Virus record (IMG/VR): IMGVR_UViG_3300025519_000001
Span: 90,760 to 154,759 of that record
Reading direction: 5' to 3' (one strand)
Source: a virus
Length of the DNA: 64,000 nucleotides
The translations under genes were made by a program, and so were the position numbers. The notes beneath the pieces were generated by a model. The model was given only the letters and a program-made list of their open reading frames with translations, ran no database searches and was not told where the DNA came from. Below, piece after piece: positions 1-64,000 of the stretch (position 1 is its first letter; each line of letters starts with the position of its first letter).

Positions 1-2062
1 GAAAATTATAATCAGAACTAATTCCATTCTCGTTTTCTATGGTAAGAGTAATAATATTTTGTCCAATAACTAATTTATTATTTAAAATTGTATATTCAAC
101 TGTTATAGGAGAAGGTTCCAAGTTAGTAAAACCTGAATCTGGATATTCTTGAATTCCGTTAACTATAATTTTATATCTAATATTTAAACCACTCGGTTCT
201 GTAATAATCCCACTTAAAATAACATCTTCACGATTAACGCTTGAGTGGTCAAGTAAACCATCAAATATCGGAGATAGATATTCAATTATTAATACTGGAC
301 GAAAACCATACCCAGTTCCAACAGTGGAAGATACTACACTATAAAATCCTGTAACAGAACTATTTCCTCTTATACTTCTATTTGCTGACGTTCCACTAAC
401 AGTAGAAGATGACCATGAAGCTATTCCACTCCAATTCCATACATTATTATCTCCAGGGGTAATGATTCCGTTTAAATCAGAATTTACAATATACTGATTC
501 CATTCGTTGTCCACATCGGAGCTATTAATACCACCAGTTAACAAGCGTACAGTTACTTTGTCTGTAAACCTGAATGTGTAGACTCCCCAATCGAAAAATC
601 CACCGTACACACCTATATCTGCAACAGTACCATCGGGGTCGCTACCATATCCTGCGTTCTGCCACGTTGCACCAATGATATTCCAATTGGAATCAAAGGT
701 TACATTAAATAGACAACCTAGGTTTACGGATATATTTAAACTACTGTACACCCCACCAAAGGCACAGTTTACGTACCTATAGTTAGTAGAACTTGGAGTG
801 TTTTCAACCAAACCCGGAACAGATGCAAAGGAGCAGTTCTCAAACTTTACGTTAGGGTCATCAGGAGAGTTGTTAGTCCAATAAAACCACCTGTCTGTCG
901 GGTACGTTCCATTAGGACTCTTGGCGAAAGCCACATTCCTGAACCACAACTTAAAGTTGGTGGCGGTAGAAAAGGAATTATACCAGATAACCCTACTATC
1001 TCCAGTAAAAGAATTTGAGGGTCTAATAACCATATTGAAGAAATTTGCACTACTTCCTGTAGGTTGACTGTAGGATATAGGGCAAGAACCTACTTCAAGT
1101 ATAGTGCTTTCCCCTTCACCAACGAAGGTTATTCCTTTAGTGGTACATAATTCGTGTAGATACTTGTTTGCTGTGTTAATAGGGTAAACTCCTGCCAACA
1201 GCTTTATCGCCCAACCTGTACCTGCCAAAGATAAGGCTTTAGAAATAGTCCGAACGGGATAGCTCTCTGTACCTATGTTTGTGTCAAGACCATTGATTGC
1301 ATCAACGTAAACAATCCCACTAAATAGACCTGCCCCTTCAACACTGAGTAGTGGCAATCCGCTTCCAGATGCAACGCCGTTCCCATTCAACGTATCCCAA
1401 CTAATCGAGTGTTGTACGTTTCTATCTGCAACAAGTACAGGTCTATCTAACCTATCCATGTCTACACAAATAGCGTAGAAGTCTCCGTCAGGGTTAGCTA
1501 CGGAAAAAGAAGGAATGAAGTCAGATGTTTCATTACCTACCCCACTAAAAAAACCTACCTTGTTATTATATGTAAAGTAGTGCATCCTAATCCGCTTGCC
1601 TATAGTAAGGTATTTTAGATCTGTTACTTCATCTGGATGAAAGAGACGACCTGTATCATCTATGTCGATAGCATCTATACCAAAATAGGCTGTGCCAGAA
1701 TTTCTTCTCATTGATACAGTATGTCGTCCCTGTGTTAATCCAGTAAGTTCAAACACAAGAGCCTGAGTCACATTTGAAGGACTATATTCACTAAAAGCAT
1801 AGGAAATACCGTCAATAGTAATTACGCAGTCATTAGAGAATGAACTCCAATAATAAGATATAATTCTTATTTTCGTGCCGATGAAATCAAATGAGATAGT
1901 ATCTTCTGCAGCACTGGTATAACTATCTGTTGAGTTATACGCTGCTGGCGAAAATCCTGTTCTGTGCGTCCAAGTACCCACATACTTCAAGGATGGACTC
2001 GTATCATCATACCGCTTCCATCCCGATTCCGGTGCGATAAGTTGTTGTCCAATCGAGGCCAT
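1..2062 (-). CDS. Tail fibre/adhesin-like protein, runs off the window start; split lectin-like (FGE/CLec-like) domain with an inserted beta-helix-like passenger
   Basis: Not in ORF track. Manual translation from ATG 2062 (SD AAGGAGG) gives MASIGQQLIAPESGWKRYDD..., open to base 1, with LVADRNVQHSISWDTLN...VRLLTGG...NEWNQYIV...GFRPVL. Confidence 0.8.
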   Translation of the reverse strand, partial: MASIGQQLIAPESGWKRYDDTSPSLKYVGTWTHRTGFSPAAYNSTDSYTSAAEDTISFDFIGTKIRIISYYWSSFSNDCVITIDGISYAFSEYSPSNVTQALVFELTGLTQGRHTVSMRRNSGTAYFGIDAIDIDDTGRLFHPDEVTDLKYLTIGKRIRMHYFTYNNKVGFFSGVGNETSDFIPSFSVANPDGDFYAICVDMDRLDRPVLVADRNVQHSISWDTLNGNGVASGSGLPLLSVEGAGLFSGIVYVDAINGLDTNIGTESYPVRTISKALSLAGTGWAIKLLAGVYPINTANKYLHELCTTKGITFVGEGESTILEVGSCPISYSQPTGSSANFFNMVIRPSNSFTGDSRVIWYNSFSTATNFKLWFRNVAFAKSPNGTYPTDRWFYWTNNSPDDPNVKFENCSFASVPGLVENTPSSTNYRYVNCAFGGVYSSLNISVNLGCLFNVTFDSNWNIIGATWQNAGYGSDPDGTVADIGVYGGFFDWGVYTFRFTDKVTVRLLTGGINSSDVDNEWNQYIVNSDLNGIITPGDNNVWNWSGIASWSSSTVSGTSANRSIRGNSSVTGFYSVVSSTVGTGYGFRPVLIIEYLSPIFDGLLDHSSVNREDVILSGIITEPSGLNIRYKIIVNGIQEYPDSGFTNLEPSPITVEYTILNNKLVIGQNIITLTIENENGISSDYNF

Positions 2063-2065
2063 TTA

Positions 2066-3424
2066 TCACGCCTCCTTATATTCAAAAACTGGACGAAATC
2101 CTTGTGAAACACCATTCCAAACCGTATTCCAATTTGATTGTGCCCAAGCTAGATCGGTGGTATTCGTTGTATTAGTTGGTCTTGCCATACCCCTGTGAAT
2201 TCTTCCGGTATTTGACGATGGGTTTGGAGATCCGCCTAGCGGATGAGTCATTCCGTTTATTGGAGTATCTTGACACCACGTTACTACATTTTGATCATGG
2301 TGCCACACATTTGGATCATTGGGAATTGCTTTACCTCCAAGAGCACTTCTAACAATATATTTATCCCATTCGTTATTCGTAGGCCACCCTCCATATCCTT
2401 GATCTGTTGTTGAACTGTTTCCATTAGCATCTGCAAAAGCCACTCCACCCGCAAGGGATCTGACTATGCCTATCGGGATATTATCTAAATCAACATCATA
2501 AGGAGCACTAGGCGGTTCAAAGTTGCTTTCCCACCTAGCAATACCTTTTACAAAACAAAATTCATCAATATAACTATTGCTTTGCGCTTCAGGTGCATTT
2601 AATGCTATACCACCAATAAATAAAGTTTTATCAGAAACATTAATATCAACTGTATGCGTTATGCTGGCATCTAATTTTCCGTTTATATACAAAGATAATG
2701 TTGTTCCGCGTTTTACTACTGCTAAATGATACCAAGTATTATCTTGAGCAATAGTTGTTCCAATTAATTGAGGTCCACCATAAGTTTGAACACTAAAAAC
2801 AGATGGGTAAGAATTATGTCTATCTAATAAAGCCAGTACGCCCTGTTTCCAACCCGTTCCTACTTGCCAAACTCTCGGATATGGGTTTATTTTTGACTTG
2901 GAATAATACCAGCAATCAATAGTCCAATCAATACCATTTGGTAACGAATAATCATTAGAAACACCACAGTCTATCCAACTATTCGCACTACCATCGAAAG
3001 AAGCACTACCAATTCCAAATTTCTTATTATCCAAAGAGAAATATACATTTGTTAAATGACTTATAGTATGCCCAAGCTCATCTTTGAATGTAGTATCATC
3101 CATGTGCATCAAAACTTTTTGAGGTTTTAATGCATTTCTCATTCCTTCTACAAATTTTCCTGAATTCAAAGTATCCCATGAGATATTGTATTGGACTACT
3201 CTATCAGCAATCAACAATCCCCTATCAACTTTAACAAAATAGAAATAGCCATTTGGAGTTGCTGACCCGTTTACAGGAATTTCTGTTCCTGCTGTACCTC
3301 CAAGGTTACTAAATGTCCCCGCCGCCCCACTTGATGCTTGGTAATTACAAACAATATAATCTCCAATCTGCATATCTTCAATTCTTGTACGCAAAGACCC
3401 CGTTGTTGCAGGTACAGGACTCAT
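2066..3424 (-). CDS. Virion adhesin with LamG/concanavalin-like domain inserted in a lectin-like domain
   Basis: LamG motifs (DWTIDCW, NTWYHLAVVKRG, LYINGKL, YIDEF) inside LIADRVVQYNISWDTLN...NEWDKYIV...GFRPVF. Confidence 0.75.
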   Translation of the reverse strand: MSPVPATTGSLRTRIEDMQIGDYIVCNYQASSGAAGTFSNLGGTAGTEIPVNGSATPNGYFYFVKVDRGLLIADRVVQYNISWDTLNSGKFVEGMRNALKPQKVLMHMDDTTFKDELGHTISHLTNVYFSLDNKKFGIGSASFDGSANSWIDCGVSNDYSLPNGIDWTIDCWYYSKSKINPYPRVWQVGTGWKQGVLALLDRHNSYPSVFSVQTYGGPQLIGTTIAQDNTWYHLAVVKRGTTLSLYINGKLDASITHTVDINVSDKTLFIGGIALNAPEAQSNSYIDEFCFVKGIARWESNFEPPSAPYDVDLDNIPIGIVRSLAGGVAFADANGNSSTTDQGYGGWPTNNEWDKYIVRSALGGKAIPNDPNVWHHDQNVVTWCQDTPINGMTHPLGGSPNPSSNTGRIHRGMARPTNTTNTTDLAWAQSNWNTVWNGVSQGFRPVFEYKEA

Positions 3425-3438
3425 ATTAACTAGCCTCC

Positions 3439-4179
3439 TTATTGTTTTTTTAGATATATCTCGACTTCTTTAATATATTTTCCAACAGTTTGTCTATTAA
3501 GTCCGTACATTTCTGCTATCTGAATTCGAGTTAATTTATCTTTCTTGTTTAACTCATACATTTTAAGTTTTTCATCGAAAGTGAAATACTTTCCAGGGAA
3601 GCGAGCTTTTATCATATTTTCCACATGCTCTTTACTTTGCTTTCTTCCAGTTAATGCTCTTCTCATATTCTCAATATGTTGCGGCGACAATCCACCATAA
3701 TTTACATTATTTTTACCCTTGCGCAATTCACTTAATTTCTTTCTTGTCTCTTCACTATGTTTAAATCCTTTTAATTTTTTCCTGATTTTTTCACGATGTT
3801 CTAAAGTTATAACCTTACCTTTGTTTGACTCGCTAATTTTTCTTCTAACTTCTTCTGGCCATTCAAAATTATCATATCCACCGTGTCGATTATTGAAACC
3901 ATGCTGCAATGAATCATAGTAGTCAATATAGTATTTTTCTTTTTCATCAAGTTCTTCTATTGAACAGTATTCTAACACTTCAAATTTAAAGTAATTTTCA
4001 CCATGTTTATTATAAGAATTCTGAAGATGTTTATTTGGATGACAATTGTATTTTAACCATCTTTTATGAGTTTCTAATCTCATGTTTACATTCTTACTTA
4101 CACCGATATAACACTTTCCATTTGCTGTATTTGTTATCTTATATACACCACTGACAATAAGAGTCGCCGGAACTGGCAT
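3439..4179 (-). mobile_element. Free-standing GIY-YIG homing endonuclease with NUMOD3 repeats and C-terminal HTH
   Basis: SGVYKITN...CYIG, E..YI..Y...GFN, HSEETRKKLSE repeats; ATG 4179 follows SD GAGGTG. Confidence 0.9.
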
Positions 4180-4193
4180 TAAAACCACCTCAA

Positions 4194-5735
4194 TTAAACA
4201 GCATCAGCCTCTACTTTAATATCAAAAGTGCCACTACCAACTGCCGTATCACTAGTGCTTAATCTTACATAAAATTCAATTGTTTCATCAAAATTTAATT
4301 GTTGATCATATATCAAATAACTTTCCGCAACAAATGGATTATTAGATTTGCTCAATTCTATCGTTAATCCCTCAACATCTGTTTCTGTAGTTAGTCTAAT
4401 ATTTTTTACATTAAAAGGATATGTGTTTGTCAAAATAACCTTTACATCTAATGAGGTTTGACCAGAAATCATAGTATTAAAATCAAGATATTGAAGAATC
4501 TCTCCAAATGATGTTGAATAGTATTGTTGGGATGTATCCATGAACATTAGACCTGAATATTTCTTATCAAGCTCGCTATAATTAATTGTTATTGATGATA
4601 CAGTTGGTGTAATAGTAGTGATTTTAGAATTTGCAGATAATGAGTTTACTTCTAAAACTTCATTTGAATTGTTTTGCTCTAAATAATAAGCAAAGCGAAT
4701 GTTATTACTGTATAAACCAAGTTCTTCCCATTGAGATTGAGTTATTGCATTAAATTCTGCACTTGTCATCCCATTTTCTTTTATATCTAATAAATTAGTA
4801 ACATCTACAAAAATCCAATTATTACTTTTAAAAGATTTCCACGAGTTTCCATTATCATTACTAGTAATAATTTTAAAAATTGGCCCTGATTCTTCAATAT
4901 CTTCTAATTGGATGTTTTGTAATTCTCCATTAAAACTAACATCTTTAATCTGTTTAACAATCTGTGGCTTAGGTATGGCATTTATTGTAATTGCATTTAA
5001 ATCATTACTAGCCTCATTCCAAATCAAAATTTCAAAATTAGAAAGTTCTAAGACTGTATTAGAAGCATATGATAATTCATATTCGCTCAATCCATAATTC
5101 ACAAACAAATCTTTATTTAATGAATTGCTTGTGCTTATAATTTCCCAAGAAGCATTAGAAGAATTATAAGTTAAAATATTATTTTCTTTTTCAACTAGTA
5201 TAAGAGGATTGTTACCATATGGCAAAAAACCAACTGGAGGCGTATATGAAAAGCTTGTTTGTCCGAAATTAGCATAATATGTAATACTACCATTAGAGGT
5301 TCCACTCGTACAAACTGGATAAATTGTTCCTAATGTTTTAATATCTGTATGTGAAATACCTTGACTAACACCATTTTTCCAAAACTCTAAAGTTCCATTA
5401 TCCAAATCCACAAGAACACTTATTATGTCTCCATTTGTATAAGATGCTCCGTATGATTTTCCACCAGGAGATGTTGTTCCATTATAACCATAATATATCC
5501 TAACATTTGCATTTGAAGAAACTCCATTAGACATAGATACAGTTGAACTTGCTATTCCAATAAATTTGGCTGATGCACCACTTACATTTGTAACTTCCCA
5601 ATACCATTTTCCATAACTTTTACCAACTGTTGTTCTGATTCCCTGACTTATCGCATTAATAGTGACTGTATAATTGTCACTACTTAATGTAACGTTACTT
5701 CCTTTATTATTTGGGTCCCATGTGACAATCGCCAT
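4194..5735 (-). CDS. SPRY/B30.2-domain virion protein
   Basis: GKWYWEV, GDIISVLVDLDNGTLEFWKNGVSQG, ANFG...PPVGF motifs. Confidence 0.8.
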   Translation of the reverse strand: MAIVTWDPNNKGSNVTLSSDNYTVTINAISQGIRTTVGKSYGKWYWEVTNVSGASAKFIGIASSTVSMSNGVSSNANVRIYYGYNGTTSPGGKSYGASYTNGDIISVLVDLDNGTLEFWKNGVSQGISHTDIKTLGTIYPVCTSGTSNGSITYYANFGQTSFSYTPPVGFLPYGNNPLILVEKENNILTYNSSNASWEIISTSNSLNKDLFVNYGLSEYELSYASNTVLELSNFEILIWNEASNDLNAITINAIPKPQIVKQIKDVSFNGELQNIQLEDIEESGPIFKIITSNDNGNSWKSFKSNNWIFVDVTNLLDIKENGMTSAEFNAITQSQWEELGLYSNNIRFAYYLEQNNSNEVLEVNSLSANSKITTITPTVSSITINYSELDKKYSGLMFMDTSQQYYSTSFGEILQYLDFNTMISGQTSLDVKVILTNTYPFNVKNIRLTTETDVEGLTIELSKSNNPFVAESYLIYDQQLNFDETIEFYVRLSTSDTAVGSGTFDIKVEADAV

Positions 5736-6751
5736 TATATCACCTTAAATTTTTCAATAGTCTTAAAATTAGATACATCTATACTCTTTCTAAACAAAGC
5801 GCCATCATATGTCCAAGATAAATCTTTTTCTAATTGCTCTTCATATGTTGTTTTTAATTTTAAACTACCATCAAAATCAACATATGGATTTTCTTCAAAT
5901 TGAGTTTTCTCGGCTTCTGTAAAATCATTTACAATCATATTGTATATTTTATTATCACCAACCAACTCAACTTTTACTTTAATATATCTTCCCTGTGGAG
6001 ATGTGATATTTCCATTATCATCAATCAATGACCATTCTGAAAAATTCACATAATCATTTGATGTAGATGTATAGATATTTATAGTGGTTCCCGTTGGAAT
6101 TGTACTAACATTGGTGACTGAACCTATTTGTCTTACATATTGACTAAAATCGATAATGTTTGACTCAAAATATCCATTATTTTTATAGAAGGATGTTTTT
6201 TCAAACATTTCAATATAAGCTATATTAACATATATATCATTTTTATTTGTTATATAAATTCTATAATATAAAAAACTGTCATTGTTATTAAGTGTAAATG
6301 TTTTTTTGTTTACACTTGTGTCCCAAGAATGATTACTCTGCGTATCTAAAGTCGTCCAATTACTGTTATCATTTGATCCTTGAAATTCCCAGTCTCTTGG
6401 TGAATAATTAGGGTATGAAGGGTCTATGGTGATTGAATATCTTTTAATTATTTTAGGTAAAGTAAATTTGTACCCAATATAACTAGGATTAGTGTCTGTT
6501 TGCCAATAATTATTACTAGATTCAAAAGCGTAATAGCCCGGATATCCATGCATAAAACTATTACGAATTACTTGCCCACTTGGTGTTCCATCAGAAGTCA
6601 TTTCTGGAATTGATGTTTCGGATAAAATAATTTCTCCCACAAACGTTAATTGCAACTTTTCATCGACAACTTCAACATCAATTTTGTTGCCTCTATTCCA
6701 ATCTAGGCTTTTATTACTATCAATAATAACCGCCATTAGCTTACCACCCAA
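5735..6751 (-). CDS. Discoidin (F5/8 type C) domain virion protein
   Basis: YIGYKF, SPRDWEFQGSND..WTTLD, YYRIYIT motifs; likely start 6736. Confidence 0.75.
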   Translation of the reverse strand: MGGKLMAVIIDSNKSLDWNRGNKIDVEVVDEKLQLTFVGEIILSETSIPEMTSDGTPSGQVIRNSFMHGYPGYYAFESSNNYWQTDTNPSYIGYKFTLPKIIKRYSITIDPSYPNYSPRDWEFQGSNDNSNWTTLDTQSNHSWDTSVNKKTFTLNNNDSFLYYRIYITNKNDIYVNIAYIEMFEKTSFYKNNGYFESNIIDFSQYVRQIGSVTNVSTIPTGTTINIYTSTSNDYVNFSEWSLIDDNGNITSPQGRYIKVKVELVGDNKIYNMIVNDFTEAEKTQFEENPYVDFDGSLKLKTTYEEQLEKDLSWTYDGALFRKSIDVSNFKTIEKFKVI

Positions 6752-7350
6752 TTCATCTCATAAGCATGATTGGCTTGCATGGGTGCATCATATTCGAAAG
6801 TTTCAAGACTATTTTTCTTAACAATAAATACCCCTTTATCAAAATCTCTATCGGAAACAAGTCTAAAATTCAAATAAACGTTACCACCATAGGGAACACA
6901 ACAAATGGCTTTAAAATTAAAATTAACATCATTTATTTTTAAATTTTGTTTATATCCAAAGTTATATTGCGAAATATTAGACCTAAGTGATCCATTTTCA
7001 CCAGAAGGAGTGAAATCAGAAAAAGCATTTTTAAATTGAATTATATCATTATATGAAATAAACGGTTGACCAGTCAAATAATATTCTGCGCTTGTTGTTT
7101 TATCTTTGTAGATAATTTCAATCATTCGGCCACAAATCTTAAAGTAACCACCATAAACCTCATAGTACATATTTAAACCCATTCCAACTAAACCAAAACG
7201 AATCAACGAAGAACGATCAATATCTTGAAAGTTATTTGGAGAACCATCTTCAAAAGAATATTCAGGGAAAAATGTGCCATTACTCATAGCCGCAACCCAG
7301 ATAAAATCTTGATCTTGAACTGGGCTATTTAAATATAATTTATCTCTCAT
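6736..7350 (-). CDS. Phage protein of the tail/fibre module
   Basis: 204-aa ORF with SD, co-oriented; no motif recognised. Confidence 0.6.
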   Translation of the reverse strand: MRDKLYLNSPVQDQDFIWVAAMSNGTFFPEYSFEDGSPNNFQDIDRSSLIRFGLVGMGLNMYYEVYGGYFKICGRMIEIIYKDKTTSAEYYLTGQPFISYNDIIQFKNAFSDFTPSGENGSLRSNISQYNFGYKQNLKINDVNFNFKAICCVPYGGNVYLNFRLVSDRDFDKGVFIVKKNSLETFEYDAPMQANHAYEMNWVVS

Positions 7351-7390
7351 ATATAATTAATCAACTCCCATTGTATTGTGAGCCAAAACA

Positions 7391-7420
7391 AAAAGGGCTA
7401 GATAAAAAATCTAGCCCCAA
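7391..7420. terminator. Intrinsic terminator hairpin
   Basis: GGGCTAGAT-aaaaa-ATCTAGCCC flanked by A/T runs. Confidence 0.6.
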
Positions 7421-7429
7421 AAACGAAAC

Positions 7430-7903
7430 TTATTGATACGTATAGAAAACACGTAACAAGAAATCAACAGTACCAGCAGTTGCCGTTACAGATGGCATTG
7501 CAAAAGCCGTAACTTGTGCAAAATTACTAGCTGAATTAGCTACTGTACCATCATTTGCAGTACCTTTTATAACTCCAGCAGGTGCAGTACCGCCAGCTTT
7601 AATAGGTCTTGCAGTATCTCCACCAATCGGGGAAAAAGTTTGCTCATTCATTGTGTCACATTTTACTTGAACCCACTTTTCAGTAATGATGTCGCCATTA
7701 TTACCGCCAGTAATGTCTTTTGTGGTGATCATACAACCTTCAGCGTCAGCAACATCCGTAGAGCCACCACGATTGTTCCAGATAAGGAATATTGCACTCT
7801 CAGAAGAAGTACCTGCGTCTACCGTTTTAAGATCCCATAACGTCCATTGTTCTGTGTTTCCTTGTTTCCACCAACTAATTACAGGACTAGCCATAATTAT
7901 CAT
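7430..7903 (-). CDS. Small beta-rich virion protein
   Basis: 157 aa, G/T/A-rich, in fibre module. Confidence 0.55.
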   Translation of the reverse strand: MIIMASPVISWWKQGNTEQWTLWDLKTVDAGTSSESAIFLIWNNRGGSTDVADAEGCMITTKDITGGNNGDIITEKWVQVKCDTMNEQTFSPIGGDTARPIKAGGTAPAGVIKGTANDGTVANSASNFAQVTAFAMPSVTATAGTVDFLLRVFYTYQ

Positions 7904-9084
7904 TCCTCCAAAGTATTAGAATTTGTTTTTATATCCAAATTAACTGTTATTCCCTTTATGTTTCCATCATATTGATAAACATTAATCCTAAAATAATCGC
8001 CTTTTGTTACATTTACATCTTCAACAACGCCACCTGTTGCAATTATATTATTTGGTTCAAAAGATAAATTTTCCGAAAAAATATTATCCCATGTGCCACT
8101 TAAAAATTCACTTTCCGATATTTTTTCAATACCAATTTGGGTACTAACCGAAATACCACTTTCCACACAATCAGCTTTAATATTTACGATTTCGCCGTCA
8201 AATGGAATTTGACTAAAACCAACAACATATTGAACACCTTGATCAATTATTTTGGGAATTTTAAATAAAACCCTTCTTAAAATAAAATTCTGATAATCTT
8301 CTTTGTGCAGAAGACCATCAGAATTTTCGGAGACATATGGAATTGCTTCTCCGATGATATTTCCAACCAATTGCCATTGATATGATACAACACCATCATA
8401 ACGATAAATATCGCCCGTTGTATTTATTAATACCTGCCATCCATTTTCGGGTTCAGGATAAACTGTTTCTAAATCATCATATGTGTCTACAGCAGGTTTT
8501 CTAATTACTACTGTTGTAGTTGCTGCATCGTAAGCAGCCTGCGCCGCTTGATTTGCATGATCTGCGGCCACATTAGCATTGTCAGTAGCAACATTGGCAT
8601 TATTGGTAGCATCTCTAGCATCGGAGATTGCTTTATTTATCTCGATTATTTTTTCGTTTATTGTTTTCGTGTAATTTACAAGTTGATCTACATAGTCCTG
8701 CAAAGTAACCAACACATCTGGATTATTTCTTGCAATGGCGTAGATTCTGCTGGCTGGATAAAGAATCAAGCCTCTCCCTAGATAAGAGCAGACTAATGTA
8801 TTACCTTCTTGTGAAGGGTGAAATTGAATAATCCCTACTGCATAGTTGACAACAAATTCATTTTCTTTGAGTGCCTTTGTCTTTTTGTAAACTTCCTCTG
8901 GAACTTCCACGAACCCTGTTATTTGAACTTTATGAGTATATGAGGGAACTTCTAAAAGAGTAATTTTATTGTTGATAACCGGAAGAGAATCGGAACGTGG
9001 AATATAAGGATCTTCTGGCGTTCCTTTTCGCCAAACAATAACGCTTGAATCGATGTGTTCAAGATATGTTTTTAACTCAGGCAT
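7900..9084 (-). CDS. Baseplate/fibre-attachment protein with coiled-coil
   Basis: NEFVVNY..GIIQF N-domain, Ala/Asn-rich heptads, YPEPENGW motif; follows tail tip genes. Confidence 0.6.
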   Translation of the reverse strand: MPELKTYLEHIDSSVIVWRKGTPEDPYIPRSDSLPVINNKITLLEVPSYTHKVQITGFVEVPEEVYKKTKALKENEFVVNYAVGIIQFHPSQEGNTLVCSYLGRGLILYPASRIYAIARNNPDVLVTLQDYVDQLVNYTKTINEKIIEINKAISDARDATNNANVATDNANVAADHANQAAQAAYDAATTTVVIRKPAVDTYDDLETVYPEPENGWQVLINTTGDIYRYDGVVSYQWQLVGNIIGEAIPYVSENSDGLLHKEDYQNFILRRVLFKIPKIIDQGVQYVVGFSQIPFDGEIVNIKADCVESGISVSTQIGIEKISESEFLSGTWDNIFSENLSFEPNNIIATGGVVEDVNVTKGDYFRINVYQYDGNIKGITVNLDIKTNSNTLEE

Positions 9085-9101
9085 CTATGCACCTCCTTTC
9101 A

Positions 9102-9596
9102 TTAGTTGGGGATATTTAATTTTGTATTTCCATTTGCAATTGTTGTTGTTGTCCCAAGACATGTGGTTACTTGAGAGCCAATCAAAGCTATAGGCTGTCC
9201 ACCTAACTTTGCTTTTGAACTTCCCGATATAATTCTTCCATTCCCAGAACCAGACGTAGGAGAAGTTGGAATATACCTAGTTGTTGATGTATTCGAAGGA
9301 ATGGGGGGATCGGCAACCCAAGTTTCAACTGTCTGATCACCAACTTTTGCAACATTAGTTCCGCCAATTTTCATTTTTGAAGAAGGGACAGATACATAGC
9401 CAGTAATTTTAGCTCCTGTGCTACCCGATCCTGACGGAACCCATCCATAATCATCTTGCCAAGCAATACAGTTTCCTTCTTCGTCCGTTTCCACACAATG
9501 GCTACCAATTACTTGCCAAGTTTCAATGTTGTATGTGACATATCCGGGTTTTGTTGAAGGTGCTATTGTTGAACCATTTACTGCAACTCCAGACAT
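9102..9596 (-). CDS. PAAR-like spike-tip protein
   Basis: Repeated IGGTNVAKVGD / LGGQPIALIGS, IISGSS..K, terminal TTCLG. Confidence 0.6.
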   Translation of the reverse strand: MSGVAVNGSTIAPSTKPGYVTYNIETWQVIGSHCVETDEEGNCIAWQDDYGWVPSGSGSTGAKITGYVSVPSSKMKIGGTNVAKVGDQTVETWVADPPIPSNTSTTRYIPTSPTSGSGNGRIISGSSKAKLGGQPIALIGSQVTTCLGTTTTIANGNTKLNIPN

Positions 9597-9732
9597 ACTG
9601 AATCACCTAATCTAATAAAATGACAAAATAAAAAAGCCTTGATTTTTAAGGCTTTTTTAAAATTAAAAAGTGCATGAAATTACACTTTCATGCACTAAAA
9701 ATAAAAACCACCTATAAAAGAATAAATAGTTA

Positions 9733-10155
9733 TTAATTAATAAAAGCTATTTTATGATTAATACTTGCTACCTCAATTGGATCTAAATCTTCACACATAA
9801 AATCTTCATGTTGAATTTTCTGCATAATATCTGTAAACAATTCAACACATATATCTTTTCTGTTTGTTGTTAATAATTCTCTACTTATTACTACATTATT
9901 AACTCTAAATTTCTTATCACAATCGATTATTGAAGTATGATTAAATGGATTTCGATTAATATCCGCCGATTCAATAATAAATACATATGGAGGCTCACCA
10001 GAAAGGTGTTTTAACGGCTTGTAAGTTTGACATTTAATAAATTCTTTTTCTAAACCTTCTTTTATACATATATACATATGAGAATATACAGCCAATGACG
10101 AATTTATGTCGGGAAAAGGAATTCTCATCCTAACCACATCTTTTTGTTCAATCAA
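9733..10155 (-). CDS. Putative toxin (possibly PemK/MazF-like fold)
   Basis: N-term KDVVRMRIPFPD resembles MazF-like GDIV.V.FPF.D; overlaps antitoxin stop by 8 nt. Confidence 0.45.
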   Translation of the reverse strand: MIEQKDVVRMRIPFPDINSSLAVYSHMYICIKEGLEKEFIKCQTYKPLKHLSGEPPYVFIIESADINRNPFNHTSIIDCDKKFRVNNVVISRELLTTNRKDICVELFTDIMQKIQHEDFMCEDLDPIEVASINHKIAFIN

Positions 10156-10819
10156 CCAAAATCACTCCGTCTTCATCTATTGATAAATAAACCGGATTGG
10201 TTAATTCTTTATTATACGAAAGCTTTTCAATAACTTCTATGTGTTCTGATGTTAATCTATTTAAATCTTTTTTAGGAATGAGAAAATTTTTTGAATCTAC
10301 GTTTAAAACTTCAGTTGAATTAATAAAATCTGGCGTATAAATTTCTTTAAAAAATAGAAGTTTTTGAATATCGTTTTCACTTAAAAACTCTTCATATAAA
10401 GGTACTTGTAATTTACCTCTATTTATTTCATCTTCTTTTGAATTCCATATATTAAATCCATGGGTTAATTTTGATAATTCCATTTCCGTATGAACTCTAA
10501 CTAAAAAACAACTAAGTTCTGCTCTATCCTCATTTACGTCTGAAGAATACATTCTAAATTGATCCAAAGCATTTGCTGCAAAATCTAAATATTCATATGT
10601 GTAATCCCCATAAACATCACTAAAAACAGGGCCATGAATATATCCCTTTAAAGATCTTAACTCATAAATATCATTTTCAATCTTCGAATACAATTCGTAG
10701 AAAAATAAAAATTTTTGTAATTTAAGTGGTGAATTAAATTCTCTTTCATGGTTATTTCTTAGCCAACCACATAAAATACGCTTTCTGGAACTAGAATTTA
10801 GGCCCGGATACCTATACAA
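10148..10819 (-). CDS. Panacea/SocA (DUF4065)-like antitoxin
   Basis: SPLKLQKFLFF, HGPVFSDVY, ELSKLTH..W motifs. Confidence 0.7.
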   Translation of the reverse strand: MYRYPGLNSSSRKRILCGWLRNNHEREFNSPLKLQKFLFFYELYSKIENDIYELRSLKGYIHGPVFSDVYGDYTYEYLDFAANALDQFRMYSSDVNEDRAELSCFLVRVHTEMELSKLTHGFNIWNSKEDEINRGKLQVPLYEEFLSENDIQKLLFFKEIYTPDFINSTEVLNVDSKNFLIPKKDLNRLTSEHIEVIEKLSYNKELTNPVYLSIDEDGVILVD

Positions 10820-10865
10820 ATTTTCACCCCCAAATTAAAGATAACGCAATACGAACACCTGAACT

Positions 10866-10894
10866 ATTATAGCATTGCGCTTTTAAAAAGTAAA
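10866..10894 (-). promoter_or_regulatory. Sigma-A promoter of the TA moron
   Basis: TTTACT-17-TATAAT with extended TG. Confidence 0.7.
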
Positions 10895-10924
10895 CATTTG
10901 GAAGCTAAATTTTTATTAAGACTT

Positions 10925-10960
10925 AAATAGAGGCCGATCACCATGACCAGCCTCTATTTT
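10925..10960. terminator. Terminator after surface-protein moron
   Basis: AAATAGAGGC...GCCTCTATTT hairpin. Confidence 0.5.
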
Positions 10961-10972
10961 GGTTACACGGTT

Positions 10973-11674
10973 TTAGAACATGCCTTTTGTATCGATATAA
11001 AACGAGTACCCCTTACCATTAATAATCAAGTGGAATAGTAGATTCTCTGTACCAGCATCTACCTTGCTTTTCCTGATCGTCCCAGTCACAGTGGTTCCAG
11101 CTTTTACGGGGGAAGAGAATTCGTTCTTTTCTCCTATTGTTCCATAGGTTTTATATTCTTTACCCGGAATATTATAATTAGCACCAAGAACGTTTGATCC
11201 ATAGTTAACCTGAAGATCCTTATCAGAATTATTCACAATCGTAACATTAAAGTCAGTCGAATACTCCCCAAGAGAAACCGAATTAACTGTTACCGAAACA
11301 TCATCATGAGTAACTGTAATAGGAAGTTTTTTGAATTCAAATCTTGGTTTATCTGTTGATGAATCTGTTGATGATGTAGAAGAATTATCTTGATTAACCG
11401 TACTTGAACTCGTAGCTGAATTTACACTATCCAATGAAACAACACCGCCTTTGTAATCAACCCTATATCCCGTAATAGTTCCAATATCACGCACAGGCAA
11501 ATATGTCTTGTTGTTAATGACAACTGGTTTTTCTGACAATGTTTTTTCTTGTCCATTTACTACGATTTTTAGGCTAGTTACTGTTACTGTTAGATTGCTT
11601 GCAGCATAAGATACACCACTGAAAAATAAGGCCCCACATAGAAACGCAGTAAGTAGTTTAAGTTTTTGGTTCAT
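10973..11674 (-). CDS. Secreted/surface protein with copper-amine-oxidase N-terminal (stalk) domain; moron
   Basis: Signal peptide (FLCGALFFSGVSYA), IVVNG...PVVINNKTYLPVRDIG...GYRVDY, Ser/Thr linker, Ig-like C-domain. Confidence 0.75.
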   Translation of the reverse strand: MNQKLKLLTAFLCGALFFSGVSYAASNLTVTVTSLKIVVNGQEKTLSEKPVVINNKTYLPVRDIGTITGYRVDYKGGVVSLDSVNSATSSSTVNQDNSSTSSTDSSTDKPRFEFKKLPITVTHDDVSVTVNSVSLGEYSTDFNVTIVNNSDKDLQVNYGSNVLGANYNIPGKEYKTYGTIGEKNEFSSPVKAGTTVTGTIRKSKVDAGTENLLFHLIINGKGYSFYIDTKGMF

Positions 11675-11716
11675 TATGATTCCTCCATTTTATATATTTT
11701 GTTTTATTCATAATTA

Positions 11717-11745
11717 ATTATATTAAAAATCGGAGGAAATGTCTA
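11717..11745 (-). promoter_or_regulatory. Sigma-A promoter of the surface-protein moron
   Basis: TAGACA-17-TATAAT. Confidence 0.7.
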
Positions 11746-11750
11746 CCTTT

Positions 11751-14700
11751 TTAAGAGAAATTATATTGAGTTCCTGATATATTAACTGTTCCTGTTGCAG
11801 TCAAATTAATATTTCCAGTTATATTTGCCGTCATTCCGCTAGTATTAATTGTAATAGAACCTGATGTTTTATGGGTCATTGTAATATCATTTCCGTTTTG
11901 AGTAATTATAAAATTTGTTCCACTATCATGTTCTAACTTAATAATTCCATTACTACAATGTAAAGTAATCCCCAAATCTTTTAGTAATAGTGAACGCTCA
12001 AGTCCGGTTGACCGTGCATATGATTTAACTTCCAATCCGTCTGCTGGTTTAGTGATAATAGCTTTACCAGAAAATTGAGAAAACCCATCACCAATACCCA
12101 TATAAATAGAAGGATAAGCATCAAATCCACTACCTTCAAAAGTAATTATCATTTTTTCCTTTTCATTCATTGAGTATTGCATTACAGGCCAAGCAGTAAC
12201 TTCAGTAGTCATTAAACCTGTTTGAGAAGAATTAACCCAATACAAAGGTCTTCCATCAGGCAAAGTTACTTGCGTACCGGAACCTTGAACTGTACCAGTT
12301 ATCCATCTTGCAACATTCTCTTGAATGACAATATAGTTAGACCAATCAGAAAGAGCGGCATTTGTGAGGGTAGATAATCTTCCAGCCGTCAAATCACTAA
12401 TAAAACCAACATCAGCAGTTACAAACTTTGCGCTTATCAGTTGAGCATCAACTGCCCCTGCACCAACAATGTCAAAATTATTCATATACATTTTCTTATT
12501 CTCCGAATCAATTATGACATTGTTATCTCCATCTTTAACTATCAATTTCTTAAATATAGCAGTACCATCAGGCTTTATCCATGTTGGTGCATTCGTAGCA
12601 TCTTCAGCACCAGCCCAAAATCCCTGCGAAGGATAGATTTTAACGACTCCACCTTGACCATCGCGAAGGATGATGTAACTTCCCTCGATTCCTCCGTCTA
12701 CAAAGAAACTGTTCGCAATCTGTATATCTTGCGCGTGAACCACACCATCCAAATCAGCCCAAAAAACATCTTTCCAGTTTGGATTTTCAGCAGTTCCAAT
12801 ATTCTTTTGTATTACGAACCCTCTAGTTCCACTCATATTTGAGCGGTACATATTATCACTTCTTGTAGCTGTGATCCCAGATGTATAATCTATAATGACA
12901 TCATTAAAGTAGGCACCAAATTGTACTGACGAATATTTGATTGAGTCATTAATAGCATTGACGATGTTTACAACTTCATCGTAATAATTCTTGAATTTTG
13001 ATATAAATTCATCTCGATCTATAATTGAAGTCTCGTCCATATTAACTAACAAAGGATTAAGATAATTCATAAGATCATTGTAGGCATTCGTAAAATTAGT
13101 TGGATTAATACGAATCGAGTTATCTCTTGTGGTGGTGGCATATGCCTGTGCTTGTGCTAGGAGTTTTTGATATTCTGATTTAATCCGTTCTCTTTCTCCA
13201 AGTATCTGAAGTTTTTCAATGGCTGTTAATTTCCCATCTGTGATGATATTGTCGAACTTCCCAATATCCATAAATTTTGTATAACTATCAAGCAGAAGTT
13301 CGTCAGTATCACTAACTATCTTAAGTCGTTTTGTTGTCATGTCTTCTGAATAAAGCAGACCTTCATTATCAACATAAAATTTGTCTTTATATTCGACGCC
13401 ATTCCATTGTTGAATTTTAAAGCCTACTTCAGAATTTATGATGATTTTATTGATGATCCTCGCATTAGGATCATCTGAAGCATAACGATTAACGAGAATG
13501 CCATATTGGTCAGGATTTTCTTCATATAGACCAATCTTCATGGCTTCGCGGCCAAAACGATCTGTAATAGTAGTCTTTGGGCCTTCGGTCAACCAGATGC
13601 CGTCACTGTCTCCGATGGTGACACGCTGGCCTAGGATCAGTTTCCCTAAAACCATTTCAGCAATGAGTCCATCGGCTGTGATGGCTGTCTCGTACCGCAA
13701 CCCTCCAGATCTGGTCAAACCAAGTGCGCCGTTGGTCAAACGAAGAAATCTTAAAGGATCATTTGGATCAGTAATCGTGATACCCTTACCATCAATAGTT
13801 ACAGTCTGGTTAACGGCCATATTAATTTGATTAGTAACCTTATCCCAAAAATTCTCAAACAACTGAGAAAACTCGCTAGTATCAACAACGGCCTGACCCC
13901 ATCTGGATTTATTTAAATCAACGACAGATGTAGTGTTTTTAGCATCGTGCATAAATTTTTCAAGCTGCAAAGCACCAGTTTTTAAATCCTTAAATTGAGC
14001 GATAGTTAATTTAACTGTCCCTTGTTCGTAATCAAATTCCATTTCTATTATTTTAGCTTCTACAAGAAGATCAAACATTTCATATTTAATAATTACTTTA
14101 TCTCCTAAAAACAATTGATTCCAATTTCTTTGCTCCTCTAGAACCTCTAAGAAATTAACAATATCAATATCTAATGTAAGCTTAGGGACTTTTAATTCAT
14201 CAAATCTCTTTTTAGCTTCTTCATATAAATCTGTGTCTTCAATAAATGTATCATCTTGCCAATCATATTCAATAATAAACCGATCTAATTCCATCCATTG
14301 TTCCGGCGTAAAATTATTTTCAACAGACAATAAATCTCGTATAGCATCAATATTTTGATCGACAGAATTTATTTGAGAATTTACGCTATCTATCTCCGCT
14401 TGTTTGGCATTAATCTGTATTTGCTTATTATCAAAATTATATTTTTCAACAATTTGCTCTTCGTTTCCGCTAGTATTAAATTCATCTTCACTAATATTTG
14501 CAACCTGAATAAAAACACCCGTATTACCTGAACCGGAGATGGTTACAGTTAATGTTGTTGTTTGTGGTACATCGGAACCAGTCGAAACTTTTTTTGAGAC
14601 AACCCAATATCCACTCATCATATACGATGATTGTCCATTGATAGTTAAAGTTTTTCCGACCACATCATCTACTTTAACCAAAACAGCATATTTATATGGA

Positions 14701-15779
14701 TTTCTTAAATTAAATGTTTTAGTAACAGTTGTTCCAGTAAAATTAAACTGTTCAAAAAACATTACACCATCAAATTGTTGTGCTAATTGGATTTGCGTTA
14801 TAGCGGCTAATTCATTTTTAAAGTCATTTAATTCTGTTGTTTTTTGTGATAAACTTTCCGTTAAAGTATCTCTTTGACTTGCTAAATCTCCAAATTGTCC
14901 TTCGTTTGCTTCTAATAATTCTTTATAATCAAGCAAAGCATTACATAAACTATCACTCATATGATAACTATGACTAATAATATTTTTGTTTTCATCTCGT
15001 TCAAAAGGAAAGAGGAAATATGAAAAATCCTCCAAATACCCCTGACCCGTTGGATTAAGTCTCTGAATACCCAATCCATCTTTCCCTGTTGGTTTAAATC
15101 TAGTTGCAATAATTTCAGCATTCGACTCTCTATTTAATGATTTTAGATATTTTTTATAAGAAATAGTCCCAAGACGATTTAAGCCATGTAGTTCAGGTTT
15201 AACCAATCTGAATGTGCGATTTACCGTATCCCATTCGATTATTGCATTGTACGTATCAACCACAGTAAAGATAGCTTCTAATAAAGTGTTATCATTGAAT
15301 TCAAATGAACGATAAGTTAATTCAAAGTCTGCATCTAAATATTCGATTGACCAATTTGCTGTAAGTGACAGTATATCATTTAAAACTTCTCTTGCGTTTT
15401 TAGCATCTTCTTTATAACCACTTATTTTTTTATCATTTAGTTCTTGTGGGAGATAAACACATTCAATTTCTTTTGCATCTCCATCTTCACTCGCCACATC
15501 AGTAATTTTGCTAATAATATACCATTCTGTTTTATTGCCAATGTCTACTTTTACATGATACCGCTCTCTGATTATGTCCGCGTTTCTATTCCTAACTAAT
15601 GTGCTATTTTCTTCGACATAATAGGGGATTTTAAAGGAAAAAGAAAAAATCTCTAATAGCGAAGTTTTTCTTGTAATATCATATGCTTCGCTAACCTTAG
15701 CGATAATTTCTCTATTTGCTTTAGCGATATGAATTTTTGGCCTAATTGGCTTTAAATTAAAATCTAAATCTCCTAACAA
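11751..15779 (-). CDS. Tal / tail spike-hub protein (prophage tail endopeptidase family) with C-terminal beta-helix
   Basis: Follows Dit; ATRFKPTGKDGL, LFLGDKVII, TAITADGLIAE motifs; gp5-like terminal strands ITGNINLTATGTVNISG. Confidence 0.8.
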   Translation of the reverse strand: MLGDLDFNLKPIRPKIHIAKANREIIAKVSEAYDITRKTSLLEIFSFSFKIPYYVEENSTLVRNRNADIIRERYHVKVDIGNKTEWYIISKITDVASEDGDAKEIECVYLPQELNDKKISGYKEDAKNAREVLNDILSLTANWSIEYLDADFELTYRSFEFNDNTLLEAIFTVVDTYNAIIEWDTVNRTFRLVKPELHGLNRLGTISYKKYLKSLNRESNAEIIATRFKPTGKDGLGIQRLNPTGQGYLEDFSYFLFPFERDENKNIISHSYHMSDSLCNALLDYKELLEANEGQFGDLASQRDTLTESLSQKTTELNDFKNELAAITQIQLAQQFDGVMFFEQFNFTGTTVTKTFNLRNPYKYAVLVKVDDVVGKTLTINGQSSYMMSGYWVVSKKVSTGSDVPQTTTLTVTISGSGNTGVFIQVANISEDEFNTSGNEEQIVEKYNFDNKQIQINAKQAEIDSVNSQINSVDQNIDAIRDLLSVENNFTPEQWMELDRFIIEYDWQDDTFIEDTDLYEEAKKRFDELKVPKLTLDIDIVNFLEVLEEQRNWNQLFLGDKVIIKYEMFDLLVEAKIIEMEFDYEQGTVKLTIAQFKDLKTGALQLEKFMHDAKNTTSVVDLNKSRWGQAVVDTSEFSQLFENFWDKVTNQINMAVNQTVTIDGKGITITDPNDPLRFLRLTNGALGLTRSGGLRYETAITADGLIAEMVLGKLILGQRVTIGDSDGIWLTEGPKTTITDRFGREAMKIGLYEENPDQYGILVNRYASDDPNARIINKIIINSEVGFKIQQWNGVEYKDKFYVDNEGLLYSEDMTTKRLKIVSDTDELLLDSYTKFMDIGKFDNIITDGKLTAIEKLQILGERERIKSEYQKLLAQAQAYATTTRDNSIRINPTNFTNAYNDLMNYLNPLLVNMDETSIIDRDEFISKFKNYYDEVVNIVNAINDSIKYSSVQFGAYFNDVIIDYTSGITATRSDNMYRSNMSGTRGFVIQKNIGTAENPNWKDVFWADLDGVVHAQDIQIANSFFVDGGIEGSYIILRDGQGGVVKIYPSQGFWAGAEDATNAPTWIKPDGTAIFKKLIVKDGDNNVIIDSENKKMYMNNFDIVGAGAVDAQLISAKFVTADVGFISDLTAGRLSTLTNAALSDWSNYIVIQENVARWITGTVQGSGTQVTLPDGRPLYWVNSSQTGLMTTEVTAWPVMQYSMNEKEKMIITFEGSGFDAYPSIYMGIGDGFSQFSGKAIITKPADGLEVKSYARSTGLERSLLLKDLGITLHCSNGIIKLEHDSGTNFIITQNGNDITMTHKTSGSITINTSGMTANITGNINLTATGTVNISGTQYNFS

Positions 15780-15807
15780 CGTTTAACCCCCTTCCCTTCG
15801 TATTAAA

Positions 15808-16446
15808 TTAAATTAATTTAAATTGATAACGAAATTGAATTCTTGCACTTCCGTTCACCCGAAACACATTTTCTCCTACTGGTAAATTCAAATAATTATC
15901 ATTGAAATTCAAATAACGATAAGTTGCCGCTAAATCTGTTTCAATATATTCCCGCTCATTATTTACATAAACCGTCTCATTATTGTTTAATCCAGTGAAT
16001 TTGAATTCTTCATTGTTGTTTGAGATATTAATTAATGAGAAATCTCCTGCTCCCTTTTTGGTTATCCATATCTCAGGTTGACAGAATGTATCTCCTTTAT
16101 TGTCAAACACGATTACTGGTTCAAATTCAAAAGTAATACTCGCCAATATAGGTTTATCATTTATATTTTTTGTTTTTAAAAACGCTCTAAATTTTAAAAC
16201 AGCATTTTTTAATGGAGAACTAGGCAAAACATCAGGTATTGTTCCGCCTTGAGTACACTGTTTCCAATCCGTCCAATCATAACCACCATCATAAGAAACG
16301 CTCGTATAAATCTTTAAGGACGTATTCTCAGTACCCGTTTCCGTCCACGTAACTTTACTAATCGCACCATCGCCCTCTAAAGAAAAGGGAATAGGCGAGG
16401 ATTCGTAATAACCCCCTAAACCCGATACATCCACCCACGTTGTCAT
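15808..16446 (-). CDS. Distal tail (Dit) C-terminal-like protein
   Basis: NKGDTFCQPEIWI...NNETVYVN...FNDNYLNLPVGENVFRVNG. Confidence 0.65.
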   Translation of the reverse strand: MTTWVDVSGLGGYYESSPIPFSLEGDGAISKVTWTETGTENTSLKIYTSVSYDGGYDWTDWKQCTQGGTIPDVLPSSPLKNAVLKFRAFLKTKNINDKPILASITFEFEPVIVFDNKGDTFCQPEIWITKKGAGDFSLINISNNNEEFKFTGLNNNETVYVNNEREYIETDLAATYRYLNFNDNYLNLPVGENVFRVNGSARIQFRYQFKLI

Positions 16447-16455
16447 TTAACCACC

Positions 16456-17091
16456 TTATTCGATTTTCCCAAAGTTTTTAAAATAAGCTGCTGTACCTGA
16501 TTCCTGCCATTTCACAATTTTGTAAGTTACCCAAACCACCTGATTATCAGATGTTGCAACACCGTCCGTTGTAGCCCATGTAGGCTCAGAAACACTTGAA
16601 GTCCCAGGAACCGTACAAAGATAAAAACGATTATTAGAAACTGTTGGGAAAACTATGTCATTAATGTTGTAGTACTTTGAAGGTTGCCATACTGATCCGT
16701 TCTTCGTATCATCTGTAATTGTTTGTGTAGCAACTTTAAAATCAGGCTGAAGAAAACCGCTTTTACCAGATTGAACACAAGTGTAATAATGACCATTATC
16801 GTTAACTGGAACAACTACATCTCCAACATTATAATTTTTCAACGACTCCCATTTTGGGGCAGCTTTCCCTGCGCGAACATTTACAGCCCCAATATAACCA
16901 CCAGAAACGGGAGTTTTGTATAATACCTGCCTATGTAAAGGCCAATCCCCACTTGTTGGAATAGCATCTACATAAACGGGAATATTGTCGGCAATCTTTT
17001 GGAAATTGGATGCTAGATCCATAATCGTTTGATAAATGTTATCATCAATATCAGGCTTAACTAGTTCAAGGTTAGAAGTTATCTCGGACAT
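16456..17091 (-). CDS. Carbohydrate-binding (CBM5/12-like repeat) tail protein
   Basis: Two W....Y.VGD.V.....YY.C repeats. Confidence 0.65.
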   Translation of the reverse strand: MSEITSNLELVKPDIDDNIYQTIMDLASNFQKIADNIPVYVDAIPTSGDWPLHRQVLYKTPVSGGYIGAVNVRAGKAAPKWESLKNYNVGDVVVPVNDNGHYYTCVQSGKSGFLQPDFKVATQTITDDTKNGSVWQPSKYYNINDIVFPTVSNNRFYLCTVPGTSSVSEPTWATTDGVATSDNQVVWVTYKIVKWQESGTAAYFKNFGKIE

Positions 17092-17107
17092 TTATATCCT
17101 CCTTTCA

Positions 17108-17725
17108 TTAAGGGTTTACGTATAAATCACGCCAAGTCCAATTTGGAGGTATATCACTCCACTTTTTTAATCCTGAACTTAAAGTGATCTGATTGTTACT
17201 ATTCAAAACTACACCACCATTCAAATCTCCACCTGAAAAATTGAATTTCCCAATCGTAAGCGGACTTTCATCCCAGTCATAAATTTCTGAAGTGGTTAGA
17301 GGAGAATAAGCATACGCGTCATTACATCTAAAATTTAATTCTATATATCCTTGTTTAAGTGAATTATGAATTAAAGATGAATCATCAACACAAAGAGCAT
17401 AATAAATCTTCTCTGGTTCATTTGAAAAAATCAAAGGCTTATAGTAATCAACTTCTGTTAGCCAACGCCGAACTTGTCTAATCAAATCATCGTCCCATGT
17501 ATTTTCAAAAGCAAAACTAACAGTTAATTTTAATGGTTGTTTTTTTAAATTAAAAAAATATGGCTTGCTTCTCCATCTAGTTTCTTGTTCTTCAATTGAT
17601 CTGTTATAAGCAAAATATTCTTCTTGCATACCGGAATTAATATTAATGTTCACAATCCCAAAATTTTTACTTGGTATATCGTTATATATAAAATAAAGCG
17701 AATCTCTGATTGTCAAAAAAATCAC
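17108..17725 (-). CDS. Distal tail (Dit) N-terminal-like protein
   Basis: Directly after TMP; F.YN...S..FGI, RWL....YKPLIF...PEKIYY, GYIELNFRCND.YAYS. Confidence 0.75.
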   Translation of the reverse strand: MIFLTIRDSLYFIYNDIPSKNFGIVNININSGMQEEYFAYNRSIEEQETRWRSKPYFFNLKKQPLKLTVSFAFENTWDDDLIRQVRRWLTEVDYYKPLIFSNEPEKIYYALCVDDSSLIHNSLKQGYIELNFRCNDAYAYSPLTTSEIYDWDESPLTIGKFNFSGGDLNGGVVLNSNNQITLSSGLKKWSDIPPNWTWRDLYVNP

Positions 17726-17748
17726 CTCAATTAAAAAGGGGAGAGGTT

Positions 17749-20700
17749 TTAGCCTCTCCCAATACGAACGCCTTTCTTGTTTAGACTACTGATAAAGTCA
17801 TTGGCAAAAGAGGAGCCATTTTTAGGTGTAGAAGGGAAGTTCATTGTTATATTTTCAATATTTGTGGTTACTGTAGAAGAAGCACTTGCCTGTTTTGGAG
17901 TAATAGCGCTCATTCCAACAGCAACACGATTTACAAGACTATTTATAAAACTTACTGGATTATCAAGGACAACTTCACCCTTTTTTAAAATGGCAGGTAT
18001 TTCATTAGATTTGAGAATTCTATCTAGCCACTTCTGAGTGGTAGTTCCTTCAACGCCCACTTCCCCGCCTTGATGATACACTTGAAGATTTTTTAATTGA
18101 TCATAACTTCCATCGGGGAAAGAAAACTTATCTCTATATTCCTGATTTATAGAGCGTAATTGCTCCATTTGATTTCTTATAGTGGCTATTTGAGATTGTG
18201 ATAAACCACCCGATTGAATTTCCTTTGCCAAAGAATCATATTTTTGTTTGTTGCTTAAATATTCTTTCCAAGCATTTTCTCTAATTGCATTTTGAGCGGT
18301 ACTCGTAACTACGCTACCAATAGAGCCATTAGAAATGCTAGAATTACTTGAACCACTTGAATTGCTTGAATTTCCTGTGGGTATTGGAAAATCATTTAAT
18401 TTTTCATAATCCATTTGGAAGTTACTATTTATCGTCGAAAACATATCTCCAAGTAAACTTGCATTATTTTTTAAATCGGCAAAAAACTCATCATACTGCC
18501 CACGAATAAGGTTTAAGGTGCTTTCGACTTTTGTCGCATCTTGACTCATCAAGTCTTGCTTTAGCTGATAAAAATAACGCTCATCCTCTAATATCGAATC
18601 ATAATAGTCTTCTCTTTCTTGCTTTTCGTCTTCTAGCTGTTTTGAAACTGAATCATGATAATTGTCTTCAAGTTCCTTTTGCTCGTCAATATAATCTTTT
18701 CGATCATCTAACTGATCTTGAAGGGCATTTTTGGTCAATTCTCTTTCGCGATCTCGCTGTTTTTCAGCGATTTGCTCATCAATATCACTTAATTGTTGTT
18801 GCAAATCGGCTCTTCTTGCTTTCGCCTCAAAGGAATCGTCTTTAAGCAGAGTGTTATACTGTGCTTGTATTTTTGCACGCTCGTCGAGCAACTTTTGTAA
18901 ATCTTGTTGGTAATCTTCTGTGCTATTTGCTCTATCCAATGCTTCCATTTGGGCATTTATATATTCCTCGAATTTATTATACTCGTCATCGAGATTTTTC
19001 ATTTTTTGGTCATGGCGTTCATTCTCGGCATCAATTTGTGCATCAATTGCTTTGAGCGCTAAATCCTTTTGTTGCTCAAGCATTTTTTTGTAAGCATCAA
19101 TGTAATCGTCTACTTGGCTTTCAAGATCAGATTCAATTTGGTCATCTAATTGAACCATCTGAGTTTGATAATCTCTAACATAACTCTTTAATTCCTCAAG
19201 TTTTGCCTGAGCACGATGACGTTCTTCTTCAGTTAATGTGGTAGTTAACTTTCTTTCGAGTTCAACAATCTGAGAATTATAAGACTTAATTCCTGCTAAC
19301 AAAGTATCTCGTATTTGACTGTTAATTTGTTGTGCTTGCTTTTTCTCTTCATCTGTATCAATATTTCCAAGAAGTGTCTTTTGAAAATCTAAATCACTTA
19401 ACGTTTCATTAAATCCTTCTGCCAAAGCTTCTGCTTGTTGTTTACCTACAGTCTCAGCCTGTGAAATAAGATCAGCACTTACAGAATCAAGAGCGGACAT
19501 GAGCGATTGTAAATAAATCTTATTTGCTTCTTTAATTGCGCTTGTCGCATTGCTGTTAATAATCGTTTTTGCCTTTGCAATTTCAGACAGAATTTTATTT
19601 TTTTCAGTTACTAAGGCACTCAATATTTCATTTGAATCATTTGCCAATGCAGCTTTTTCTTCTTTAGTATTGATCTCGCCCAACAAGGATATTTTATTGT
19701 TTGCCAAAGATTTAGATCTTTCTGCAACGCTCTGGATTTTGTCCAATCCCATTTGGAGAGTGTCTGCAATATCTGTTGTTGCCTGTTCTAGCTGAGATTT
19801 TGTATCGCCAAGTTTATTATCGAGTTCAAGAAAGCGCTCAACCATACTTTCAAGCTGACTGGCCGTATAACCCAGACGAGCAGAAGCTTTAGATTTTGAA
19901 AGAGCAACAAGTTTATCTTCTACATTATCTACAACCTCACCATTTTGAACCAATCCGACTCTTGTAAGTTTTGATTGAAGTGAACTTTTCTCTGAAAGCT
20001 GTTCTTTATTAAGATTATTTAAGGCGACTGTCAGTTTCGAATAGAGTGTTAGACGATCAGATAATAGTTTATCGTAAGATTCATTTTTAGCTTTTGCTTC
20101 ATCAATCTTTTTTGAATTGTCATCTAGTAGACGATTATATTTATCAACTTCAAGTTGTGCTTTGCTTATATTCAGATTAGGTTCGTATTGATTTGTTGAC
20201 GATGATTTGGATGACGATACTCCATAATTAGGATTTGAAAATATATCTTGAAATTTCTTTTTATAATTATCTTGAAGATCAACTAATTCGTGAATAAGAT
20301 TAATGGTATTTTGCGCATCTTGATTTAATGCTTTTACATGCACATTTCCCATTGTAATTTCTTCGCCAGTTTGAGAAATAGGATTATTATAAATATTTGC
20401 AATAGCTTGTTGTGCTGTCGCAAGGTCAGTGATCGAATCAATTTCAAGACCATAATATTTTAAACGATTTTGTAACTGCTTATATACTTCACTGGTCTTT
20501 GCGGCTTCCGCTGCTTTCGTTTGGGCTAACAGGTCAGCTTGCGATACTCTCAACGCATCTAGGGCGCTTTTTTCTAACGTCCATCCATCTTTTGTTTGCC
20601 TGATATATTGAATTAATTCTGGATACGATGAAATTAATTCACCAATTGATTTAGCATCTAACGATTTCCCTTTTGAAGAATCATACAATGCTTGATTTAA

Positions 20701-23700
20701 TGCTTTAAGTTCAGATTCGGCAGACGAAGCTTCCTTAGACAAATCATCCAATAAAGGTGATGTATCATCAAGAGTATTTAGAAATTCTTGTAATGATTGA
20801 GTTGTTTGAGAAGAACCTTTCTTTAACCCATCAATAAATGATTTTGTTTTTGAATCTGCGATGCCAATTGAATTACCATATTTTACTAAATCTTCTGATA
20901 AAATTTTAAATTGATTTTGATCTTTTATATTTTTTAGTGAATTTAATTTATCAAAAAACGCCGCCAGAGCATTTGCCTTATCATATAATTGATCACTTGA
21001 TAAATTTACATCCAAGTTACGAGAGATGTCCTCTAATTCTTTACTTAAATTATCATCAAGTTTAACGTGATTTTGTTCTAAAATGGTTTGAGTTAATCCA
21101 TTTAAGCTATCACGAATATTATTTGTTGAGGTTGCAACTTTATATTGAGCTTGAATTAATTTAGTTTGTAGTTCATTTAATTCTGAATCGGTGTATTTAA
21201 TAAATGTACCGAATCCTCCATCAGCAACAATATATCCACCCATTGCTATTTTGGCTTGAATATCTGCTACTTCTTTTTGGTCTTTTTTTAGTTGCTCTAA
21301 TTGATCTTTAAAGTTATCTTTTGCGTCGAGGATATTTTGTTTTGCTTCTTGATCAGCAAGTTGTTGAGCGTATTCAAGCTCTTGTTTTATAGCATCAGCA
21401 TTTTTTAAGTGTGCTTGCCCTTTATCGTCAATAGACTGAACAAGATTAGGCATTAAGTCGGCTAATTGTTGAACGGTGTCTTTATATTTGGTTTCTTGAT
21501 CAATATCAGAAAATACTTTTCCACCGTTAGTTGCTTTATCTAATTCATTATATGTATTAAGTAAATCATTAATATGATCCTTTTGATTCGCATAATTATC
21601 AGCAATTTGTTTTTGTTGTTGCTGAAACTCTTTTTCTTGCTGAATATTTTTCTGATGTTGAGTGTAAAGGGCTGATAGACCAGCTACCACACCCGTAATA
21701 GCAAGAGATAATCCCAATGTTAATGTCGCTTCTAAAGCGGCAGCAGCAACTTGTGTACCAATTAATGCAAGTCTTAAAGCACCTAGACTTACACCAGCCG
21801 CTTGTGCTGTTCTAGGAAATCTTGTTAATGCAGTAGAGATTACATTTATTCTATCCTTAAGAGAATCAATTGTTGTATTTAATTTTAATGCTCCAGGAAC
21901 TATCATTGTTAATGATTTAGAAAGGGAGTTTCCAACACTAGTGAATTTTAAAAACGACGCTGTTGTAGCAAACACAACTATGTTTAATCCACCGAATGTG
22001 TCAGTTAGACTTTTTAGAACATTAATTGCGCTTGTACCAATATCTACAATATCTTTTAGAGCATCAGAAGTAATATTAGAACTCCAAAAATCATTAATAG
22101 CATTTCTAAATTTAGCAATATGACCCTGCAAACTATCAAGATATTTTGCATTTTCTCTAGCCGCAGAACCAAAACTATCCAATCCTGCTTGTAATGCACC
22201 TTCTGCATCTTTCCAGTTTTCAATCAAAGATGCTGCAACGTTTGCTTGTTCTTTACCTGCGATAAGTTCAAGAATATCTGATTTTTGAAAATCAGAAAGT
22301 TTATTCCAAACTCCCGCTAATTCTTGAAAAATTTCATATGTACTTTTGAAAGAATTATTATCATTCTTTAAACTCAAACCAATAGAATTAAATTTTTCTT
22401 CTAAAGTTGGAACTAGATTAGCAACTTCTTCTCCATCTTCAGAAATACCGCGAAGACGAAGTGAAAGCGTTTTCAAGGCATTTCCTACACGTTCTGGGTC
22501 TTGTATTGAAGCATTAGCAGCGGTTATAAGCGCAATGCTCTGCTCCATACTGTTTCCGGCTTCTGTTAATGCTGAAGCAGAGCGTTTGGCCGCTTCACCA
22601 ATACCAGCAGAGCTAATAGCAAATTTGTTACCAACTTCATTATAAACATCTACTAGATGCTGAATATTTTTTCCCTGATTATCTACTTCAATTCCAAAAC
22701 CCTTAATAGCGGCAATAAGATCGGTTGAGGCTTCTTCAGCACTTGAAATATCACCAACATTCTGATAAATAACAGTTTCTTTTGCTAATTGTTGCGCTTG
22801 TTGAAGGCTATATCCAAGTCTCGTCCATTCTGTTGTTGACTTTATGACATCAAGAGTAAGCGCTCCAACAGAATTTGCGGTTTGCGTGGCTTGTTTAGCA
22901 AAAGAAGCAAAGTTCTCTTTTGTTAAATCAGATGTCTTAGTTAAGTCAGTTAACGCAGTATCAAGATCGTATACATATTTAATTCCGCCTTCTAAAGCAT
23001 GAAGGGAACCGTAAACCGCAGTTGTAGCAATACCCCACTGAGTTATACGAGTTAGGGCGATTCTTAATGCTTCTCCAAATGATAAAACATTAGAACCGGC
23101 AGTTTTAGCAGAAGCAGTAATATTTTTTAATTGAATATCTATATCTTTCAATGCAGTTTTATAACTTCCACTAATTCCAGTTAACCCATTATTACCACTA
23201 AAAGTAATACCAGAGAGTTGCTTATTAACTTCTTTTAATTGTTGGGCTACATTTTGATCAGCCCCAAACCTCCTCATCAAATCATCGATTTTTGCTCTTC
23301 TAGAGGCGATTGATTGTTCAAAATCTAAATTTTTTTTTATGTTTTCTTGATGAGCTAGATAATATAATTTTTCTTCTTCTAGTGCAGATTTATAATTTTT
23401 TAGATATTCTTCAATTTGGGAATAATTAGTTATAAAACCTTGTTTGTCTGTTTTAACCACAAGTTTATTATTATTTATTTCATCTTGAAGTGTATGAATA
23501 GCACCAATTACTTCTCCAAATTGATTATAATTTAATTTTGTTCTTACATTTTTGCTAAATTGGCTGTATTCAATTAATAACATTTCAAGCGTTTTTCGTT
23601 GATCATCTAATGCTTTGGTTTCTTGCTGAACCGATCTTTTATTTTCATCGTGAACAACACGGACATTTTTTACAACTTCGCCCATTTTATTTGTTTTTTC

Positions 23701-23964
23701 CGTTATGGTTACTACTGTTCCATCAAGCTTTTTATAGATATGTTGATTTTCTTCAACAACTTGGTTGGCGTTATCAATAACACTTTTGATTTTATCAAAT
23801 GAATTTATAGATTTGTTTAATGTTTCTGTGTCAATACCAATCTTTAAATCTAATGCTGATACCTTTTTAGATAATTCGGCAATTTGCTTATTTAAGTCAG
23901 TAATTGCTTGTGTAGATGTATCAATCTTTGTTTTTATCAAAATCGAAAGATCATTTTCGTTCAC
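17749..23964 (-). CDS. Tape measure protein
   Basis: 2071 aa helical/coiled-coil, TP901-type core (DVYNEVGN..AISS.GIGEA, VGNALKTLS.RL), central hydrophobic segments, YHQGG...EIPAILKKGEVVL end. Confidence 0.92.
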   Translation of the reverse strand: MNENDLSILIKTKIDTSTQAITDLNKQIAELSKKVSALDLKIGIDTETLNKSINSFDKIKSVIDNANQVVEENQHIYKKLDGTVVTITEKTNKMGEVVKNVRVVHDENKRSVQQETKALDDQRKTLEMLLIEYSQFSKNVRTKLNYNQFGEVIGAIHTLQDEINNNKLVVKTDKQGFITNYSQIEEYLKNYKSALEEEKLYYLAHQENIKKNLDFEQSIASRRAKIDDLMRRFGADQNVAQQLKEVNKQLSGITFSGNNGLTGISGSYKTALKDIDIQLKNITASAKTAGSNVLSFGEALRIALTRITQWGIATTAVYGSLHALEGGIKYVYDLDTALTDLTKTSDLTKENFASFAKQATQTANSVGALTLDVIKSTTEWTRLGYSLQQAQQLAKETVIYQNVGDISSAEEASTDLIAAIKGFGIEVDNQGKNIQHLVDVYNEVGNKFAISSAGIGEAAKRSASALTEAGNSMEQSIALITAANASIQDPERVGNALKTLSLRLRGISEDGEEVANLVPTLEEKFNSIGLSLKNDNNSFKSTYEIFQELAGVWNKLSDFQKSDILELIAGKEQANVAASLIENWKDAEGALQAGLDSFGSAARENAKYLDSLQGHIAKFRNAINDFWSSNITSDALKDIVDIGTSAINVLKSLTDTFGGLNIVVFATTASFLKFTSVGNSLSKSLTMIVPGALKLNTTIDSLKDRINVISTALTRFPRTAQAAGVSLGALRLALIGTQVAAAALEATLTLGLSLAITGVVAGLSALYTQHQKNIQQEKEFQQQQKQIADNYANQKDHINDLLNTYNELDKATNGGKVFSDIDQETKYKDTVQQLADLMPNLVQSIDDKGQAHLKNADAIKQELEYAQQLADQEAKQNILDAKDNFKDQLEQLKKDQKEVADIQAKIAMGGYIVADGGFGTFIKYTDSELNELQTKLIQAQYKVATSTNNIRDSLNGLTQTILEQNHVKLDDNLSKELEDISRNLDVNLSSDQLYDKANALAAFFDKLNSLKNIKDQNQFKILSEDLVKYGNSIGIADSKTKSFIDGLKKGSSQTTQSLQEFLNTLDDTSPLLDDLSKEASSAESELKALNQALYDSSKGKSLDAKSIGELISSYPELIQYIRQTKDGWTLEKSALDALRVSQADLLAQTKAAEAAKTSEVYKQLQNRLKYYGLEIDSITDLATAQQAIANIYNNPISQTGEEITMGNVHVKALNQDAQNTINLIHELVDLQDNYKKKFQDIFSNPNYGVSSSKSSSTNQYEPNLNISKAQLEVDKYNRLLDDNSKKIDEAKAKNESYDKLLSDRLTLYSKLTVALNNLNKEQLSEKSSLQSKLTRVGLVQNGEVVDNVEDKLVALSKSKASARLGYTASQLESMVERFLELDNKLGDTKSQLEQATTDIADTLQMGLDKIQSVAERSKSLANNKISLLGEINTKEEKAALANDSNEILSALVTEKNKILSEIAKAKTIINSNATSAIKEANKIYLQSLMSALDSVSADLISQAETVGKQQAEALAEGFNETLSDLDFQKTLLGNIDTDEEKKQAQQINSQIRDTLLAGIKSYNSQIVELERKLTTTLTEEERHRAQAKLEELKSYVRDYQTQMVQLDDQIESDLESQVDDYIDAYKKMLEQQKDLALKAIDAQIDAENERHDQKMKNLDDEYNKFEEYINAQMEALDRANSTEDYQQDLQKLLDERAKIQAQYNTLLKDDSFEAKARRADLQQQLSDIDEQIAEKQRDRERELTKNALQDQLDDRKDYIDEQKELEDNYHDSVSKQLEDEKQEREDYYDSILEDERYFYQLKQDLMSQDATKVESTLNLIRGQYDEFFADLKNNASLLGDMFSTINSNFQMDYEKLNDFPIPTGNSSNSSGSSNSSISNGSIGSVVTSTAQNAIRENAWKEYLSNKQKYDSLAKEIQSGGLSQSQIATIRNQMEQLRSINQEYRDKFSFPDGSYDQLKNLQVYHQGGEVGVEGTTTQKWLDRILKSNEIPAILKKGEVVLDNPVSFINSLVNRVAVGMSAITPKQASASSTVTTNIENITMNFPSTPKNGSSFANDFISSLNKKGVRIGRG

Positions 23965-24000
23965 CTTTATTCACTTCCTTTTTCAAAAAATTTATAGAGT

Positions 24001-24501
24001 GTGCAGGAATTATTATTTCACCGTCGAATCTTGTTAATGGTGATAATAGTGCGTTTCATAATATTTGCGATTGTATTAATAATCTGTATAGCACGTCCAA
24101 TTTTACTTATTTTTCCGTTAACATTTATCTCCATTTATTTACTTTTAAAATATCATGATAAATTTAACAAAGGATATTTGTACACTATACATGGATTTGT
24201 TGAAGGAAATTCTTGTATAGTCTATTTATACAAAGACAAAATCGTATTAGATAATAAGAAAATAATTCCATTAGATAGAGTTATATTTTCTGAAACAACT
24301 GAAAGACATAATGACATTTATGGTGGTATGGGATACCATGTTGATCATGCTACATATTTTTTAGATATTCATTGTTTAAACAAAAACAACCAAAAAGAAC
24401 TTCTGATAATTAGTTCTAAAATCAATGGTCATCGACAATATAAGACTTACAAAAAATTTAGTAGGGAATTAAATAGATTGACAAAACATAAAAACAGTTA
24501 A
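24001..24501 (+). CDS. Membrane protein moron, counter-oriented
   Basis: N-terminal hydrophobic helices; only credible plus-strand gene in the late block; start may be 24037. Confidence 0.6.
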   Translation: MQELLFHRRILLMVIIVRFIIFAIVLIICIARPILLIFPLTFISIYLLLKYHDKFNKGYLYTIHGFVEGNSCIVYLYKDKIVLDNKKIIPLDRVIFSETTERHNDIYGGMGYHVDHATYFLDIHCLNKNNQKELLIISSKINGHRQYKTYKKFSRELNRLTKHKNS

Positions 24502-24671
24502 TTGCCGTTGACACTCCCCACACAGATTACGGCAATGGATTATAAATCATCTAATACATAAATTTTATCCAAAAGAAAAGAGCCAATATCTTTGGCTCCT
24601 TTGTTTTGAATGAAATTTATATTTCATGCCAAAAATCCGATAATATCCGACTTTTGTGTTAGGCGACAGGG

Positions 24672-25097
24672 TTAATAAATATCATCAAACAGTCTACAAA
24701 CAGCTTCATACTTTAATGCGTCTTCGCCTTGCCACTCAATAGGGCATTCTTCTACGCATTTCTTCAAGATCAACAGCATTTCTTTGTTTGTTTCATTTTC
24801 TTCAACAACAAACTCTTCCAAATTTAATTCCATTAACTCCTTAAAAAATTTTTCTTTATCGATAATATCTGCTTCTCCAGCACCGTTTTTATCCACATTT
24901 AAAATAACGATATTTCCATTTTCATCTAATCTAGAATTTTCTTTTATTAGCTGATAACGATGCTTCTCATATTCTTGTTTGTTGTTTTGTAGGATTTCTA
25001 AAAACTTCATCCTCATTCGATTGTTTTTTCCTGATAATTTTAGATTATTTAAAAGCCAATCATAATAAAAGTCAATTTCTCCGTATTTGATTTTCAT
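24672..25097 (-). CDS. DUF1617-like phage protein
   Basis: L.L.GK.NRMR.KF...L, LIKE....DENG pattern. Confidence 0.5.
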   Translation of the reverse strand: MKIKYGEIDFYYDWLLNNLKLSGKNNRMRMKFLEILQNNKQEYEKHRYQLIKENSRLDENGNIVILNVDKNGAGEADIIDKEKFFKELMELNLEEFVVEENETNKEMLLILKKCVEECPIEWQGEDALKYEAVCRLFDDIY

Positions 25098-25109
25098 ATC
25101 ATCTCTCCC

Positions 25110-26132
25110 TTAATCATCCTTCTTTAGATATTCTTTTAATTTATCTAAACCCTTCCATTGTCGTTCTTTGGCTGTTAAATCGTTGTAGATCTTATACATG
25201 TCCGATGATGTCCATCCCATAATTTCAATAATAAAATCAGAATCAAGTCCCAATCTCGTTAAATGAGTAACAATATAATGGCGCAAAGAGTGAAAATAAA
25301 AAGGAACGCCCAAAAACTTTTCCCATTTCTCACTCCAACTACGAATGGTACTTAAAACGGCAGGATCTCCATTTGGTTTAATAAAAATATAATCATGAGC
25401 CTTATTGTTTTCTTTCATAATTTTTTCACGTTCAATTAGCCACTCTTTATAATAGGGAAGAAAATAATCTTTTAAAATATATTTATAAAGCAACTTCCCT
25501 TGCTTTCCATGGCCTTTAGTCTTTATTTTTTTTGTTGTTTCAATAAACATGCCATCAAAAGCCGTATTATTTTCATCAATTAATGAAGTTGTAAATCTAA
25601 GTAATTCTGAAGCTCTAGCTCCACAGCTAATAGCAAGCGCGAGTAAACAAGCTTCTTGTGGACGCTTTAGATCATCCTTAAGATATTTTAAAAGACCATC
25701 TACTTGATCTTCTGTTAAAATTGTTTTTTCTCTTACTGGATTCTTTTTCAAATTCTCAATTGATTTTAAAATTACATTTTTAAAATTTGGATATTCTTCA
25801 TCAAAAAAATTTTCAATAAAATTTGAAAAACTACTCAAACATGCTTTCATCCTACTAAAGCGATTAGGACTCCATTTTAAATCTTCAACTCCATAACTAA
25901 AAAACTCTGAGAATTCTATTTTTTTTATATCAACAAAAAATTTATTGTCGTTATATAAAAGATTCCAAGTAAAAAATATATTTAAGTCACTTCTATAAGC
26001 ATTTACTGTTTCATCTGAACATTTCATATTTTTATCTTTTAGGAAGCGTTCCATCATTTTAATGTTTTTAGGATTTATTTTATTTAAAAGTTCATCATCT
26101 GTTATTTTCTTTTTAAAAGTTTTCCTTGCCAT
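25110..26132 (-). CDS. Tyrosine recombinase in the tail module (SPbeta YomM-like position)
   Basis: Catalytic GARASE, HSLRH, MGW, YKIY. Confidence 0.85.
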   Translation of the reverse strand: MARKTFKKKITDDELLNKINPKNIKMMERFLKDKNMKCSDETVNAYRSDLNIFFTWNLLYNDNKFFVDIKKIEFSEFFSYGVEDLKWSPNRFSRMKACLSSFSNFIENFFDEEYPNFKNVILKSIENLKKNPVREKTILTEDQVDGLLKYLKDDLKRPQEACLLALAISCGARASELLRFTTSLIDENNTAFDGMFIETTKKIKTKGHGKQGKLLYKYILKDYFLPYYKEWLIEREKIMKENNKAHDYIFIKPNGDPAVLSTIRSWSEKWEKFLGVPFYFHSLRHYIVTHLTRLGLDSDFIIEIMGWTSSDMYKIYNDLTAKERQWKGLDKLKEYLKKDD

Positions 26133-26140
26133 TAACTCAC

Positions 26141-26644
26141 CTACTTCACGATAATTCCACGTTTCATCATACCTTCCTTAAAAGCTTCAATATGTACTCC
26201 AGACCTCTTTAAGGCAGCTATTGTTTCAGCGGTAAAGGGTCTGCTTTGAAGGTATCTCCATGATGACCTATCTCTATTATATTTGTATTGATATTCTCCG
26301 TACTGTCCATGATTAACATTACTCATAGAAGGATCGCCATACTCAATAAGTGGTGCAATATATAAATCTTCCTGATCTTGTCCCTTAGCCATATTGACTA
26401 CCGATAAAATAACTTCGTTGCCCCTTTGTTCAACAACAGCAACCATCATATCAACATCTTGCAAACCATCATCAGAATATCTTCTGCGCTTATATGCATT
26501 TGGTTGATAAGGCTCATAAACTACCTTTTCAATTTGTTTCTGTTCTTCAAAACGAACTGAATCTGCAACTTCATCATTTAAGGTTTCTTTTATATTTTTA
26601 TTTATATATTTAAATAATTCATTCAGATTCTTGAATGTCGGCAT
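26141..26644 (-). CDS. HK97 gp10-like tail completion protein
   Basis: VY..Y.P..Y.R, LIEYG, SRPF motifs; start MPTF at 26644. Confidence 0.6.
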   Translation of the reverse strand: MPTFKNLNELFKYINKNIKETLNDEVADSVRFEEQKQIEKVVYEPYQPNAYKRRRYSDDGLQDVDMMVAVVEQRGNEVILSVVNMAKGQDQEDLYIAPLIEYGDPSMSNVNHGQYGEYQYKYNRDRSSWRYLQSRPFTAETIAALKRSGVHIEAFKEGMMKRGIIVK

Positions 26645-27125
26645 CAGAGTCACCTTTTTCATTGATTACAGCATTTACAAATGCTTCACCTAATGCATTG
26701 CCAATAAAATTACTATTTTTGCCAACTTGCTCAATCATATCTTGAACCCTCTTCAATTCTTCTGGATCAAATTGATTTAGAATTTCTTCAAGCAAATCTA
26801 AGTCGATAAGCTTCTCGCAAATAACCACCATTTTTTCAATATCAAGTGGAATAGAGTTGCCCAAACTTGTAAAATGCTTTAATAGGAGCATATAATAAAT
26901 AAAAGTTGCATCTTTAAATACTTCCCATGATACATTTTTATTTTTTAATTGTTCTAGAATATCCGAATAATCCAAAAGTAATCTCTGAATTGAAGTTTTT
27001 TTAAACTTCAATTGAATATCAATATAGTCACCATTTTTCAGTGTAACGCGCTTCATCTGATTAAATTCTGCTGCGTGTTGCTTATTAATTGAAGCAAGCG
27101 ACAAATGCTTTTGTTTTGTTGCCAT
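26619..27125 (-). CDS. Probable tail assembly chaperone
   Basis: Helical ~168 aa between tail tube and TMP, LLKHFTSL motif. Confidence 0.5.
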   Translation of the reverse strand: MATKQKHLSLASINKQHAAEFNQMKRVTLKNGDYIDIQLKFKKTSIQRLLLDYSDILEQLKNKNVSWEVFKDATFIYYMLLLKHFTSLGNSIPLDIEKMVVICEKLIDLDLLEEILNQFDPEELKRVQDMIEQVGKNSNFIGNALGEAFVNAVINEKGDSDADIQESE

Positions 27126-27151
27126 ATTTTTTTTCACTCTCCCTGAAAGAT

Positions 27152-27766
27152 TTAAAACCAACAAAAAGGATGATTTACTTTTCTCTCGAAAATCACAAGT
27201 AATTGTTTATTAGACCAGCAACCCGGACATTGATGAATAACTTTTGTGTATATTTTTGAAAAATTATTTATACGATTTGGAAAACTCTCTTCTAAAAATT
27301 TAAACTTATGTTCCGAATCTTCATTTTCGCAACTTGAATCATTGTAAGGAACAAGAATAATAAGGAATTCGCGCGTATATTCCATCATCTCATTAATCCA
27401 AAAATAAGGATTTTTAAAAAGCTGCAAACAATTGCTTGTTATAATGACATCATAATTAATCCTATAATCTTTTAAAAAACCATTATAAAAAAATAATTCT
27501 GGATGTACTTGACGACATTCAAAAATTGCCTGATCTGAAATATCTAAACCACAAACAAAGGAAGTAGGAAAGTGTCGCATTAAAACTTCAACACCCTGTC
27601 CTAATGCACACCCCCAATCTAATATTTTTTTTCCATTTAAATCTACAAAATTAGGTAAATTCTGAACGATCAACTCCATAAAGTTTTTTGTTTGCTCTTT
27701 ACCATTAAATTCAATCCAGTTTGTTCTAAAACGATTATCCCAATATTCTTTACTATTTATCTCCAC
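27152..27766 (-). CDS. Class I SAM-dependent methyltransferase
   Basis: ILDWGCALGQG motif I, GLDIS, YDVII. Confidence 0.85.
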   Translation of the reverse strand: MEINSKEYWDNRFRTNWIEFNGKEQTKNFMELIVQNLPNFVDLNGKKILDWGCALGQGVEVLMRHFPTSFVCGLDISDQAIFECRQVHPELFFYNGFLKDYRINYDVIITSNCLQLFKNPYFWINEMMEYTREFLIILVPYNDSSCENEDSEHKFKFLEESFPNRINNFSKIYTKVIHQCPGCWSNKQLLVIFERKVNHPFCWF

Positions 27767-27769
27767 ATA

Positions 27770-28741
27770 TCATACCTCCAAAATTGCTTGACGATACATC
27801 GCAAGCACTTGTTTTGCTCTTAGGGTATAATTATGATGCTTGTACACAAATTCTTGCGCCTGTTTAGCTTTTTCTTTTCGCTGTTCATCTGTCATTGAGA
27901 GAATTTCATTTACCATATCAAATAGTTCGTCGGTATTTTTGGGTAAGTATATATAATCATGAAAAAGAAACTCCTGAGCTTTTGTATAGCAAGAAACTAA
28001 TAAAGCTCCTCCACTTCCAAGAACTTCATACATTCTCATTGATGTTTGTGTATAAGAGCAATCATCCAGATTAAACCCCAAAGCAATTTTAGAGGATGAA
28101 TAAACTAAAGGTAGTTTTTCATATGATAAAAGCCCATGATAGCAATCACAGTATTCTCTTATATCGATTTTTCTACTTCCATCTATCCACCAATTATTCC
28201 CGTAAACCCTTACATTGTAGTTATTCTGCAAAAGCGGAATTAGGAAATCAGAAACTTGCTTAGATCTTCTATCATAGTTATTTGCAACCAAAACTATATC
28301 ATTGTCTATATTTACATCTATCTTTTTATGAAAGTTTGGATTGCATCCAAACAACAGCAATTCTGCATTCTTTCCTTTTTTCCAATAGTTAGGTAAGCAT
28401 TCTGCTGTTGTTGTAAAAATATAATCTGTATAATCAGACCAATAATCACCAATCCAATGATCGTTTGGTGTATCTTCAATGGCCCAATAAAAATGAGGAA
28501 TTCCCATCTTATTAGTGTATTCAAAAATTAATTCCGAAAATTCGGCAAAACATTCACTAAAAACCAAATCTGGACGAAATATTTCAATCACTTCTTTAAA
28601 TATTTTAAATTGGAGTTCTTTATTTTTATCCCAAAGTTGATATTCTTTATCCATAATAAAAACATCATGACCCAAGTTACGAAAACCAGAAGAAAGACCA
28701 AACTTAATAAGGGGGGCATTATTTGTAAATAATATTCTCAT
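27770..28741 (-). CDS. CgeB-like GT-B glycosyltransferase
   Basis: YWAIEDTP, DYIFTT, YSSSKIALG, SMRMYEVLGSGG, HNYTLRA. Confidence 0.85.
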   Translation of the reverse strand: MRILFTNNAPLIKFGLSSGFRNLGHDVFIMDKEYQLWDKNKELQFKIFKEVIEIFRPDLVFSECFAEFSELIFEYTNKMGIPHFYWAIEDTPNDHWIGDYWSDYTDYIFTTTAECLPNYWKKGKNAELLLFGCNPNFHKKIDVNIDNDIVLVANNYDRRSKQVSDFLIPLLQNNYNVRVYGNNWWIDGSRKIDIREYCDCYHGLLSYEKLPLVYSSSKIALGFNLDDCSYTQTSMRMYEVLGSGGALLVSCYTKAQEFLFHDYIYLPKNTDELFDMVNEILSMTDEQRKEKAKQAQEFVYKHHNYTLRAKQVLAMYRQAILEV

Positions 28742-29733
28742 AAATGTTTACCACTTCTTTTTGAATACTCATAAATTGCATTTTCAATTTTTGAATATCT
28801 TTGTTCCCAAGTATTATTTTTAGCAAATTCAATTGCTTGTCTTTTAATTTCCGGTTTTTTGGATAATTCAATAGCACGATCTACATTCAATAGAAATTCT
28901 TCATCTGTTTGACTTGGTAATACTACATTAGGATACAATCGAACTTCAGGCCAATCAGTAGAAACTGTTACTTTTCCGCAAGACATATGTTCATAAAGCT
29001 TTATAGGGTCTGCCGCTTGAGTTATTTCTAATTTCGTATTAAAAGGCAGTAAACAAACGTCCAAAGTTTGATAATAATTAATCAAATCCGAATGAGACTT
29101 TACTCCTAAATTTTTTACATTAGATGGACAAACATTTCCAAATTCTCTTCCAATAAAAACTGTTGTATATTTGTCAGCTACTTTTTTAATTAATGAAGTT
29201 TTTACCCAAGAGCCAATTGCGCCCACAAATCCAACAATCGGCCCATTAAATCCAATTAAATCATTTGGTTTTTTAAAGGGCGCATTGATAAAAGACGAAT
29301 CACAGGCATTACGAACTAAATAAACATTATTATGCATTTTCTTTCTCAAATCAAATAAATACTGTGAACTTGTTAATACAATATCTGCTTTTTTACAAGC
29401 TTCGAACTCAAAAGGATGCCATTCTGGAAAAGAGTCAACGCTATCGTATATATTGATTTTTGCTTTAATAATTGGATAATAAACATGAGATTTTGCCCAA
29501 GTCGCATAAGCTACATCAATTTTCAATTTATTTTTTTGAATTTGTTCCACAACATCATGAAAGTTATAATGAACAAATAAATTCTTCTCTACTTCTTCTG
29601 GTTTCCTATTCAATTGTGTTTGATTGCAATAAATCACTCTCCATCCGTTTTTAGCAAATTGAGAAAGAATATGTTGAGGACGTTGTTTTAAAAAATTCCA
29701 ATCAATTGTAGGCATATAAAGAATTGTTCTCAT
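28738..29733 (-). CDS. TuaH-like GT-B glycosyltransferase
   Basis: DWNFLKQRPQH, IYDSVD, LVRNACD, GFVGAI..W, DVCLLPF, DPIKLYE. Confidence 0.85.
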   Translation of the reverse strand: MRTILYMPTIDWNFLKQRPQHILSQFAKNGWRVIYCNQTQLNRKPEEVEKNLFVHYNFHDVVEQIQKNKLKIDVAYATWAKSHVYYPIIKAKINIYDSVDSFPEWHPFEFEACKKADIVLTSSQYLFDLRKKMHNNVYLVRNACDSSFINAPFKKPNDLIGFNGPIVGFVGAIGSWVKTSLIKKVADKYTTVFIGREFGNVCPSNVKNLGVKSHSDLINYYQTLDVCLLPFNTKLEITQAADPIKLYEHMSCGKVTVSTDWPEVRLYPNVVLPSQTDEEFLLNVDRAIELSKKPEIKRQAIEFAKNNTWEQRYSKIENAIYEYSKRSGKHL

Positions 29734-30499
29734 TGTTTTCTCCCTTTAAAAATTTTTTTAACATATCCTTCGACATGATATGATGACAATACGCACTTAT
29801 ATCGCACCACAATTCAAAACCCTTATTTTTACAATCCAAACTCCAGCTTATATCTTCACCTTGAAAATGATAAGAATAAGAGGTTTTTTCACAAACAGAC
29901 TTAGACATTAAACAAATTGCACCTGTAGCATCTACTTTTAGTAATTTGCTTTGTTTTAAGGTTGGCGCATTTTTTACATACCAATTACGAACATGAGTAA
30001 ATCCGCCTTGTTCATTTAAATTGAGAATGTTAGGATACTGCCAATATGTATCAGGATAAGAGATATAACCGTTATAAATTAATGCTGAACATATATCTTT
30101 TTGATGAGATAGCAATTTGTTTAATGTATCTGGTTGCACTAAAATGTCCGAGTCAACAGAAAATAAATAATCTGATTGCACAGAAGATAAGATTTTATTT
30201 CTTAAATTAGAAAGATGTTTATATGTATAATTTTGTCTTACTTTTGGAGTACGCAAATCTTCAAACATATATTTAGAATCAAATTTTTCAATAATAAAAG
30301 ATTTATATTCGTGGCCATATTTTCTTTTAAATTCTTCAAGAATTTTTTGTGATTTATCATTTGAATTATTTAATAAAAAATAAAAAGAAATAAGGTTTTT
30401 AGGATAATTTAAATTACGCAGATGTTCAAGATAAAAAGGAAGAATCCAATCTCTTGAATTAATTGGAGCGCTTATTTGAATTGTTGGCTGTATATTCAT
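29702..30499 (-). CDS. GT-A (GT2-like) glycosyltransferase
   Basis: DYLFSVDSDIL (DxD), VDATGAICL, GEDISW. Confidence 0.85.
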   Translation of the reverse strand: MNIQPTIQISAPINSRDWILPFYLEHLRNLNYPKNLISFYFLLNNSNDKSQKILEEFKRKYGHEYKSFIIEKFDSKYMFEDLRTPKVRQNYTYKHLSNLRNKILSSVQSDYLFSVDSDILVQPDTLNKLLSHQKDICSALIYNGYISYPDTYWQYPNILNLNEQGGFTHVRNWYVKNAPTLKQSKLLKVDATGAICLMSKSVCEKTSYSYHFQGEDISWSLDCKNKGFELWCDISAYCHHIMSKDMLKKFLKGENNENNSLYAYN

Positions 30500-30531
30500 T
30501 AATTTTCAAACATCCTCTCAAATGTTCTTTA

Positions 30532-30612
30532 TCTCTCAAAAAATAAACAAGGGAAGGTGATGAGAGAGTCACCTTATCATATAGAACCGCGTATTCTATA
30601 CTATCCCTTGTT
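30532..30612 (-). ncRNA. Three-way-junction + pseudoknot RNA element, copy 1 (5' of glycosyltransferase cassette)
   Basis: P1 AACAAGGGA/TCCCTTGTT, P2 TATAGAA/TTCTATA, junction TGATAA, P3 GGTGA/TCACC; loop CTCTCTCA complementary to TGAGAGA just 3' of P1. Confidence 0.6.
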
Positions 30613-30630
30613 AAATTAAAATTTTATTTT

Positions 30631-31395
30631 TTAATTGTCATAAATCGTTAAATCATACATAGCCTGACGACCATCTGGTAATTGAGTTGATAGAATATCA
30701 AATACCATTTCAATAGTCGTAGGATCTCCTGAATTAGCTCCACTTAAGGTAAATGTCGGTTGCGCCTTAGCTTTAAAGATATTGAATTGTCCATCCACAA
30801 CCTTATTAGCAAAACGGTCTGTAAAGAACGCTTCAACGACAAGTTTTGTGTAGGGAGGGAATTTACCTGCATCAACCTGAATTGTATAAGTGTCGTTTGT
30901 GGTTTGCCACTGATAGAAAACTTGAACTTCTTCTCCAGCAGAAACAGTCAAAGGATCAAGTTCAATTTCGTTGCCATTTACCCCTAAAACTCCAACAGGG
31001 GTTGTAATAACACCATTCACAAATTTAAATACTGCCGGTAAAACATCTGATGGTGTTTTACCAAGAGTTATAATCAAATCACCAGCGACATTTTTAACCT
31101 GACCATTTTCTACTTCATAAATATCCGTTTGACCTTTAATAATTTCGGAGCCAGTCATAACAGCAATTGAAGATAGCGTAAAAATTTGACTAGAAATAGT
31201 GAGCGTAGCTGTTTTAGCCCCATTAAATGTCAAAACACGGGGACCGCCGCGTCCGCCAGTGGCATACACAGTATCGGCACCATTTTGAAGTGACACACTG
31301 TTTACAAAATCGAGATAAATAAGAGGAGTGCTATTCTCAAGATTAATAACTTGAGTATACATCACTTCTCTCAAACCATATTGACCTAATTCCAT
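30631..31395 (-). CDS. Major tail tube protein
   Basis: YATGGRGG, FPPY.K, IFKAK....FTLS....GDP....M.FDIL; position after tail terminator. Confidence 0.75.
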   Translation of the reverse strand: MELGQYGLREVMYTQVINLENSTPLIYLDFVNSVSLQNGADTVYATGGRGGPRVLTFNGAKTATLTISSQIFTLSSIAVMTGSEIIKGQTDIYEVENGQVKNVAGDLIITLGKTPSDVLPAVFKFVNGVITTPVGVLGVNGNEIELDPLTVSAGEEVQVFYQWQTTNDTYTIQVDAGKFPPYTKLVVEAFFTDRFANKVVDGQFNIFKAKAQPTFTLSGANSGDPTTIEMVFDILSTQLPDGRQAMYDLTIYDN

Positions 31396-31444
31396 TTATA
31401 AATCCTCCTTATTTTGAGAAAAATAAAAACCTCTCAAAGAGAGG

Positions 31445-32176
31445 TTAAAAATTAGTTCTAACAATCCAATCTTCCAATTTAGTTCCTTCTTTTAACGAAA
31501 ATGTATTAGCCCACAAAGCCAACATTCGCTTATGATTTTCCATAATATTTACTCTTTCAAAATGCTCATAAACTTGATAAACAGTAAGCTTTCCCACATT
31601 AAAGATATTAATACCATTTCCTTCTGCGTTACACAAAACAGACAGCATATCTTTAAGTTCAAATTCTTTTTTCTTCATCATAGCCTTTTTTCGATTCATG
31701 TGTTGTTCATATTTTTTCTTTACTCTATCATTTTTAAACTGTAATTTTTCTTTTTCTTGGTTTATACCGTTTATTTTTTTTATTACATTTATAATCTGCT
31801 TATAATTTTCTTTTTGAATTAAAACGTGTTTATTTGAAATAAATATTTTTGATATATTATCAAATTTTACTTCTTCTTTTGTAAAAAACGAATAGGCACT
31901 TGCAATATATCCAGCAATCATATCATTTAATGTCAAAACATCATAATCGTCTAATTGCTCAATTTGCTTATATTCTTCATCTGATACCTGATATAATTGT
32001 TTGAAAATATTTTCCTTATCGAACATTGCAAAATTTAAATGCACATGATACATTATTTCGCCAATTTCGCTAATCTCATCAATAGTAGGGGAATAAAACA
32101 AAACTCCATTAAATTCAACTGGCTTACCTAAAAATAAAGTTAGGCGATCAATAACCATAGACAAATCACCTAACAT
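31445..32176 (-). CDS. Conserved tail-module protein of SPbeta-like phages
   Basis: YSPTIDEI..IGE, LTVYQ.YE.F motifs; synteny. Confidence 0.55.
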   Translation of the reverse strand: MLGDLSMVIDRLTLFLGKPVEFNGVLFYSPTIDEISEIGEIMYHVHLNFAMFDKENIFKQLYQVSDEEYKQIEQLDDYDVLTLNDMIAGYIASAYSFFTKEEVKFDNISKIFISNKHVLIQKENYKQIINVIKKINGINQEKEKLQFKNDRVKKKYEQHMNRKKAMMKKKEFELKDMLSVLCNAEGNGINIFNVGKLTVYQVYEHFERVNIMENHKRMLALWANTFSLKEGTKLEDWIVRTNF

Positions 32177-32645
32177 TAAATTCTTTCGGTAAATAGCAAA
32201 TTGTTGAACCTTGAAACATATCGTTTACAACAATGTCATCTAAATAACCAAATTCTAATTGTCCTAAACCTAACAAGCTTCGTTTCCGATTCATCAATTG
32301 ATCTATTTTATTTATTATAAAATCAACTCTAGTTGCATTATAATCTGTTCTAAATAAATCACGATGTGTAAAAACATTTAAACAGAATCTTTCAGATTTA
32401 ATGGTCGAAGATGATGCAGTAATCCTTCCAAACGTCAAAGTAATAAAGGTTTTTTGAGTTTGGGCGGCATCAGGAATAAACCTAAAAGGAAAAATATTAT
32501 TATAAATTAATAATGAAGTGTCAAAATCATCTTGATCTAAAAAATTTTGATTATTGTAATAAACTGCCTTGCATAAATCCATGTCACTAATTAATATTTC
32601 TACAACTTTCTCTTTATATTTAGACAATTCTTCCAAAAAGGCCAT
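32166..32645 (-). CDS. Probable tail terminator
   Basis: IFPFRFIPD, R.D.I...ID, GLGQLEF; synteny. Confidence 0.55.
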   Translation of the reverse strand: MAFLEELSKYKEKVVEILISDMDLCKAVYYNNQNFLDQDDFDTSLLIYNNIFPFRFIPDAAQTQKTFITLTFGRITASSSTIKSERFCLNVFTHRDLFRTDYNATRVDFIINKIDQLMNRKRSLLGLGQLEFGYLDDIVVNDMFQGSTICYLPKEFNVR

Positions 32646-32661
32646 TCCTAATCACCTCCCA

Positions 32662-33918
32662 TCAAAATAAGCCCTTTATCTGAATTCGTTTGAATGAAAT
32701 GACAGTTTCATCATCTATTAATCTTGCTTGCAATTGAACATACCCATACTGTTGATTATTATTTGCTTTTATGGTACAGCTTGTACCCGTTTGTAGCGTA
32801 ATTAAAGCTAATGCTGTAGAACTTGATTTATCATCAGCCAATAATGACCATTCTACTGATTTACTATTATCAACAACACCATTGTTTCTTACTTCTGCTG
32901 TGTATGTTTGAGTTTGATTGGATTTACACACATCAGAACCGGAAATAGTAATAACATAATTATCTTCAGCAACAGCATTGACTTGGATATTGATTTTACT
33001 AAATACCTTATTATCATCTGTCAAAGAAGCAGTAATCACCACATTACCTTCGGACAAACAAACAATAAGTCCGTTTTCATCAACAGTAGCAATAGATTCA
33101 TCAGAACTTTCAAATTCAATAGGTTTATCTACAACAATTCCATTATCAATAACTTGAACATTTAATTGAGTAATATCGCCAACAGACAGTTGAATAAAAT
33201 CCCCATTTAAAATTTTAATAATCTTCTCGTGAACGCTATTATAGTAATCGGCAATCCTAAGTTCCACATTATCTCTAGCAGGATCAATCTGATGCTCTTC
33301 AAGTGTTAAGGTTATGATGCCGTCAACAAGACGGTCAATATTCAATGTTCTCCAAGCACGACCATCAAAAATGAATCGCTGCTCTTTCTTAATCAATTCA
33401 GTAAATTGATTATTCTGAATCGTAATTTGCCGTCTTTCGCTAGGCATAATTAGAACTTGCCCATCATTTAACCCGAGAACAGATGAATTTGTGCTTAGTT
33501 GACAGAATTGTGCTTCTCGAATATCTCCATTCTCATCAAGCCACTTAATAGATGAAAAGCAACGCATTGCAGTTCCACGGCTATAAATATCACCTAAATT
33601 TTTATCTGCGATATAAGTTAGATAGTATTGATCCATATCAGGCCAATAAAATAAATATCCACTATCTAATTCTTGCGATGGGTGAGATATAAATTGCTTT
33701 TGAAACTTTGAATCACTATCATCAAGTATCCACACTTCTAGCGGAGTAGACGAAAGTGGAGTAGAAGGGAGATATGCATCTACCCGATAATATGATGGAC
33801 TAGCGAAAAAATCAGATTCAATAGACCTTTTCGTTAATGCAATACGAGAATCCCTTGGAGTTGATTTTTGAACGGATAATATGGCATTATAAGCATCATA
33901 ATATCCCATAATTCTCAA
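32662..33918 (-). CDS. Head-closure-like protein with Ig-like (Big_2) domains
   Basis: FESSDESIATVDENGLI...EGNVVITA. Confidence 0.65.
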   Translation of the reverse strand: MRIMGYYDAYNAILSVQKSTPRDSRIALTKRSIESDFFASPSYYRVDAYLPSTPLSSTPLEVWILDDSDSKFQKQFISHPSQELDSGYLFYWPDMDQYYLTYIADKNLGDIYSRGTAMRCFSSIKWLDENGDIREAQFCQLSTNSSVLGLNDGQVLIMPSERRQITIQNNQFTELIKKEQRFIFDGRAWRTLNIDRLVDGIITLTLEEHQIDPARDNVELRIADYYNSVHEKIIKILNGDFIQLSVGDITQLNVQVIDNGIVVDKPIEFESSDESIATVDENGLIVCLSEGNVVITASLTDDNKVFSKINIQVNAVAEDNYVITISGSDVCKSNQTQTYTAEVRNNGVVDNSKSVEWSLLADDKSSSTALALITLQTGTSCTIKANNNQQYGYVQLQARLIDDETVISFKRIQIKGLF

Positions 33919-34370
33919 CTCCCTTCGGGATTATAGTTTTTATAACTGTACTGAATCATCAGTCCATTGGCACGTTCCATAATGCTATCGCGTTCATCCA
34001 TTTTTGCTTTTAAATTTTGCGATTCAGCATAACGTTTAAAATCTGAATTTGACAAAGCCAATCTCATTTGCTCAATATTATTTACTTCTCTGTCCATCCA
34101 ATGATATTGCATAAGAGTTGCAAGAATCTCTTGCTCTATACCATTTAAATCAACATTGAAAATTTGTGCATCATCATCTCGATCTTCTAAGTCTTTTTGA
34201 CAATACACAAAAAATGGAATTGCGCTAATCAAAAAACCCTTTAAAAAAGATTCATAAGAATCAACAGATTTTTGATATAAAGCATCAAGATTGTAATCTT
34301 GAACTTTTGTTGAGAAACGAGAATAAATTGTCTGATAGGGTGTCATAAATAGCCCCCTATAATCATACAC
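33915..34370 (-). CDS. Head-tail adaptor
   Basis: TPY..IY.RF, FN.DL...E.EILA..M...W, DFK.Y; synteny. Confidence 0.6.
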   Translation of the reverse strand: MYDYRGLFMTPYQTIYSRFSTKVQDYNLDALYQKSVDSYESFLKGFLISAIPFFVYCQKDLEDRDDDAQIFNVDLNGIEQEILATLMQYHWMDREVNNIEQMRLALSNSDFKRYAESQNLKAKMDERDSIMERANGLMIQYSYKNYNPEGS

Positions 34371-35025
34371 TTAATTCCATTGCTAATTGATAAATATCTG
34401 TGCCAACATGATCACTTAATACAGCTAATTTGTTACGATCAAGATATTTAGGATTACCCTTTGCAATCTCAGTGATAAATTGATGTACAATTGCTTGCAG
34501 TTGAACCTTAGTAACTTTTTTAAGTAATTCTTCCAAATAAATTGCGCTTGTATTTACAATTTGCTCAATATCGCTTCTGTTTAACAAATTTTTATAATCA
34601 TTTTCAAGATATAATGCCTTAACTGCCTTTTCGTTCAAAATAATAAAGGCTCCATCCCTTGCGAGATCTGGATGGTTGTTAACTATATAACGCAAATCTT
34701 CAAAAGAAACTGTAATACTATTGCCAAAATCAGGGATTCTCACAATATGATGAAGAGCACGAAGATTTAGTCCGCCGACTGTTAAACTTACAAGTCTAAT
34801 TCGAGCAGTAGGAGAGATGTCTATTTCTTCTTCAATATCTGAATAGATACTCTTTTTATAATTATCTTTTTGTTCTTCTTGATTATTATTTGATTTATTA
34901 GCTTCTATAAGCGATTGAACAAGTTGTTTTAATTGTTCAATTTCATTTTTCATACTTTCCTTTTCAGGATCAACTTGAACAGTATCTTGTACTTGATTTT
35001 CAATTTTTGTTTTTTGTGTAGCCAT
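34363..35025 (-). CDS. Conserved protein downstream of capsid gene
   Basis: 220-aa ORF with SD; synteny. Confidence 0.55.
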   Translation of the reverse strand: MATQKTKIENQVQDTVQVDPEKESMKNEIEQLKQLVQSLIEANKSNNNQEEQKDNYKKSIYSDIEEEIDISPTARIRLVSLTVGGLNLRALHHIVRIPDFGNSITVSFEDLRYIVNNHPDLARDGAFIILNEKAVKALYLENDYKNLLNRSDIEQIVNTSAIYLEELLKKVTKVQLQAIVHQFITEIAKGNPKYLDRNKLAVLSDHVGTDIYQLAMELSV

Positions 35026-35051
35026 CGTTTGATTCTCCCTTTTGATAAAAT

Positions 35052-35076
35052 AAAGAGGAGGATTGCTCCTCCTCTA
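35052..35076 (-). terminator. Terminator after major capsid gene
   Basis: AGAGGAGGA-(4 nt)-TCCTCCTCT followed by T-rich run on minus strand. Confidence 0.65.
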
Positions 35077-35097
35077 ACTTTTATTTTTTACAAATTA

Positions 35098-36213
35098 TTA
35101 AGAAATGTTTTGCCATAGAGCATAACGGCCAGAAGTGACGATCTTCATATCCCACTTCTTATAAATAGTGTAATCCATGCTATTATCAGCGTTTTGATTG
35201 ATGTCACTTTGAGTGATAACTGTTTCTCCTTCAAAGCCAATTTTAACAAGTTGCTTAGAAGGAGCAGACACAATTACAACCGTTTGATTATCAATTGCAA
35301 ACTCATCGGTATTAGGAATGAGACGTTGTTCGAGAGCGAACAGATCCGTACCTTGGAAGTTAGTTAGATAACCAGTACGGTTGTACTCTTCTCCAAGTCC
35401 AAAACGGAAATACTGATCTGCAGGAACAATTTTCGATAACGCATATCGAGTGCCAAATGCAGAAGCCTTAGAACCAAGATTGAACGCAGTTACACGGTCA
35501 ACAAGATTGATAAATTTACCTTGGTCGAATGCGCCAGTTTCCTTATATTTGGCTCCAAGAGAAGAATAACTACCGAAAATAGCGTCTGCAATTTCAACAG
35601 TAATTTCAGTTTCAATACTGCCAACGATACGCATAGCGAAGTCGCCCCAGTTAACCTTACCAGCAAGAATACGGTACATGTCTTCACCAGCAGTAATCCG
35701 ATGGCCTACAGGATTTAGAACTACGTCCGTGCCAAGAATACGTTGACGAACACCAGTCTTAATACCGTCAGCAGCCTTAGAAACAACGAATAAATCATTG
35801 GAAGGAACATTGAATACAAGATTATCTCCCCAACCAACATTTTTTACTTCAGAGAATTGATAAAAATCTTCAAGTACAGTTTCAGGAATAATAATATCAA
35901 TCATTTGGCTAATAACTGCAAAAGTAGCCATTTTTACAGTTGGGTGCATAGCTGCATAGGTTTCGCCAATAGGAGAATCCACACCTAGTCCAGCCATCTT
36001 ATTTGCAAATGCACGAAGGCTCTTATTGAAAATTGCTTCCTTTTCTTGATACTTGCCTTGAGCATATTGAGAATATTTACTTTTGATTTCAGGATTTTGA
36101 ACCGTATCATGACGATAGTGATAGAAAAGTTCTACTCCAGCTTGAACAATTTCCTTAAAGTCATTAGGCATAGAATAGTATGCTTTGTTAAAACGTTGTA
36201 CTTTGTTTAGCAT
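35098..36213 (-). CDS. Major capsid protein
   Basis: 371 aa after protease and decoration genes; F.EVKNV.WGD...F.V, VKIGFEG motifs; followed by terminator. Confidence 0.8.
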   Translation of the reverse strand: MLNKVQRFNKAYYSMPNDFKEIVQAGVELFYHYRHDTVQNPEIKSKYSQYAQGKYQEKEAIFNKSLRAFANKMAGLGVDSPIGETYAAMHPTVKMATFAVISQMIDIIIPETVLEDFYQFSEVKNVGWGDNLVFNVPSNDLFVVSKAADGIKTGVRQRILGTDVVLNPVGHRITAGEDMYRILAGKVNWGDFAMRIVGSIETEITVEIADAIFGSYSSLGAKYKETGAFDQGKFINLVDRVTAFNLGSKASAFGTRYALSKIVPADQYFRFGLGEEYNRTGYLTNFQGTDLFALEQRLIPNTDEFAIDNQTVVIVSAPSKQLVKIGFEGETVITQSDINQNADNSMDYTIYKKWDMKIVTSGRYALWQNIS

Positions 36214-36249
36214 TTTGTATATTCCTCCAATATGTATAATTTACTTTAA

Positions 36250-36762
36250 TTAAAGTGAGCGAACACAAAGTAGACGATAAGCTGTTTTACGATTTTGACC
36301 GACAGTAATAGTTGTCTGTGCAATAACTTCAAAAGCAATTAACGTATTGCCTGAAAGATCGTCAGCAGGAGCAAAAGTCAATTGACCATTCGCAGGAACC
36401 GCATATTTACCAACAGTTGGAGTGCTAGAAAATCCTTCGGTAGTAAGAGTAATATCGTCGCCAACTTTAAGATGGATTGCACGAGTGGGACGATTAGCCG
36501 GATTAACGAAATTAGATACATCAGTTAGTGGTACACGAAGACCATTAACCTCGATAATTTCAGGACCATGTACAAGAAGAACCTCTTGTTTAGTAACGTC
36601 AGCTACAGGAGTAGCTGCATAAACATCATTCTGACCACTTACTAGACCAGCGAGAGCAACAAGGCTACCATTAGGCATATCAAAAGGTGCCTGAACATCC
36701 TTGTTGTAAGATTCAACATTTTTAGCAGCATATTTGCCAACATTAAGTACCGTATAAGCCAT
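36250..36762 (-). CDS. Head decoration/cement protein
   Basis: NGSLVAL.GL, L.VGD.I.LT; sits between scaffold and capsid. Confidence 0.65.
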   Translation of the reverse strand: MAYTVLNVGKYAAKNVESYNKDVQAPFDMPNGSLVALAGLVSGQNDVYAATPVADVTKQEVLLVHGPEIIEVNGLRVPLTDVSNFVNPANRPTRAIHLKVGDDITLTTEGFSSTPTVGKYAVPANGQLTFAPADDLSGNTLIAFEVIAQTTITVGQNRKTAYRLLCVRSL

Positions 36763-36781
36763 TTTTTACATTTCTCCTTTA

Positions 36782-38755
36782 TTATTCTTTTTCAAATTTA
36801 TTTTTTAGTCTTGAGAAAACATCAGATTCATCTTGTGACTTATCCTCTGTTTTCTCAATAAATGCAAAGCGTTTTTCAGATTTATCATTACCAATAAATT
36901 CTTTAATCTTTGAGAAAGCAGCAAGTTTAAATTCTTTTTCAAATGACTCATAAGAATCACATTCTTTACCTTTGTTGCGCCATTCATCAATTTCTTCAAC
37001 AGAGAAAAACTTAGAATTTTCTTCAATTAACGAATCAACTTTTTCATTTTTCTCTTGTTCAAGTTTAAACGCTTTAAACTCAGAAAGTTCTGCTAATTGT
37101 GCTTTAAGTTGTTCAATTTCAGCATTTGCAGATTCTAGTTTAGATATAGCTACAAATGCAGTATCTTGATGTTCTTGTAATTTTGCTTCGCATTCTTGTT
37201 TTAGAGAAGCAATTTGTGCTTCATATTCTTGTTTTGTAGATTCGTGCTGTTGTTTGATAGCGGAAAATTTTTCTTTTGCTTCACTGTCAATTTTACGAGC
37301 ATAATCTTGAACAGAGTCAATGATTACATCATTGTCGTAGTCAGGATCATCCTCAACGCCACCTTCCCAATCAACAGGCGTATATTTAATACGAGTTGCG
37401 CTAGAATAATCAATCTTAATATTGTCACCTTCGACAGTGTAAGAAAGTTTCATATCCATGCAATCGTTAGCAAAGTCAACAACATATACGAATGATTCAT
37501 CATAATCTTTAAGGAAAAAACGAGGACGCTCTACTAATTGACCAGTCCACCAATCTTCGGTTTTATATGTTACCTCACTTAAAACTCTGTTGAACTCATC
37601 AAACATTTGACCAGCAGTTAGTTTGAATTTTGTTAATAGGTCTTTTTTAGACAAACTGTCTCCCTCCTTTGTGAAATTTGATGTGTCCAAGCCTAGTTTT
37701 CGATAAATTTTTTTCAATTTATCAATTGGAGAACCAGATGTGATTCCCTCCTGATGTAATCTCTGTAGAGCGGCTTGAACTCCATTGATGTTATATACAA
37801 GTTTGCCATTTTTGATTTGGCAAACTGGGTATTTTAAATGATTAGAGGGAGCGTCCTCCCATCCACCTTCAACTATGAGATAACATTTAGTGACGAGGGT
37901 TTTATAATTGGATGCTTTAAGGATATCGTTTCGAAGCTTGGTCTTATCAACATCTCCCCATGCATCGTTTGAAGCAGCCTCTTTGGACAGATCAATTTCG
38001 ATTTTCTCTCCAGTACCCCAGTCTTCTTTTTTGAGAAAATTTTCTTTATTAGACACCTTGCTCTCACCTCCTTCAAGTGATTTAGAAGCCTTATTTGAAA
38101 AATAAACATTAAATTCTTCGAACATAGTTTTAAGATGCTTATTGAAATTTTTCATATTAAATTTTTCTATAGTTGAAAATGGAATTCCGGGTTCCACATC
38201 ATTTCCTAAAACACACAATCCGTCGAAGACAGCAGAAGTAAAGTGAAATAATTTATCATTTTCATCAATATATCCTTCGCAATTTGTTAGTTCCATTGAA
38301 TGCTTCTTAGACCAGCCGTCACGTTCGAATATATCAATAACGTCTGACCATTTTTTCCACAAGTAAACCACACAAGTCAAATATTCTCGTGTAACTCCGT
38401 CTGGACACAGTTTAAACTCAAAATTCCATTCAGGATCGGCGGGTACTAGCCCATATGCGAATCCCAAGTACTTAAATTTATAATCTGTTTCCCCACTATC
38501 AGGATCAACAATTTTAATCAAATCTTCCTCATGAGCACGAAAATCAATTTCATTAAATTGATTTTTGCCAATAAATCCGGTAAGAGGGGTATAAGGAAGG
38601 GTTTCAGCCATCTTTGATAAAACATCTTTTGAAAAATAAGAAGCGTTATAATTCTCCCCAACATTTGCGATATAAACCTTCATTTTTATAAATTTATCTA
38701 ATGAATCTTCTATTTTTTCAAACCTTACAGGTATAATGTTTCGATTGTTATCCAA
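36782..38755 (-). CDS. Prohead protease-scaffold fusion with internal starts
   Basis: G.NYN.S.F, AYG.VP, YLWK, HSMEL, GLCVLG..VEP protease region; acidic coiled-coil C-term. Confidence 0.8.
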   Translation of the reverse strand: MDNNRNIIPVRFEKIEDSLDKFIKMKVYIANVGENYNASYFSKDVLSKMAETLPYTPLTGFIGKNQFNEIDFRAHEEDLIKIVDPDSGETDYKFKYLGFAYGLVPADPEWNFEFKLCPDGVTREYLTCVVYLWKKWSDVIDIFERDGWSKKHSMELTNCEGYIDENDKLFHFTSAVFDGLCVLGNDVEPGIPFSTIEKFNMKNFNKHLKTMFEEFNVYFSNKASKSLEGGESKVSNKENFLKKEDWGTGEKIEIDLSKEAASNDAWGDVDKTKLRNDILKASNYKTLVTKCYLIVEGGWEDAPSNHLKYPVCQIKNGKLVYNINGVQAALQRLHQEGITSGSPIDKLKKIYRKLGLDTSNFTKEGDSLSKKDLLTKFKLTAGQMFDEFNRVLSEVTYKTEDWWTGQLVERPRFFLKDYDESFVYVVDFANDCMDMKLSYTVEGDNIKIDYSSATRIKYTPVDWEGGVEDDPDYDNDVIIDSVQDYARKIDSEAKEKFSAIKQQHESTKQEYEAQIASLKQECEAKLQEHQDTAFVAISKLESANAEIEQLKAQLAELSEFKAFKLEQEKNEKVDSLIEENSKFFSVEEIDEWRNKGKECDSYESFEKEFKLAAFSKIKEFIGNDKSEKRFAFIEKTEDKSQDESDVFSRLKNKFEKE

Positions 38756-38836
38756 TATCTCACCTCCTTTAAAGTGTTTTAAAATTAAAACGAAAATGAC
38801 TTTGACCAGTATCTTTGGGTAAATATTTATTTGATT

Positions 38837-40420
38837 TTAGCGAATATTTGATTCATTATCTCGTGTTGCTTCTGAATTTTCATTCTCTAAATCGTCAGAT
38901 TGTGGTCTACCATTCTTCTTGTTTGAAACAGTATGAGCAGAGACAAGTGGTTGCATTTTCTCACGCATCCCAAGCGCTGATTCAAGATTAAGCATATTGA
39001 TAAACTCTTGTTGAGTTCTTCCTTGTGCAACCGCGACATAACTAATTGGAGCACCAAATTGAATAAGTTTCATTGCTCTTTCAATACGATCTTCGCGATC
39101 AAAAATTGTTCCTTCAAAATGTATTCTCCATTGGTATTTTCCACTAATCTCTTTGAATTTGTAATTATAAAACCTAGCGAATTGACGATACAAATGGGTC
39201 ACAAATGTTTCATCTGTTCGTAAAGAAGCTTTCATCGTTGAGGCATTCATTCTGTCTCCGCTAAATAGAAGGGAAGTTGTACCAGAAGTATCCCAAAACT
39301 CTTTGTTACCAAGACCAACAATACTATCTTTTGTTTCTGCCTGATTAAGATTGATTGCTTCAATTTCCATCGGAGAAGTGACAATACGAATTCCTTGCTG
39401 AATTACATTTTGAATTGCAGCCATATATTTGCCTGCGGTTTCAGGATGTATGGAAAAATTATCCTTCTTGTTAGTTTTATTTTCACTTTTTTCCAAAGGA
39501 ATTTTTGCAACAAGGAGTTTATATACATCTAAAGCTGTTTTGCTTTTAAGTAATTCTTTAAACGTAGCAATTTCATTAGCATCTAAAAATAAACCTGCAT
39601 ACACAGGAGTTTGTCCAACACGATTCTGATCATATTTAAAAACAACAGCGCGTGATGGGTCTAAAGTTTGCCAATAAAACCATCTACGCTCTTTAAATTT
39701 ATTTTTATTATTTTTATAGTCTTCCCCATTAATAAAATTATCAAAATAAACTTTGAACTCAGGAGGGAAATCATCAAGTGAAATGCCGGGACGTAAGAAA
39801 TAGGTGAGATCGAAAGCATACTCATAACCCATTTCGCCTTTTTTCCATATTTTGCAGTAATCACTCGGAAGTTCCTTGAAATAATATCCATTTTCACCTT
39901 CGCAGAGATACATAAACTTTGCATCTTCAAGTAACATACCTTGTACAATATCAGGGAGATGCATCTTCGGATCTAAGTCATACATAAATTGTGTAACTCT
40001 TTTCAATGACTTTAAAAATGCTGGTTTTGTCATTTCATCAGGATCAACTCCGATTGGCTCTAAAAGCCAATCAAAGGTTAACATCTCGGACATATAAATA
40101 ATGAGTCGTTTCATCTGCATCGTTATATCGAAAAGATATTGACTTAGTTCTCTAAGTTCTTTTTCATGCGCTCTAGGATTGGCGATAAGTTCTTTTATGC
40201 GATCTCTTGAAAACTTCTGAGGATGCATGTTTATATCCTTAAGGATCTCATTCGTCCAAATAGGATTGAATAACCATGCAGCATTGCCACTCATCATGTT
40301 TTGCATTGCAGAAAAAAATTTCTTTGCATAATCTTCGCCAACAAAATTTTCATTCTGAACATTTTTATTTTCGTTTTCTTTTTTTGCGTTTGCATTCTTT
40401 CGTGGTCTTCCTCTAGGCAA
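38837..40420 (-). CDS. Portal protein
   Basis: 527 aa after TerL; ELP.DYCKI, AFDL.YF, C-term PL.S.HT.S...GRP. Confidence 0.8.
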   Translation of the reverse strand: MPRGRPRKNANAKKENENKNVQNENFVGEDYAKKFFSAMQNMMSGNAAWLFNPIWTNEILKDINMHPQKFSRDRIKELIANPRAHEKELRELSQYLFDITMQMKRLIIYMSEMLTFDWLLEPIGVDPDEMTKPAFLKSLKRVTQFMYDLDPKMHLPDIVQGMLLEDAKFMYLCEGENGYYFKELPSDYCKIWKKGEMGYEYAFDLTYFLRPGISLDDFPPEFKVYFDNFINGEDYKNNKNKFKERRWFYWQTLDPSRAVVFKYDQNRVGQTPVYAGLFLDANEIATFKELLKSKTALDVYKLLVAKIPLEKSENKTNKKDNFSIHPETAGKYMAAIQNVIQQGIRIVTSPMEIEAINLNQAETKDSIVGLGNKEFWDTSGTTSLLFSGDRMNASTMKASLRTDETFVTHLYRQFARFYNYKFKEISGKYQWRIHFEGTIFDREDRIERAMKLIQFGAPISYVAVAQGRTQQEFINMLNLESALGMREKMQPLVSAHTVSNKKNGRPQSDDLENENSEATRDNESNIR

Positions 40421-40460
40421 TATATTACCTCCTTTCTTTTGTTATTAAAATATAATTTAT

Positions 40461-42296
40461 TTAACAAATGTATAAATAATCTAAAACGTTTACTTCTTCT
40501 TCTGCTTTTTGTAAATTTTCTTGTTCAAGAATTCTTGCTACGTAATTAGCATAACCTAAACTAGAATATCTGTCTTTTCTAGATCTACCTCTCTCTGTAA
40601 GTTTAATAAACCCATTTCTAACTTCTGAATCAAGATTAATTAATTCATTAACTAAGGCCGTTGTTTGTACATAAGGTCTTAGCAACATAGCATGTTCATA
40701 TGGAGTTTTATTCATTAGTTCATGTTTTTCAATTAAATATTCTTTCCCTTCAGCATCATTTACTAATAGTCTAATCAATCTTTTTTCAAAAGCCGTCTTA
40801 AGCCATACAGCAATTTCATGGTTTACTTCTGCCTTGACAACTTTCATAGAATATACAACTGGAAGAGCATTAGGGTCTGTCACACGATCTTTCATATCAT
40901 CATTATTAATAGCTGTCCAAGGCAGATATTCCACATCTCTTTCCTTGTCATATAAGATCCGAGAACAATAATCATAAATTGACATACCACTACCGTTGGT
41001 ATCCATCACAACATAATCTGCTTCAAAATCTGTATAAAGTTGTTTTAAACGAATGGCTTGATCTTCTGAATGAATTCCATGCATACTCTCTATATAAGGT
41101 ACTTGTCTTATATAATTAGTTCCATCTGGCAATAATCTCATACACGTAAAGATTGTGTTGTCGTTATCATTACCACTCATTAACGCAACGTCCATTGATA
41201 CAAGCCTTATTTCGCCTGCTTGCTTTTCAAGACCTATTATATTTTTCTTTCCTCTTAATTTTGGTTTATCTTTATTTTCTAAGAATGACACGCTGTCCAT
41301 AGGATAAAATGGTTTTACTATAGTTCGACATTTTTCAATATCATTTAATTTAAAAAATGCCTTTTCGGATTCTCCATAAGGTAGAGTATCCATTTCCATC
41401 TGCCAACCAATTGCATCTAAATCCCCTTCTGTTCGCATTTGCTCCACGCGACTTTCAGACAGCAATCCATGATGTATAGCAAGTTGATAGGGAAAGGCAC
41501 AAGTGAAATAATTTCTACCTTGCAACATTGAAGTTAAAAATGACTGAAATTTAGTATAACTCCAATGAGAAGAAAACCACGCTGAACTCAAATACACTTC
41601 TTGCGGCTCTTCAAATTTTGCAAATTCCTTTTGTCTATCTTTATATTGCGGCAAATTTAAAAATTTAGGTTTTCTAATGTAATTCAAGAATGGCCTTAAA
41701 ACACGAGTAATAACCTCTTCTTTTACAAGACGAAACTCGTCCACGACTAGAATTCCAGCACGTAAACCCCTTGAATTATCATTACTAGCTGCCGCATGAA
41801 TTGTACTTCCATTATGAAGTATACATACAGTTTCATCTGCGCCCGTTTTTACTTGTTTTATTTCTCTTGCTATATTTGGATATTTTAAACGTAACTCTTT
41901 ATCAATCTTTACTGTTATTACTGATTTGGCTTGGCCTTTTGTCCCAGAAGCGATTACTATTGGTAGGCCAGGTTTTAAACTAGCCATTGCCAAACAGTAA
42001 AGTGCAACAATAAAACTTTTGCCCAATCCACGGCTTGCCCACCAAAGAAAGAAAGAATTCTTACTCATCATATATAAAATTATTTTTTGGAACGTATGTA
42101 ATCTAACTCCAAAATAATCTTCAATATAACGATGAATATTGCTTCGATAAAAAGAAGCCCACAACTTAATTCCATTTCTTAAGCGCTCGTCCTTGGATAA
42201 ATTCTTTACCATATTATTTACTTGTTTCTTTTTCTCATAGATATTTAATTCATTACTTTTGTTTCTTTTAACTTGAAAATTTGAATAACCAGCCAT
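40461..42296 (-). CDS. terL: Terminase large subunit
   Basis: Walker A SRGLGKS, RGLRA.ILVVDEFR, nuclease SMDVA, VMDTNG.G, RKDRYSS. Confidence 0.93.
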   Translation of the reverse strand: MAGYSNFQVKRNKSNELNIYEKKKQVNNMVKNLSKDERLRNGIKLWASFYRSNIHRYIEDYFGVRLHTFQKIILYMMSKNSFFLWWASRGLGKSFIVALYCLAMASLKPGLPIVIASGTKGQAKSVITVKIDKELRLKYPNIAREIKQVKTGADETVCILHNGSTIHAAASNDNSRGLRAGILVVDEFRLVKEEVITRVLRPFLNYIRKPKFLNLPQYKDRQKEFAKFEEPQEVYLSSAWFSSHWSYTKFQSFLTSMLQGRNYFTCAFPYQLAIHHGLLSESRVEQMRTEGDLDAIGWQMEMDTLPYGESEKAFFKLNDIEKCRTIVKPFYPMDSVSFLENKDKPKLRGKKNIIGLEKQAGEIRLVSMDVALMSGNDNDNTIFTCMRLLPDGTNYIRQVPYIESMHGIHSEDQAIRLKQLYTDFEADYVVMDTNGSGMSIYDYCSRILYDKERDVEYLPWTAINNDDMKDRVTDPNALPVVYSMKVVKAEVNHEIAVWLKTAFEKRLIRLLVNDAEGKEYLIEKHELMNKTPYEHAMLLRPYVQTTALVNELINLDSEVRNGFIKLTERGRSRKDRYSSLGYANYVARILEQENLQKAEEEVNVLDYLYIC

Positions 42297-42302
42297 ACTA
42301 AA

Positions 42303-43181
42303 TCAATCTTCCTTTGTGACTGTTTGCATCTTTTCATCATATTCCTCCATTGTCTCGTTTGTTAGTCCGAGGAATCGACGCATATGATGCAAAAACCATT
42401 TATCAATGTACTTTCCAATACCATCTACGTCTTTAAATTCATCTCTTGGTTCAGGTATTGGCTCGGTTTCCTCAACCATTTTTATAAATTCACCAAAAGA
42501 AGAAATACCATTTGCTTCTGCACCCGTCTCTTGTACAGGCTTAATATTTGCATCATTCATAAGTCTACTTAAGGTATCCATAAGTTCTTTATATTTTTTA
42601 TGGTCAGAATTAGCGATAGCATCATTTGCTTGAATTTGAGTTATCGCAATATTTCTGTATAGGTTTCTTTGAATTGGAGTACCATGTTCATATGTAGATA
42701 TTAATTCCTGATAAAAATTTTCTAATTTACGTATCTTTGATGGTTCAAAGCCTTCCCATCTAGATAGCACCTCTTGAGAAAATTCTTGAACAGAATCAAT
42801 TTCATCCAAAAAACTAATTATTGATTTATTATTTTCAAATATACTATCTTTATAAGTTAATCCTTTATATTGAGGAAGTGATGATACTTGAGTAACATAT
42901 TTTGACCAAATGCCATCCGTACTTTCCCAAAGCGTTGGTATAAACGGACGATCAAGTAGAGAAAGCATCATATAAACACGATTTATAAATGTAGCGTCTT
43001 TTTCTCCTATGTAATTTGTAATACATTCTTTACACACAGGAAACTTATCACAATTTGAGAATAAAGGATGCGTATTATTGTAAAAATTTGCATGTGTCGA
43101 TGCTTTCTCTTTCCCACAATTTAAGCATTCTATTTTTTTAATAGTCTCATTGCTAATAATTTTACTTTTTTTACCTGCCAT
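42303..43181 (-). CDS. Probable terminase small subunit with Zn-finger
   Basis: CLNC...CKEC, LDRPF...W, FG..I...E..EPIPE; directly upstream of TerL. Confidence 0.6.
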   Translation of the reverse strand: MAGKKSKIISNETIKKIECLNCGKEKASTHANFYNNTHPLFSNCDKFPVCKECITNYIGEKDATFINRVYMMLSLLDRPFIPTLWESTDGIWSKYVTQVSSLPQYKGLTYKDSIFENNKSIISFLDEIDSVQEFSQEVLSRWEGFEPSKIRKLENFYQELISTYEHGTPIQRNLYRNIAITQIQANDAIANSDHKKYKELMDTLSRLMNDANIKPVQETGAEANGISSFGEFIKMVEETEPIPEPRDEFKDVDGIGKYIDKWFLHHMRRFLGLTNETMEEYDEKMQTVTKED

Positions 43182-43201
43182 TTAATTTTTCTCCACCTCA
43201 T

Positions 43202-43281
43202 TTTCTCCCTAAATATAGATGGGGGATGGCCGGGAGAAAGCCAACTTACGAAATCTGCTTAAGCAGACTTTCCCCCATCTA
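43202..43281 (-). ncRNA. Three-way-junction + pseudoknot RNA element, copy 2 (5' of terminase genes)
   Basis: P1 TAGATGGGGGA/TCCCCCATCTA, P2 AAGTCTGCT/AGCAGATTT, junction CGTAAG, P3 TGGC/GCCA; loop TTTCTCCC complementary to GGGAGAAA just 3' of P1. Confidence 0.6.
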
Positions 43282-43393
43282 AAAACAAAAACAAACAAAA
43301 AAGAGTACAAAGAGGATTTGTACTCAATTTTCTATGTTCTTATTTATTTTATCCCTATTGGGAATAGGGTAGGGAGGGTATGAAATTATTATT

Positions 43394-43972
43394 TTATTTG
43401 ATTATCTCGTCAACAAATCCCATTTCTAGTGCTTCTTCTGCACCAAAAAACCAATCCAATTGTTTTTTCTTTACTGAATCTAATTTTTTCTGATCTACTT
43501 TTGTTTTGCTTGTTATAATATTGTCGTACATTTTTTGAATACGTTTTCCTTCTGCTGTAGCGCGTTCAATTTCACTATTTCGACCCGAAGCTCCATGCAT
43601 CACTTCATGATACATAAAATTTGTATATGGATATGCAATTCTTTTATGAGCACTAACAAAAATTGCGAGAGCCATTGACATTGCATATCCTGAACAAATT
43701 GCGTGAACTGGCGTTTTGCTTGTGATTATTTCATTTACGGCAGCAAAACCGTCATACGCTGAACCTCCGGGACTATTAATAATTAATTTTATCGGCTTTC
43801 TTTGTTCAATCGGAAAATCTTGATCTTCTTCATTAAAATGTCGGATCATTACGCATACAAGCTCAATTACCGTAGATTCAATATCTTGATTTAAAATAAT
43901 TTTGCGCTCTTTTAAATTTTCAATATAGATTTTGTCTAATAAATCGCTTGGTTGTTCAACTTCCAAGATCAT
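43394..43972 (-). CDS. clpP: ClpP-family protease subunit
   Basis: IINSPGGS, GYAMSMA (Ser), FMYHE (His), DWFFGAEEALEMGFVD. Confidence 0.9.
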   Translation of the reverse strand: MILEVEQPSDLLDKIYIENLKERKIILNQDIESTVIELVCVMIRHFNEEDQDFPIEQRKPIKLIINSPGGSAYDGFAAVNEIITSKTPVHAICSGYAMSMALAIFVSAHKRIAYPYTNFMYHEVMHGASGRNSEIERATAEGKRIQKMYDNIITSKTKVDQKKLDSVKKKQLDWFFGAEEALEMGFVDEIIK

Positions 43973-44047
43973 ATCTCTTACACCCCCAGTATTTTATGCA
44001 TATTGGCATTGGCTGACTGGAGGCCAGCATACCGAGAGTAGCTGCTC

Positions 44048-44293
44048 TCATTTATTCCATTTATCACAAATTACATCTTCTTCTTGAAACATAGAAGCAA
44101 TTGTCCTGTCTAAAACATCCAGACGCCCCATATCAAATGCTACATCATATAATCTACTTAAGGCTTGTATGAAATCTTCAGTATCCAATCTTCCAGTTAG
44201 ATCATAAATAGCTTTTAATTGATCTACACCAAATATTACTATCTCAAACTTCTGTTGTTTTAGATAGTTTTCATATTTTTCTGCTCCTGTCAT
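44048..44293 (-). CDS. Hypothetical protein
   Basis: 81-aa ORF in operon. Confidence 0.5.
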   Translation of the reverse strand: MTGAEKYENYLKQQKFEIVIFGVDQLKAIYDLTGRLDTEDFIQALSRLYDVAFDMGRLDVLDRTIASMFQEEDVICDKWNK

Positions 44294-44299
44294 AAGTAA

Positions 44300-45493
44300 T
44301 CACTCATCAAATGTAATATCGATTGTATATTCTATATTACCTTTTTCATTAAAAATGTGCATTTTTTGCATTGGCTCCGCATAAAAGCGATTAGCCATTG
44401 CATATGAATCAGAACCAATCAAGGAACCATTTGTAATAACCTTTGTACGCCCATATTCCTTGACTGTATCATGATGAATGTGTCCTGCGAAAATATAACG
44501 GGGAACAATACCTAAAATTTGTGGTAAATTTTTTGCCACATTAGATACATTATCTAAATCTCCATGAACATAAACATGTGCAGGATCAAATGTTTTATCA
44601 ACGAAATATCCATCAACATCTCGATAGATTTCAATGTTTTTAAAATCTTTTAAGCGACTTTCAAGATACCACGGAATAAGATTTTCGAGATTTTCAGTAA
44701 ATATTGACTCCGTTTTATTTGGGATTAACCGAGCATGATTTCCTATAATATTAATAAAACGAACGAATCTAAAATGTTTGGACAATTCCGCTAATGATTC
44801 TGCAAAAACCTCAGAGACAACTTGAATTTGTTTAATAATATTTTCGTTAGCTTCAACACGAGTAGATACATGTATTAAACCAGACACAAAATCTCCAAGT
44901 GCGCCAACAGTTAGAGTGTCTACATTATGATTTAATCCATATTCAATTATTTTGCTAACAAGTATTTCAACTCTTTCACGAAAAACTTCTGGATTATATG
45001 TATTGAGAGAATTAGAAAAATCCATTCCGTAATGCCAGTCTGACCATAAAACATTAGCTCTAACTCTTGAAGGTTGAATATTTTTATACTTAAATACCAA
45101 TGGCTTTTGTTTTGAAACTTCTAATATTGCTTTATTAATTTCTTCTTTGAGATGTTCAAAACGAGCTTGTTTACGAACGAGATTATTAAATTCTCGTTTC
45201 TGATCTTGAAATTTTACTTTTTCTTTTTGAAGATTCAAGGAAGCATCTTCAATCTCTTTTATGTATTCGTCACTTTTAATTAATTTTTCAGTTAAGAATT
45301 CCTTCCAGCGAAGATAAGACGCATAATCCTTACGCCATTTTGCTTCGCTATATTCTTCTCCACATTCTTCATTCAAGAGTTCGGCGACTTGAGTCCAAGT
45401 GAGTTCATAAAGCTCCAAATTATCTCCAAGTCTTATCAAATATGAATTTAAATCTTCTGTTGGTTTTCGCTTAACTTCAGGAGTGATTTTCAT
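44300..45493 (-). CDS. Calcineurin-like metallophosphoesterase (YonJ-like)
   Basis: SDWHYG, LGDFV.G, GNH, HGD, GHIHH, NGSLIG. Confidence 0.85.
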   Translation of the reverse strand: MKITPEVKRKPTEDLNSYLIRLGDNLELYELTWTQVAELLNEECGEEYSEAKWRKDYASYLRWKEFLTEKLIKSDEYIKEIEDASLNLQKEKVKFQDQKREFNNLVRKQARFEHLKEEINKAILEVSKQKPLVFKYKNIQPSRVRANVLWSDWHYGMDFSNSLNTYNPEVFRERVEILVSKIIEYGLNHNVDTLTVGALGDFVSGLIHVSTRVEANENIIKQIQVVSEVFAESLAELSKHFRFVRFINIIGNHARLIPNKTESIFTENLENLIPWYLESRLKDFKNIEIYRDVDGYFVDKTFDPAHVYVHGDLDNVSNVAKNLPQILGIVPRYIFAGHIHHDTVKEYGRTKVITNGSLIGSDSYAMANRFYAEPMQKMHIFNEKGNIEYTIDITFDE

Positions 45494-45497
45494 CTAA

Positions 45498-45680
45498 TCA
45501 CCCCTTCGGTTCCACAGGAAATTCTTCCTTAATTGAAATGGCTACACACTTTCCATCAAATCTCCGAAGTTCAGAAAGAAGGTCGTAAACAAAAACGCCT
45601 TCTTTCGTTTCTTCTGTTATTTCCATGGTATCAACTTCAAGATTTCCTTTAAATAAAACAGAATTGTTTCGTTTTGCCAT
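45498..45680 (-). CDS. YonK-family small protein
   Basis: MAKRNNSV.FKG.L....ITE.TKE...YDL...L..FDGK.V.ISIKEE. Confidence 0.65.
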   Translation of the reverse strand: MAKRNNSVLFKGNLEVDTMEITEETKEGVFVYDLLSELRRFDGKCVAISIKEEFPVEPKG

Positions 45681-45702
45681 TATCAATCTCCCTTTTTTAT
45701 TT

Positions 45703-47022
45703 TTATAGTATATCAGCACATAATTGAGCCAAGGTTGAACGCTCACCGCGAGATAAAGTGATATGACCAGAAATACTATAATTTTTTAATTTTTCAATTA
45801 CATAAGTCAATCCATTTGAATACATGTCCAGATATGGGCTATCAATCTGATAAGGATCACCACAAAGCACTAACTTGCTACCTTCGCCAATTCTGGTGGC
45901 TATTGTTTTAACTTCATGCTGACTTAAATTTTGTGCTTCATCAATAATAATAAATTGTTTTGGAATCGAACGTCCGCGAATATAAGTGAGCGCTTCTATA
46001 TGTATAATATTTTCATAACCCTGAAGTGTTTTATCTAAATCATCATCAGAATTACAGTCAAATAGAAATTCCAGATTATCATATATAGGTTGCATCCAAG
46101 GACGCAATTTTTCTTCTTTTTCTCCCGGCAAATATCCAATGTCTTTACCCATTGGCACAATAGGTCTAGCAACAAGAACCTTATTATATTTTTGCAAATC
46201 TAATTTTTGATGAAGACCAGCAGCTAAAGAAATGAGTGTCTTTCCAGTTCCCGCTTTTCCCGAAAGAGTTACAATAGGAACTGAATCATCTAAAAGTAAA
46301 TCTAAAGCCATTAATTGTTGAACGTTTTTATGTCTTAATCCAAAAACATCACTTTTCCCGGTATAATTATATAAGGGGACAATTTTATTTTTAACTTTTC
46401 TTCCAATAGCAGTTTTATTTTCATTTAAATCAGATTTCAAAATGAAATAATGATTATCAGGAAAATTTTCAAGTTTAGAATTAACTTTAATAAATTTTTC
46501 TTTATAGAAAAAATCAATTAATTCATCCTCAACATAAATCTCAGAATAACCTTTATATAACTCGTCTTCTGAATCAACAATTTTGTCAAACTGATAATCC
46601 TCTGATTTTACAGAAACAATATCAGCTTTAACTCGAACTAATACATCTCTACTAACAAGAATTGTATTAGGGTTATCTTTTGACAAATCTTTGGCAACCG
46701 AGATTATTGCATTATCATTTTTATTATCGTAGAAAATATCAAAAATATCTGAATCCTGCTTATGTATAATAACCTGCAAAAAACCACCATTTTGTAATAA
46801 AACTCCATCATGAAGACTGGACTTTTGACGAAGTTCATCCAACATTCTAGAAATATAACGTGCATTCCTGCCAATCTCATCCATTAATTTTTTCTTTGCA
46901 TCAAGTTCTTCAAGAACTACGCTAGGAAGCACAATATTATTATCTCCGAATGAATAAATAGCATTTGGATCAGATAAAAGAACATTTGTATCTAAAACAT
47001 ATATCGTCTTATTTTTATTCAT
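45703..47022 (-). CDS. phoH: PIN-PhoH (PhoH2/YlaK-like) protein
   Basis: YVLDTNVLL PIN domain; GKAGTGKT, IGYLPG..EEKL.PW, RGRS, IIDEAQN. Confidence 0.92.
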   Translation of the reverse strand: MNKNKTIYVLDTNVLLSDPNAIYSFGDNNIVLPSVVLEELDAKKKLMDEIGRNARYISRMLDELRQKSSLHDGVLLQNGGFLQVIIHKQDSDIFDIFYDNKNDNAIISVAKDLSKDNPNTILVSRDVLVRVKADIVSVKSEDYQFDKIVDSEDELYKGYSEIYVEDELIDFFYKEKFIKVNSKLENFPDNHYFILKSDLNENKTAIGRKVKNKIVPLYNYTGKSDVFGLRHKNVQQLMALDLLLDDSVPIVTLSGKAGTGKTLISLAAGLHQKLDLQKYNKVLVARPIVPMGKDIGYLPGEKEEKLRPWMQPIYDNLEFLFDCNSDDDLDKTLQGYENIIHIEALTYIRGRSIPKQFIIIDEAQNLSQHEVKTIATRIGEGSKLVLCGDPYQIDSPYLDMYSNGLTYVIEKLKNYSISGHITLSRGERSTLAQLCADIL

Positions 47023-47051
47023 TCAGTTACCTCATTATTTAGGTGGTATAG

Positions 47052-47083
47052 ATGAAAGGGGGACGATAAGTCGTCCCCTTCAT
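47052..47083. terminator. Terminator after HU gene
   Basis: AGGGGGACG-ataagt-CGTCCCCTT hairpin. Confidence 0.55.
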
Positions 47084-47089
47084 AAATAA

Positions 47090-47365
47090 TCAACCTTTAA
47101 CGGATTCCTTTAGGGCCTTAGCTGCTTTAAAAATCGGCTTCTTAGAAGCTTCAACTTTGACTTCTTCGCCAGTCTTTGGATTCCTAGCCGTACGCTCCTT
47201 TGTTTGCTTCACGCCAAAACGACCAAAACCGGACACATTAACTTCTTCGCCAGAAGCAAGAACTTCACCAATTGTTTCAAAAACAGCAGATACTACTGCT
47301 TCAGAATCCTTCTTTTGAATACCTAGTTTTTCAGCAACTACCTTAGAAAGTTCAACTTTATTCAT
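47090..47365 (-). CDS. hup: HU DNA-binding protein
   Basis: MNK.EL, GFG.F, R.ARNP.TGE, P.FKA.K.LK..V. Confidence 0.97.
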   Translation of the reverse strand: MNKVELSKVVAEKLGIQKKDSEAVVSAVFETIGEVLASGEEVNVSGFGRFGVKQTKERTARNPKTGEEVKVEASKKPIFKAAKALKESVKG

Positions 47366-47566
47366 TTTATCAATCTCCCTTTTATTTTTTATTTAAGCGG
47401 CATAGCCGCCTAAGATATTTTTTTGTATGTATATCCATACTGTAAGTATAGAAGTTTAAAAACTCTTAATAAAATAAACAATTACAATGCTTTTTCATAT
47501 ATTATAAATTGACCAAAAACCCTTAACATTTATGGGTATTCGGATTTTATAGTTGAAATCGACAAA

Positions 47567-48109
47567 TCAATTTCCAACGGGAGGTTCATCTTCTTTTCCT
47601 GTCATTACCTTCAAAAGTTGCACATACCATAGATTGTTTATGTCCTCGGATGTTATTTCTTTGAAGTCCTCGGGGCTTTCAATTTCTCCCCACCAGCTTT
47701 CACAACCGTAGATAATCTTTTTCAACTCTGGAACGAATATAGCTGGATTACAGAGCGGACTTATATGCAGTTTTTGGTCATCATGATGAAAAGAAATAAA
47801 CGCACCTATTGGCAGATCGCCAAGCAGTATGCCTAAATAGGTTTTGTTGCTGTATTCTTCCCCACAAGGGCTGATCTTTACCAACGTGCCGCAGTCATAC
47901 ATATTTCGCATTCCATCTTTAGTAAAGTTGTTTTGTATACCTTGAATGGTCAAAGGATACTCAATGTACCTCGACTTAAAATGCTCACAATCTTCATCTT
48001 CTGGTTTGTGAAATTGCTCCATGTCCAATCTACATTTAGCCTCCAATTTTTTGTAATATCTATTTTTACATTTATTGCATTTATCCATTGATGACACTCC
48101 TTTAGCCAA
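47567..48109 (-). CDS. Hypothetical Cys-containing protein
   Basis: 180 aa, TYLGILLGDLP, NPAIFVPELKKIIYGCESWW. Confidence 0.6.
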   Translation of the reverse strand: MAKGVSSMDKCNKCKNRYYKKLEAKCRLDMEQFHKPEDEDCEHFKSRYIEYPLTIQGIQNNFTKDGMRNMYDCGTLVKISPCGEEYSNKTYLGILLGDLPIGAFISFHHDDQKLHISPLCNPAIFVPELKKIIYGCESWWGEIESPEDFKEITSEDINNLWYVQLLKVMTGKEDEPPVGN

Positions 48110-48151
48110 TCCATTTTTTGTAATAATGGATGTTGATATTTTGGTTTCAAC

Positions 48152-49033
48152 TCAATAATCCGAATAGCCACATTTATTTTCTCTTTTTCTTCTCATACTC
48201 TCTCTAGCATACTCTCTATTTTTTTCTTTTTGTTTTTTAATACTACAGTCTTTGCACATACGATGATTTCTTCCAACTACCTTAAACAACTTCCCGCAAA
48301 CATCACATGACTTCAATTTATCATTTTTCTTAAAGCCCAAGCAGTTTCTCTTATAATCTCTTAAATATCCACTCAGGCTTTTACAAAAATATCGAACCGT
48401 AAAATGATCATCATCCCAACCATCAATTGATACATTCAATTCCCATCCATGTTTTTTTTCGTATTGTTCAATGGGAATATAATTATCAAATGTTTTTCTT
48501 AAAAACCCGTTAATTAATTTTTTATACTCTGACCATGACAAATCAAGTTTTCTATTAATACTTTTTTGTTTAATGATTTCGGATTGCTTTAAAGATGTTT
48601 CAATTTTGTTTTTAATTTCTTCAAAATTGATCTCGATTCCATTTTTTAATCCACTAATTGTTTCATAATATTTTTTCTTAGGAACTTTCAATAGTTCATA
48701 ATACTTTTTATCATAATATGATTCTTTGTCAAAATATATCGCATACAAATTATTAATTGTAATTCTTATTGTATCAATTGGAGGGATTAACTTATAGTAA
48801 AAAGAACTTCGCACAAAATCACATTCAATATTCTGATACTTCTTAAATAGCTCAATCAAATCTTCTCTATAATTTAATGCTTTTTCATTTATTTTGAAAT
48901 TATATTTTTTCTTGTATTTAGTTAGCCGATATTTGCTTTTCCACAGTTGATCTGTAAACTGCTTAAATAACTCATCCTTTACTTGCTCATCATCAGTCAT
49001 CTGATATTCTTCAATTAATTGGTCAAGATGCAT
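48152..49033 (-). CDS. RNAP-coupled protein with sigma-region-2-like segments and C-terminal Zn ribbon
   Basis: Overlaps RNAP stop; LIEEYQ..DD, FD...FTVRYFCKSLSGYLRDY, CDVC..CKDC. Confidence 0.5.
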   Translation of the reverse strand: MHLDQLIEEYQMTDDEQVKDELFKQFTDQLWKSKYRLTKYKKKYNFKINEKALNYREDLIELFKKYQNIECDFVRSSFYYKLIPPIDTIRITINNLYAIYFDKESYYDKKYYELLKVPKKKYYETISGLKNGIEINFEEIKNKIETSLKQSEIIKQKSINRKLDLSWSEYKKLINGFLRKTFDNYIPIEQYEKKHGWELNVSIDGWDDDHFTVRYFCKSLSGYLRDYKRNCLGFKKNDKLKSCDVCGKLFKVVGRNHRMCKDCSIKKQKEKNREYARESMRRKRENKCGYSDY

Positions 49034-51614
49034 TTCTACCTACACCAACTTCAACAATTTTGTAGTATCTACCCAAAAACTCCTTACCTTCTGGATCACC
49101 CGATGAAACTTCAATAATTTTTTTCTGAATATTTTTGGGCGAATTTGTTCTTAAATTCTCTAACATCTCATCCCCAAATATAACCCAACATAAATGTTTC
49201 TCTTCACTAATTGAACGATAGGCTACTTTTATGCAATAGTTTGCTAATAGCTTTTTATCAATATTAATTTTAAATATTTTTTCTTTATACTTGTCATAAA
49301 GAATATCTAAAGCATCTTCATCATCCAACTTTATTACTTCCAAAAATTCTTTCTTAAAATCACTATATATACTCTTTATTTTGTTTATAATATGTTGATT
49401 TGATAAATCAAGCGTATTATCTATAAGCAAATAACCATTATTAGAAACTTTATTGTCCCATTTAATATTTTGTCTTTCCCATTGACATATATACTCACAA
49501 AGTTCATTCATTGCAGTTTGCGATTTGAATGAATTATAAGGAATCCTATCCTCTGGATCACTCTGCTTATTAATTTCTTTAATTCGATTATATACCCTTA
49601 ATTTCTTAGGATAATTGTAAAGTATAAAATGAGGAAGACGTTTTAAATATCTACGTAAGTTTTTCGTGATAACCCATCTAAAACCTGTCTTCACAAAATC
49701 GATTTCTTTTCCTTGATACAATCTGAGAAGTGCAACATTGTCTTGGTTAATTTTCTTCCACACTGGATCTTCTGTATATTGATTTAAAATAGAAGTCGCA
49801 ATATTTGTTATTTCTCCAATTCGACTATCTCTGCTATTACACTCATATTTAATTATATTTTCTAAATTATATTCGACTTCATCAACCGATTTTTTGTCTT
49901 CAATATCAACCACAATAGGTAAATCTATCTTTGCATCAACAAGAATTTTATTGGGACAAAGGAGGATAATATCTCCGTCCATATCTGCTCCGCCTTGTTG
50001 TTGCATCGACAAATCATGCATATTCACCATACAAACGTCTTGGTCTTTAAAATGAGATAAATATTTTTTTGTTATTTGATTTTCAACAATCTTCACTTTG
50101 TTAACTTCAGATGGATCTACAAGAGGACTTCTAAATGACAAACAATTTTCTTGTTTCAAATTTTTTGAATAAAACTCGCCTGCATTTAAACATCCAACAG
50201 GTTTTAGTCCTCCCGCATACTCTAAATATCCAATAATATCACCAACAACTATATGATAAAAGCCCTCCGCATATATCTTTCCATATTTCATTTGAGTTAT
50301 TGTTTTGTTCAATTTTCTTTTTAATGTATTTTTTATACAAGGGTCTTTTAACATTTCTGTGTTAATTAATATTGCTTCAACAAATTTACTAGAAATATTT
50401 GCTTTTCCTGTATTATTGATTCCTAAAAATTTTAAAGTGTATAATAATTCTCCATTAATTATCTTCTCTAATAGTTCTGTAGAGTAACTTGCCACCTTAA
50501 TAATTTTATCCTGATTTGTTAGATCAAGCGTATTAAATTTTCTTTCTTTGTTTTTAAATTGTTCCATATATTTAGGATTTATCAAATTCAAACATTGAAG
50601 ATATTGAAAATTTAATTTGGTATATAAATCTAGAAATTTTTTATTGTGACTATATTTACTGATACCGATTGGATATTGATATTTATTTACTCTTTTTAGA
50701 TATTCATTCCATGCTTCACTACCAAAATTCTTCTTAAATATCCCATGTGCTTTCCACATCGTAACATTCCAGATGCAATCAATTTTTTCAACATCATGCC
50801 AATTTCCAAATATATCTTGGATTTTATTTATACCGTGTTCTTTATAAAATTCCCTAAAAGGAACTTCAACCGTCATTCCTTTCAAAAAGGGTAATCTGAT
50901 TTGGAACGCGATAGAATTATTTTCATTGTCCAATGTTTTATTAAACCAATCGCTAATTTCTTTCGTATGTACTCCAAAACCGTCAAAGGGTGATTGAGAA
51001 ATATCTTTAAAACCTTCTTCAATAACCCTTTGTTTCTTTAAAGTTTTTACAATACCTGAGTTTTTATCCGTATACTCAATATCTTTTTCTACAGCATATC
51101 GTACATATTGATTTGGAAGAATCTTTTTAAATTCATCAACCATAACTATGTACGGTAAATTTCCTTCTACAAATAGACAAGAACTTAAAATCAAATTTCT
51201 ATAACTTTCATATTTAGAAATGTTGCATTTATCAATACTAACTCCAAGTTGACTACGTTCCATCAAACGCTCAAAATATTCTTCATCAATAAAAACTGTA
51301 ATTCCTTCTTTAGCCTGAGAAGCACTCTTACCAAAACGTACATATTTCTTGTCATTATAATAAAAACCTTCTCGCAATAACTTCTTTAAATGTTCTTCAC
51401 GTTTTTTGTTGTGCTTCGCTTCCACATATATTAATTCATTAATTCTTTGAGTGTCATATCCACGCTCAATCCTTAATTGATTAAAGAGATGAGTATTTTG
51501 CTGTCTTATGATAAAATTTAATTCTTCTTCTGGACTCAAATTAATTCTAAAATCACATTTTATAATATCTTGAATTTTTATTTTTAAAATATCGTACATT
51601 CGGATTTTTTGCAA
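49023..51614 (-). CDS. yonO: YonO-like single-subunit DNA-dependent RNA polymerase
   Basis: FDGFG, FQIRLPFLKG, FRSP, catalytic GGADMDGD, IGEITN, EIDFVKTG; 863 aa heading the late block. Confidence 0.88.
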   Translation of the reverse strand: MQKIRMYDILKIKIQDIIKCDFRINLSPEEELNFIIRQQNTHLFNQLRIERGYDTQRINELIYVEAKHNKKREEHLKKLLREGFYYNDKKYVRFGKSASQAKEGITVFIDEEYFERLMERSQLGVSIDKCNISKYESYRNLILSSCLFVEGNLPYIVMVDEFKKILPNQYVRYAVEKDIEYTDKNSGIVKTLKKQRVIEEGFKDISQSPFDGFGVHTKEISDWFNKTLDNENNSIAFQIRLPFLKGMTVEVPFREFYKEHGINKIQDIFGNWHDVEKIDCIWNVTMWKAHGIFKKNFGSEAWNEYLKRVNKYQYPIGISKYSHNKKFLDLYTKLNFQYLQCLNLINPKYMEQFKNKERKFNTLDLTNQDKIIKVASYSTELLEKIINGELLYTLKFLGINNTGKANISSKFVEAILINTEMLKDPCIKNTLKRKLNKTITQMKYGKIYAEGFYHIVVGDIIGYLEYAGGLKPVGCLNAGEFYSKNLKQENCLSFRSPLVDPSEVNKVKIVENQITKKYLSHFKDQDVCMVNMHDLSMQQQGGADMDGDIILLCPNKILVDAKIDLPIVVDIEDKKSVDEVEYNLENIIKYECNSRDSRIGEITNIATSILNQYTEDPVWKKINQDNVALLRLYQGKEIDFVKTGFRWVITKNLRRYLKRLPHFILYNYPKKLRVYNRIKEINKQSDPEDRIPYNSFKSQTAMNELCEYICQWERQNIKWDNKVSNNGYLLIDNTLDLSNQHIINKIKSIYSDFKKEFLEVIKLDDEDALDILYDKYKEKIFKINIDKKLLANYCIKVAYRSISEEKHLCWVIFGDEMLENLRTNSPKNIQKKIIEVSSGDPEGKEFLGRYYKIVEVGVGRNAS

Positions 51615-51748
51615 TGAACCACCTCATCATCTTGTTGATTACTAAAACGTATGATCTTTTGAGAATCCTCATCAAATGTCTCATATTGATCATCGATAAA
51701 ACCGTCATAATAAACATCTTGCCAAGTTAATCTAGAAAATCCCTTCAA
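51584..51748 (-). CDS. Small acidic ORF upstream of and overlapping the RNAP gene
   Basis: Manual: TTG after AGGTG, MKGFSRLTWQDVYYDGFIDD..., 54 aa. Confidence 0.5.
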   Translation of the reverse strand: MKGFSRLTWQDVYYDGFIDDQYETFDEDSQKIIRFSNQQDDEVVHCKKSECTIF

Positions 51749-51811
51749 ACAAATCACCTGCAATTCACGTTATTTTTAAAATACGCCCCCTTTTATTTTA
51801 GTGGTGCGTGA

Positions 51812-51935
51812 TAGAGAAATACTTGACAGCATTTCTCTTTAATGATAATATATAAAAATTTACATTCAAAAGTCAAGGTTTTTTGAAAATAAATTTTGCG
51901 AATAGTTGACAAAAGAATTTTAATCTTGCTATAAT
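51812..51935. promoter_or_regulatory. Divergent sigma-A promoter cluster with operator-like palindrome
   Basis: + TTGACA 51823; - TTGACT ~51876; + TTGACA(51906)-18-TATAAT(51930); AGAGAAAT...ATTTCTCT brackets the first -35. Confidence 0.65.
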
Positions 51936-51969
51936 CCAGATATAGCAAGATTATTTTAGGAGGGATAAA

Positions 51970-53016
51970 ATGCTTGCGATTAAAAATGTAGGAATCATAA
52001 GAAATCAATCTGTTTTCGAAAATATTCAATCTTTTCTGAGGAACTATGAGAAAAGAAGTAAAAATACAGGAATTGCTTATGAAAATGATATTCGTTTATT
52101 TTTTAGAGTTCTAAAGCACAAAGAATTGGAACAATTATCTGAAGAAGATTTGAAGGTTTCTTTGCCAGAAATTTTTCAATATCAAAATCTGTTGATTGAA
52201 TCTGGAGAATATAAAAACAGCACAATTAATCGTAAAATTAATACTATCAAGAGTTTGTATTCATATCTTAAAGGATGCGAATATGACGTAAACCCTTTTG
52301 TTTTCAAACAAATAAAGGATCTTCCGAACGACACAAAAAATATAGGATTTTTGACCCCTGATGAAGTTTGGTTGCTTGCTGATCTGGCATTACAGGAACA
52401 AAGAGACGGTCTTAAAAAAAGAGCGCTTATTCTTACCGCAGGAACCACAAGTATCAGAAAAAGCGCCATTAGAAAGTTAAAAATGTCACATTTCAGAAAA
52501 AGTGAAGACGATGATCACACGTACATTATTGAATCTGACTTCTTCGACAAATCAAAATTAATCGAAAAAAGAATACATGAAAAATTATATTTTTTGATCA
52601 AAGAAGCACATGGAGATAAAGGTGAAGATGAATTAATTTTTGATATTAGCGATACAGCAATTGATGATATGATGAAACGCTTAATTAAAAAAGCTGGATT
52701 TGACCCAAAAAGAAACTTAAGTTTTCATAGTCTACGTAAAGCTGCGATTATGTGGGTTGATGAATTTACAAACGGAGATATGGTAGCTATTACAGCACAG
52801 GGAGATTGGACAAGTCCTACGGTAGCATACAATAACTACATCAATAAAAAACGTAAAACAAACTTAGCTGGCATTGGAATGTTTGAAGATAGCGATAATA
52901 GCATATATGACGAATTAACTAGAGAAGAAATGCTTTGTTTATTAAAGTCGATTGGGAACGGCCTTGGAGCACAATTGAGAAGTAAAGCTAAAGAAATTTT
53001 AAAAAATAGAAATTAA
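51970..53016 (+). CDS. Tyrosine-recombinase-fold protein (resolvase or recombinase-derived repressor)
   Basis: SAM-like N-domain (NSTINRKINTIKSLYSYL), SIRKS, SFHSLRK, QGDW, YNNY. Confidence 0.8.
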   Translation: MLAIKNVGIIRNQSVFENIQSFLRNYEKRSKNTGIAYENDIRLFFRVLKHKELEQLSEEDLKVSLPEIFQYQNLLIESGEYKNSTINRKINTIKSLYSYLKGCEYDVNPFVFKQIKDLPNDTKNIGFLTPDEVWLLADLALQEQRDGLKKRALILTAGTTSIRKSAIRKLKMSHFRKSEDDDHTYIIESDFFDKSKLIEKRIHEKLYFLIKEAHGDKGEDELIFDISDTAIDDMMKRLIKKAGFDPKRNLSFHSLRKAAIMWVDEFTNGDMVAITAQGDWTSPTVAYNNYINKKRKTNLAGIGMFEDSDNSIYDELTREEMLCLLKSIGNGLGAQLRSKAKEILKNRN

Positions 53017-53030
53017 AATTTTAAAAAAGG

Positions 53031-53062
53031 TTGACTTTTAAAATGAAAAAATGATATATATT
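53031..53062 (+). promoter_or_regulatory. Sigma-A-like promoter of HTH-recD2 operon
   Basis: TTGACT then TG-A-TATATA; resembles the minus-strand RNAP promoter. Confidence 0.5.
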
Positions 53063-53135
53063 AAGTGCCAATTTATATTGGTGCTTTTTTGTTATCGGTA
53101 AACAAAAGTTTAACCAAAAAGAGGTGATTAATGGA

Positions 53136-53300
53136 TTGGAGTACAAAAAACTAATAAGAGACAAAGGATTAAAGCAAAATTTTATTGCTCAAAAAATTGG
53201 TATAAGTAAAACAATGATGTCTTTATTTCTATCCGGGAAAAGAAATTTATCTCCAGAAAATAAGTCAAAGTTACATAGAATTTTAGATATTAACGAATAG
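53136..53300 (+). CDS. Cro/XRE-family HTH protein
   Basis: Manual: TTG after GAGGTG, EYKKLIRDKGLKQNFIAQKIGISKTMMSLFLSGKRNLS, 54 aa. Confidence 0.8.
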   Translation: MEYKKLIRDKGLKQNFIAQKIGISKTMMSLFLSGKRNLSPENKSKLHRILDINE

Positions 53301-53310
53301 GAGGAATTGA

Positions 53311-55584
53311 ATGTCTCAAATTGAAACAACATTAGTACCAGAAAAATTGGTATATTCAAACGGAGATTTTAAAATTTATGCTTGTACCACAAATAACTGC
53401 GAAATTAAATTAAACAATTGGGGTAACTGCTCAATTAAGGGAGTTATGCCACGTTTAGACCTTGGGATTGAATATAAAGCGATTATTGAATTAGATGAGA
53501 TGCATCCTAAATATGGAGCAAGCTATAAATGCATTTCGATTTATCAAGATATTCCAGAATCAACAGAAGGACAAAAGGAGTATCTTGCTACACTAATGAC
53601 TCCTTTACAACTTGAAGAAGTATATAAGGTGTATAGTGAAAATGACGATATAATTGAACTTATCAAAGAAAGAAAATTTGATTATGAAAAAGTACATGGT
53701 TTTGGTCCCATTGTATTTGAGCGAATCTATCAAAAAGTAATGGAAACATTAGAATATAAAGAGATATTAGGTAAGTTTGGGAAATACGGAATTACATACG
53801 AAGCTATTTTAAAACTTGCACAGGAATTAGGCGGAACCAGACAATATGCTGTTCAAAAGCTTGAAGAAAATCCATACATCATCACTTTAGTAAGTGGATT
53901 TGGATTCAAAAAAGCAGATGTTATTGCAAAAAAAATGGGTATCAAGCATAACGATCCAAATAGAATTAGGTGCGGTATAAAATACACCATTGAGGAAAAC
54001 CAGCAAAACGGTCATACATACATAAAAAGAAATGAGCTATTAGAATCAGCTAGTGAAATCCTTGAGTTAAGCGAAAGTGAAATTGAAAAAGAAATTGAAA
54101 GTACCGATGGATTAAAAATAATTGATAATAAGATCGCTTTACAAAGGACATATAATGCAGAGTATTTTATCGCTAAAAAACTAAAAGAAATGCTTGCAGA
54201 CAACGAAGAATTACACTTTGAAGTTAATGATTTTATTGAACGTATGGAAAAGAAATATGGATTTAGTTTAACTGATCAGCAACGTGGCTTTTTTGAAATG
54301 ATTAAGAAGTATAGAGTTGGTATGCTCATTGGGTATGCCGGATCGGGCAAAACGCAAATGTTAAAATTCCTAGTAGAACTTCTTAATGAACTTAAACTTA
54401 CATATACGTTTATGTCTCCATCTGCTCAAGCAGCTAAAGTCTCTACAAAATATACTGGTGTAAAAGCAACAACCATACATAGAAAAATTGGATGGGGTCA
54501 AGATAAAAATGAAAGAATGTTAGTTGAAATAACTGAAGATTTTATAATTGTTGATGAAGCTGGCATGATGGACATTTTTATTGGAAGTATGATGTTAGGA
54601 AAAATTAAAAACCCGAAAGCAAGAATATTATTTGTAGGCGATGTATTCCAACTTCCAGCAGTAGGATCAGGAAATATTTTACATGATTTAATTGAATCCG
54701 GAGAGATTCCTAAAACTGTTCTTGATATTATTTTCCGCCAAAAAGAAGGTGGAATCATCGATATTGCAACAAAGATAAGACTAAAAGAAAAGTTTATTTC
54801 AAATGATTTCTCTGGAAAAAAGTTATTTGGAAATGACTTTATTCTTCACTGTGTAGAACAGGGACATATGGAAAATGGATATAAACATTACTATGATGCT
54901 TATTTAAAAATGTACCCAGCCGAAGATATTATGCTTTTATCTCCAACCAAAAAAGGTAAAATTGGAACAGTAGAAATAAACAAATACGTTCAAGAAAAAG
55001 TAAATCCTCAAGATGGTTATAAGAAGGAGCATTCTTATGGGGATATTACTTTATTTAGAGTTGGAGATTACATAATTAACACACAAAACATGTATGATAT
55101 CTGCAATTACAATGATGAAGCTATTGAACTTGTAAATGGAGATAAAGGCGTTCTTGTTGATATTGTTAAAGATGCAGAAGAAAACTTAAGCAAAAATAGA
55201 CATAAATATGATCCTGAAGAATATGAGCTAGAAAAACGTAAAGAAAAAAATAAAAATGGGATAATCATTGATTATAACGATATTGGAAAGGTCAGAATGA
55301 ATTTCAATGAAATAGGACAATTACTTCATGCTTGGTGTATTACTATACATAAAAGTCAAGGTGATGCTGCTCCAGCCGTTCTAATTGTCGCTGATAGATC
55401 CCACAAATTTCAATTGAGTGCAAATTTACTTTATACTGCTATCACAAGGGCCAAAGAAAAATGTGTACTGCTTACCCAAGCTGAAACATTGAACTATGCT
55501 ATTGGGAAAGTTGAGAATTTTAGAAGGCATACTTTTCTTCAAGAACTGTTGAAAATGGACTTCAATAAAAACAACAAGAACTAA
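53311..55584 (+). CDS. recD2: RecD2-like SF1B helicase
   Basis: ENPY, GFGFKKAD HhH, GYAGSGKT, ATTIHR, VDEAGM, GDVFQLPAVG, ITIHKSQG, LLYTAITRAK. Confidence 0.93.
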   Translation: MSQIETTLVPEKLVYSNGDFKIYACTTNNCEIKLNNWGNCSIKGVMPRLDLGIEYKAIIELDEMHPKYGASYKCISIYQDIPESTEGQKEYLATLMTPLQLEEVYKVYSENDDIIELIKERKFDYEKVHGFGPIVFERIYQKVMETLEYKEILGKFGKYGITYEAILKLAQELGGTRQYAVQKLEENPYIITLVSGFGFKKADVIAKKMGIKHNDPNRIRCGIKYTIEENQQNGHTYIKRNELLESASEILELSESEIEKEIESTDGLKIIDNKIALQRTYNAEYFIAKKLKEMLADNEELHFEVNDFIERMEKKYGFSLTDQQRGFFEMIKKYRVGMLIGYAGSGKTQMLKFLVELLNELKLTYTFMSPSAQAAKVSTKYTGVKATTIHRKIGWGQDKNERMLVEITEDFIIVDEAGMMDIFIGSMMLGKIKNPKARILFVGDVFQLPAVGSGNILHDLIESGEIPKTVLDIIFRQKEGGIIDIATKIRLKEKFISNDFSGKKLFGNDFILHCVEQGHMENGYKHYYDAYLKMYPAEDIMLLSPTKKGKIGTVEINKYVQEKVNPQDGYKKEHSYGDITLFRVGDYIINTQNMYDICNYNDEAIELVNGDKGVLVDIVKDAEENLSKNRHKYDPEEYELEKRKEKNKNGIIIDYNDIGKVRMNFNEIGQLLHAWCITIHKSQGDAAPAVLIVADRSHKFQLSANLLYTAITRAKEKCVLLTQAETLNYAIGKVENFRRHTFLQELLKMDFNKNNKN

Positions 55585-55648
55585 ATGAAACAGAGTCGGC
55601 TTCATAAGCCGATTCTGTACTTGAATTTTTTGCATATGGGGGATTTTA

Positions 55649-55876
55649 ATGAACTTCTTTTATTGCTACGACAGACGACTTCTTACATTTCTGTTAAATA
55701 AAAAGTTCAAATATATATGTGCTGGTCTACATATGAAAACATCATTACCGTTTTGGCAATTTCAAATTACAGACGAACTACAAAAAGCCATTCAAGAGTA
55801 CAATGACAAAATGAAAAAAACGGAGCAAAGTACAACCAAAAACTTTGACAAAATGACTTTTAAAAAAACCTTATAA
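55649..55876 (+). CDS. DUF5659-like small protein
   Basis: FYCYD..L..FL...F.YI....H......FW.F..T.EL..AI.EY. Confidence 0.6.
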   Translation: MNFFYCYDRRLLTFLLNKKFKYICAGLHMKTSLPFWQFQITDELQKAIQEYNDKMKKTEQSTTKNFDKMTFKKTL

Positions 55877-56127
55877 ATCAAGGCTTTTTTAATGGTGTTT
55901 TGACAAAATGCTCAAAATGACCCATTTTACCCCCAAAAAGTTTGACAAAATGCTCAATTTGACGTAAATTTGGGGTCAAAACTTTGACAAAATGGCCGAA
56001 ATACGGACAGGGACGGTACATTCAAAAAAACCTTATGTACTAATGGGAAAATGAGAATATGGAAAATATTAACTTTGACAAAATGACTTTTTTGACGCAT
56101 TTTTGAAGCCAAAAGTTTGACAAAAGG
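55802..56127 (+). repeat. Iteron array, probable replication origin
   Basis: TTTGACAAAATG-like units at 55802, 55844, 55899, 55941, 55983, 56074, 56116 (spacings 42,55,42,42,91,42); AT-rich tract ~56145-56185 follows. Confidence 0.8.
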
Positions 56128-56344
56128 TCGTTTTTACGGATGTACTTAATTATTATAATAATTAGTACTAATATATATAATAAATTCAGTTCGCTATCAC
56201 AGATAGCTCACTTGGTACGCTTCGCTTTGTTTTGGGATATGAGAATGAGAATATGAATATGAGAACAAGTTACAAGAAACAAAATACAAAAATAGATGTA
56301 ATATGGCTTAGTCAATCACGTGTTAATCAAAGGAGATACAAAAA

Positions 56345-57202
56345 ATGAATTTTGTTGACGATCATGTGTTATTAAAATCCAATTGGTTTGATAAAGGTGG
56401 ACTAATATCAAAAACAAACTGTAATGTATTGTTATTGTATTTGATTCTATATAAATTCAGAATACATAATCAGGAACATGAACACATGTTTTTAACAAGC
56501 ATGAAAATGCTCAAAAAAGAAACAGGATTTACACTTGAAAAAACATATGAGTTATTCAAATTGCTTATCAGGCATAAAATAATCAGTTGTGATGTTACAA
56601 GATGGGACAGATACACAGATAATGAAATCATGACTGTGAAATCATTGGAATTTCCGAAAACAGAAAGGATTCAAAATAAAGATGAAGAATGGCAAGATAA
56701 GCCTTTGAGTGAAGATGATCAGTACGTTTCTGTGGATTTAAAATTGATGCAATATTATTTGGATCTTGGATTGTCTGGTGAAGAAATTGCTTTGTATTGT
56801 TTATTGAAGAAGGGCAGAAATAAAACAGAAGGAAAAACACTATGGTCTATTGATACGATGTCACAGATGCTTGGTTTAAGTAAGGATAAGGTTCATAAGA
56901 TTATTATGAAATTAAATAGGTTGTATTTATTAGCTTCTGTATTGAAGGTTTCTGGGAGTAAAGTAGTTCAAGGAAAGAGTGTTAGGGTTTATAAATATGA
57001 ACATTATATTTTCCCACGGTTTAATGATTTAGAGGAATATAGGAGCAGTTGGCTTAAGGATGTTATTGAGGGCAATATTAAAAGATGGGATGGGAGCAAG
57101 GGCAAAAAGGGAAATGGAAGGACGAGAGGTAAAAGAAAAAATAGTGGAATTGACGAGATAGATGAATCAGTGAATGAACTTGAGCTTGTGTTTGATGATT
57201 GA
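56345..57202 (+). CDS. Probable replication initiator (tandem winged-HTH)
   Basis: Two LY..L / S...L....G HTH-like repeats; directly downstream of iterons. Confidence 0.6.
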   Translation: MNFVDDHVLLKSNWFDKGGLISKTNCNVLLLYLILYKFRIHNQEHEHMFLTSMKMLKKETGFTLEKTYELFKLLIRHKIISCDVTRWDRYTDNEIMTVKSLEFPKTERIQNKDEEWQDKPLSEDDQYVSVDLKLMQYYLDLGLSGEEIALYCLLKKGRNKTEGKTLWSIDTMSQMLGLSKDKVHKIIMKLNRLYLLASVLKVSGSKVVQGKSVRVYKYEHYIFPRFNDLEEYRSSWLKDVIEGNIKRWDGSKGKKGNGRTRGKRKNSGIDEIDESVNELELVFDD

Positions 57203-57209
57203 TTAGTGA

Positions 57210-58060
57210 ATTGATTGGTGATTTAATATTAAAATAGCGGCCATTTATGGTCGTTTTTTATTTTTGGTGGATGATTGATGGTTGTATTGGCGATGAGATT
57301 ATTAGTGTTTTTAATGATGGATGATGTAATCGTGGTGAATCGGATGGTGGATTTAGGGGTGTATAGGAACGAAATTTGGGAGTTTTGGATGGATGTGAAA
57401 TGTGAGATTTTTTGTTGAAAAATAAGTGGTTTTCGAGCGTTTTTGGATGGTTTTTGGAGAAAAATCATTAAAATTTGGTGTTTTTTAATCGCAAAAAATA
57501 TTGATTTTTAAGGGATTTTTGATGGTTGAATGGGGGTTGTTACGGAATTGGAAATTGCCTTGGTTGTTATTTTTGCATTTGTTTATGGTGTGTTTTCGAT
57601 TATGATTGCGATATATTTGTGGCTGTTTTTATGGATGATTTGGTATATGATGGTATTTTTGTTGAATCGCTCGTTTTGTGTATTGGGTGTGGTGATGGAT
57701 GTGCTGACGGTAGAAATTATGGAAAAAATGGAATAAAATGTGTAAACTATCCCCCCTACCTATGGTAGCATTTAGCACCCAAAAAGCTAGGAAAATCCGG
57801 CCATAATATGAGTTATAGACGGATTGCCGGATTGCGATAGTATCCAGGCGAGCGAAATAGTACTTTCATTCTTTATGGCGTTAAAGCATTAAAGTTTAGT
57901 ATATTAAAGTTCTAAAGTTAAAATGGCGACAAAATACTAGCGAAATAAAAATGGAAATAATCGCCATTGTAACAAGCCGCGTTTTGGTAGTGTCTTAGGT
58001 GTATTAAGTGAACTAATACACTAATACACTAGTGCACAAAAGCCAATCAAAAAAACATCA
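57210..58060. other. Non-coding strand-skewed region with CCCCCC switch point; possible packaging start or genome end
   Basis: G/T-rich to ~57745, CCCCCCTACC at 57751, then A-rich DNA with TAAAG and ACTAATAC mini-repeats. Confidence 0.4.
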
Positions 58061-58079
58061 AAAAAAATATAAAAAGTGT

Positions 58080-58108
58080 TTGACATTATGCGATGCCGCG
58101 AGTATAAT
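58080..58108 (+). promoter_or_regulatory. Perfect consensus sigma-A early promoter with A-tract UP element
   Basis: TTGACA-17-TATAAT with upstream A tracts. Confidence 0.9.
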
Positions 58109-58114
58109 TAAAAA

Positions 58115-58560
58115 TGTAAGGAACAACGGACACCAGCGAACGCTAGATGCGAGCCGACCGCACACAATGGTGGGATGCTGCCAGCCAGTAGGCTCGATGA
58201 TGCTAAGTGGGAATGTCCGCATAAAAGCAAAATATCGCAACGGCAGGGCGGACGTGCCTAGATAGCTAGGCAATCCATCCGGGAGCGCCTAACAGCGCGA
58301 CAGTCATGCACTTTGATAATTACATATCGGCCCATCCGTTGATCGTCAACGTTAAAACGCTACGCGAAACAGCGCGGCAAGCACTAGGCAGGAAATGGGA
58401 AGCCTGTCTAGGCGACTGTCCCGGAGGAAGCGTCTCCTCTACTATCGCCCGCTATCGGACATAGATAGGGGAGGCGACGACCGACGCAAGGCAGGCAGGG
58501 TAGGAGTCCCGCACAAAACCCATAGCAACGATAAGAAGGTTATAACGCCCCACAATGCTT
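58115..58560 (+). ncRNA. Large structured leader RNA of the early operon
   Basis: GC-rich, no credible ORF, many nested helices; boxA-like GCACTTTGATAA at 58308. Confidence 0.6.
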
Positions 58561-58736
58561 TTTATGTTAGTTTTGCCTTTCCTCGCTTCGCAATCCTCGA
58601 TTCAAAAGCTGCACATAACGATATTTGCTCATGTAACACAATTGTTATAGTCTTCTTATCGCTGTTGCTAGCACTAGACAGTCTCAGCCTTTTGGCTGTC
58701 TTTTGTGTCCCCTGTTTAAAAAGGAGAATGTTACAT

Positions 58737-58970
58737 ATGGAAAAAAATGACATTGAAAAAATATGTGACAAAATGAACAGAGGCGAATTGAAAAATACAT
58801 TTGACGCGATGGTAAATCAAGCAGATTACCATGAATTGAGGCAAATGTTATTTGCAGCCAACGATTTGATGACGAGTGTCCAAAGAAGGATATATCTCAA
58901 AAAAATATGCCATAATAGGATTGCAGATTTTATAACGGCTGTTGAAGAAAATGGGATTTTAGAATTCTAA
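58737..58970 (+). CDS. Small early protein (77 aa)
   Basis: SD AAGGAG at 58721, MEKNDIEKICDKM...; real part of track ORF 58395-58970. Confidence 0.65.
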   Translation: MEKNDIEKICDKMNRGELKNTFDAMVNQADYHELRQMLFAANDLMTSVQRRIYLKKICHNRIADFITAVEENGILEF

Positions 58971-59062
58971 ACCAAAAACCAAAAACAGGGGACACAAAAG
59001 ACAGCCAAAGATATTTTTGGCTGTCTTTTGTGCTTCCCTGTAAAAAAATGGAGGAATAAAAA

Positions 59063-59248
59063 ATGCGTAGAACTTTTACGGAAGAAGTCGCCTACTATGA
59101 CGCAAAAAAAGTTATGCCAAATGTGTATGTTGGCACAAAAAACATCAAAACAGGCTACCGCATTATTACAGGTAGCGAATCAGGTTATACGTCCGTTATC
59201 GTATCTCATCAACAGGTTGATGCCATTAGAAAATTCTTGAATATATAA
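59063..59248 (+). CDS. Small early protein (61 aa)
   Basis: SD TGGAGG. Confidence 0.7.
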   Translation: MRRTFTEEVAYYDAKKVMPNVYVGTKNIKTGYRIITGSESGYTSVIVSHQQVDAIRKFLNI

Positions 59249-59339
59249 CACAAAAAACAAAAAACAGGGAAGCAGAAAAGACAGTCAAAAAACAATAACA
59301 AAACATCATCTTATAACGCTATAAGGAGAGTGACACACA

Positions 59340-59435
59340 ATGACGCAACGTCAACTAATCCTAGCGATTAGCCGTCTCCAACGGCGACAAATGCTCAAAA
59401 GCCTTTTCGTACATGGTCGCTTGACCATGCGCTGA
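59340..59435 (+). CDS. Small basic peptide (31 aa)
   Basis: Manual: SD AAGGAG, MTQRQLILAISRLQRRQMLKSLFVHGRLTMR. Confidence 0.45.
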   Translation: MTQRQLILAISRLQRRQMLKSLFVHGRLTMR

Positions 59436-59462
59436 AAAAAGCAAAAAATGGAGGAATAACAA

Positions 59463-59741
59463 ATGACAAAAAACCAAACGATCATCCTTTCGGAACTTGC
59501 TCGTCTTGGAATTAAATTCCAATACGACGGCCAAAACCTCCTCACGTTCCAAGAATGGAAAAAGCGCGGCTTTTACGTTCGGCGCGGCGAAAAGGCGTTT
59601 CTCCAAGTGCCTTTGTGGACGCCATGCGAAAAAACCGTTACAAAAGACGGAAAAGAAGAAAAGCAATTCTATTTTATTCTCAAAAAGGCTTCTCTCTTTG
59701 CGCCTTCTCAAGTTGAACGCCTTATAGTAAAAGGCGCATAA
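59463..59741 (+). CDS. ArdC-N-like ssDNA-binding domain protein
   Basis: TFQEWKKRGFYVRRGEKA...LW...F..SQV. Confidence 0.7.
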   Translation: MTKNQTIILSELARLGIKFQYDGQNLLTFQEWKKRGFYVRRGEKAFLQVPLWTPCEKTVTKDGKEEKQFYFILKKASLFAPSQVERLIVKGA

Positions 59742-59857
59742 CAGGAGGTAAAATATACTACAAGAGATAAAAAAATTTGAGTTGATCGACGGAACGAAAA
59801 AATATATAAGCCGTGATAAAATAATTGATATTATGATATGAAGGGAAGGAAATAAAT

Positions 59858-60079
59858 ATGCATAAGTACAATCCCACTACTAACGCAATTGTTATAGGCG
59901 ATTCGTTCCCGTTCCTCTTTTCACGTATCCGTTGCAAGCTGACGGATACAATTTACAAGGCAAAAAACGCCTACCGGTCGCCGGAAGGAGACGATATCTA
60001 TACATTCGTTTCTGATTGCGGAAAATCGTTTGACTCCGCGATCTATGTCGGATTTTTTGACAAGTACGAAAGCGTATAG
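59858..60079 (+). CDS. Small early protein
   Basis: SD AAGGA, 73 aa. Confidence 0.55.
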   Translation: MHKYNPTTNAIVIGDSFPFLFSRIRCKLTDTIYKAKNAYRSPEGDDIYTFVSDCGKSFDSAIYVGFFDKYESV

Positions 60080-60117
60080 ATCTAGGAGCTCGCTCGAGAG
60101 TGTCGGACAGCCACCAT

Positions 60118-60144
60118 AGAAGCCTAATAATAGGCTTCTTTTTT
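60118..60144 (+). terminator. Intrinsic terminator inside the early operon
   Basis: AGAAGCCTA-ataa-TAGGCTTCT-TTTTT. Confidence 0.7.
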
Positions 60145-60180
60145 ATAAAAACAAAAAAACAAAAAATGGAGGAATCTACA

Positions 60181-60438
60181 ATGTCCGAAAACAAAAAGAA
60201 AGCTATTCTGTCCGCTGCTCGCGGAAGCTGGCAGTACAATGTAGCTAGCATGTTGGCATCTGGTCGGCCTATCCAGTCTCCCTTTTCAACGTTGCGCGGA
60301 AAAGCAAAAAATTACGAGTTACATTACAAATCATCTTTCCTGTCGCTCCTCTCCCGTCTCCAAGCAGCAGGAATCCGCATTGAGCGGACGCCGGGAGTCC
60401 GCGGCGGCGAGTATACTGCTACATATCGAGTAGTATAA
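60181..60438 (+). CDS. Small basic early protein
   Basis: SD TGGAGG, MSENKKKAIL... Confidence 0.7.
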   Translation: MSENKKKAILSAARGSWQYNVASMLASGRPIQSPFSTLRGKAKNYELHYKSSFLSLLSRLQAAGIRIERTPGVRGGEYTATYRVV

Positions 60439-60535
60439 CGGTCGCGATATGCTAGGACGCATAACTAAAATATGATATTATGGTTGTGCGTCCGATGGAT
60501 AGCGCGACTATCCAAAAAAAAGAAGGAGGAATAGT

Positions 60536-60682
60536 ATGAAACCTTTGACGCTGAGCGACATTATAAAAGCCTTCGACACTCAGAACAAAGACAAGCCCCA
60601 AAAGCATATTTTTTATGACGGCTTTCCCGGTCTGCCGCGCATAACGGCAGACGATTTGCGCGACTATCAGCGGCCCTTTTAA
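60536..60682 (+). CDS. Small early protein (48 aa)
   Basis: Manual: SD AAGGAGG, MKPLTLSDIIKAFD... Confidence 0.6.
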   Translation: MKPLTLSDIIKAFDTQNKDKPQKHIFYDGFPGLPRITADDLRDYQRPF

Positions 60683-60793
60683 TTGTTTTTACCATGCTAC
60701 TAGGACGCATAACAGCAACATGATACAATTACACACAGTATAGGCGCTGTTGTGCGTTCAAAAACCTATATTGGAAAATGGAGGAACAAAAAA

Positions 60794-60940
60794 ATGAGAA
60801 ATACGATATTAAGAGATATGGATACTTTGCATCATGATCCTGTTAATGGCTTTTATGACAAATCTTTAGACATGTTTTTTTCTGACTTGGGCGAATGGTT
60901 AAAATTTAAATATGAGAAAAAATGGAGTGATATTTTATGA
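60794..60940 (+). CDS. Small early protein
   Basis: SD TGGAGG, MRNTILRDMD... Confidence 0.6.
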   Translation: MRNTILRDMDTLHHDPVNGFYDKSLDMFFSDLGEWLKFKYEKKWSDIL

Positions 60941-61197
60941 ACATAACAATTGAACAATATCATGAGTATATGTTTTTAATCGAACAAGAAATGCTTAATA
61001 ATAAAATGCTATATAACAAAGCAGCCAACGAAAAGTGGGATGGATGGGAAGAAACATGTAACAATTTAAGAGAAAGAAATAAGCAATTGAGAAATACTTG
61101 GTTCATGCTCAATAAACCCGAAAATGGAACGCCGAATGGATGCGCAGAATTTTATGCGCCAGAAAAGCAACGATATATAAATAATCTTATTCCTTGA
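60937..61197 (+). CDS. Small early protein
   Basis: ATGA overlap with previous gene, SD GGAG. Confidence 0.65.
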   Translation: MNITIEQYHEYMFLIEQEMLNNKMLYNKAANEKWDGWEETCNNLRERNKQLRNTWFMLNKPENGTPNGCAEFYAPEKQRYINNLIP

Positions 61198-61311
61198 TCA
61201 TTTATTCTACCATGCTAGAACGCACAAATGGCCGTTCGTGCGTTCAATGAATGGTAAAAACATCCACTATAAAAATAAAATATTACATATCACAAAAAGG
61301 AGTAATGAAAA

Positions 61312-61839
61312 ATGGAAATCAGAATCTATGTTGCTAACCTTGCCGCTTATAACGCCGGCTTTCTTGTCGGAGAGTGGATCGACCTTCCACTTTCTGACGA
61401 AGAACTGCGCGAAAAAATCCAGTCCATTCTCGACGCCTGGAACGATGGCTTTTCGCCGTCGGAAGAATATGCCATTCATGACTATGAAGCGCCTTTCTCC
61501 ATTGGCGAATATGACAGTCCGTATAAAATCAATGAATGGGCAGAAAGACTGTCAAACATCAGCGAAGATGAAGAAGTAATAAATGCCATTATTAACCATT
61601 TTTCGACTGTAGAAGAAGCGATAGAAACCATTGAAAACGGCGAATATCGAATTTATAATGATTGTGATGACATGGCGGACGTAGCATTCCAATTATGGGA
61701 GGAATCCGGCAGACTTGCAGAAGTCGAAAAAGTCATTTCTCCCAGTTATATCGACTGGGAAGCAATCGGAAGGGATATGGAAATTGAAGGAACGTTTATA
61801 AAAACAAATTATAATACGTTTGTTGAAATTATTGGATAG
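61312..61839 (+). CDS. ardA: ArdA antirestriction protein (type I R-M DNA mimic)
   Basis: IYVANLAAYNAG.LVGEWIDLP, EEYAIHDYE, YIDWEAIGRDM; very acidic. Confidence 0.93.
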   Translation: MEIRIYVANLAAYNAGFLVGEWIDLPLSDEELREKIQSILDAWNDGFSPSEEYAIHDYEAPFSIGEYDSPYKINEWAERLSNISEDEEVINAIINHFSTVEEAIETIENGEYRIYNDCDDMADVAFQLWEESGRLAEVEKVISPSYIDWEAIGRDMEIEGTFIKTNYNTFVEIIG

Positions 61840-61851
61840 AGGGTGGTTTAA

Positions 61852-62046
61852 ATGGGCGTATTCAATGGCGTTATTAAAGGACAAAACAAAACTGTAACTT
61901 ATATGACGTCGGATGGATTGAAGGATACTATAAATCTTGTAATAACAAATGTAAATGAAACGCATATTTGCGGACTTCAAGAAGTTTGCGGAGGCAGAAA
62001 AATCGAAAGAATAATTTACGGCGATTATATTATTAGTATCCAATAA
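61852..62046 (+). CDS. Small early protein
   Basis: SD GAGGG, 64 aa. Confidence 0.55.
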   Translation: MGVFNGVIKGQNKTVTYMTSDGLKDTINLVITNVNETHICGLQEVCGGRKIERIIYGDYIISIQ

Positions 62047-62154
62047 CCAGTTACAACGCTTTTCAGCCGCATAACAGGCATACAAGCCTATTGTGCGGCT
62101 TATAAAGCGTTGTAGTAGCGCAAGCAGCGCCATAATAACAGGAGGCGATATAAC

Positions 62155-62583
62155 ATGTCCAAATATGCACTTGTAACCAACGCCAACAATCAAACAATCA
62201 AAATGGTCTATAACAGCCAGGCCATAGGAGTAATGGATTCTGCTACATATCGCGCTACTAAATCTTATTTAAAGCGTTACCTTTTCCATGAAACAAATCA
62301 AGCGGGAATTCCGCTTGAGTACCACAGACACATAACAGATTCGTTTCCGAATTTCGAAATTGTTTTTGAAAATGAACAGGATTCACAAGCTTGCGCGAAG
62401 CTTGCGCTTCTTTTCAGGCTTCAAAAAGGCGTTCATGACGTTAATAAAATTTTTCTAATGGCGCAGCGCATAGAAAATTTCACAAGAGAGGAGGCGGCCT
62501 ATTGGCTTTCTAGGACGTTGCATGGCACGGACGAACATAGGAAATGGGCAGTAAAAGGCTTGCGGATTATGTTGGCTGGATGA
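62155..62583 (+). CDS. Early protein with FTREEAAYWL helical domain
   Basis: SD AGGAGG; LALLFRLQ...FTREEAAYWL...WA..GLRIML. Confidence 0.65.
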   Translation: MSKYALVTNANNQTIKMVYNSQAIGVMDSATYRATKSYLKRYLFHETNQAGIPLEYHRHITDSFPNFEIVFENEQDSQACAKLALLFRLQKGVHDVNKIFLMAQRIENFTREEAAYWLSRTLHGTDEHRKWAVKGLRIMLAG

Positions 62584-62703
62584 TGTTATGATAATCTAAC
62601 AACAGATAGAACCGGCAAATGTTCGGTGCGCCGGTTCTATTAAAAACAAAGTAGGCGAGAGGGGCCTACCAAATTGACTCGTGATATCAAGGAGGAAAAT
62701 CAC

Positions 62704-63156
62704 ATGAAAAAATGGTATATCGATGATGTTTTTGTGCGCGAAGGCCGCATGTATGATCGCGGCTACTACATTGCGCAGAATGACGCGAAGGCATGGGTCG
62801 AGTGGCGAGAGCCTATTCCAAACGGCGAGACATACACATTTCCGCTCTCGGAATGCGCACATGAAGATGGTACGCCGATCCAAGTTGAGGACGGCGAACT
62901 AATTGGTACAATAGTCGAAGTCTCTGTGGATCGTCTCGAAATCCGCGAAGACTTTCCAAATCGGGACGAGGCATACGCTATTCTGACGGACGGCCAGCAC
63001 TTTGCCTTCGCGTGGGGGCCGAAATACCCCTACGCCGAAATAGTTCCGGCGCAGGATGTGAGGGACGGCGAGAGCGGGCTGGAGTGGTACGCCACCGAGC
63101 ATGAGGCTCGGGCGGCGATGAACGAGGCGACGGATGCCTGGAACACGCAGGGCTAG
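62704..63156 (+). CDS. Acidic early protein
   Basis: SD AAGGAGG, MKKWYIDDV...; higher GC than flanks. Confidence 0.7.
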   Translation: MKKWYIDDVFVREGRMYDRGYYIAQNDAKAWVEWREPIPNGETYTFPLSECAHEDGTPIQVEDGELIGTIVEVSVDRLEIREDFPNRDEAYAILTDGQHFAFAWGPKYPYAEIVPAQDVRDGESGLEWYATEHEARAAMNEATDAWNTQG

Positions 63157-63211
63157 GGACTGTCTCGCGCAAGCCGAGACCGCCGGGAAACCGGCGCTCC
63201 GCTCAACCTGC
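63147..63211 (+). ncRNA. Twister-sister-like self-cleaving ribozyme (three-way type), copy 1
   Basis: GCAGG-GCTAG-GGA-CT-GTCTCG CGCAAGC CGAGAC-CGCCGG GAAA CCGGCG-C-TCC-GCTCA-A-CCTGC; predicted cut C63204/A63205. Confidence 0.8.
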
Positions 63212-63271
63212 TATAACAGGCGGCGCGTAAGACCGCACCAAATGGGCGGCGGCGCGAAAGGAGAATGAAAT

Positions 63272-63874
63272 ATGACTTGGGATGCATGGGATTATTACAA
63301 TAATTGCCCCGTTTGTGGCGAGGCAAACTATACCAGTCATGGTTATTGCTCGGACGAGCACTACCTGACTTCGCTCAATAATGAGGAAAAATTTGCATAT
63401 CTATCCCAAAAAGCAGCCAAAGACGCTGCCGAAAGGGAGCGAGAAGCGAAGCAAGTACAGCGCATTATTTCATTCATTAACACCCATAAACCCGTATACC
63501 AAATGCCGGCAGATTCTGTCTGCTTTTGGTGGGAAGATCGCTATCGCCCTGATTTTACGGATTTTCTCGGGAGATGGCAACGTAACAAATGCTTTTGTTA
63601 CGGTCGCGTGGTTTACGGTGATAGAGGCATATGGGCGGAAAGTCTCCTTGAACTGGAGGAGGCTTTCCACCAAAAGAAAGTAAAAATTGTCTACGACATT
63701 AAAGATCATTTGGGTAATTTAGTGTCGTGGGAAGACTTCCTGTATTACGCGGTTACGGCCTGCGTCAATACGGAAGAGCAGTTCCTTGGCATCAAAAATT
63801 CCGCCAAAGAATTCATTCTTGGGCGGAATAGCAAAATCCAGAGGTATTCTTTTGCAGATGGGCTAGAACCCTGA
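63272..63874 (+). CDS. Early protein with N-terminal Zn finger
   Basis: CPVC...YCS..H; SD AAGGAG. Confidence 0.7.
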   Translation: MTWDAWDYYNNCPVCGEANYTSHGYCSDEHYLTSLNNEEKFAYLSQKAAKDAAEREREAKQVQRIISFINTHKPVYQMPADSVCFWWEDRYRPDFTDFLGRWQRNKCFCYGRVVYGDRGIWAESLLELEEAFHQKKVKIVYDIKDHLGNLVSWEDFLYYAVTACVNTEEQFLGIKNSAKEFILGRNSKIQRYSFADGLEP

Positions 63875-63939
63875 GCAGGGCTAGGCCCAGTCCCGTGAAA
63901 GCCGGGGCCGCCCCGAAAGGGGCGCGGCGCTCAACCTGC
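63875..63939 (+). ncRNA. Twister-sister-like self-cleaving ribozyme (three-way type), copy 2
   Basis: GCAGGGCTAGGCCCAGTCCCGTGAAAGCCGGGGCCGCCCCGAAAGGGGCGCGGCGCTCAACCTGC closely matches, from memory, the crystallised three-way twister-sister; predicted cut C63932/A63933. Confidence 0.88.
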
Positions 63940-63972
63940 TATAACAGCAGGAAAAATTTAGGAGGGATTCAC

Positions 63973-64000
63973 ATGGAAAAGACTATTCAAATTAAGAGTG
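63973..64000 (+). CDS. Start of next early gene (truncated by window end)
   Basis: SD AGGAGG, MEKTIQIKS... Confidence 0.5.

Follow-up and report, generated by a model that had tools for sequence, protein, structure and literature searches.

The window analysed here, a stretch of 64,000 nucleotides, is the final 64 kb of a 154,759-nt IMG/VR phage record (96% complete) and contained tail and head genes, an integrase gene and a RecD-like gene. As the capsid had distant matches in phages of Bacillus, Clostridia and Lactococcus, and the closest named relatives of one early gene belonged to Cohnella, Paenibacillus and Bacillus phage Shbh1, the host is probably a member of the Bacillota. From ~58 kb onward, small plus-strand genes formed a block behind a perfect sigma-A consensus promoter (Table 1). 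This block encoded ArdA and the N-terminal domain of ArdC and, as judged from its sequence, is an early, anti-defence block. Two ArdA paralogues with 79% DNA identity were present (window 61238-61799 and G000:C1:992-1551), their upstream segments being duplicated as well, and one assembly (L546) skipped one module, which suggests modular shuffling among strains. Long imperfect intergenic hairpins, possibly RNase III sites, occurred at other early junctions (window 62045-62120; L003:1590-1655; L003:940-1005).

A preliminary description had placed two twister-sister-like ribozymes at stop codons on either side of one gene near the window end. Both copies were present as placed (63147-63219 and 63875-63947, 81% identical over 73 nt), and the proposed check with the Rfam twister-sister model RF02681 returned 49.4 bits (E = 4.9e-8) and 62.2 bits (E = 1e-11), respectively, with matches spanning the full model (1-81). 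The count of two had to be revised, as three copies occupied three consecutive gene junctions. The third lay outside the window, at the start of the record (G000:C1:115-186, predicted cut 175/176), and scored 42 bits, again along the whole model, so that all three exceeded the gathering cut-off of 34 bits; cmscan with gathering filters missed this copy, which was scored by the other Rfam searches. The window stops at a contig break, and two independent assemblies spanned the 107-nt gap between record end and start. An assembly artefact at the contig end was ruled out, as these assemblies agreed with the record (98.8-100% match) and bridged the gap. The order was gene A (150 aa), ribozyme 1, gene B (200 aa), ribozyme 2, gene C (81 aa), ribozyme 3 and gene D (180 aa); therefore two genes are bracketed by ribozymes, not one, and the predicted single-gene fragments measured 728 nt and 350 nt. 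No terminator-like site was found between genes A and C. At the site of copy 3, L551:1425-1480 carried a chimera in which copy 2 supplies the 5' half and copy 1 the 3' half, either a natural recombinant or an assembly error.

Table 1. Features of the early block and its ribozyme junctions, in window coordinates.
Feature	Position	Strand	Remarks
Perfect sigma-A consensus promoter, head of early block	58080..58108	+	consensus match only
Second candidate sigma-A promoter	61631-61659	+	consensus match only
Gene A	62704..63156	+	150 aa; last codons Gln-Gly-stop run through P1 and L1 of ribozyme 1
Twister-sister ribozyme 1, three-way junction	63147..63211	+	RF02681, 49.4 bits
Ribozyme 1, stems	P1 63147-51/63207-11; P2 63157-59/63198-200; P4 63162-67/63175-80; P5 63181-86/63191-96		
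Ribozyme 1, L1	63152-56/63201-06		predicted cut 63204/63205
L1 UAG serving as gene A stop	63154..63156	+	used likewise in 36 relatives, 26 protein families
5' end of 3' product 1	63205..63220	+	two unpaired bases; freed P1 strand pairs CAGG 63217-20 (4 bp; 5-bp alternative register)
ATAACAG word in hairpin loops	63213..63219 and 63941-63947	+	separate strand-polar array, not ribozyme family
Second hairpin in gene B leader	63222..63257	+	resembles leaders in some relatives (L016, L025, L030)
Shine-Dalgarno site, gene B	63257..63263	+	ATG 67 nt past cut
Gene B, 200-aa orphan protein	63272..63874	+	predicted single-gene mRNA 63205-63932, 728 nt
Twister-sister ribozyme 2, three-way junction	63874..63940	+	RF02681, 62.2 bits
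Ribozyme 2, stems	P1 63874-79/63935-40; P2 63885-87/63926-28; P4 63890-95/63903-08; P5 63909-14/63919-24		
Ribozyme 2, L1	63880-84/63929-34		predicted cut 63932/63933
5' end of 3' product 2	63933..63951	+	two unpaired bases; 6-bp hairpin 63935-40/63946-51, 5-nt loop
Shine-Dalgarno site, gene C	63960..63965	+	after A-rich spacer; ATG 40 nt past cut
Gene C start	63973..64000	+	81 aa, completed from assemblies L546/L549; ribozyme 3 then gene D beyond window

Gene A had no Pfam or PHROG match, and gene B had no usable match in Pfam, PHROGs, NCBIfam, tblastn of cultured phages, a 5.8-billion-protein search, a viral-contig scan or the ESM Atlas. The C-terminal half of gene D (L003:218-760; 97 relatives) was Csx16-like (PF09652, 24.4 bits against a cut-off of 25). 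Because Csx16 is a cA4 ring nuclease (10.1101/2024.09.24.614671), gene D is a candidate anti-type III CRISPR gene. About 3 kb further along the early block, two more ribozyme-like elements lay at gene junctions, both scoring below the Rfam cut-offs: a partial pistol-like element with a visible 7-bp pseudoknot (L004 ~2741-2822, 30.3 bits, cut-off 34.5) and a type II hammerhead-like element whose loop contained the upstream stop (L004:3320-3388, 33.9 bits, cut-off 37). A pistol pattern script recovered no further examples.

The three compensatory stem pairs reported earlier were found as written, the P4 of copy 2 including one G-U pair, and the C/A steps proposed as cut sites coincided with those predicted by homology to C62-A63 (PMC5660989). 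Self-cleavage at these steps with Mg2+ would be expected from family membership. The copies lacked P3 (a 13-nt deletion relative to the model), which assigns them to the three-way-junction type rather than the four-way subtype, and two inner hairpins were present in 180 of the 183 matches with an L1 of this type. All three copies possessed the conserved L1 bases (G5, C6, A8, G9; G59, C60, U61, C62, A63, four-way numbering) and the conserved SL4 bases (G29, G31, A33, G35, C37). L1 position 7, the non-conserved A7 site, was a U, which creates a UAG; an A7U variant remains active (PMC5660989). In copy 1, which the preliminary description had noted to contain the upstream TAG, this UAG is the stop codon of the upstream 150-aa ORF; as also noted there, copy 2 starts one base past a TGA (63872-63874), the A of which lengthens its P1 to 6 bp. 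SL4 position 30 was a C in copy 1 (rare, 4/228; a U in the solved structure), a U in copy 2, and an A in copy 3, with a U at position 34. Positions 30 and 34 covaried across the 228 relatives described below (U-A in 93, A-U in 85, G-G in 24), in agreement with the non-canonical U30-A34 pair of the crystal structure. In the isolated core the ribozyme fold was the minimum free energy structure, and P2, P4 and P5 covaried among the copies and their relatives. The glmS model gave no Rfam match and the flanking genes were unrelated, which places these elements outside the glmS-type ligand-gated class.

Relatives were collected by scanning viral, genome and metagenome collections with patterns and keeping the matches that had P1, P2, the SL4 motif and stable inner hairpins; two loose scans gave mostly chance matches, which the structure filter removed. 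The filtered scans yielded 228 distinct elements, a set that is skewed to the P2 sequences used in the patterns and whose members are related, so that p-values overstate support. A subset was confirmed by Rfam, and some elements with an L1 of this type scored under the cut-off. A blastn search for copy 1 in cultured phages gave no recognisable match. The placement at gene junctions proved general: the upstream stop fell within -20 to +2 of L1 in 136 of 196 informative relatives (~20 expected if uniform), with peaks at -6 to -11 and at +2. In 179 of the 228, a start led by a Shine-Dalgarno (SD) site followed, at a median of 41 nt past the cut. As the flanking genes belonged to 96 upstream and 113 downstream protein families, the unit is therefore a portable junction and not the regulator of a single gene. 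Of the ORFs that entered the element, 36 stopped at the L1 UAG and 3 read further in, a preference that fits selection against cutting inside a reading frame, and in one protein family the stop lay either 7 nt ahead of L1 or within it. In one relative (L015:4509-6853), six gene junctions in a row each held a ribozyme, five of them twister-sister and one a type II hammerhead. RAGATH-5 RNAs at L189:1683-1735 and 2689-2741 lay directly past stop codons and ahead of SD sites, a layout like that of the ribozymes.

The claim that the downstream RNA can refold into a 5'-terminal hairpin once cut was borne out by conservation with covariation among the relatives. The hairpin of copy 2 comprised 6 bp (ViennaRNA, -8.7 kcal/mol), and its partner strand was a repeat of the P1 5' strand, hence a rival to P1; that of copy 1, with only 4-5 bp and a competing register, was the weakest of the three. 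The hairpins are thus short, at 4-6 bp. The sequence 3' of P1, where the partner lies, was absent from every search pattern. A hairpin of at least 4 bp from the first base of the freed P1 strand was present in 147 of 228 elements, compared to 54.4 by shuffling, and absent from the remaining 81; within the P1 clade of the copies studied here, it was present in 87 of 99, compared to 20.5. With Watson-Crick pairs only and non-redundant elements, 60 of 135 had the hairpin, against a shuffle mean of 11.5 (maximum 20) and a mean of 10.3 (maximum 19) when P1 was swapped between classes. The partner tracked eight different P1 sequences, and all four pairs occurred as 2-4 pair types. Loops were mostly 3-5 nt long and free in sequence. 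A looser measure based on minimum free energy gave a smaller excess (178 vs 123.7), and 163 of these 178 hairpins left 1-2 unpaired 5' bases. In a control on the upstream side, 2 of 134 elements had sequence able to sequester the partner. The coding bases 5' of copy 1 (window 63137-63141) can base-pair with the partner strand of the hairpin, which favours the active fold; this feature was not conserved (2/134).

Hairpin presence tracked the downstream SD-led gene (OR 4.9, p = 3e-6, which overstates support because the relatives are akin), also within the clade of these copies (OR 7.7) and after removal of an SD-less clade (OR 2.8). This last clade (L427, L429, L430, L441, L462, L473 and others), mainly from marine samples, had the hairpin in 0 of 17 members and no SD ahead of any of 69 ORFs. 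The best matches of one of its genes were Flavobacteriaceae phages, and its members are probably phages of Bacteroidota. To our knowledge, Bacteroidota mostly lack RNase J. A clade without SD sites and without the hairpin offers a natural control.

The preliminary description had also treated a tail shared by the copies as invariant. It was present in both, but it is not specific to the ribozymes, as the loops vary freely among relatives and the ATAACAG word within it occurs region-wide; the tail was accordingly ruled out as a ribozyme part. In the ~20-kb early region, the plus strand held 52 copies of ATAACAG and the minus strand one, within and between genes (~1.4 expected); the array covered G000:C1:150497-154759 and 1-13506 (window ~59738-64000 onward). 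In 14 cases a stem of 5 bp or longer enclosed it, compared to 6 in a flank-swap control, and it formed the P5 loop of copy 3. The word was also found at ~20 of 174 ribozyme loci, with 232 sense and 22 antisense occurrences overall. It fills the hairpin loops here and is absent from most relatives' loops, and is therefore a second signal overlaid on the cassette. A reading of the tail as an extended -10 promoter was rejected, as there was no matching -35 and no promoter call at the site, and a literature search on the word found no paper.

Folding energies were computed for both states of the junction. After the cut, the hairpin was more stable than the re-docked fold, by 5 kcal/mol in one fragment and 10 kcal/mol in the other. 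Before the cut, with the partner already transcribed, copies 2 and 3 preferred the hairpin to P1 by 6.5 and 0.7 kcal/mol; these energies are secondary-structure equilibria that exclude Mg2+, tertiary contacts and kinetics, and activity in context depends on tertiary contacts and kinetics. Across the relatives, P1 and the hairpin were nearly isoenergetic (median difference 0.5 kcal/mol).

These observations are best explained by a portable junction of stop codon, cut, hairpin, spacer and ribosome-binding site that divides the polycistron and keeps RNase J1 away from each 5'-OH product, a reading that we consider moderately probable. The cassette would consist of a stop at or just ahead of P1, or borrowed from L1, the twister-sister core, the P1 5' strand repeated a few nucleotides past P1, an A-rich spacer, an SD site and a start codon. 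The core would fold during transcription and, with Mg2+, would cut at C/A, as expected for the family. The upstream piece would retain its stop codon, and its 3' end, a GC-rich structure carrying a 2',3'-cyclic phosphate, should impede 3' exonucleases. On the downstream piece, the 7 nt left over would swap out of P1 into the local hairpin, as the covariation indicates, and by the computed energies this would free the product, hinder re-docking and leave a 5'-OH end with about two unpaired bases. In a Bacillota host, by precedent, the hairpin would then block RNase J1, which would otherwise degrade 5'-OH ends made by ribozymes. The early anti-defence transcript would thereby yield single-gene mRNAs (728 nt and 350 nt) with separately set stability. 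Because the hairpin competes with P1 before the cut, cleavage may be partial.

Several lines of earlier work agree with such a role. Polycistron processing has been suggested for bacterial ribozymes (PMC6765202; PMC4604425), RNase J1 degrades the 5'-OH product of glmS and 5' hairpins stabilise mRNA in Bacilli (PMC3997798), and hairpins on the processed cggR-gapA and glnRA mRNAs of B. subtilis raise product level by blocking RNase J1, an effect lost on J1 depletion (10.1101/2023.03.12.532304). Of the earlier proposal that cleavage excises the gene B mRNA with a hairpin-protected 5'-OH end, the hairpin and the junction placement are upheld by the comparative data, and protection of the processed end would follow by analogy with B. 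subtilis. Type II hammerheads occupied junctions of the same kind and leave a built-in 5' hairpin on the product; unlike them, twister-sister leaves only seven bases and therefore needs an added partner. The 3' leftover of the pistol-like element paired weakly and gave no support for a hairpin rule.

The preliminary description had raised the possibility that ribosome termination gates folding. In such a translation-gated switch, a ribosome at the upstream stop would cover the P1 5' strand and the downstream hairpin would take the 3' strand, turning the ribozyme off, so that it cuts only without upstream translation. The stop peaks lie where a terminating ribosome would overlap P1, the near-equal energies of the two folds would suit a switch, and masking the ribosome footprint in copy 1 flipped the fold from P1 (0.9) to the hairpin (0.9). 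At the ~5 per minute quoted in PMC11620745, cleavage is slower than transcription through the partner strand. Against gating, hairpin presence was unrelated to upstream stop proximity (OR 1.3, p = 0.45), tracking the downstream SD-led gene instead, the protein family mentioned above tolerated a 9-nt shift of its stop, and sequence that could sequester the partner lay upstream in only the 2 of 134 elements. Tight gene packing behind stop codons is usual in phage operons, and the 36:3 preference for the L1 UAG is explained by avoidance of non-stop mRNA. Gating is sterically possible in the models, unsupported by these comparisons and unlikely. If true, it would provide a ligand-free, ribosome-gated natural ribozyme switch, and the early anti-defence operon would be cut only when upstream translation fails, e.g. 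in a host-induced translation arrest.

A second alternative holds that the hairpin is a device for product release and translation rather than a nuclease shield, pulling the leftover from P1, preventing re-ligation or cross-pairing with the identical P1 of the next copy and keeping the C-rich leftover off the SD site. The partner does copy the P1 5' strand, adjacent copies were cross-compatible in P1 in 54 of 62 pairs, the hairpin wins over re-docking by the margins given above, and the SD-less clade, which has nothing G-rich for mispairing, lacks it. Such a function is compatible with a junction that cuts and protects. Taken alone it leaves unexplained why a phage would cut its mRNA, and both the constant number of unpaired bases (1-2) and the parallel with hammerheads are in line with end protection, so that as a full account it appears quite unlikely.

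Exposed 5'-OH ends could also act as in glmS, bringing about fast decay of early mRNA and shutting off the early programme. B. subtilis has a 2-nt trimming activity on 5'-OH ends, and RNase J1 attacks the 5'-OH glmS product (PMC3997798). However, selection has retained a covarying hairpin precisely at the 5' end that the cut creates, and chiefly in elements followed by a gene, which makes destabilisation very unlikely.

It is very improbable that the main reason for retaining the cassettes is their use as DNA repeats in modular gene shuffling, with cleavage incidental. Identical cores with different flanking genes, the chimeric copy in L551 and the precedent of PeSL cassettes in T4-type phages (PMC2839356) speak for it, but the catalytic bases are invariant while the stems covary, which lowers DNA identity between copies, and the same junctions are also occupied by ribozymes of other classes. 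Shuffling probably arises as a side effect. Least probable of all is circularisation, in which tandem copies would excise single-gene RNAs whose chemically ligatable ends (5'-OH and cyclic phosphate) are joined by the ribozyme or RtcB: P1 was identical in all three copies and the 54 of 62 adjacent pairs were cross-compatible, but this constancy also follows from three strands needing joint change, 8 of 62 pairs were incompatible, the hairpin sequesters the required strand, and the phage has no RtcB.

A protective junction of this kind would bear on a wider question: reviews describe most bacterial and phage self-cleaving ribozymes as having no known role, with polycistron processing put forward only as a suggestion (PMC6765202). 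Conservation of the post-cleavage hairpin indicates, on comparative grounds, that the downstream product is meant to persist. Because mutations can disrupt and rebuild the hairpin while leaving catalysis intact, the question of ribozyme purpose is directly testable in B. subtilis. The covarying partner also suggests an extension of the Rfam model 3' of P1, and the cassette offers a natural part of ~110 nt for splitting and capping operon mRNAs in Gram-positive hosts.

Judged by sequence, the ribozymes themselves are typical of an established class and of its known setting. They share with twister-sister RF02681 (four-way structure 5Y87, PMC5660989) the conserved L1 and SL4 bases, the order P1-P2-P4-P5, the C/A cut step and the phage-gene context. 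They differ from 5Y87 in lacking P3, the three-way form being a known type (structure 5T5A, as described in PMC5660989), and from RF02681 in the U at the A7 position that gives the UAG and in the covarying partner strand, beyond the model, that forms the post-cleavage hairpin. Neither this partner strand nor the built-in stop or the lineage pattern appeared in the literature compared, which did not include the 5T5A paper or the 2015 discovery paper, where an earlier mention is possible. In the cggR-gapA and glnRA operons of B. subtilis (10.1101/2023.03.12.532304), a cut likewise falls near a gene junction and a downstream 5' hairpin blocks RNase J1; there the protein nuclease RNase Y leaves a 5'-monophosphate, whereas here self-cleavage is predicted to leave a 5'-OH and the hairpin arises from the ribozyme's own P1 strand. 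The glmS ribozyme also self-cleaves 5' of a gene in Bacillota and yields a 5'-OH product. In contrast to the present elements, which have no known ligand and a structured product end, glmS is ligand-dependent and destabilises its own mRNA. RNase III processes the early mRNA of T7 and SPO1/SP82, likewise cutting an early polycistron into gene-sized mRNAs at structured junctions, with the difference that a host enzyme is needed. Theta (HDV-like) ribozymes of gut phages (PMC10879173) are also small phage-encoded ribozymes that mature a transcript, with another fold and acting to trim tRNA 3' ends. The PeSL cassettes of T4-type phages (PMC2839356) resemble the present arrangement as repeated regulatory junction cassettes that allow modular shuffling, and are composed of a promoter and a terminator, with no catalysis.
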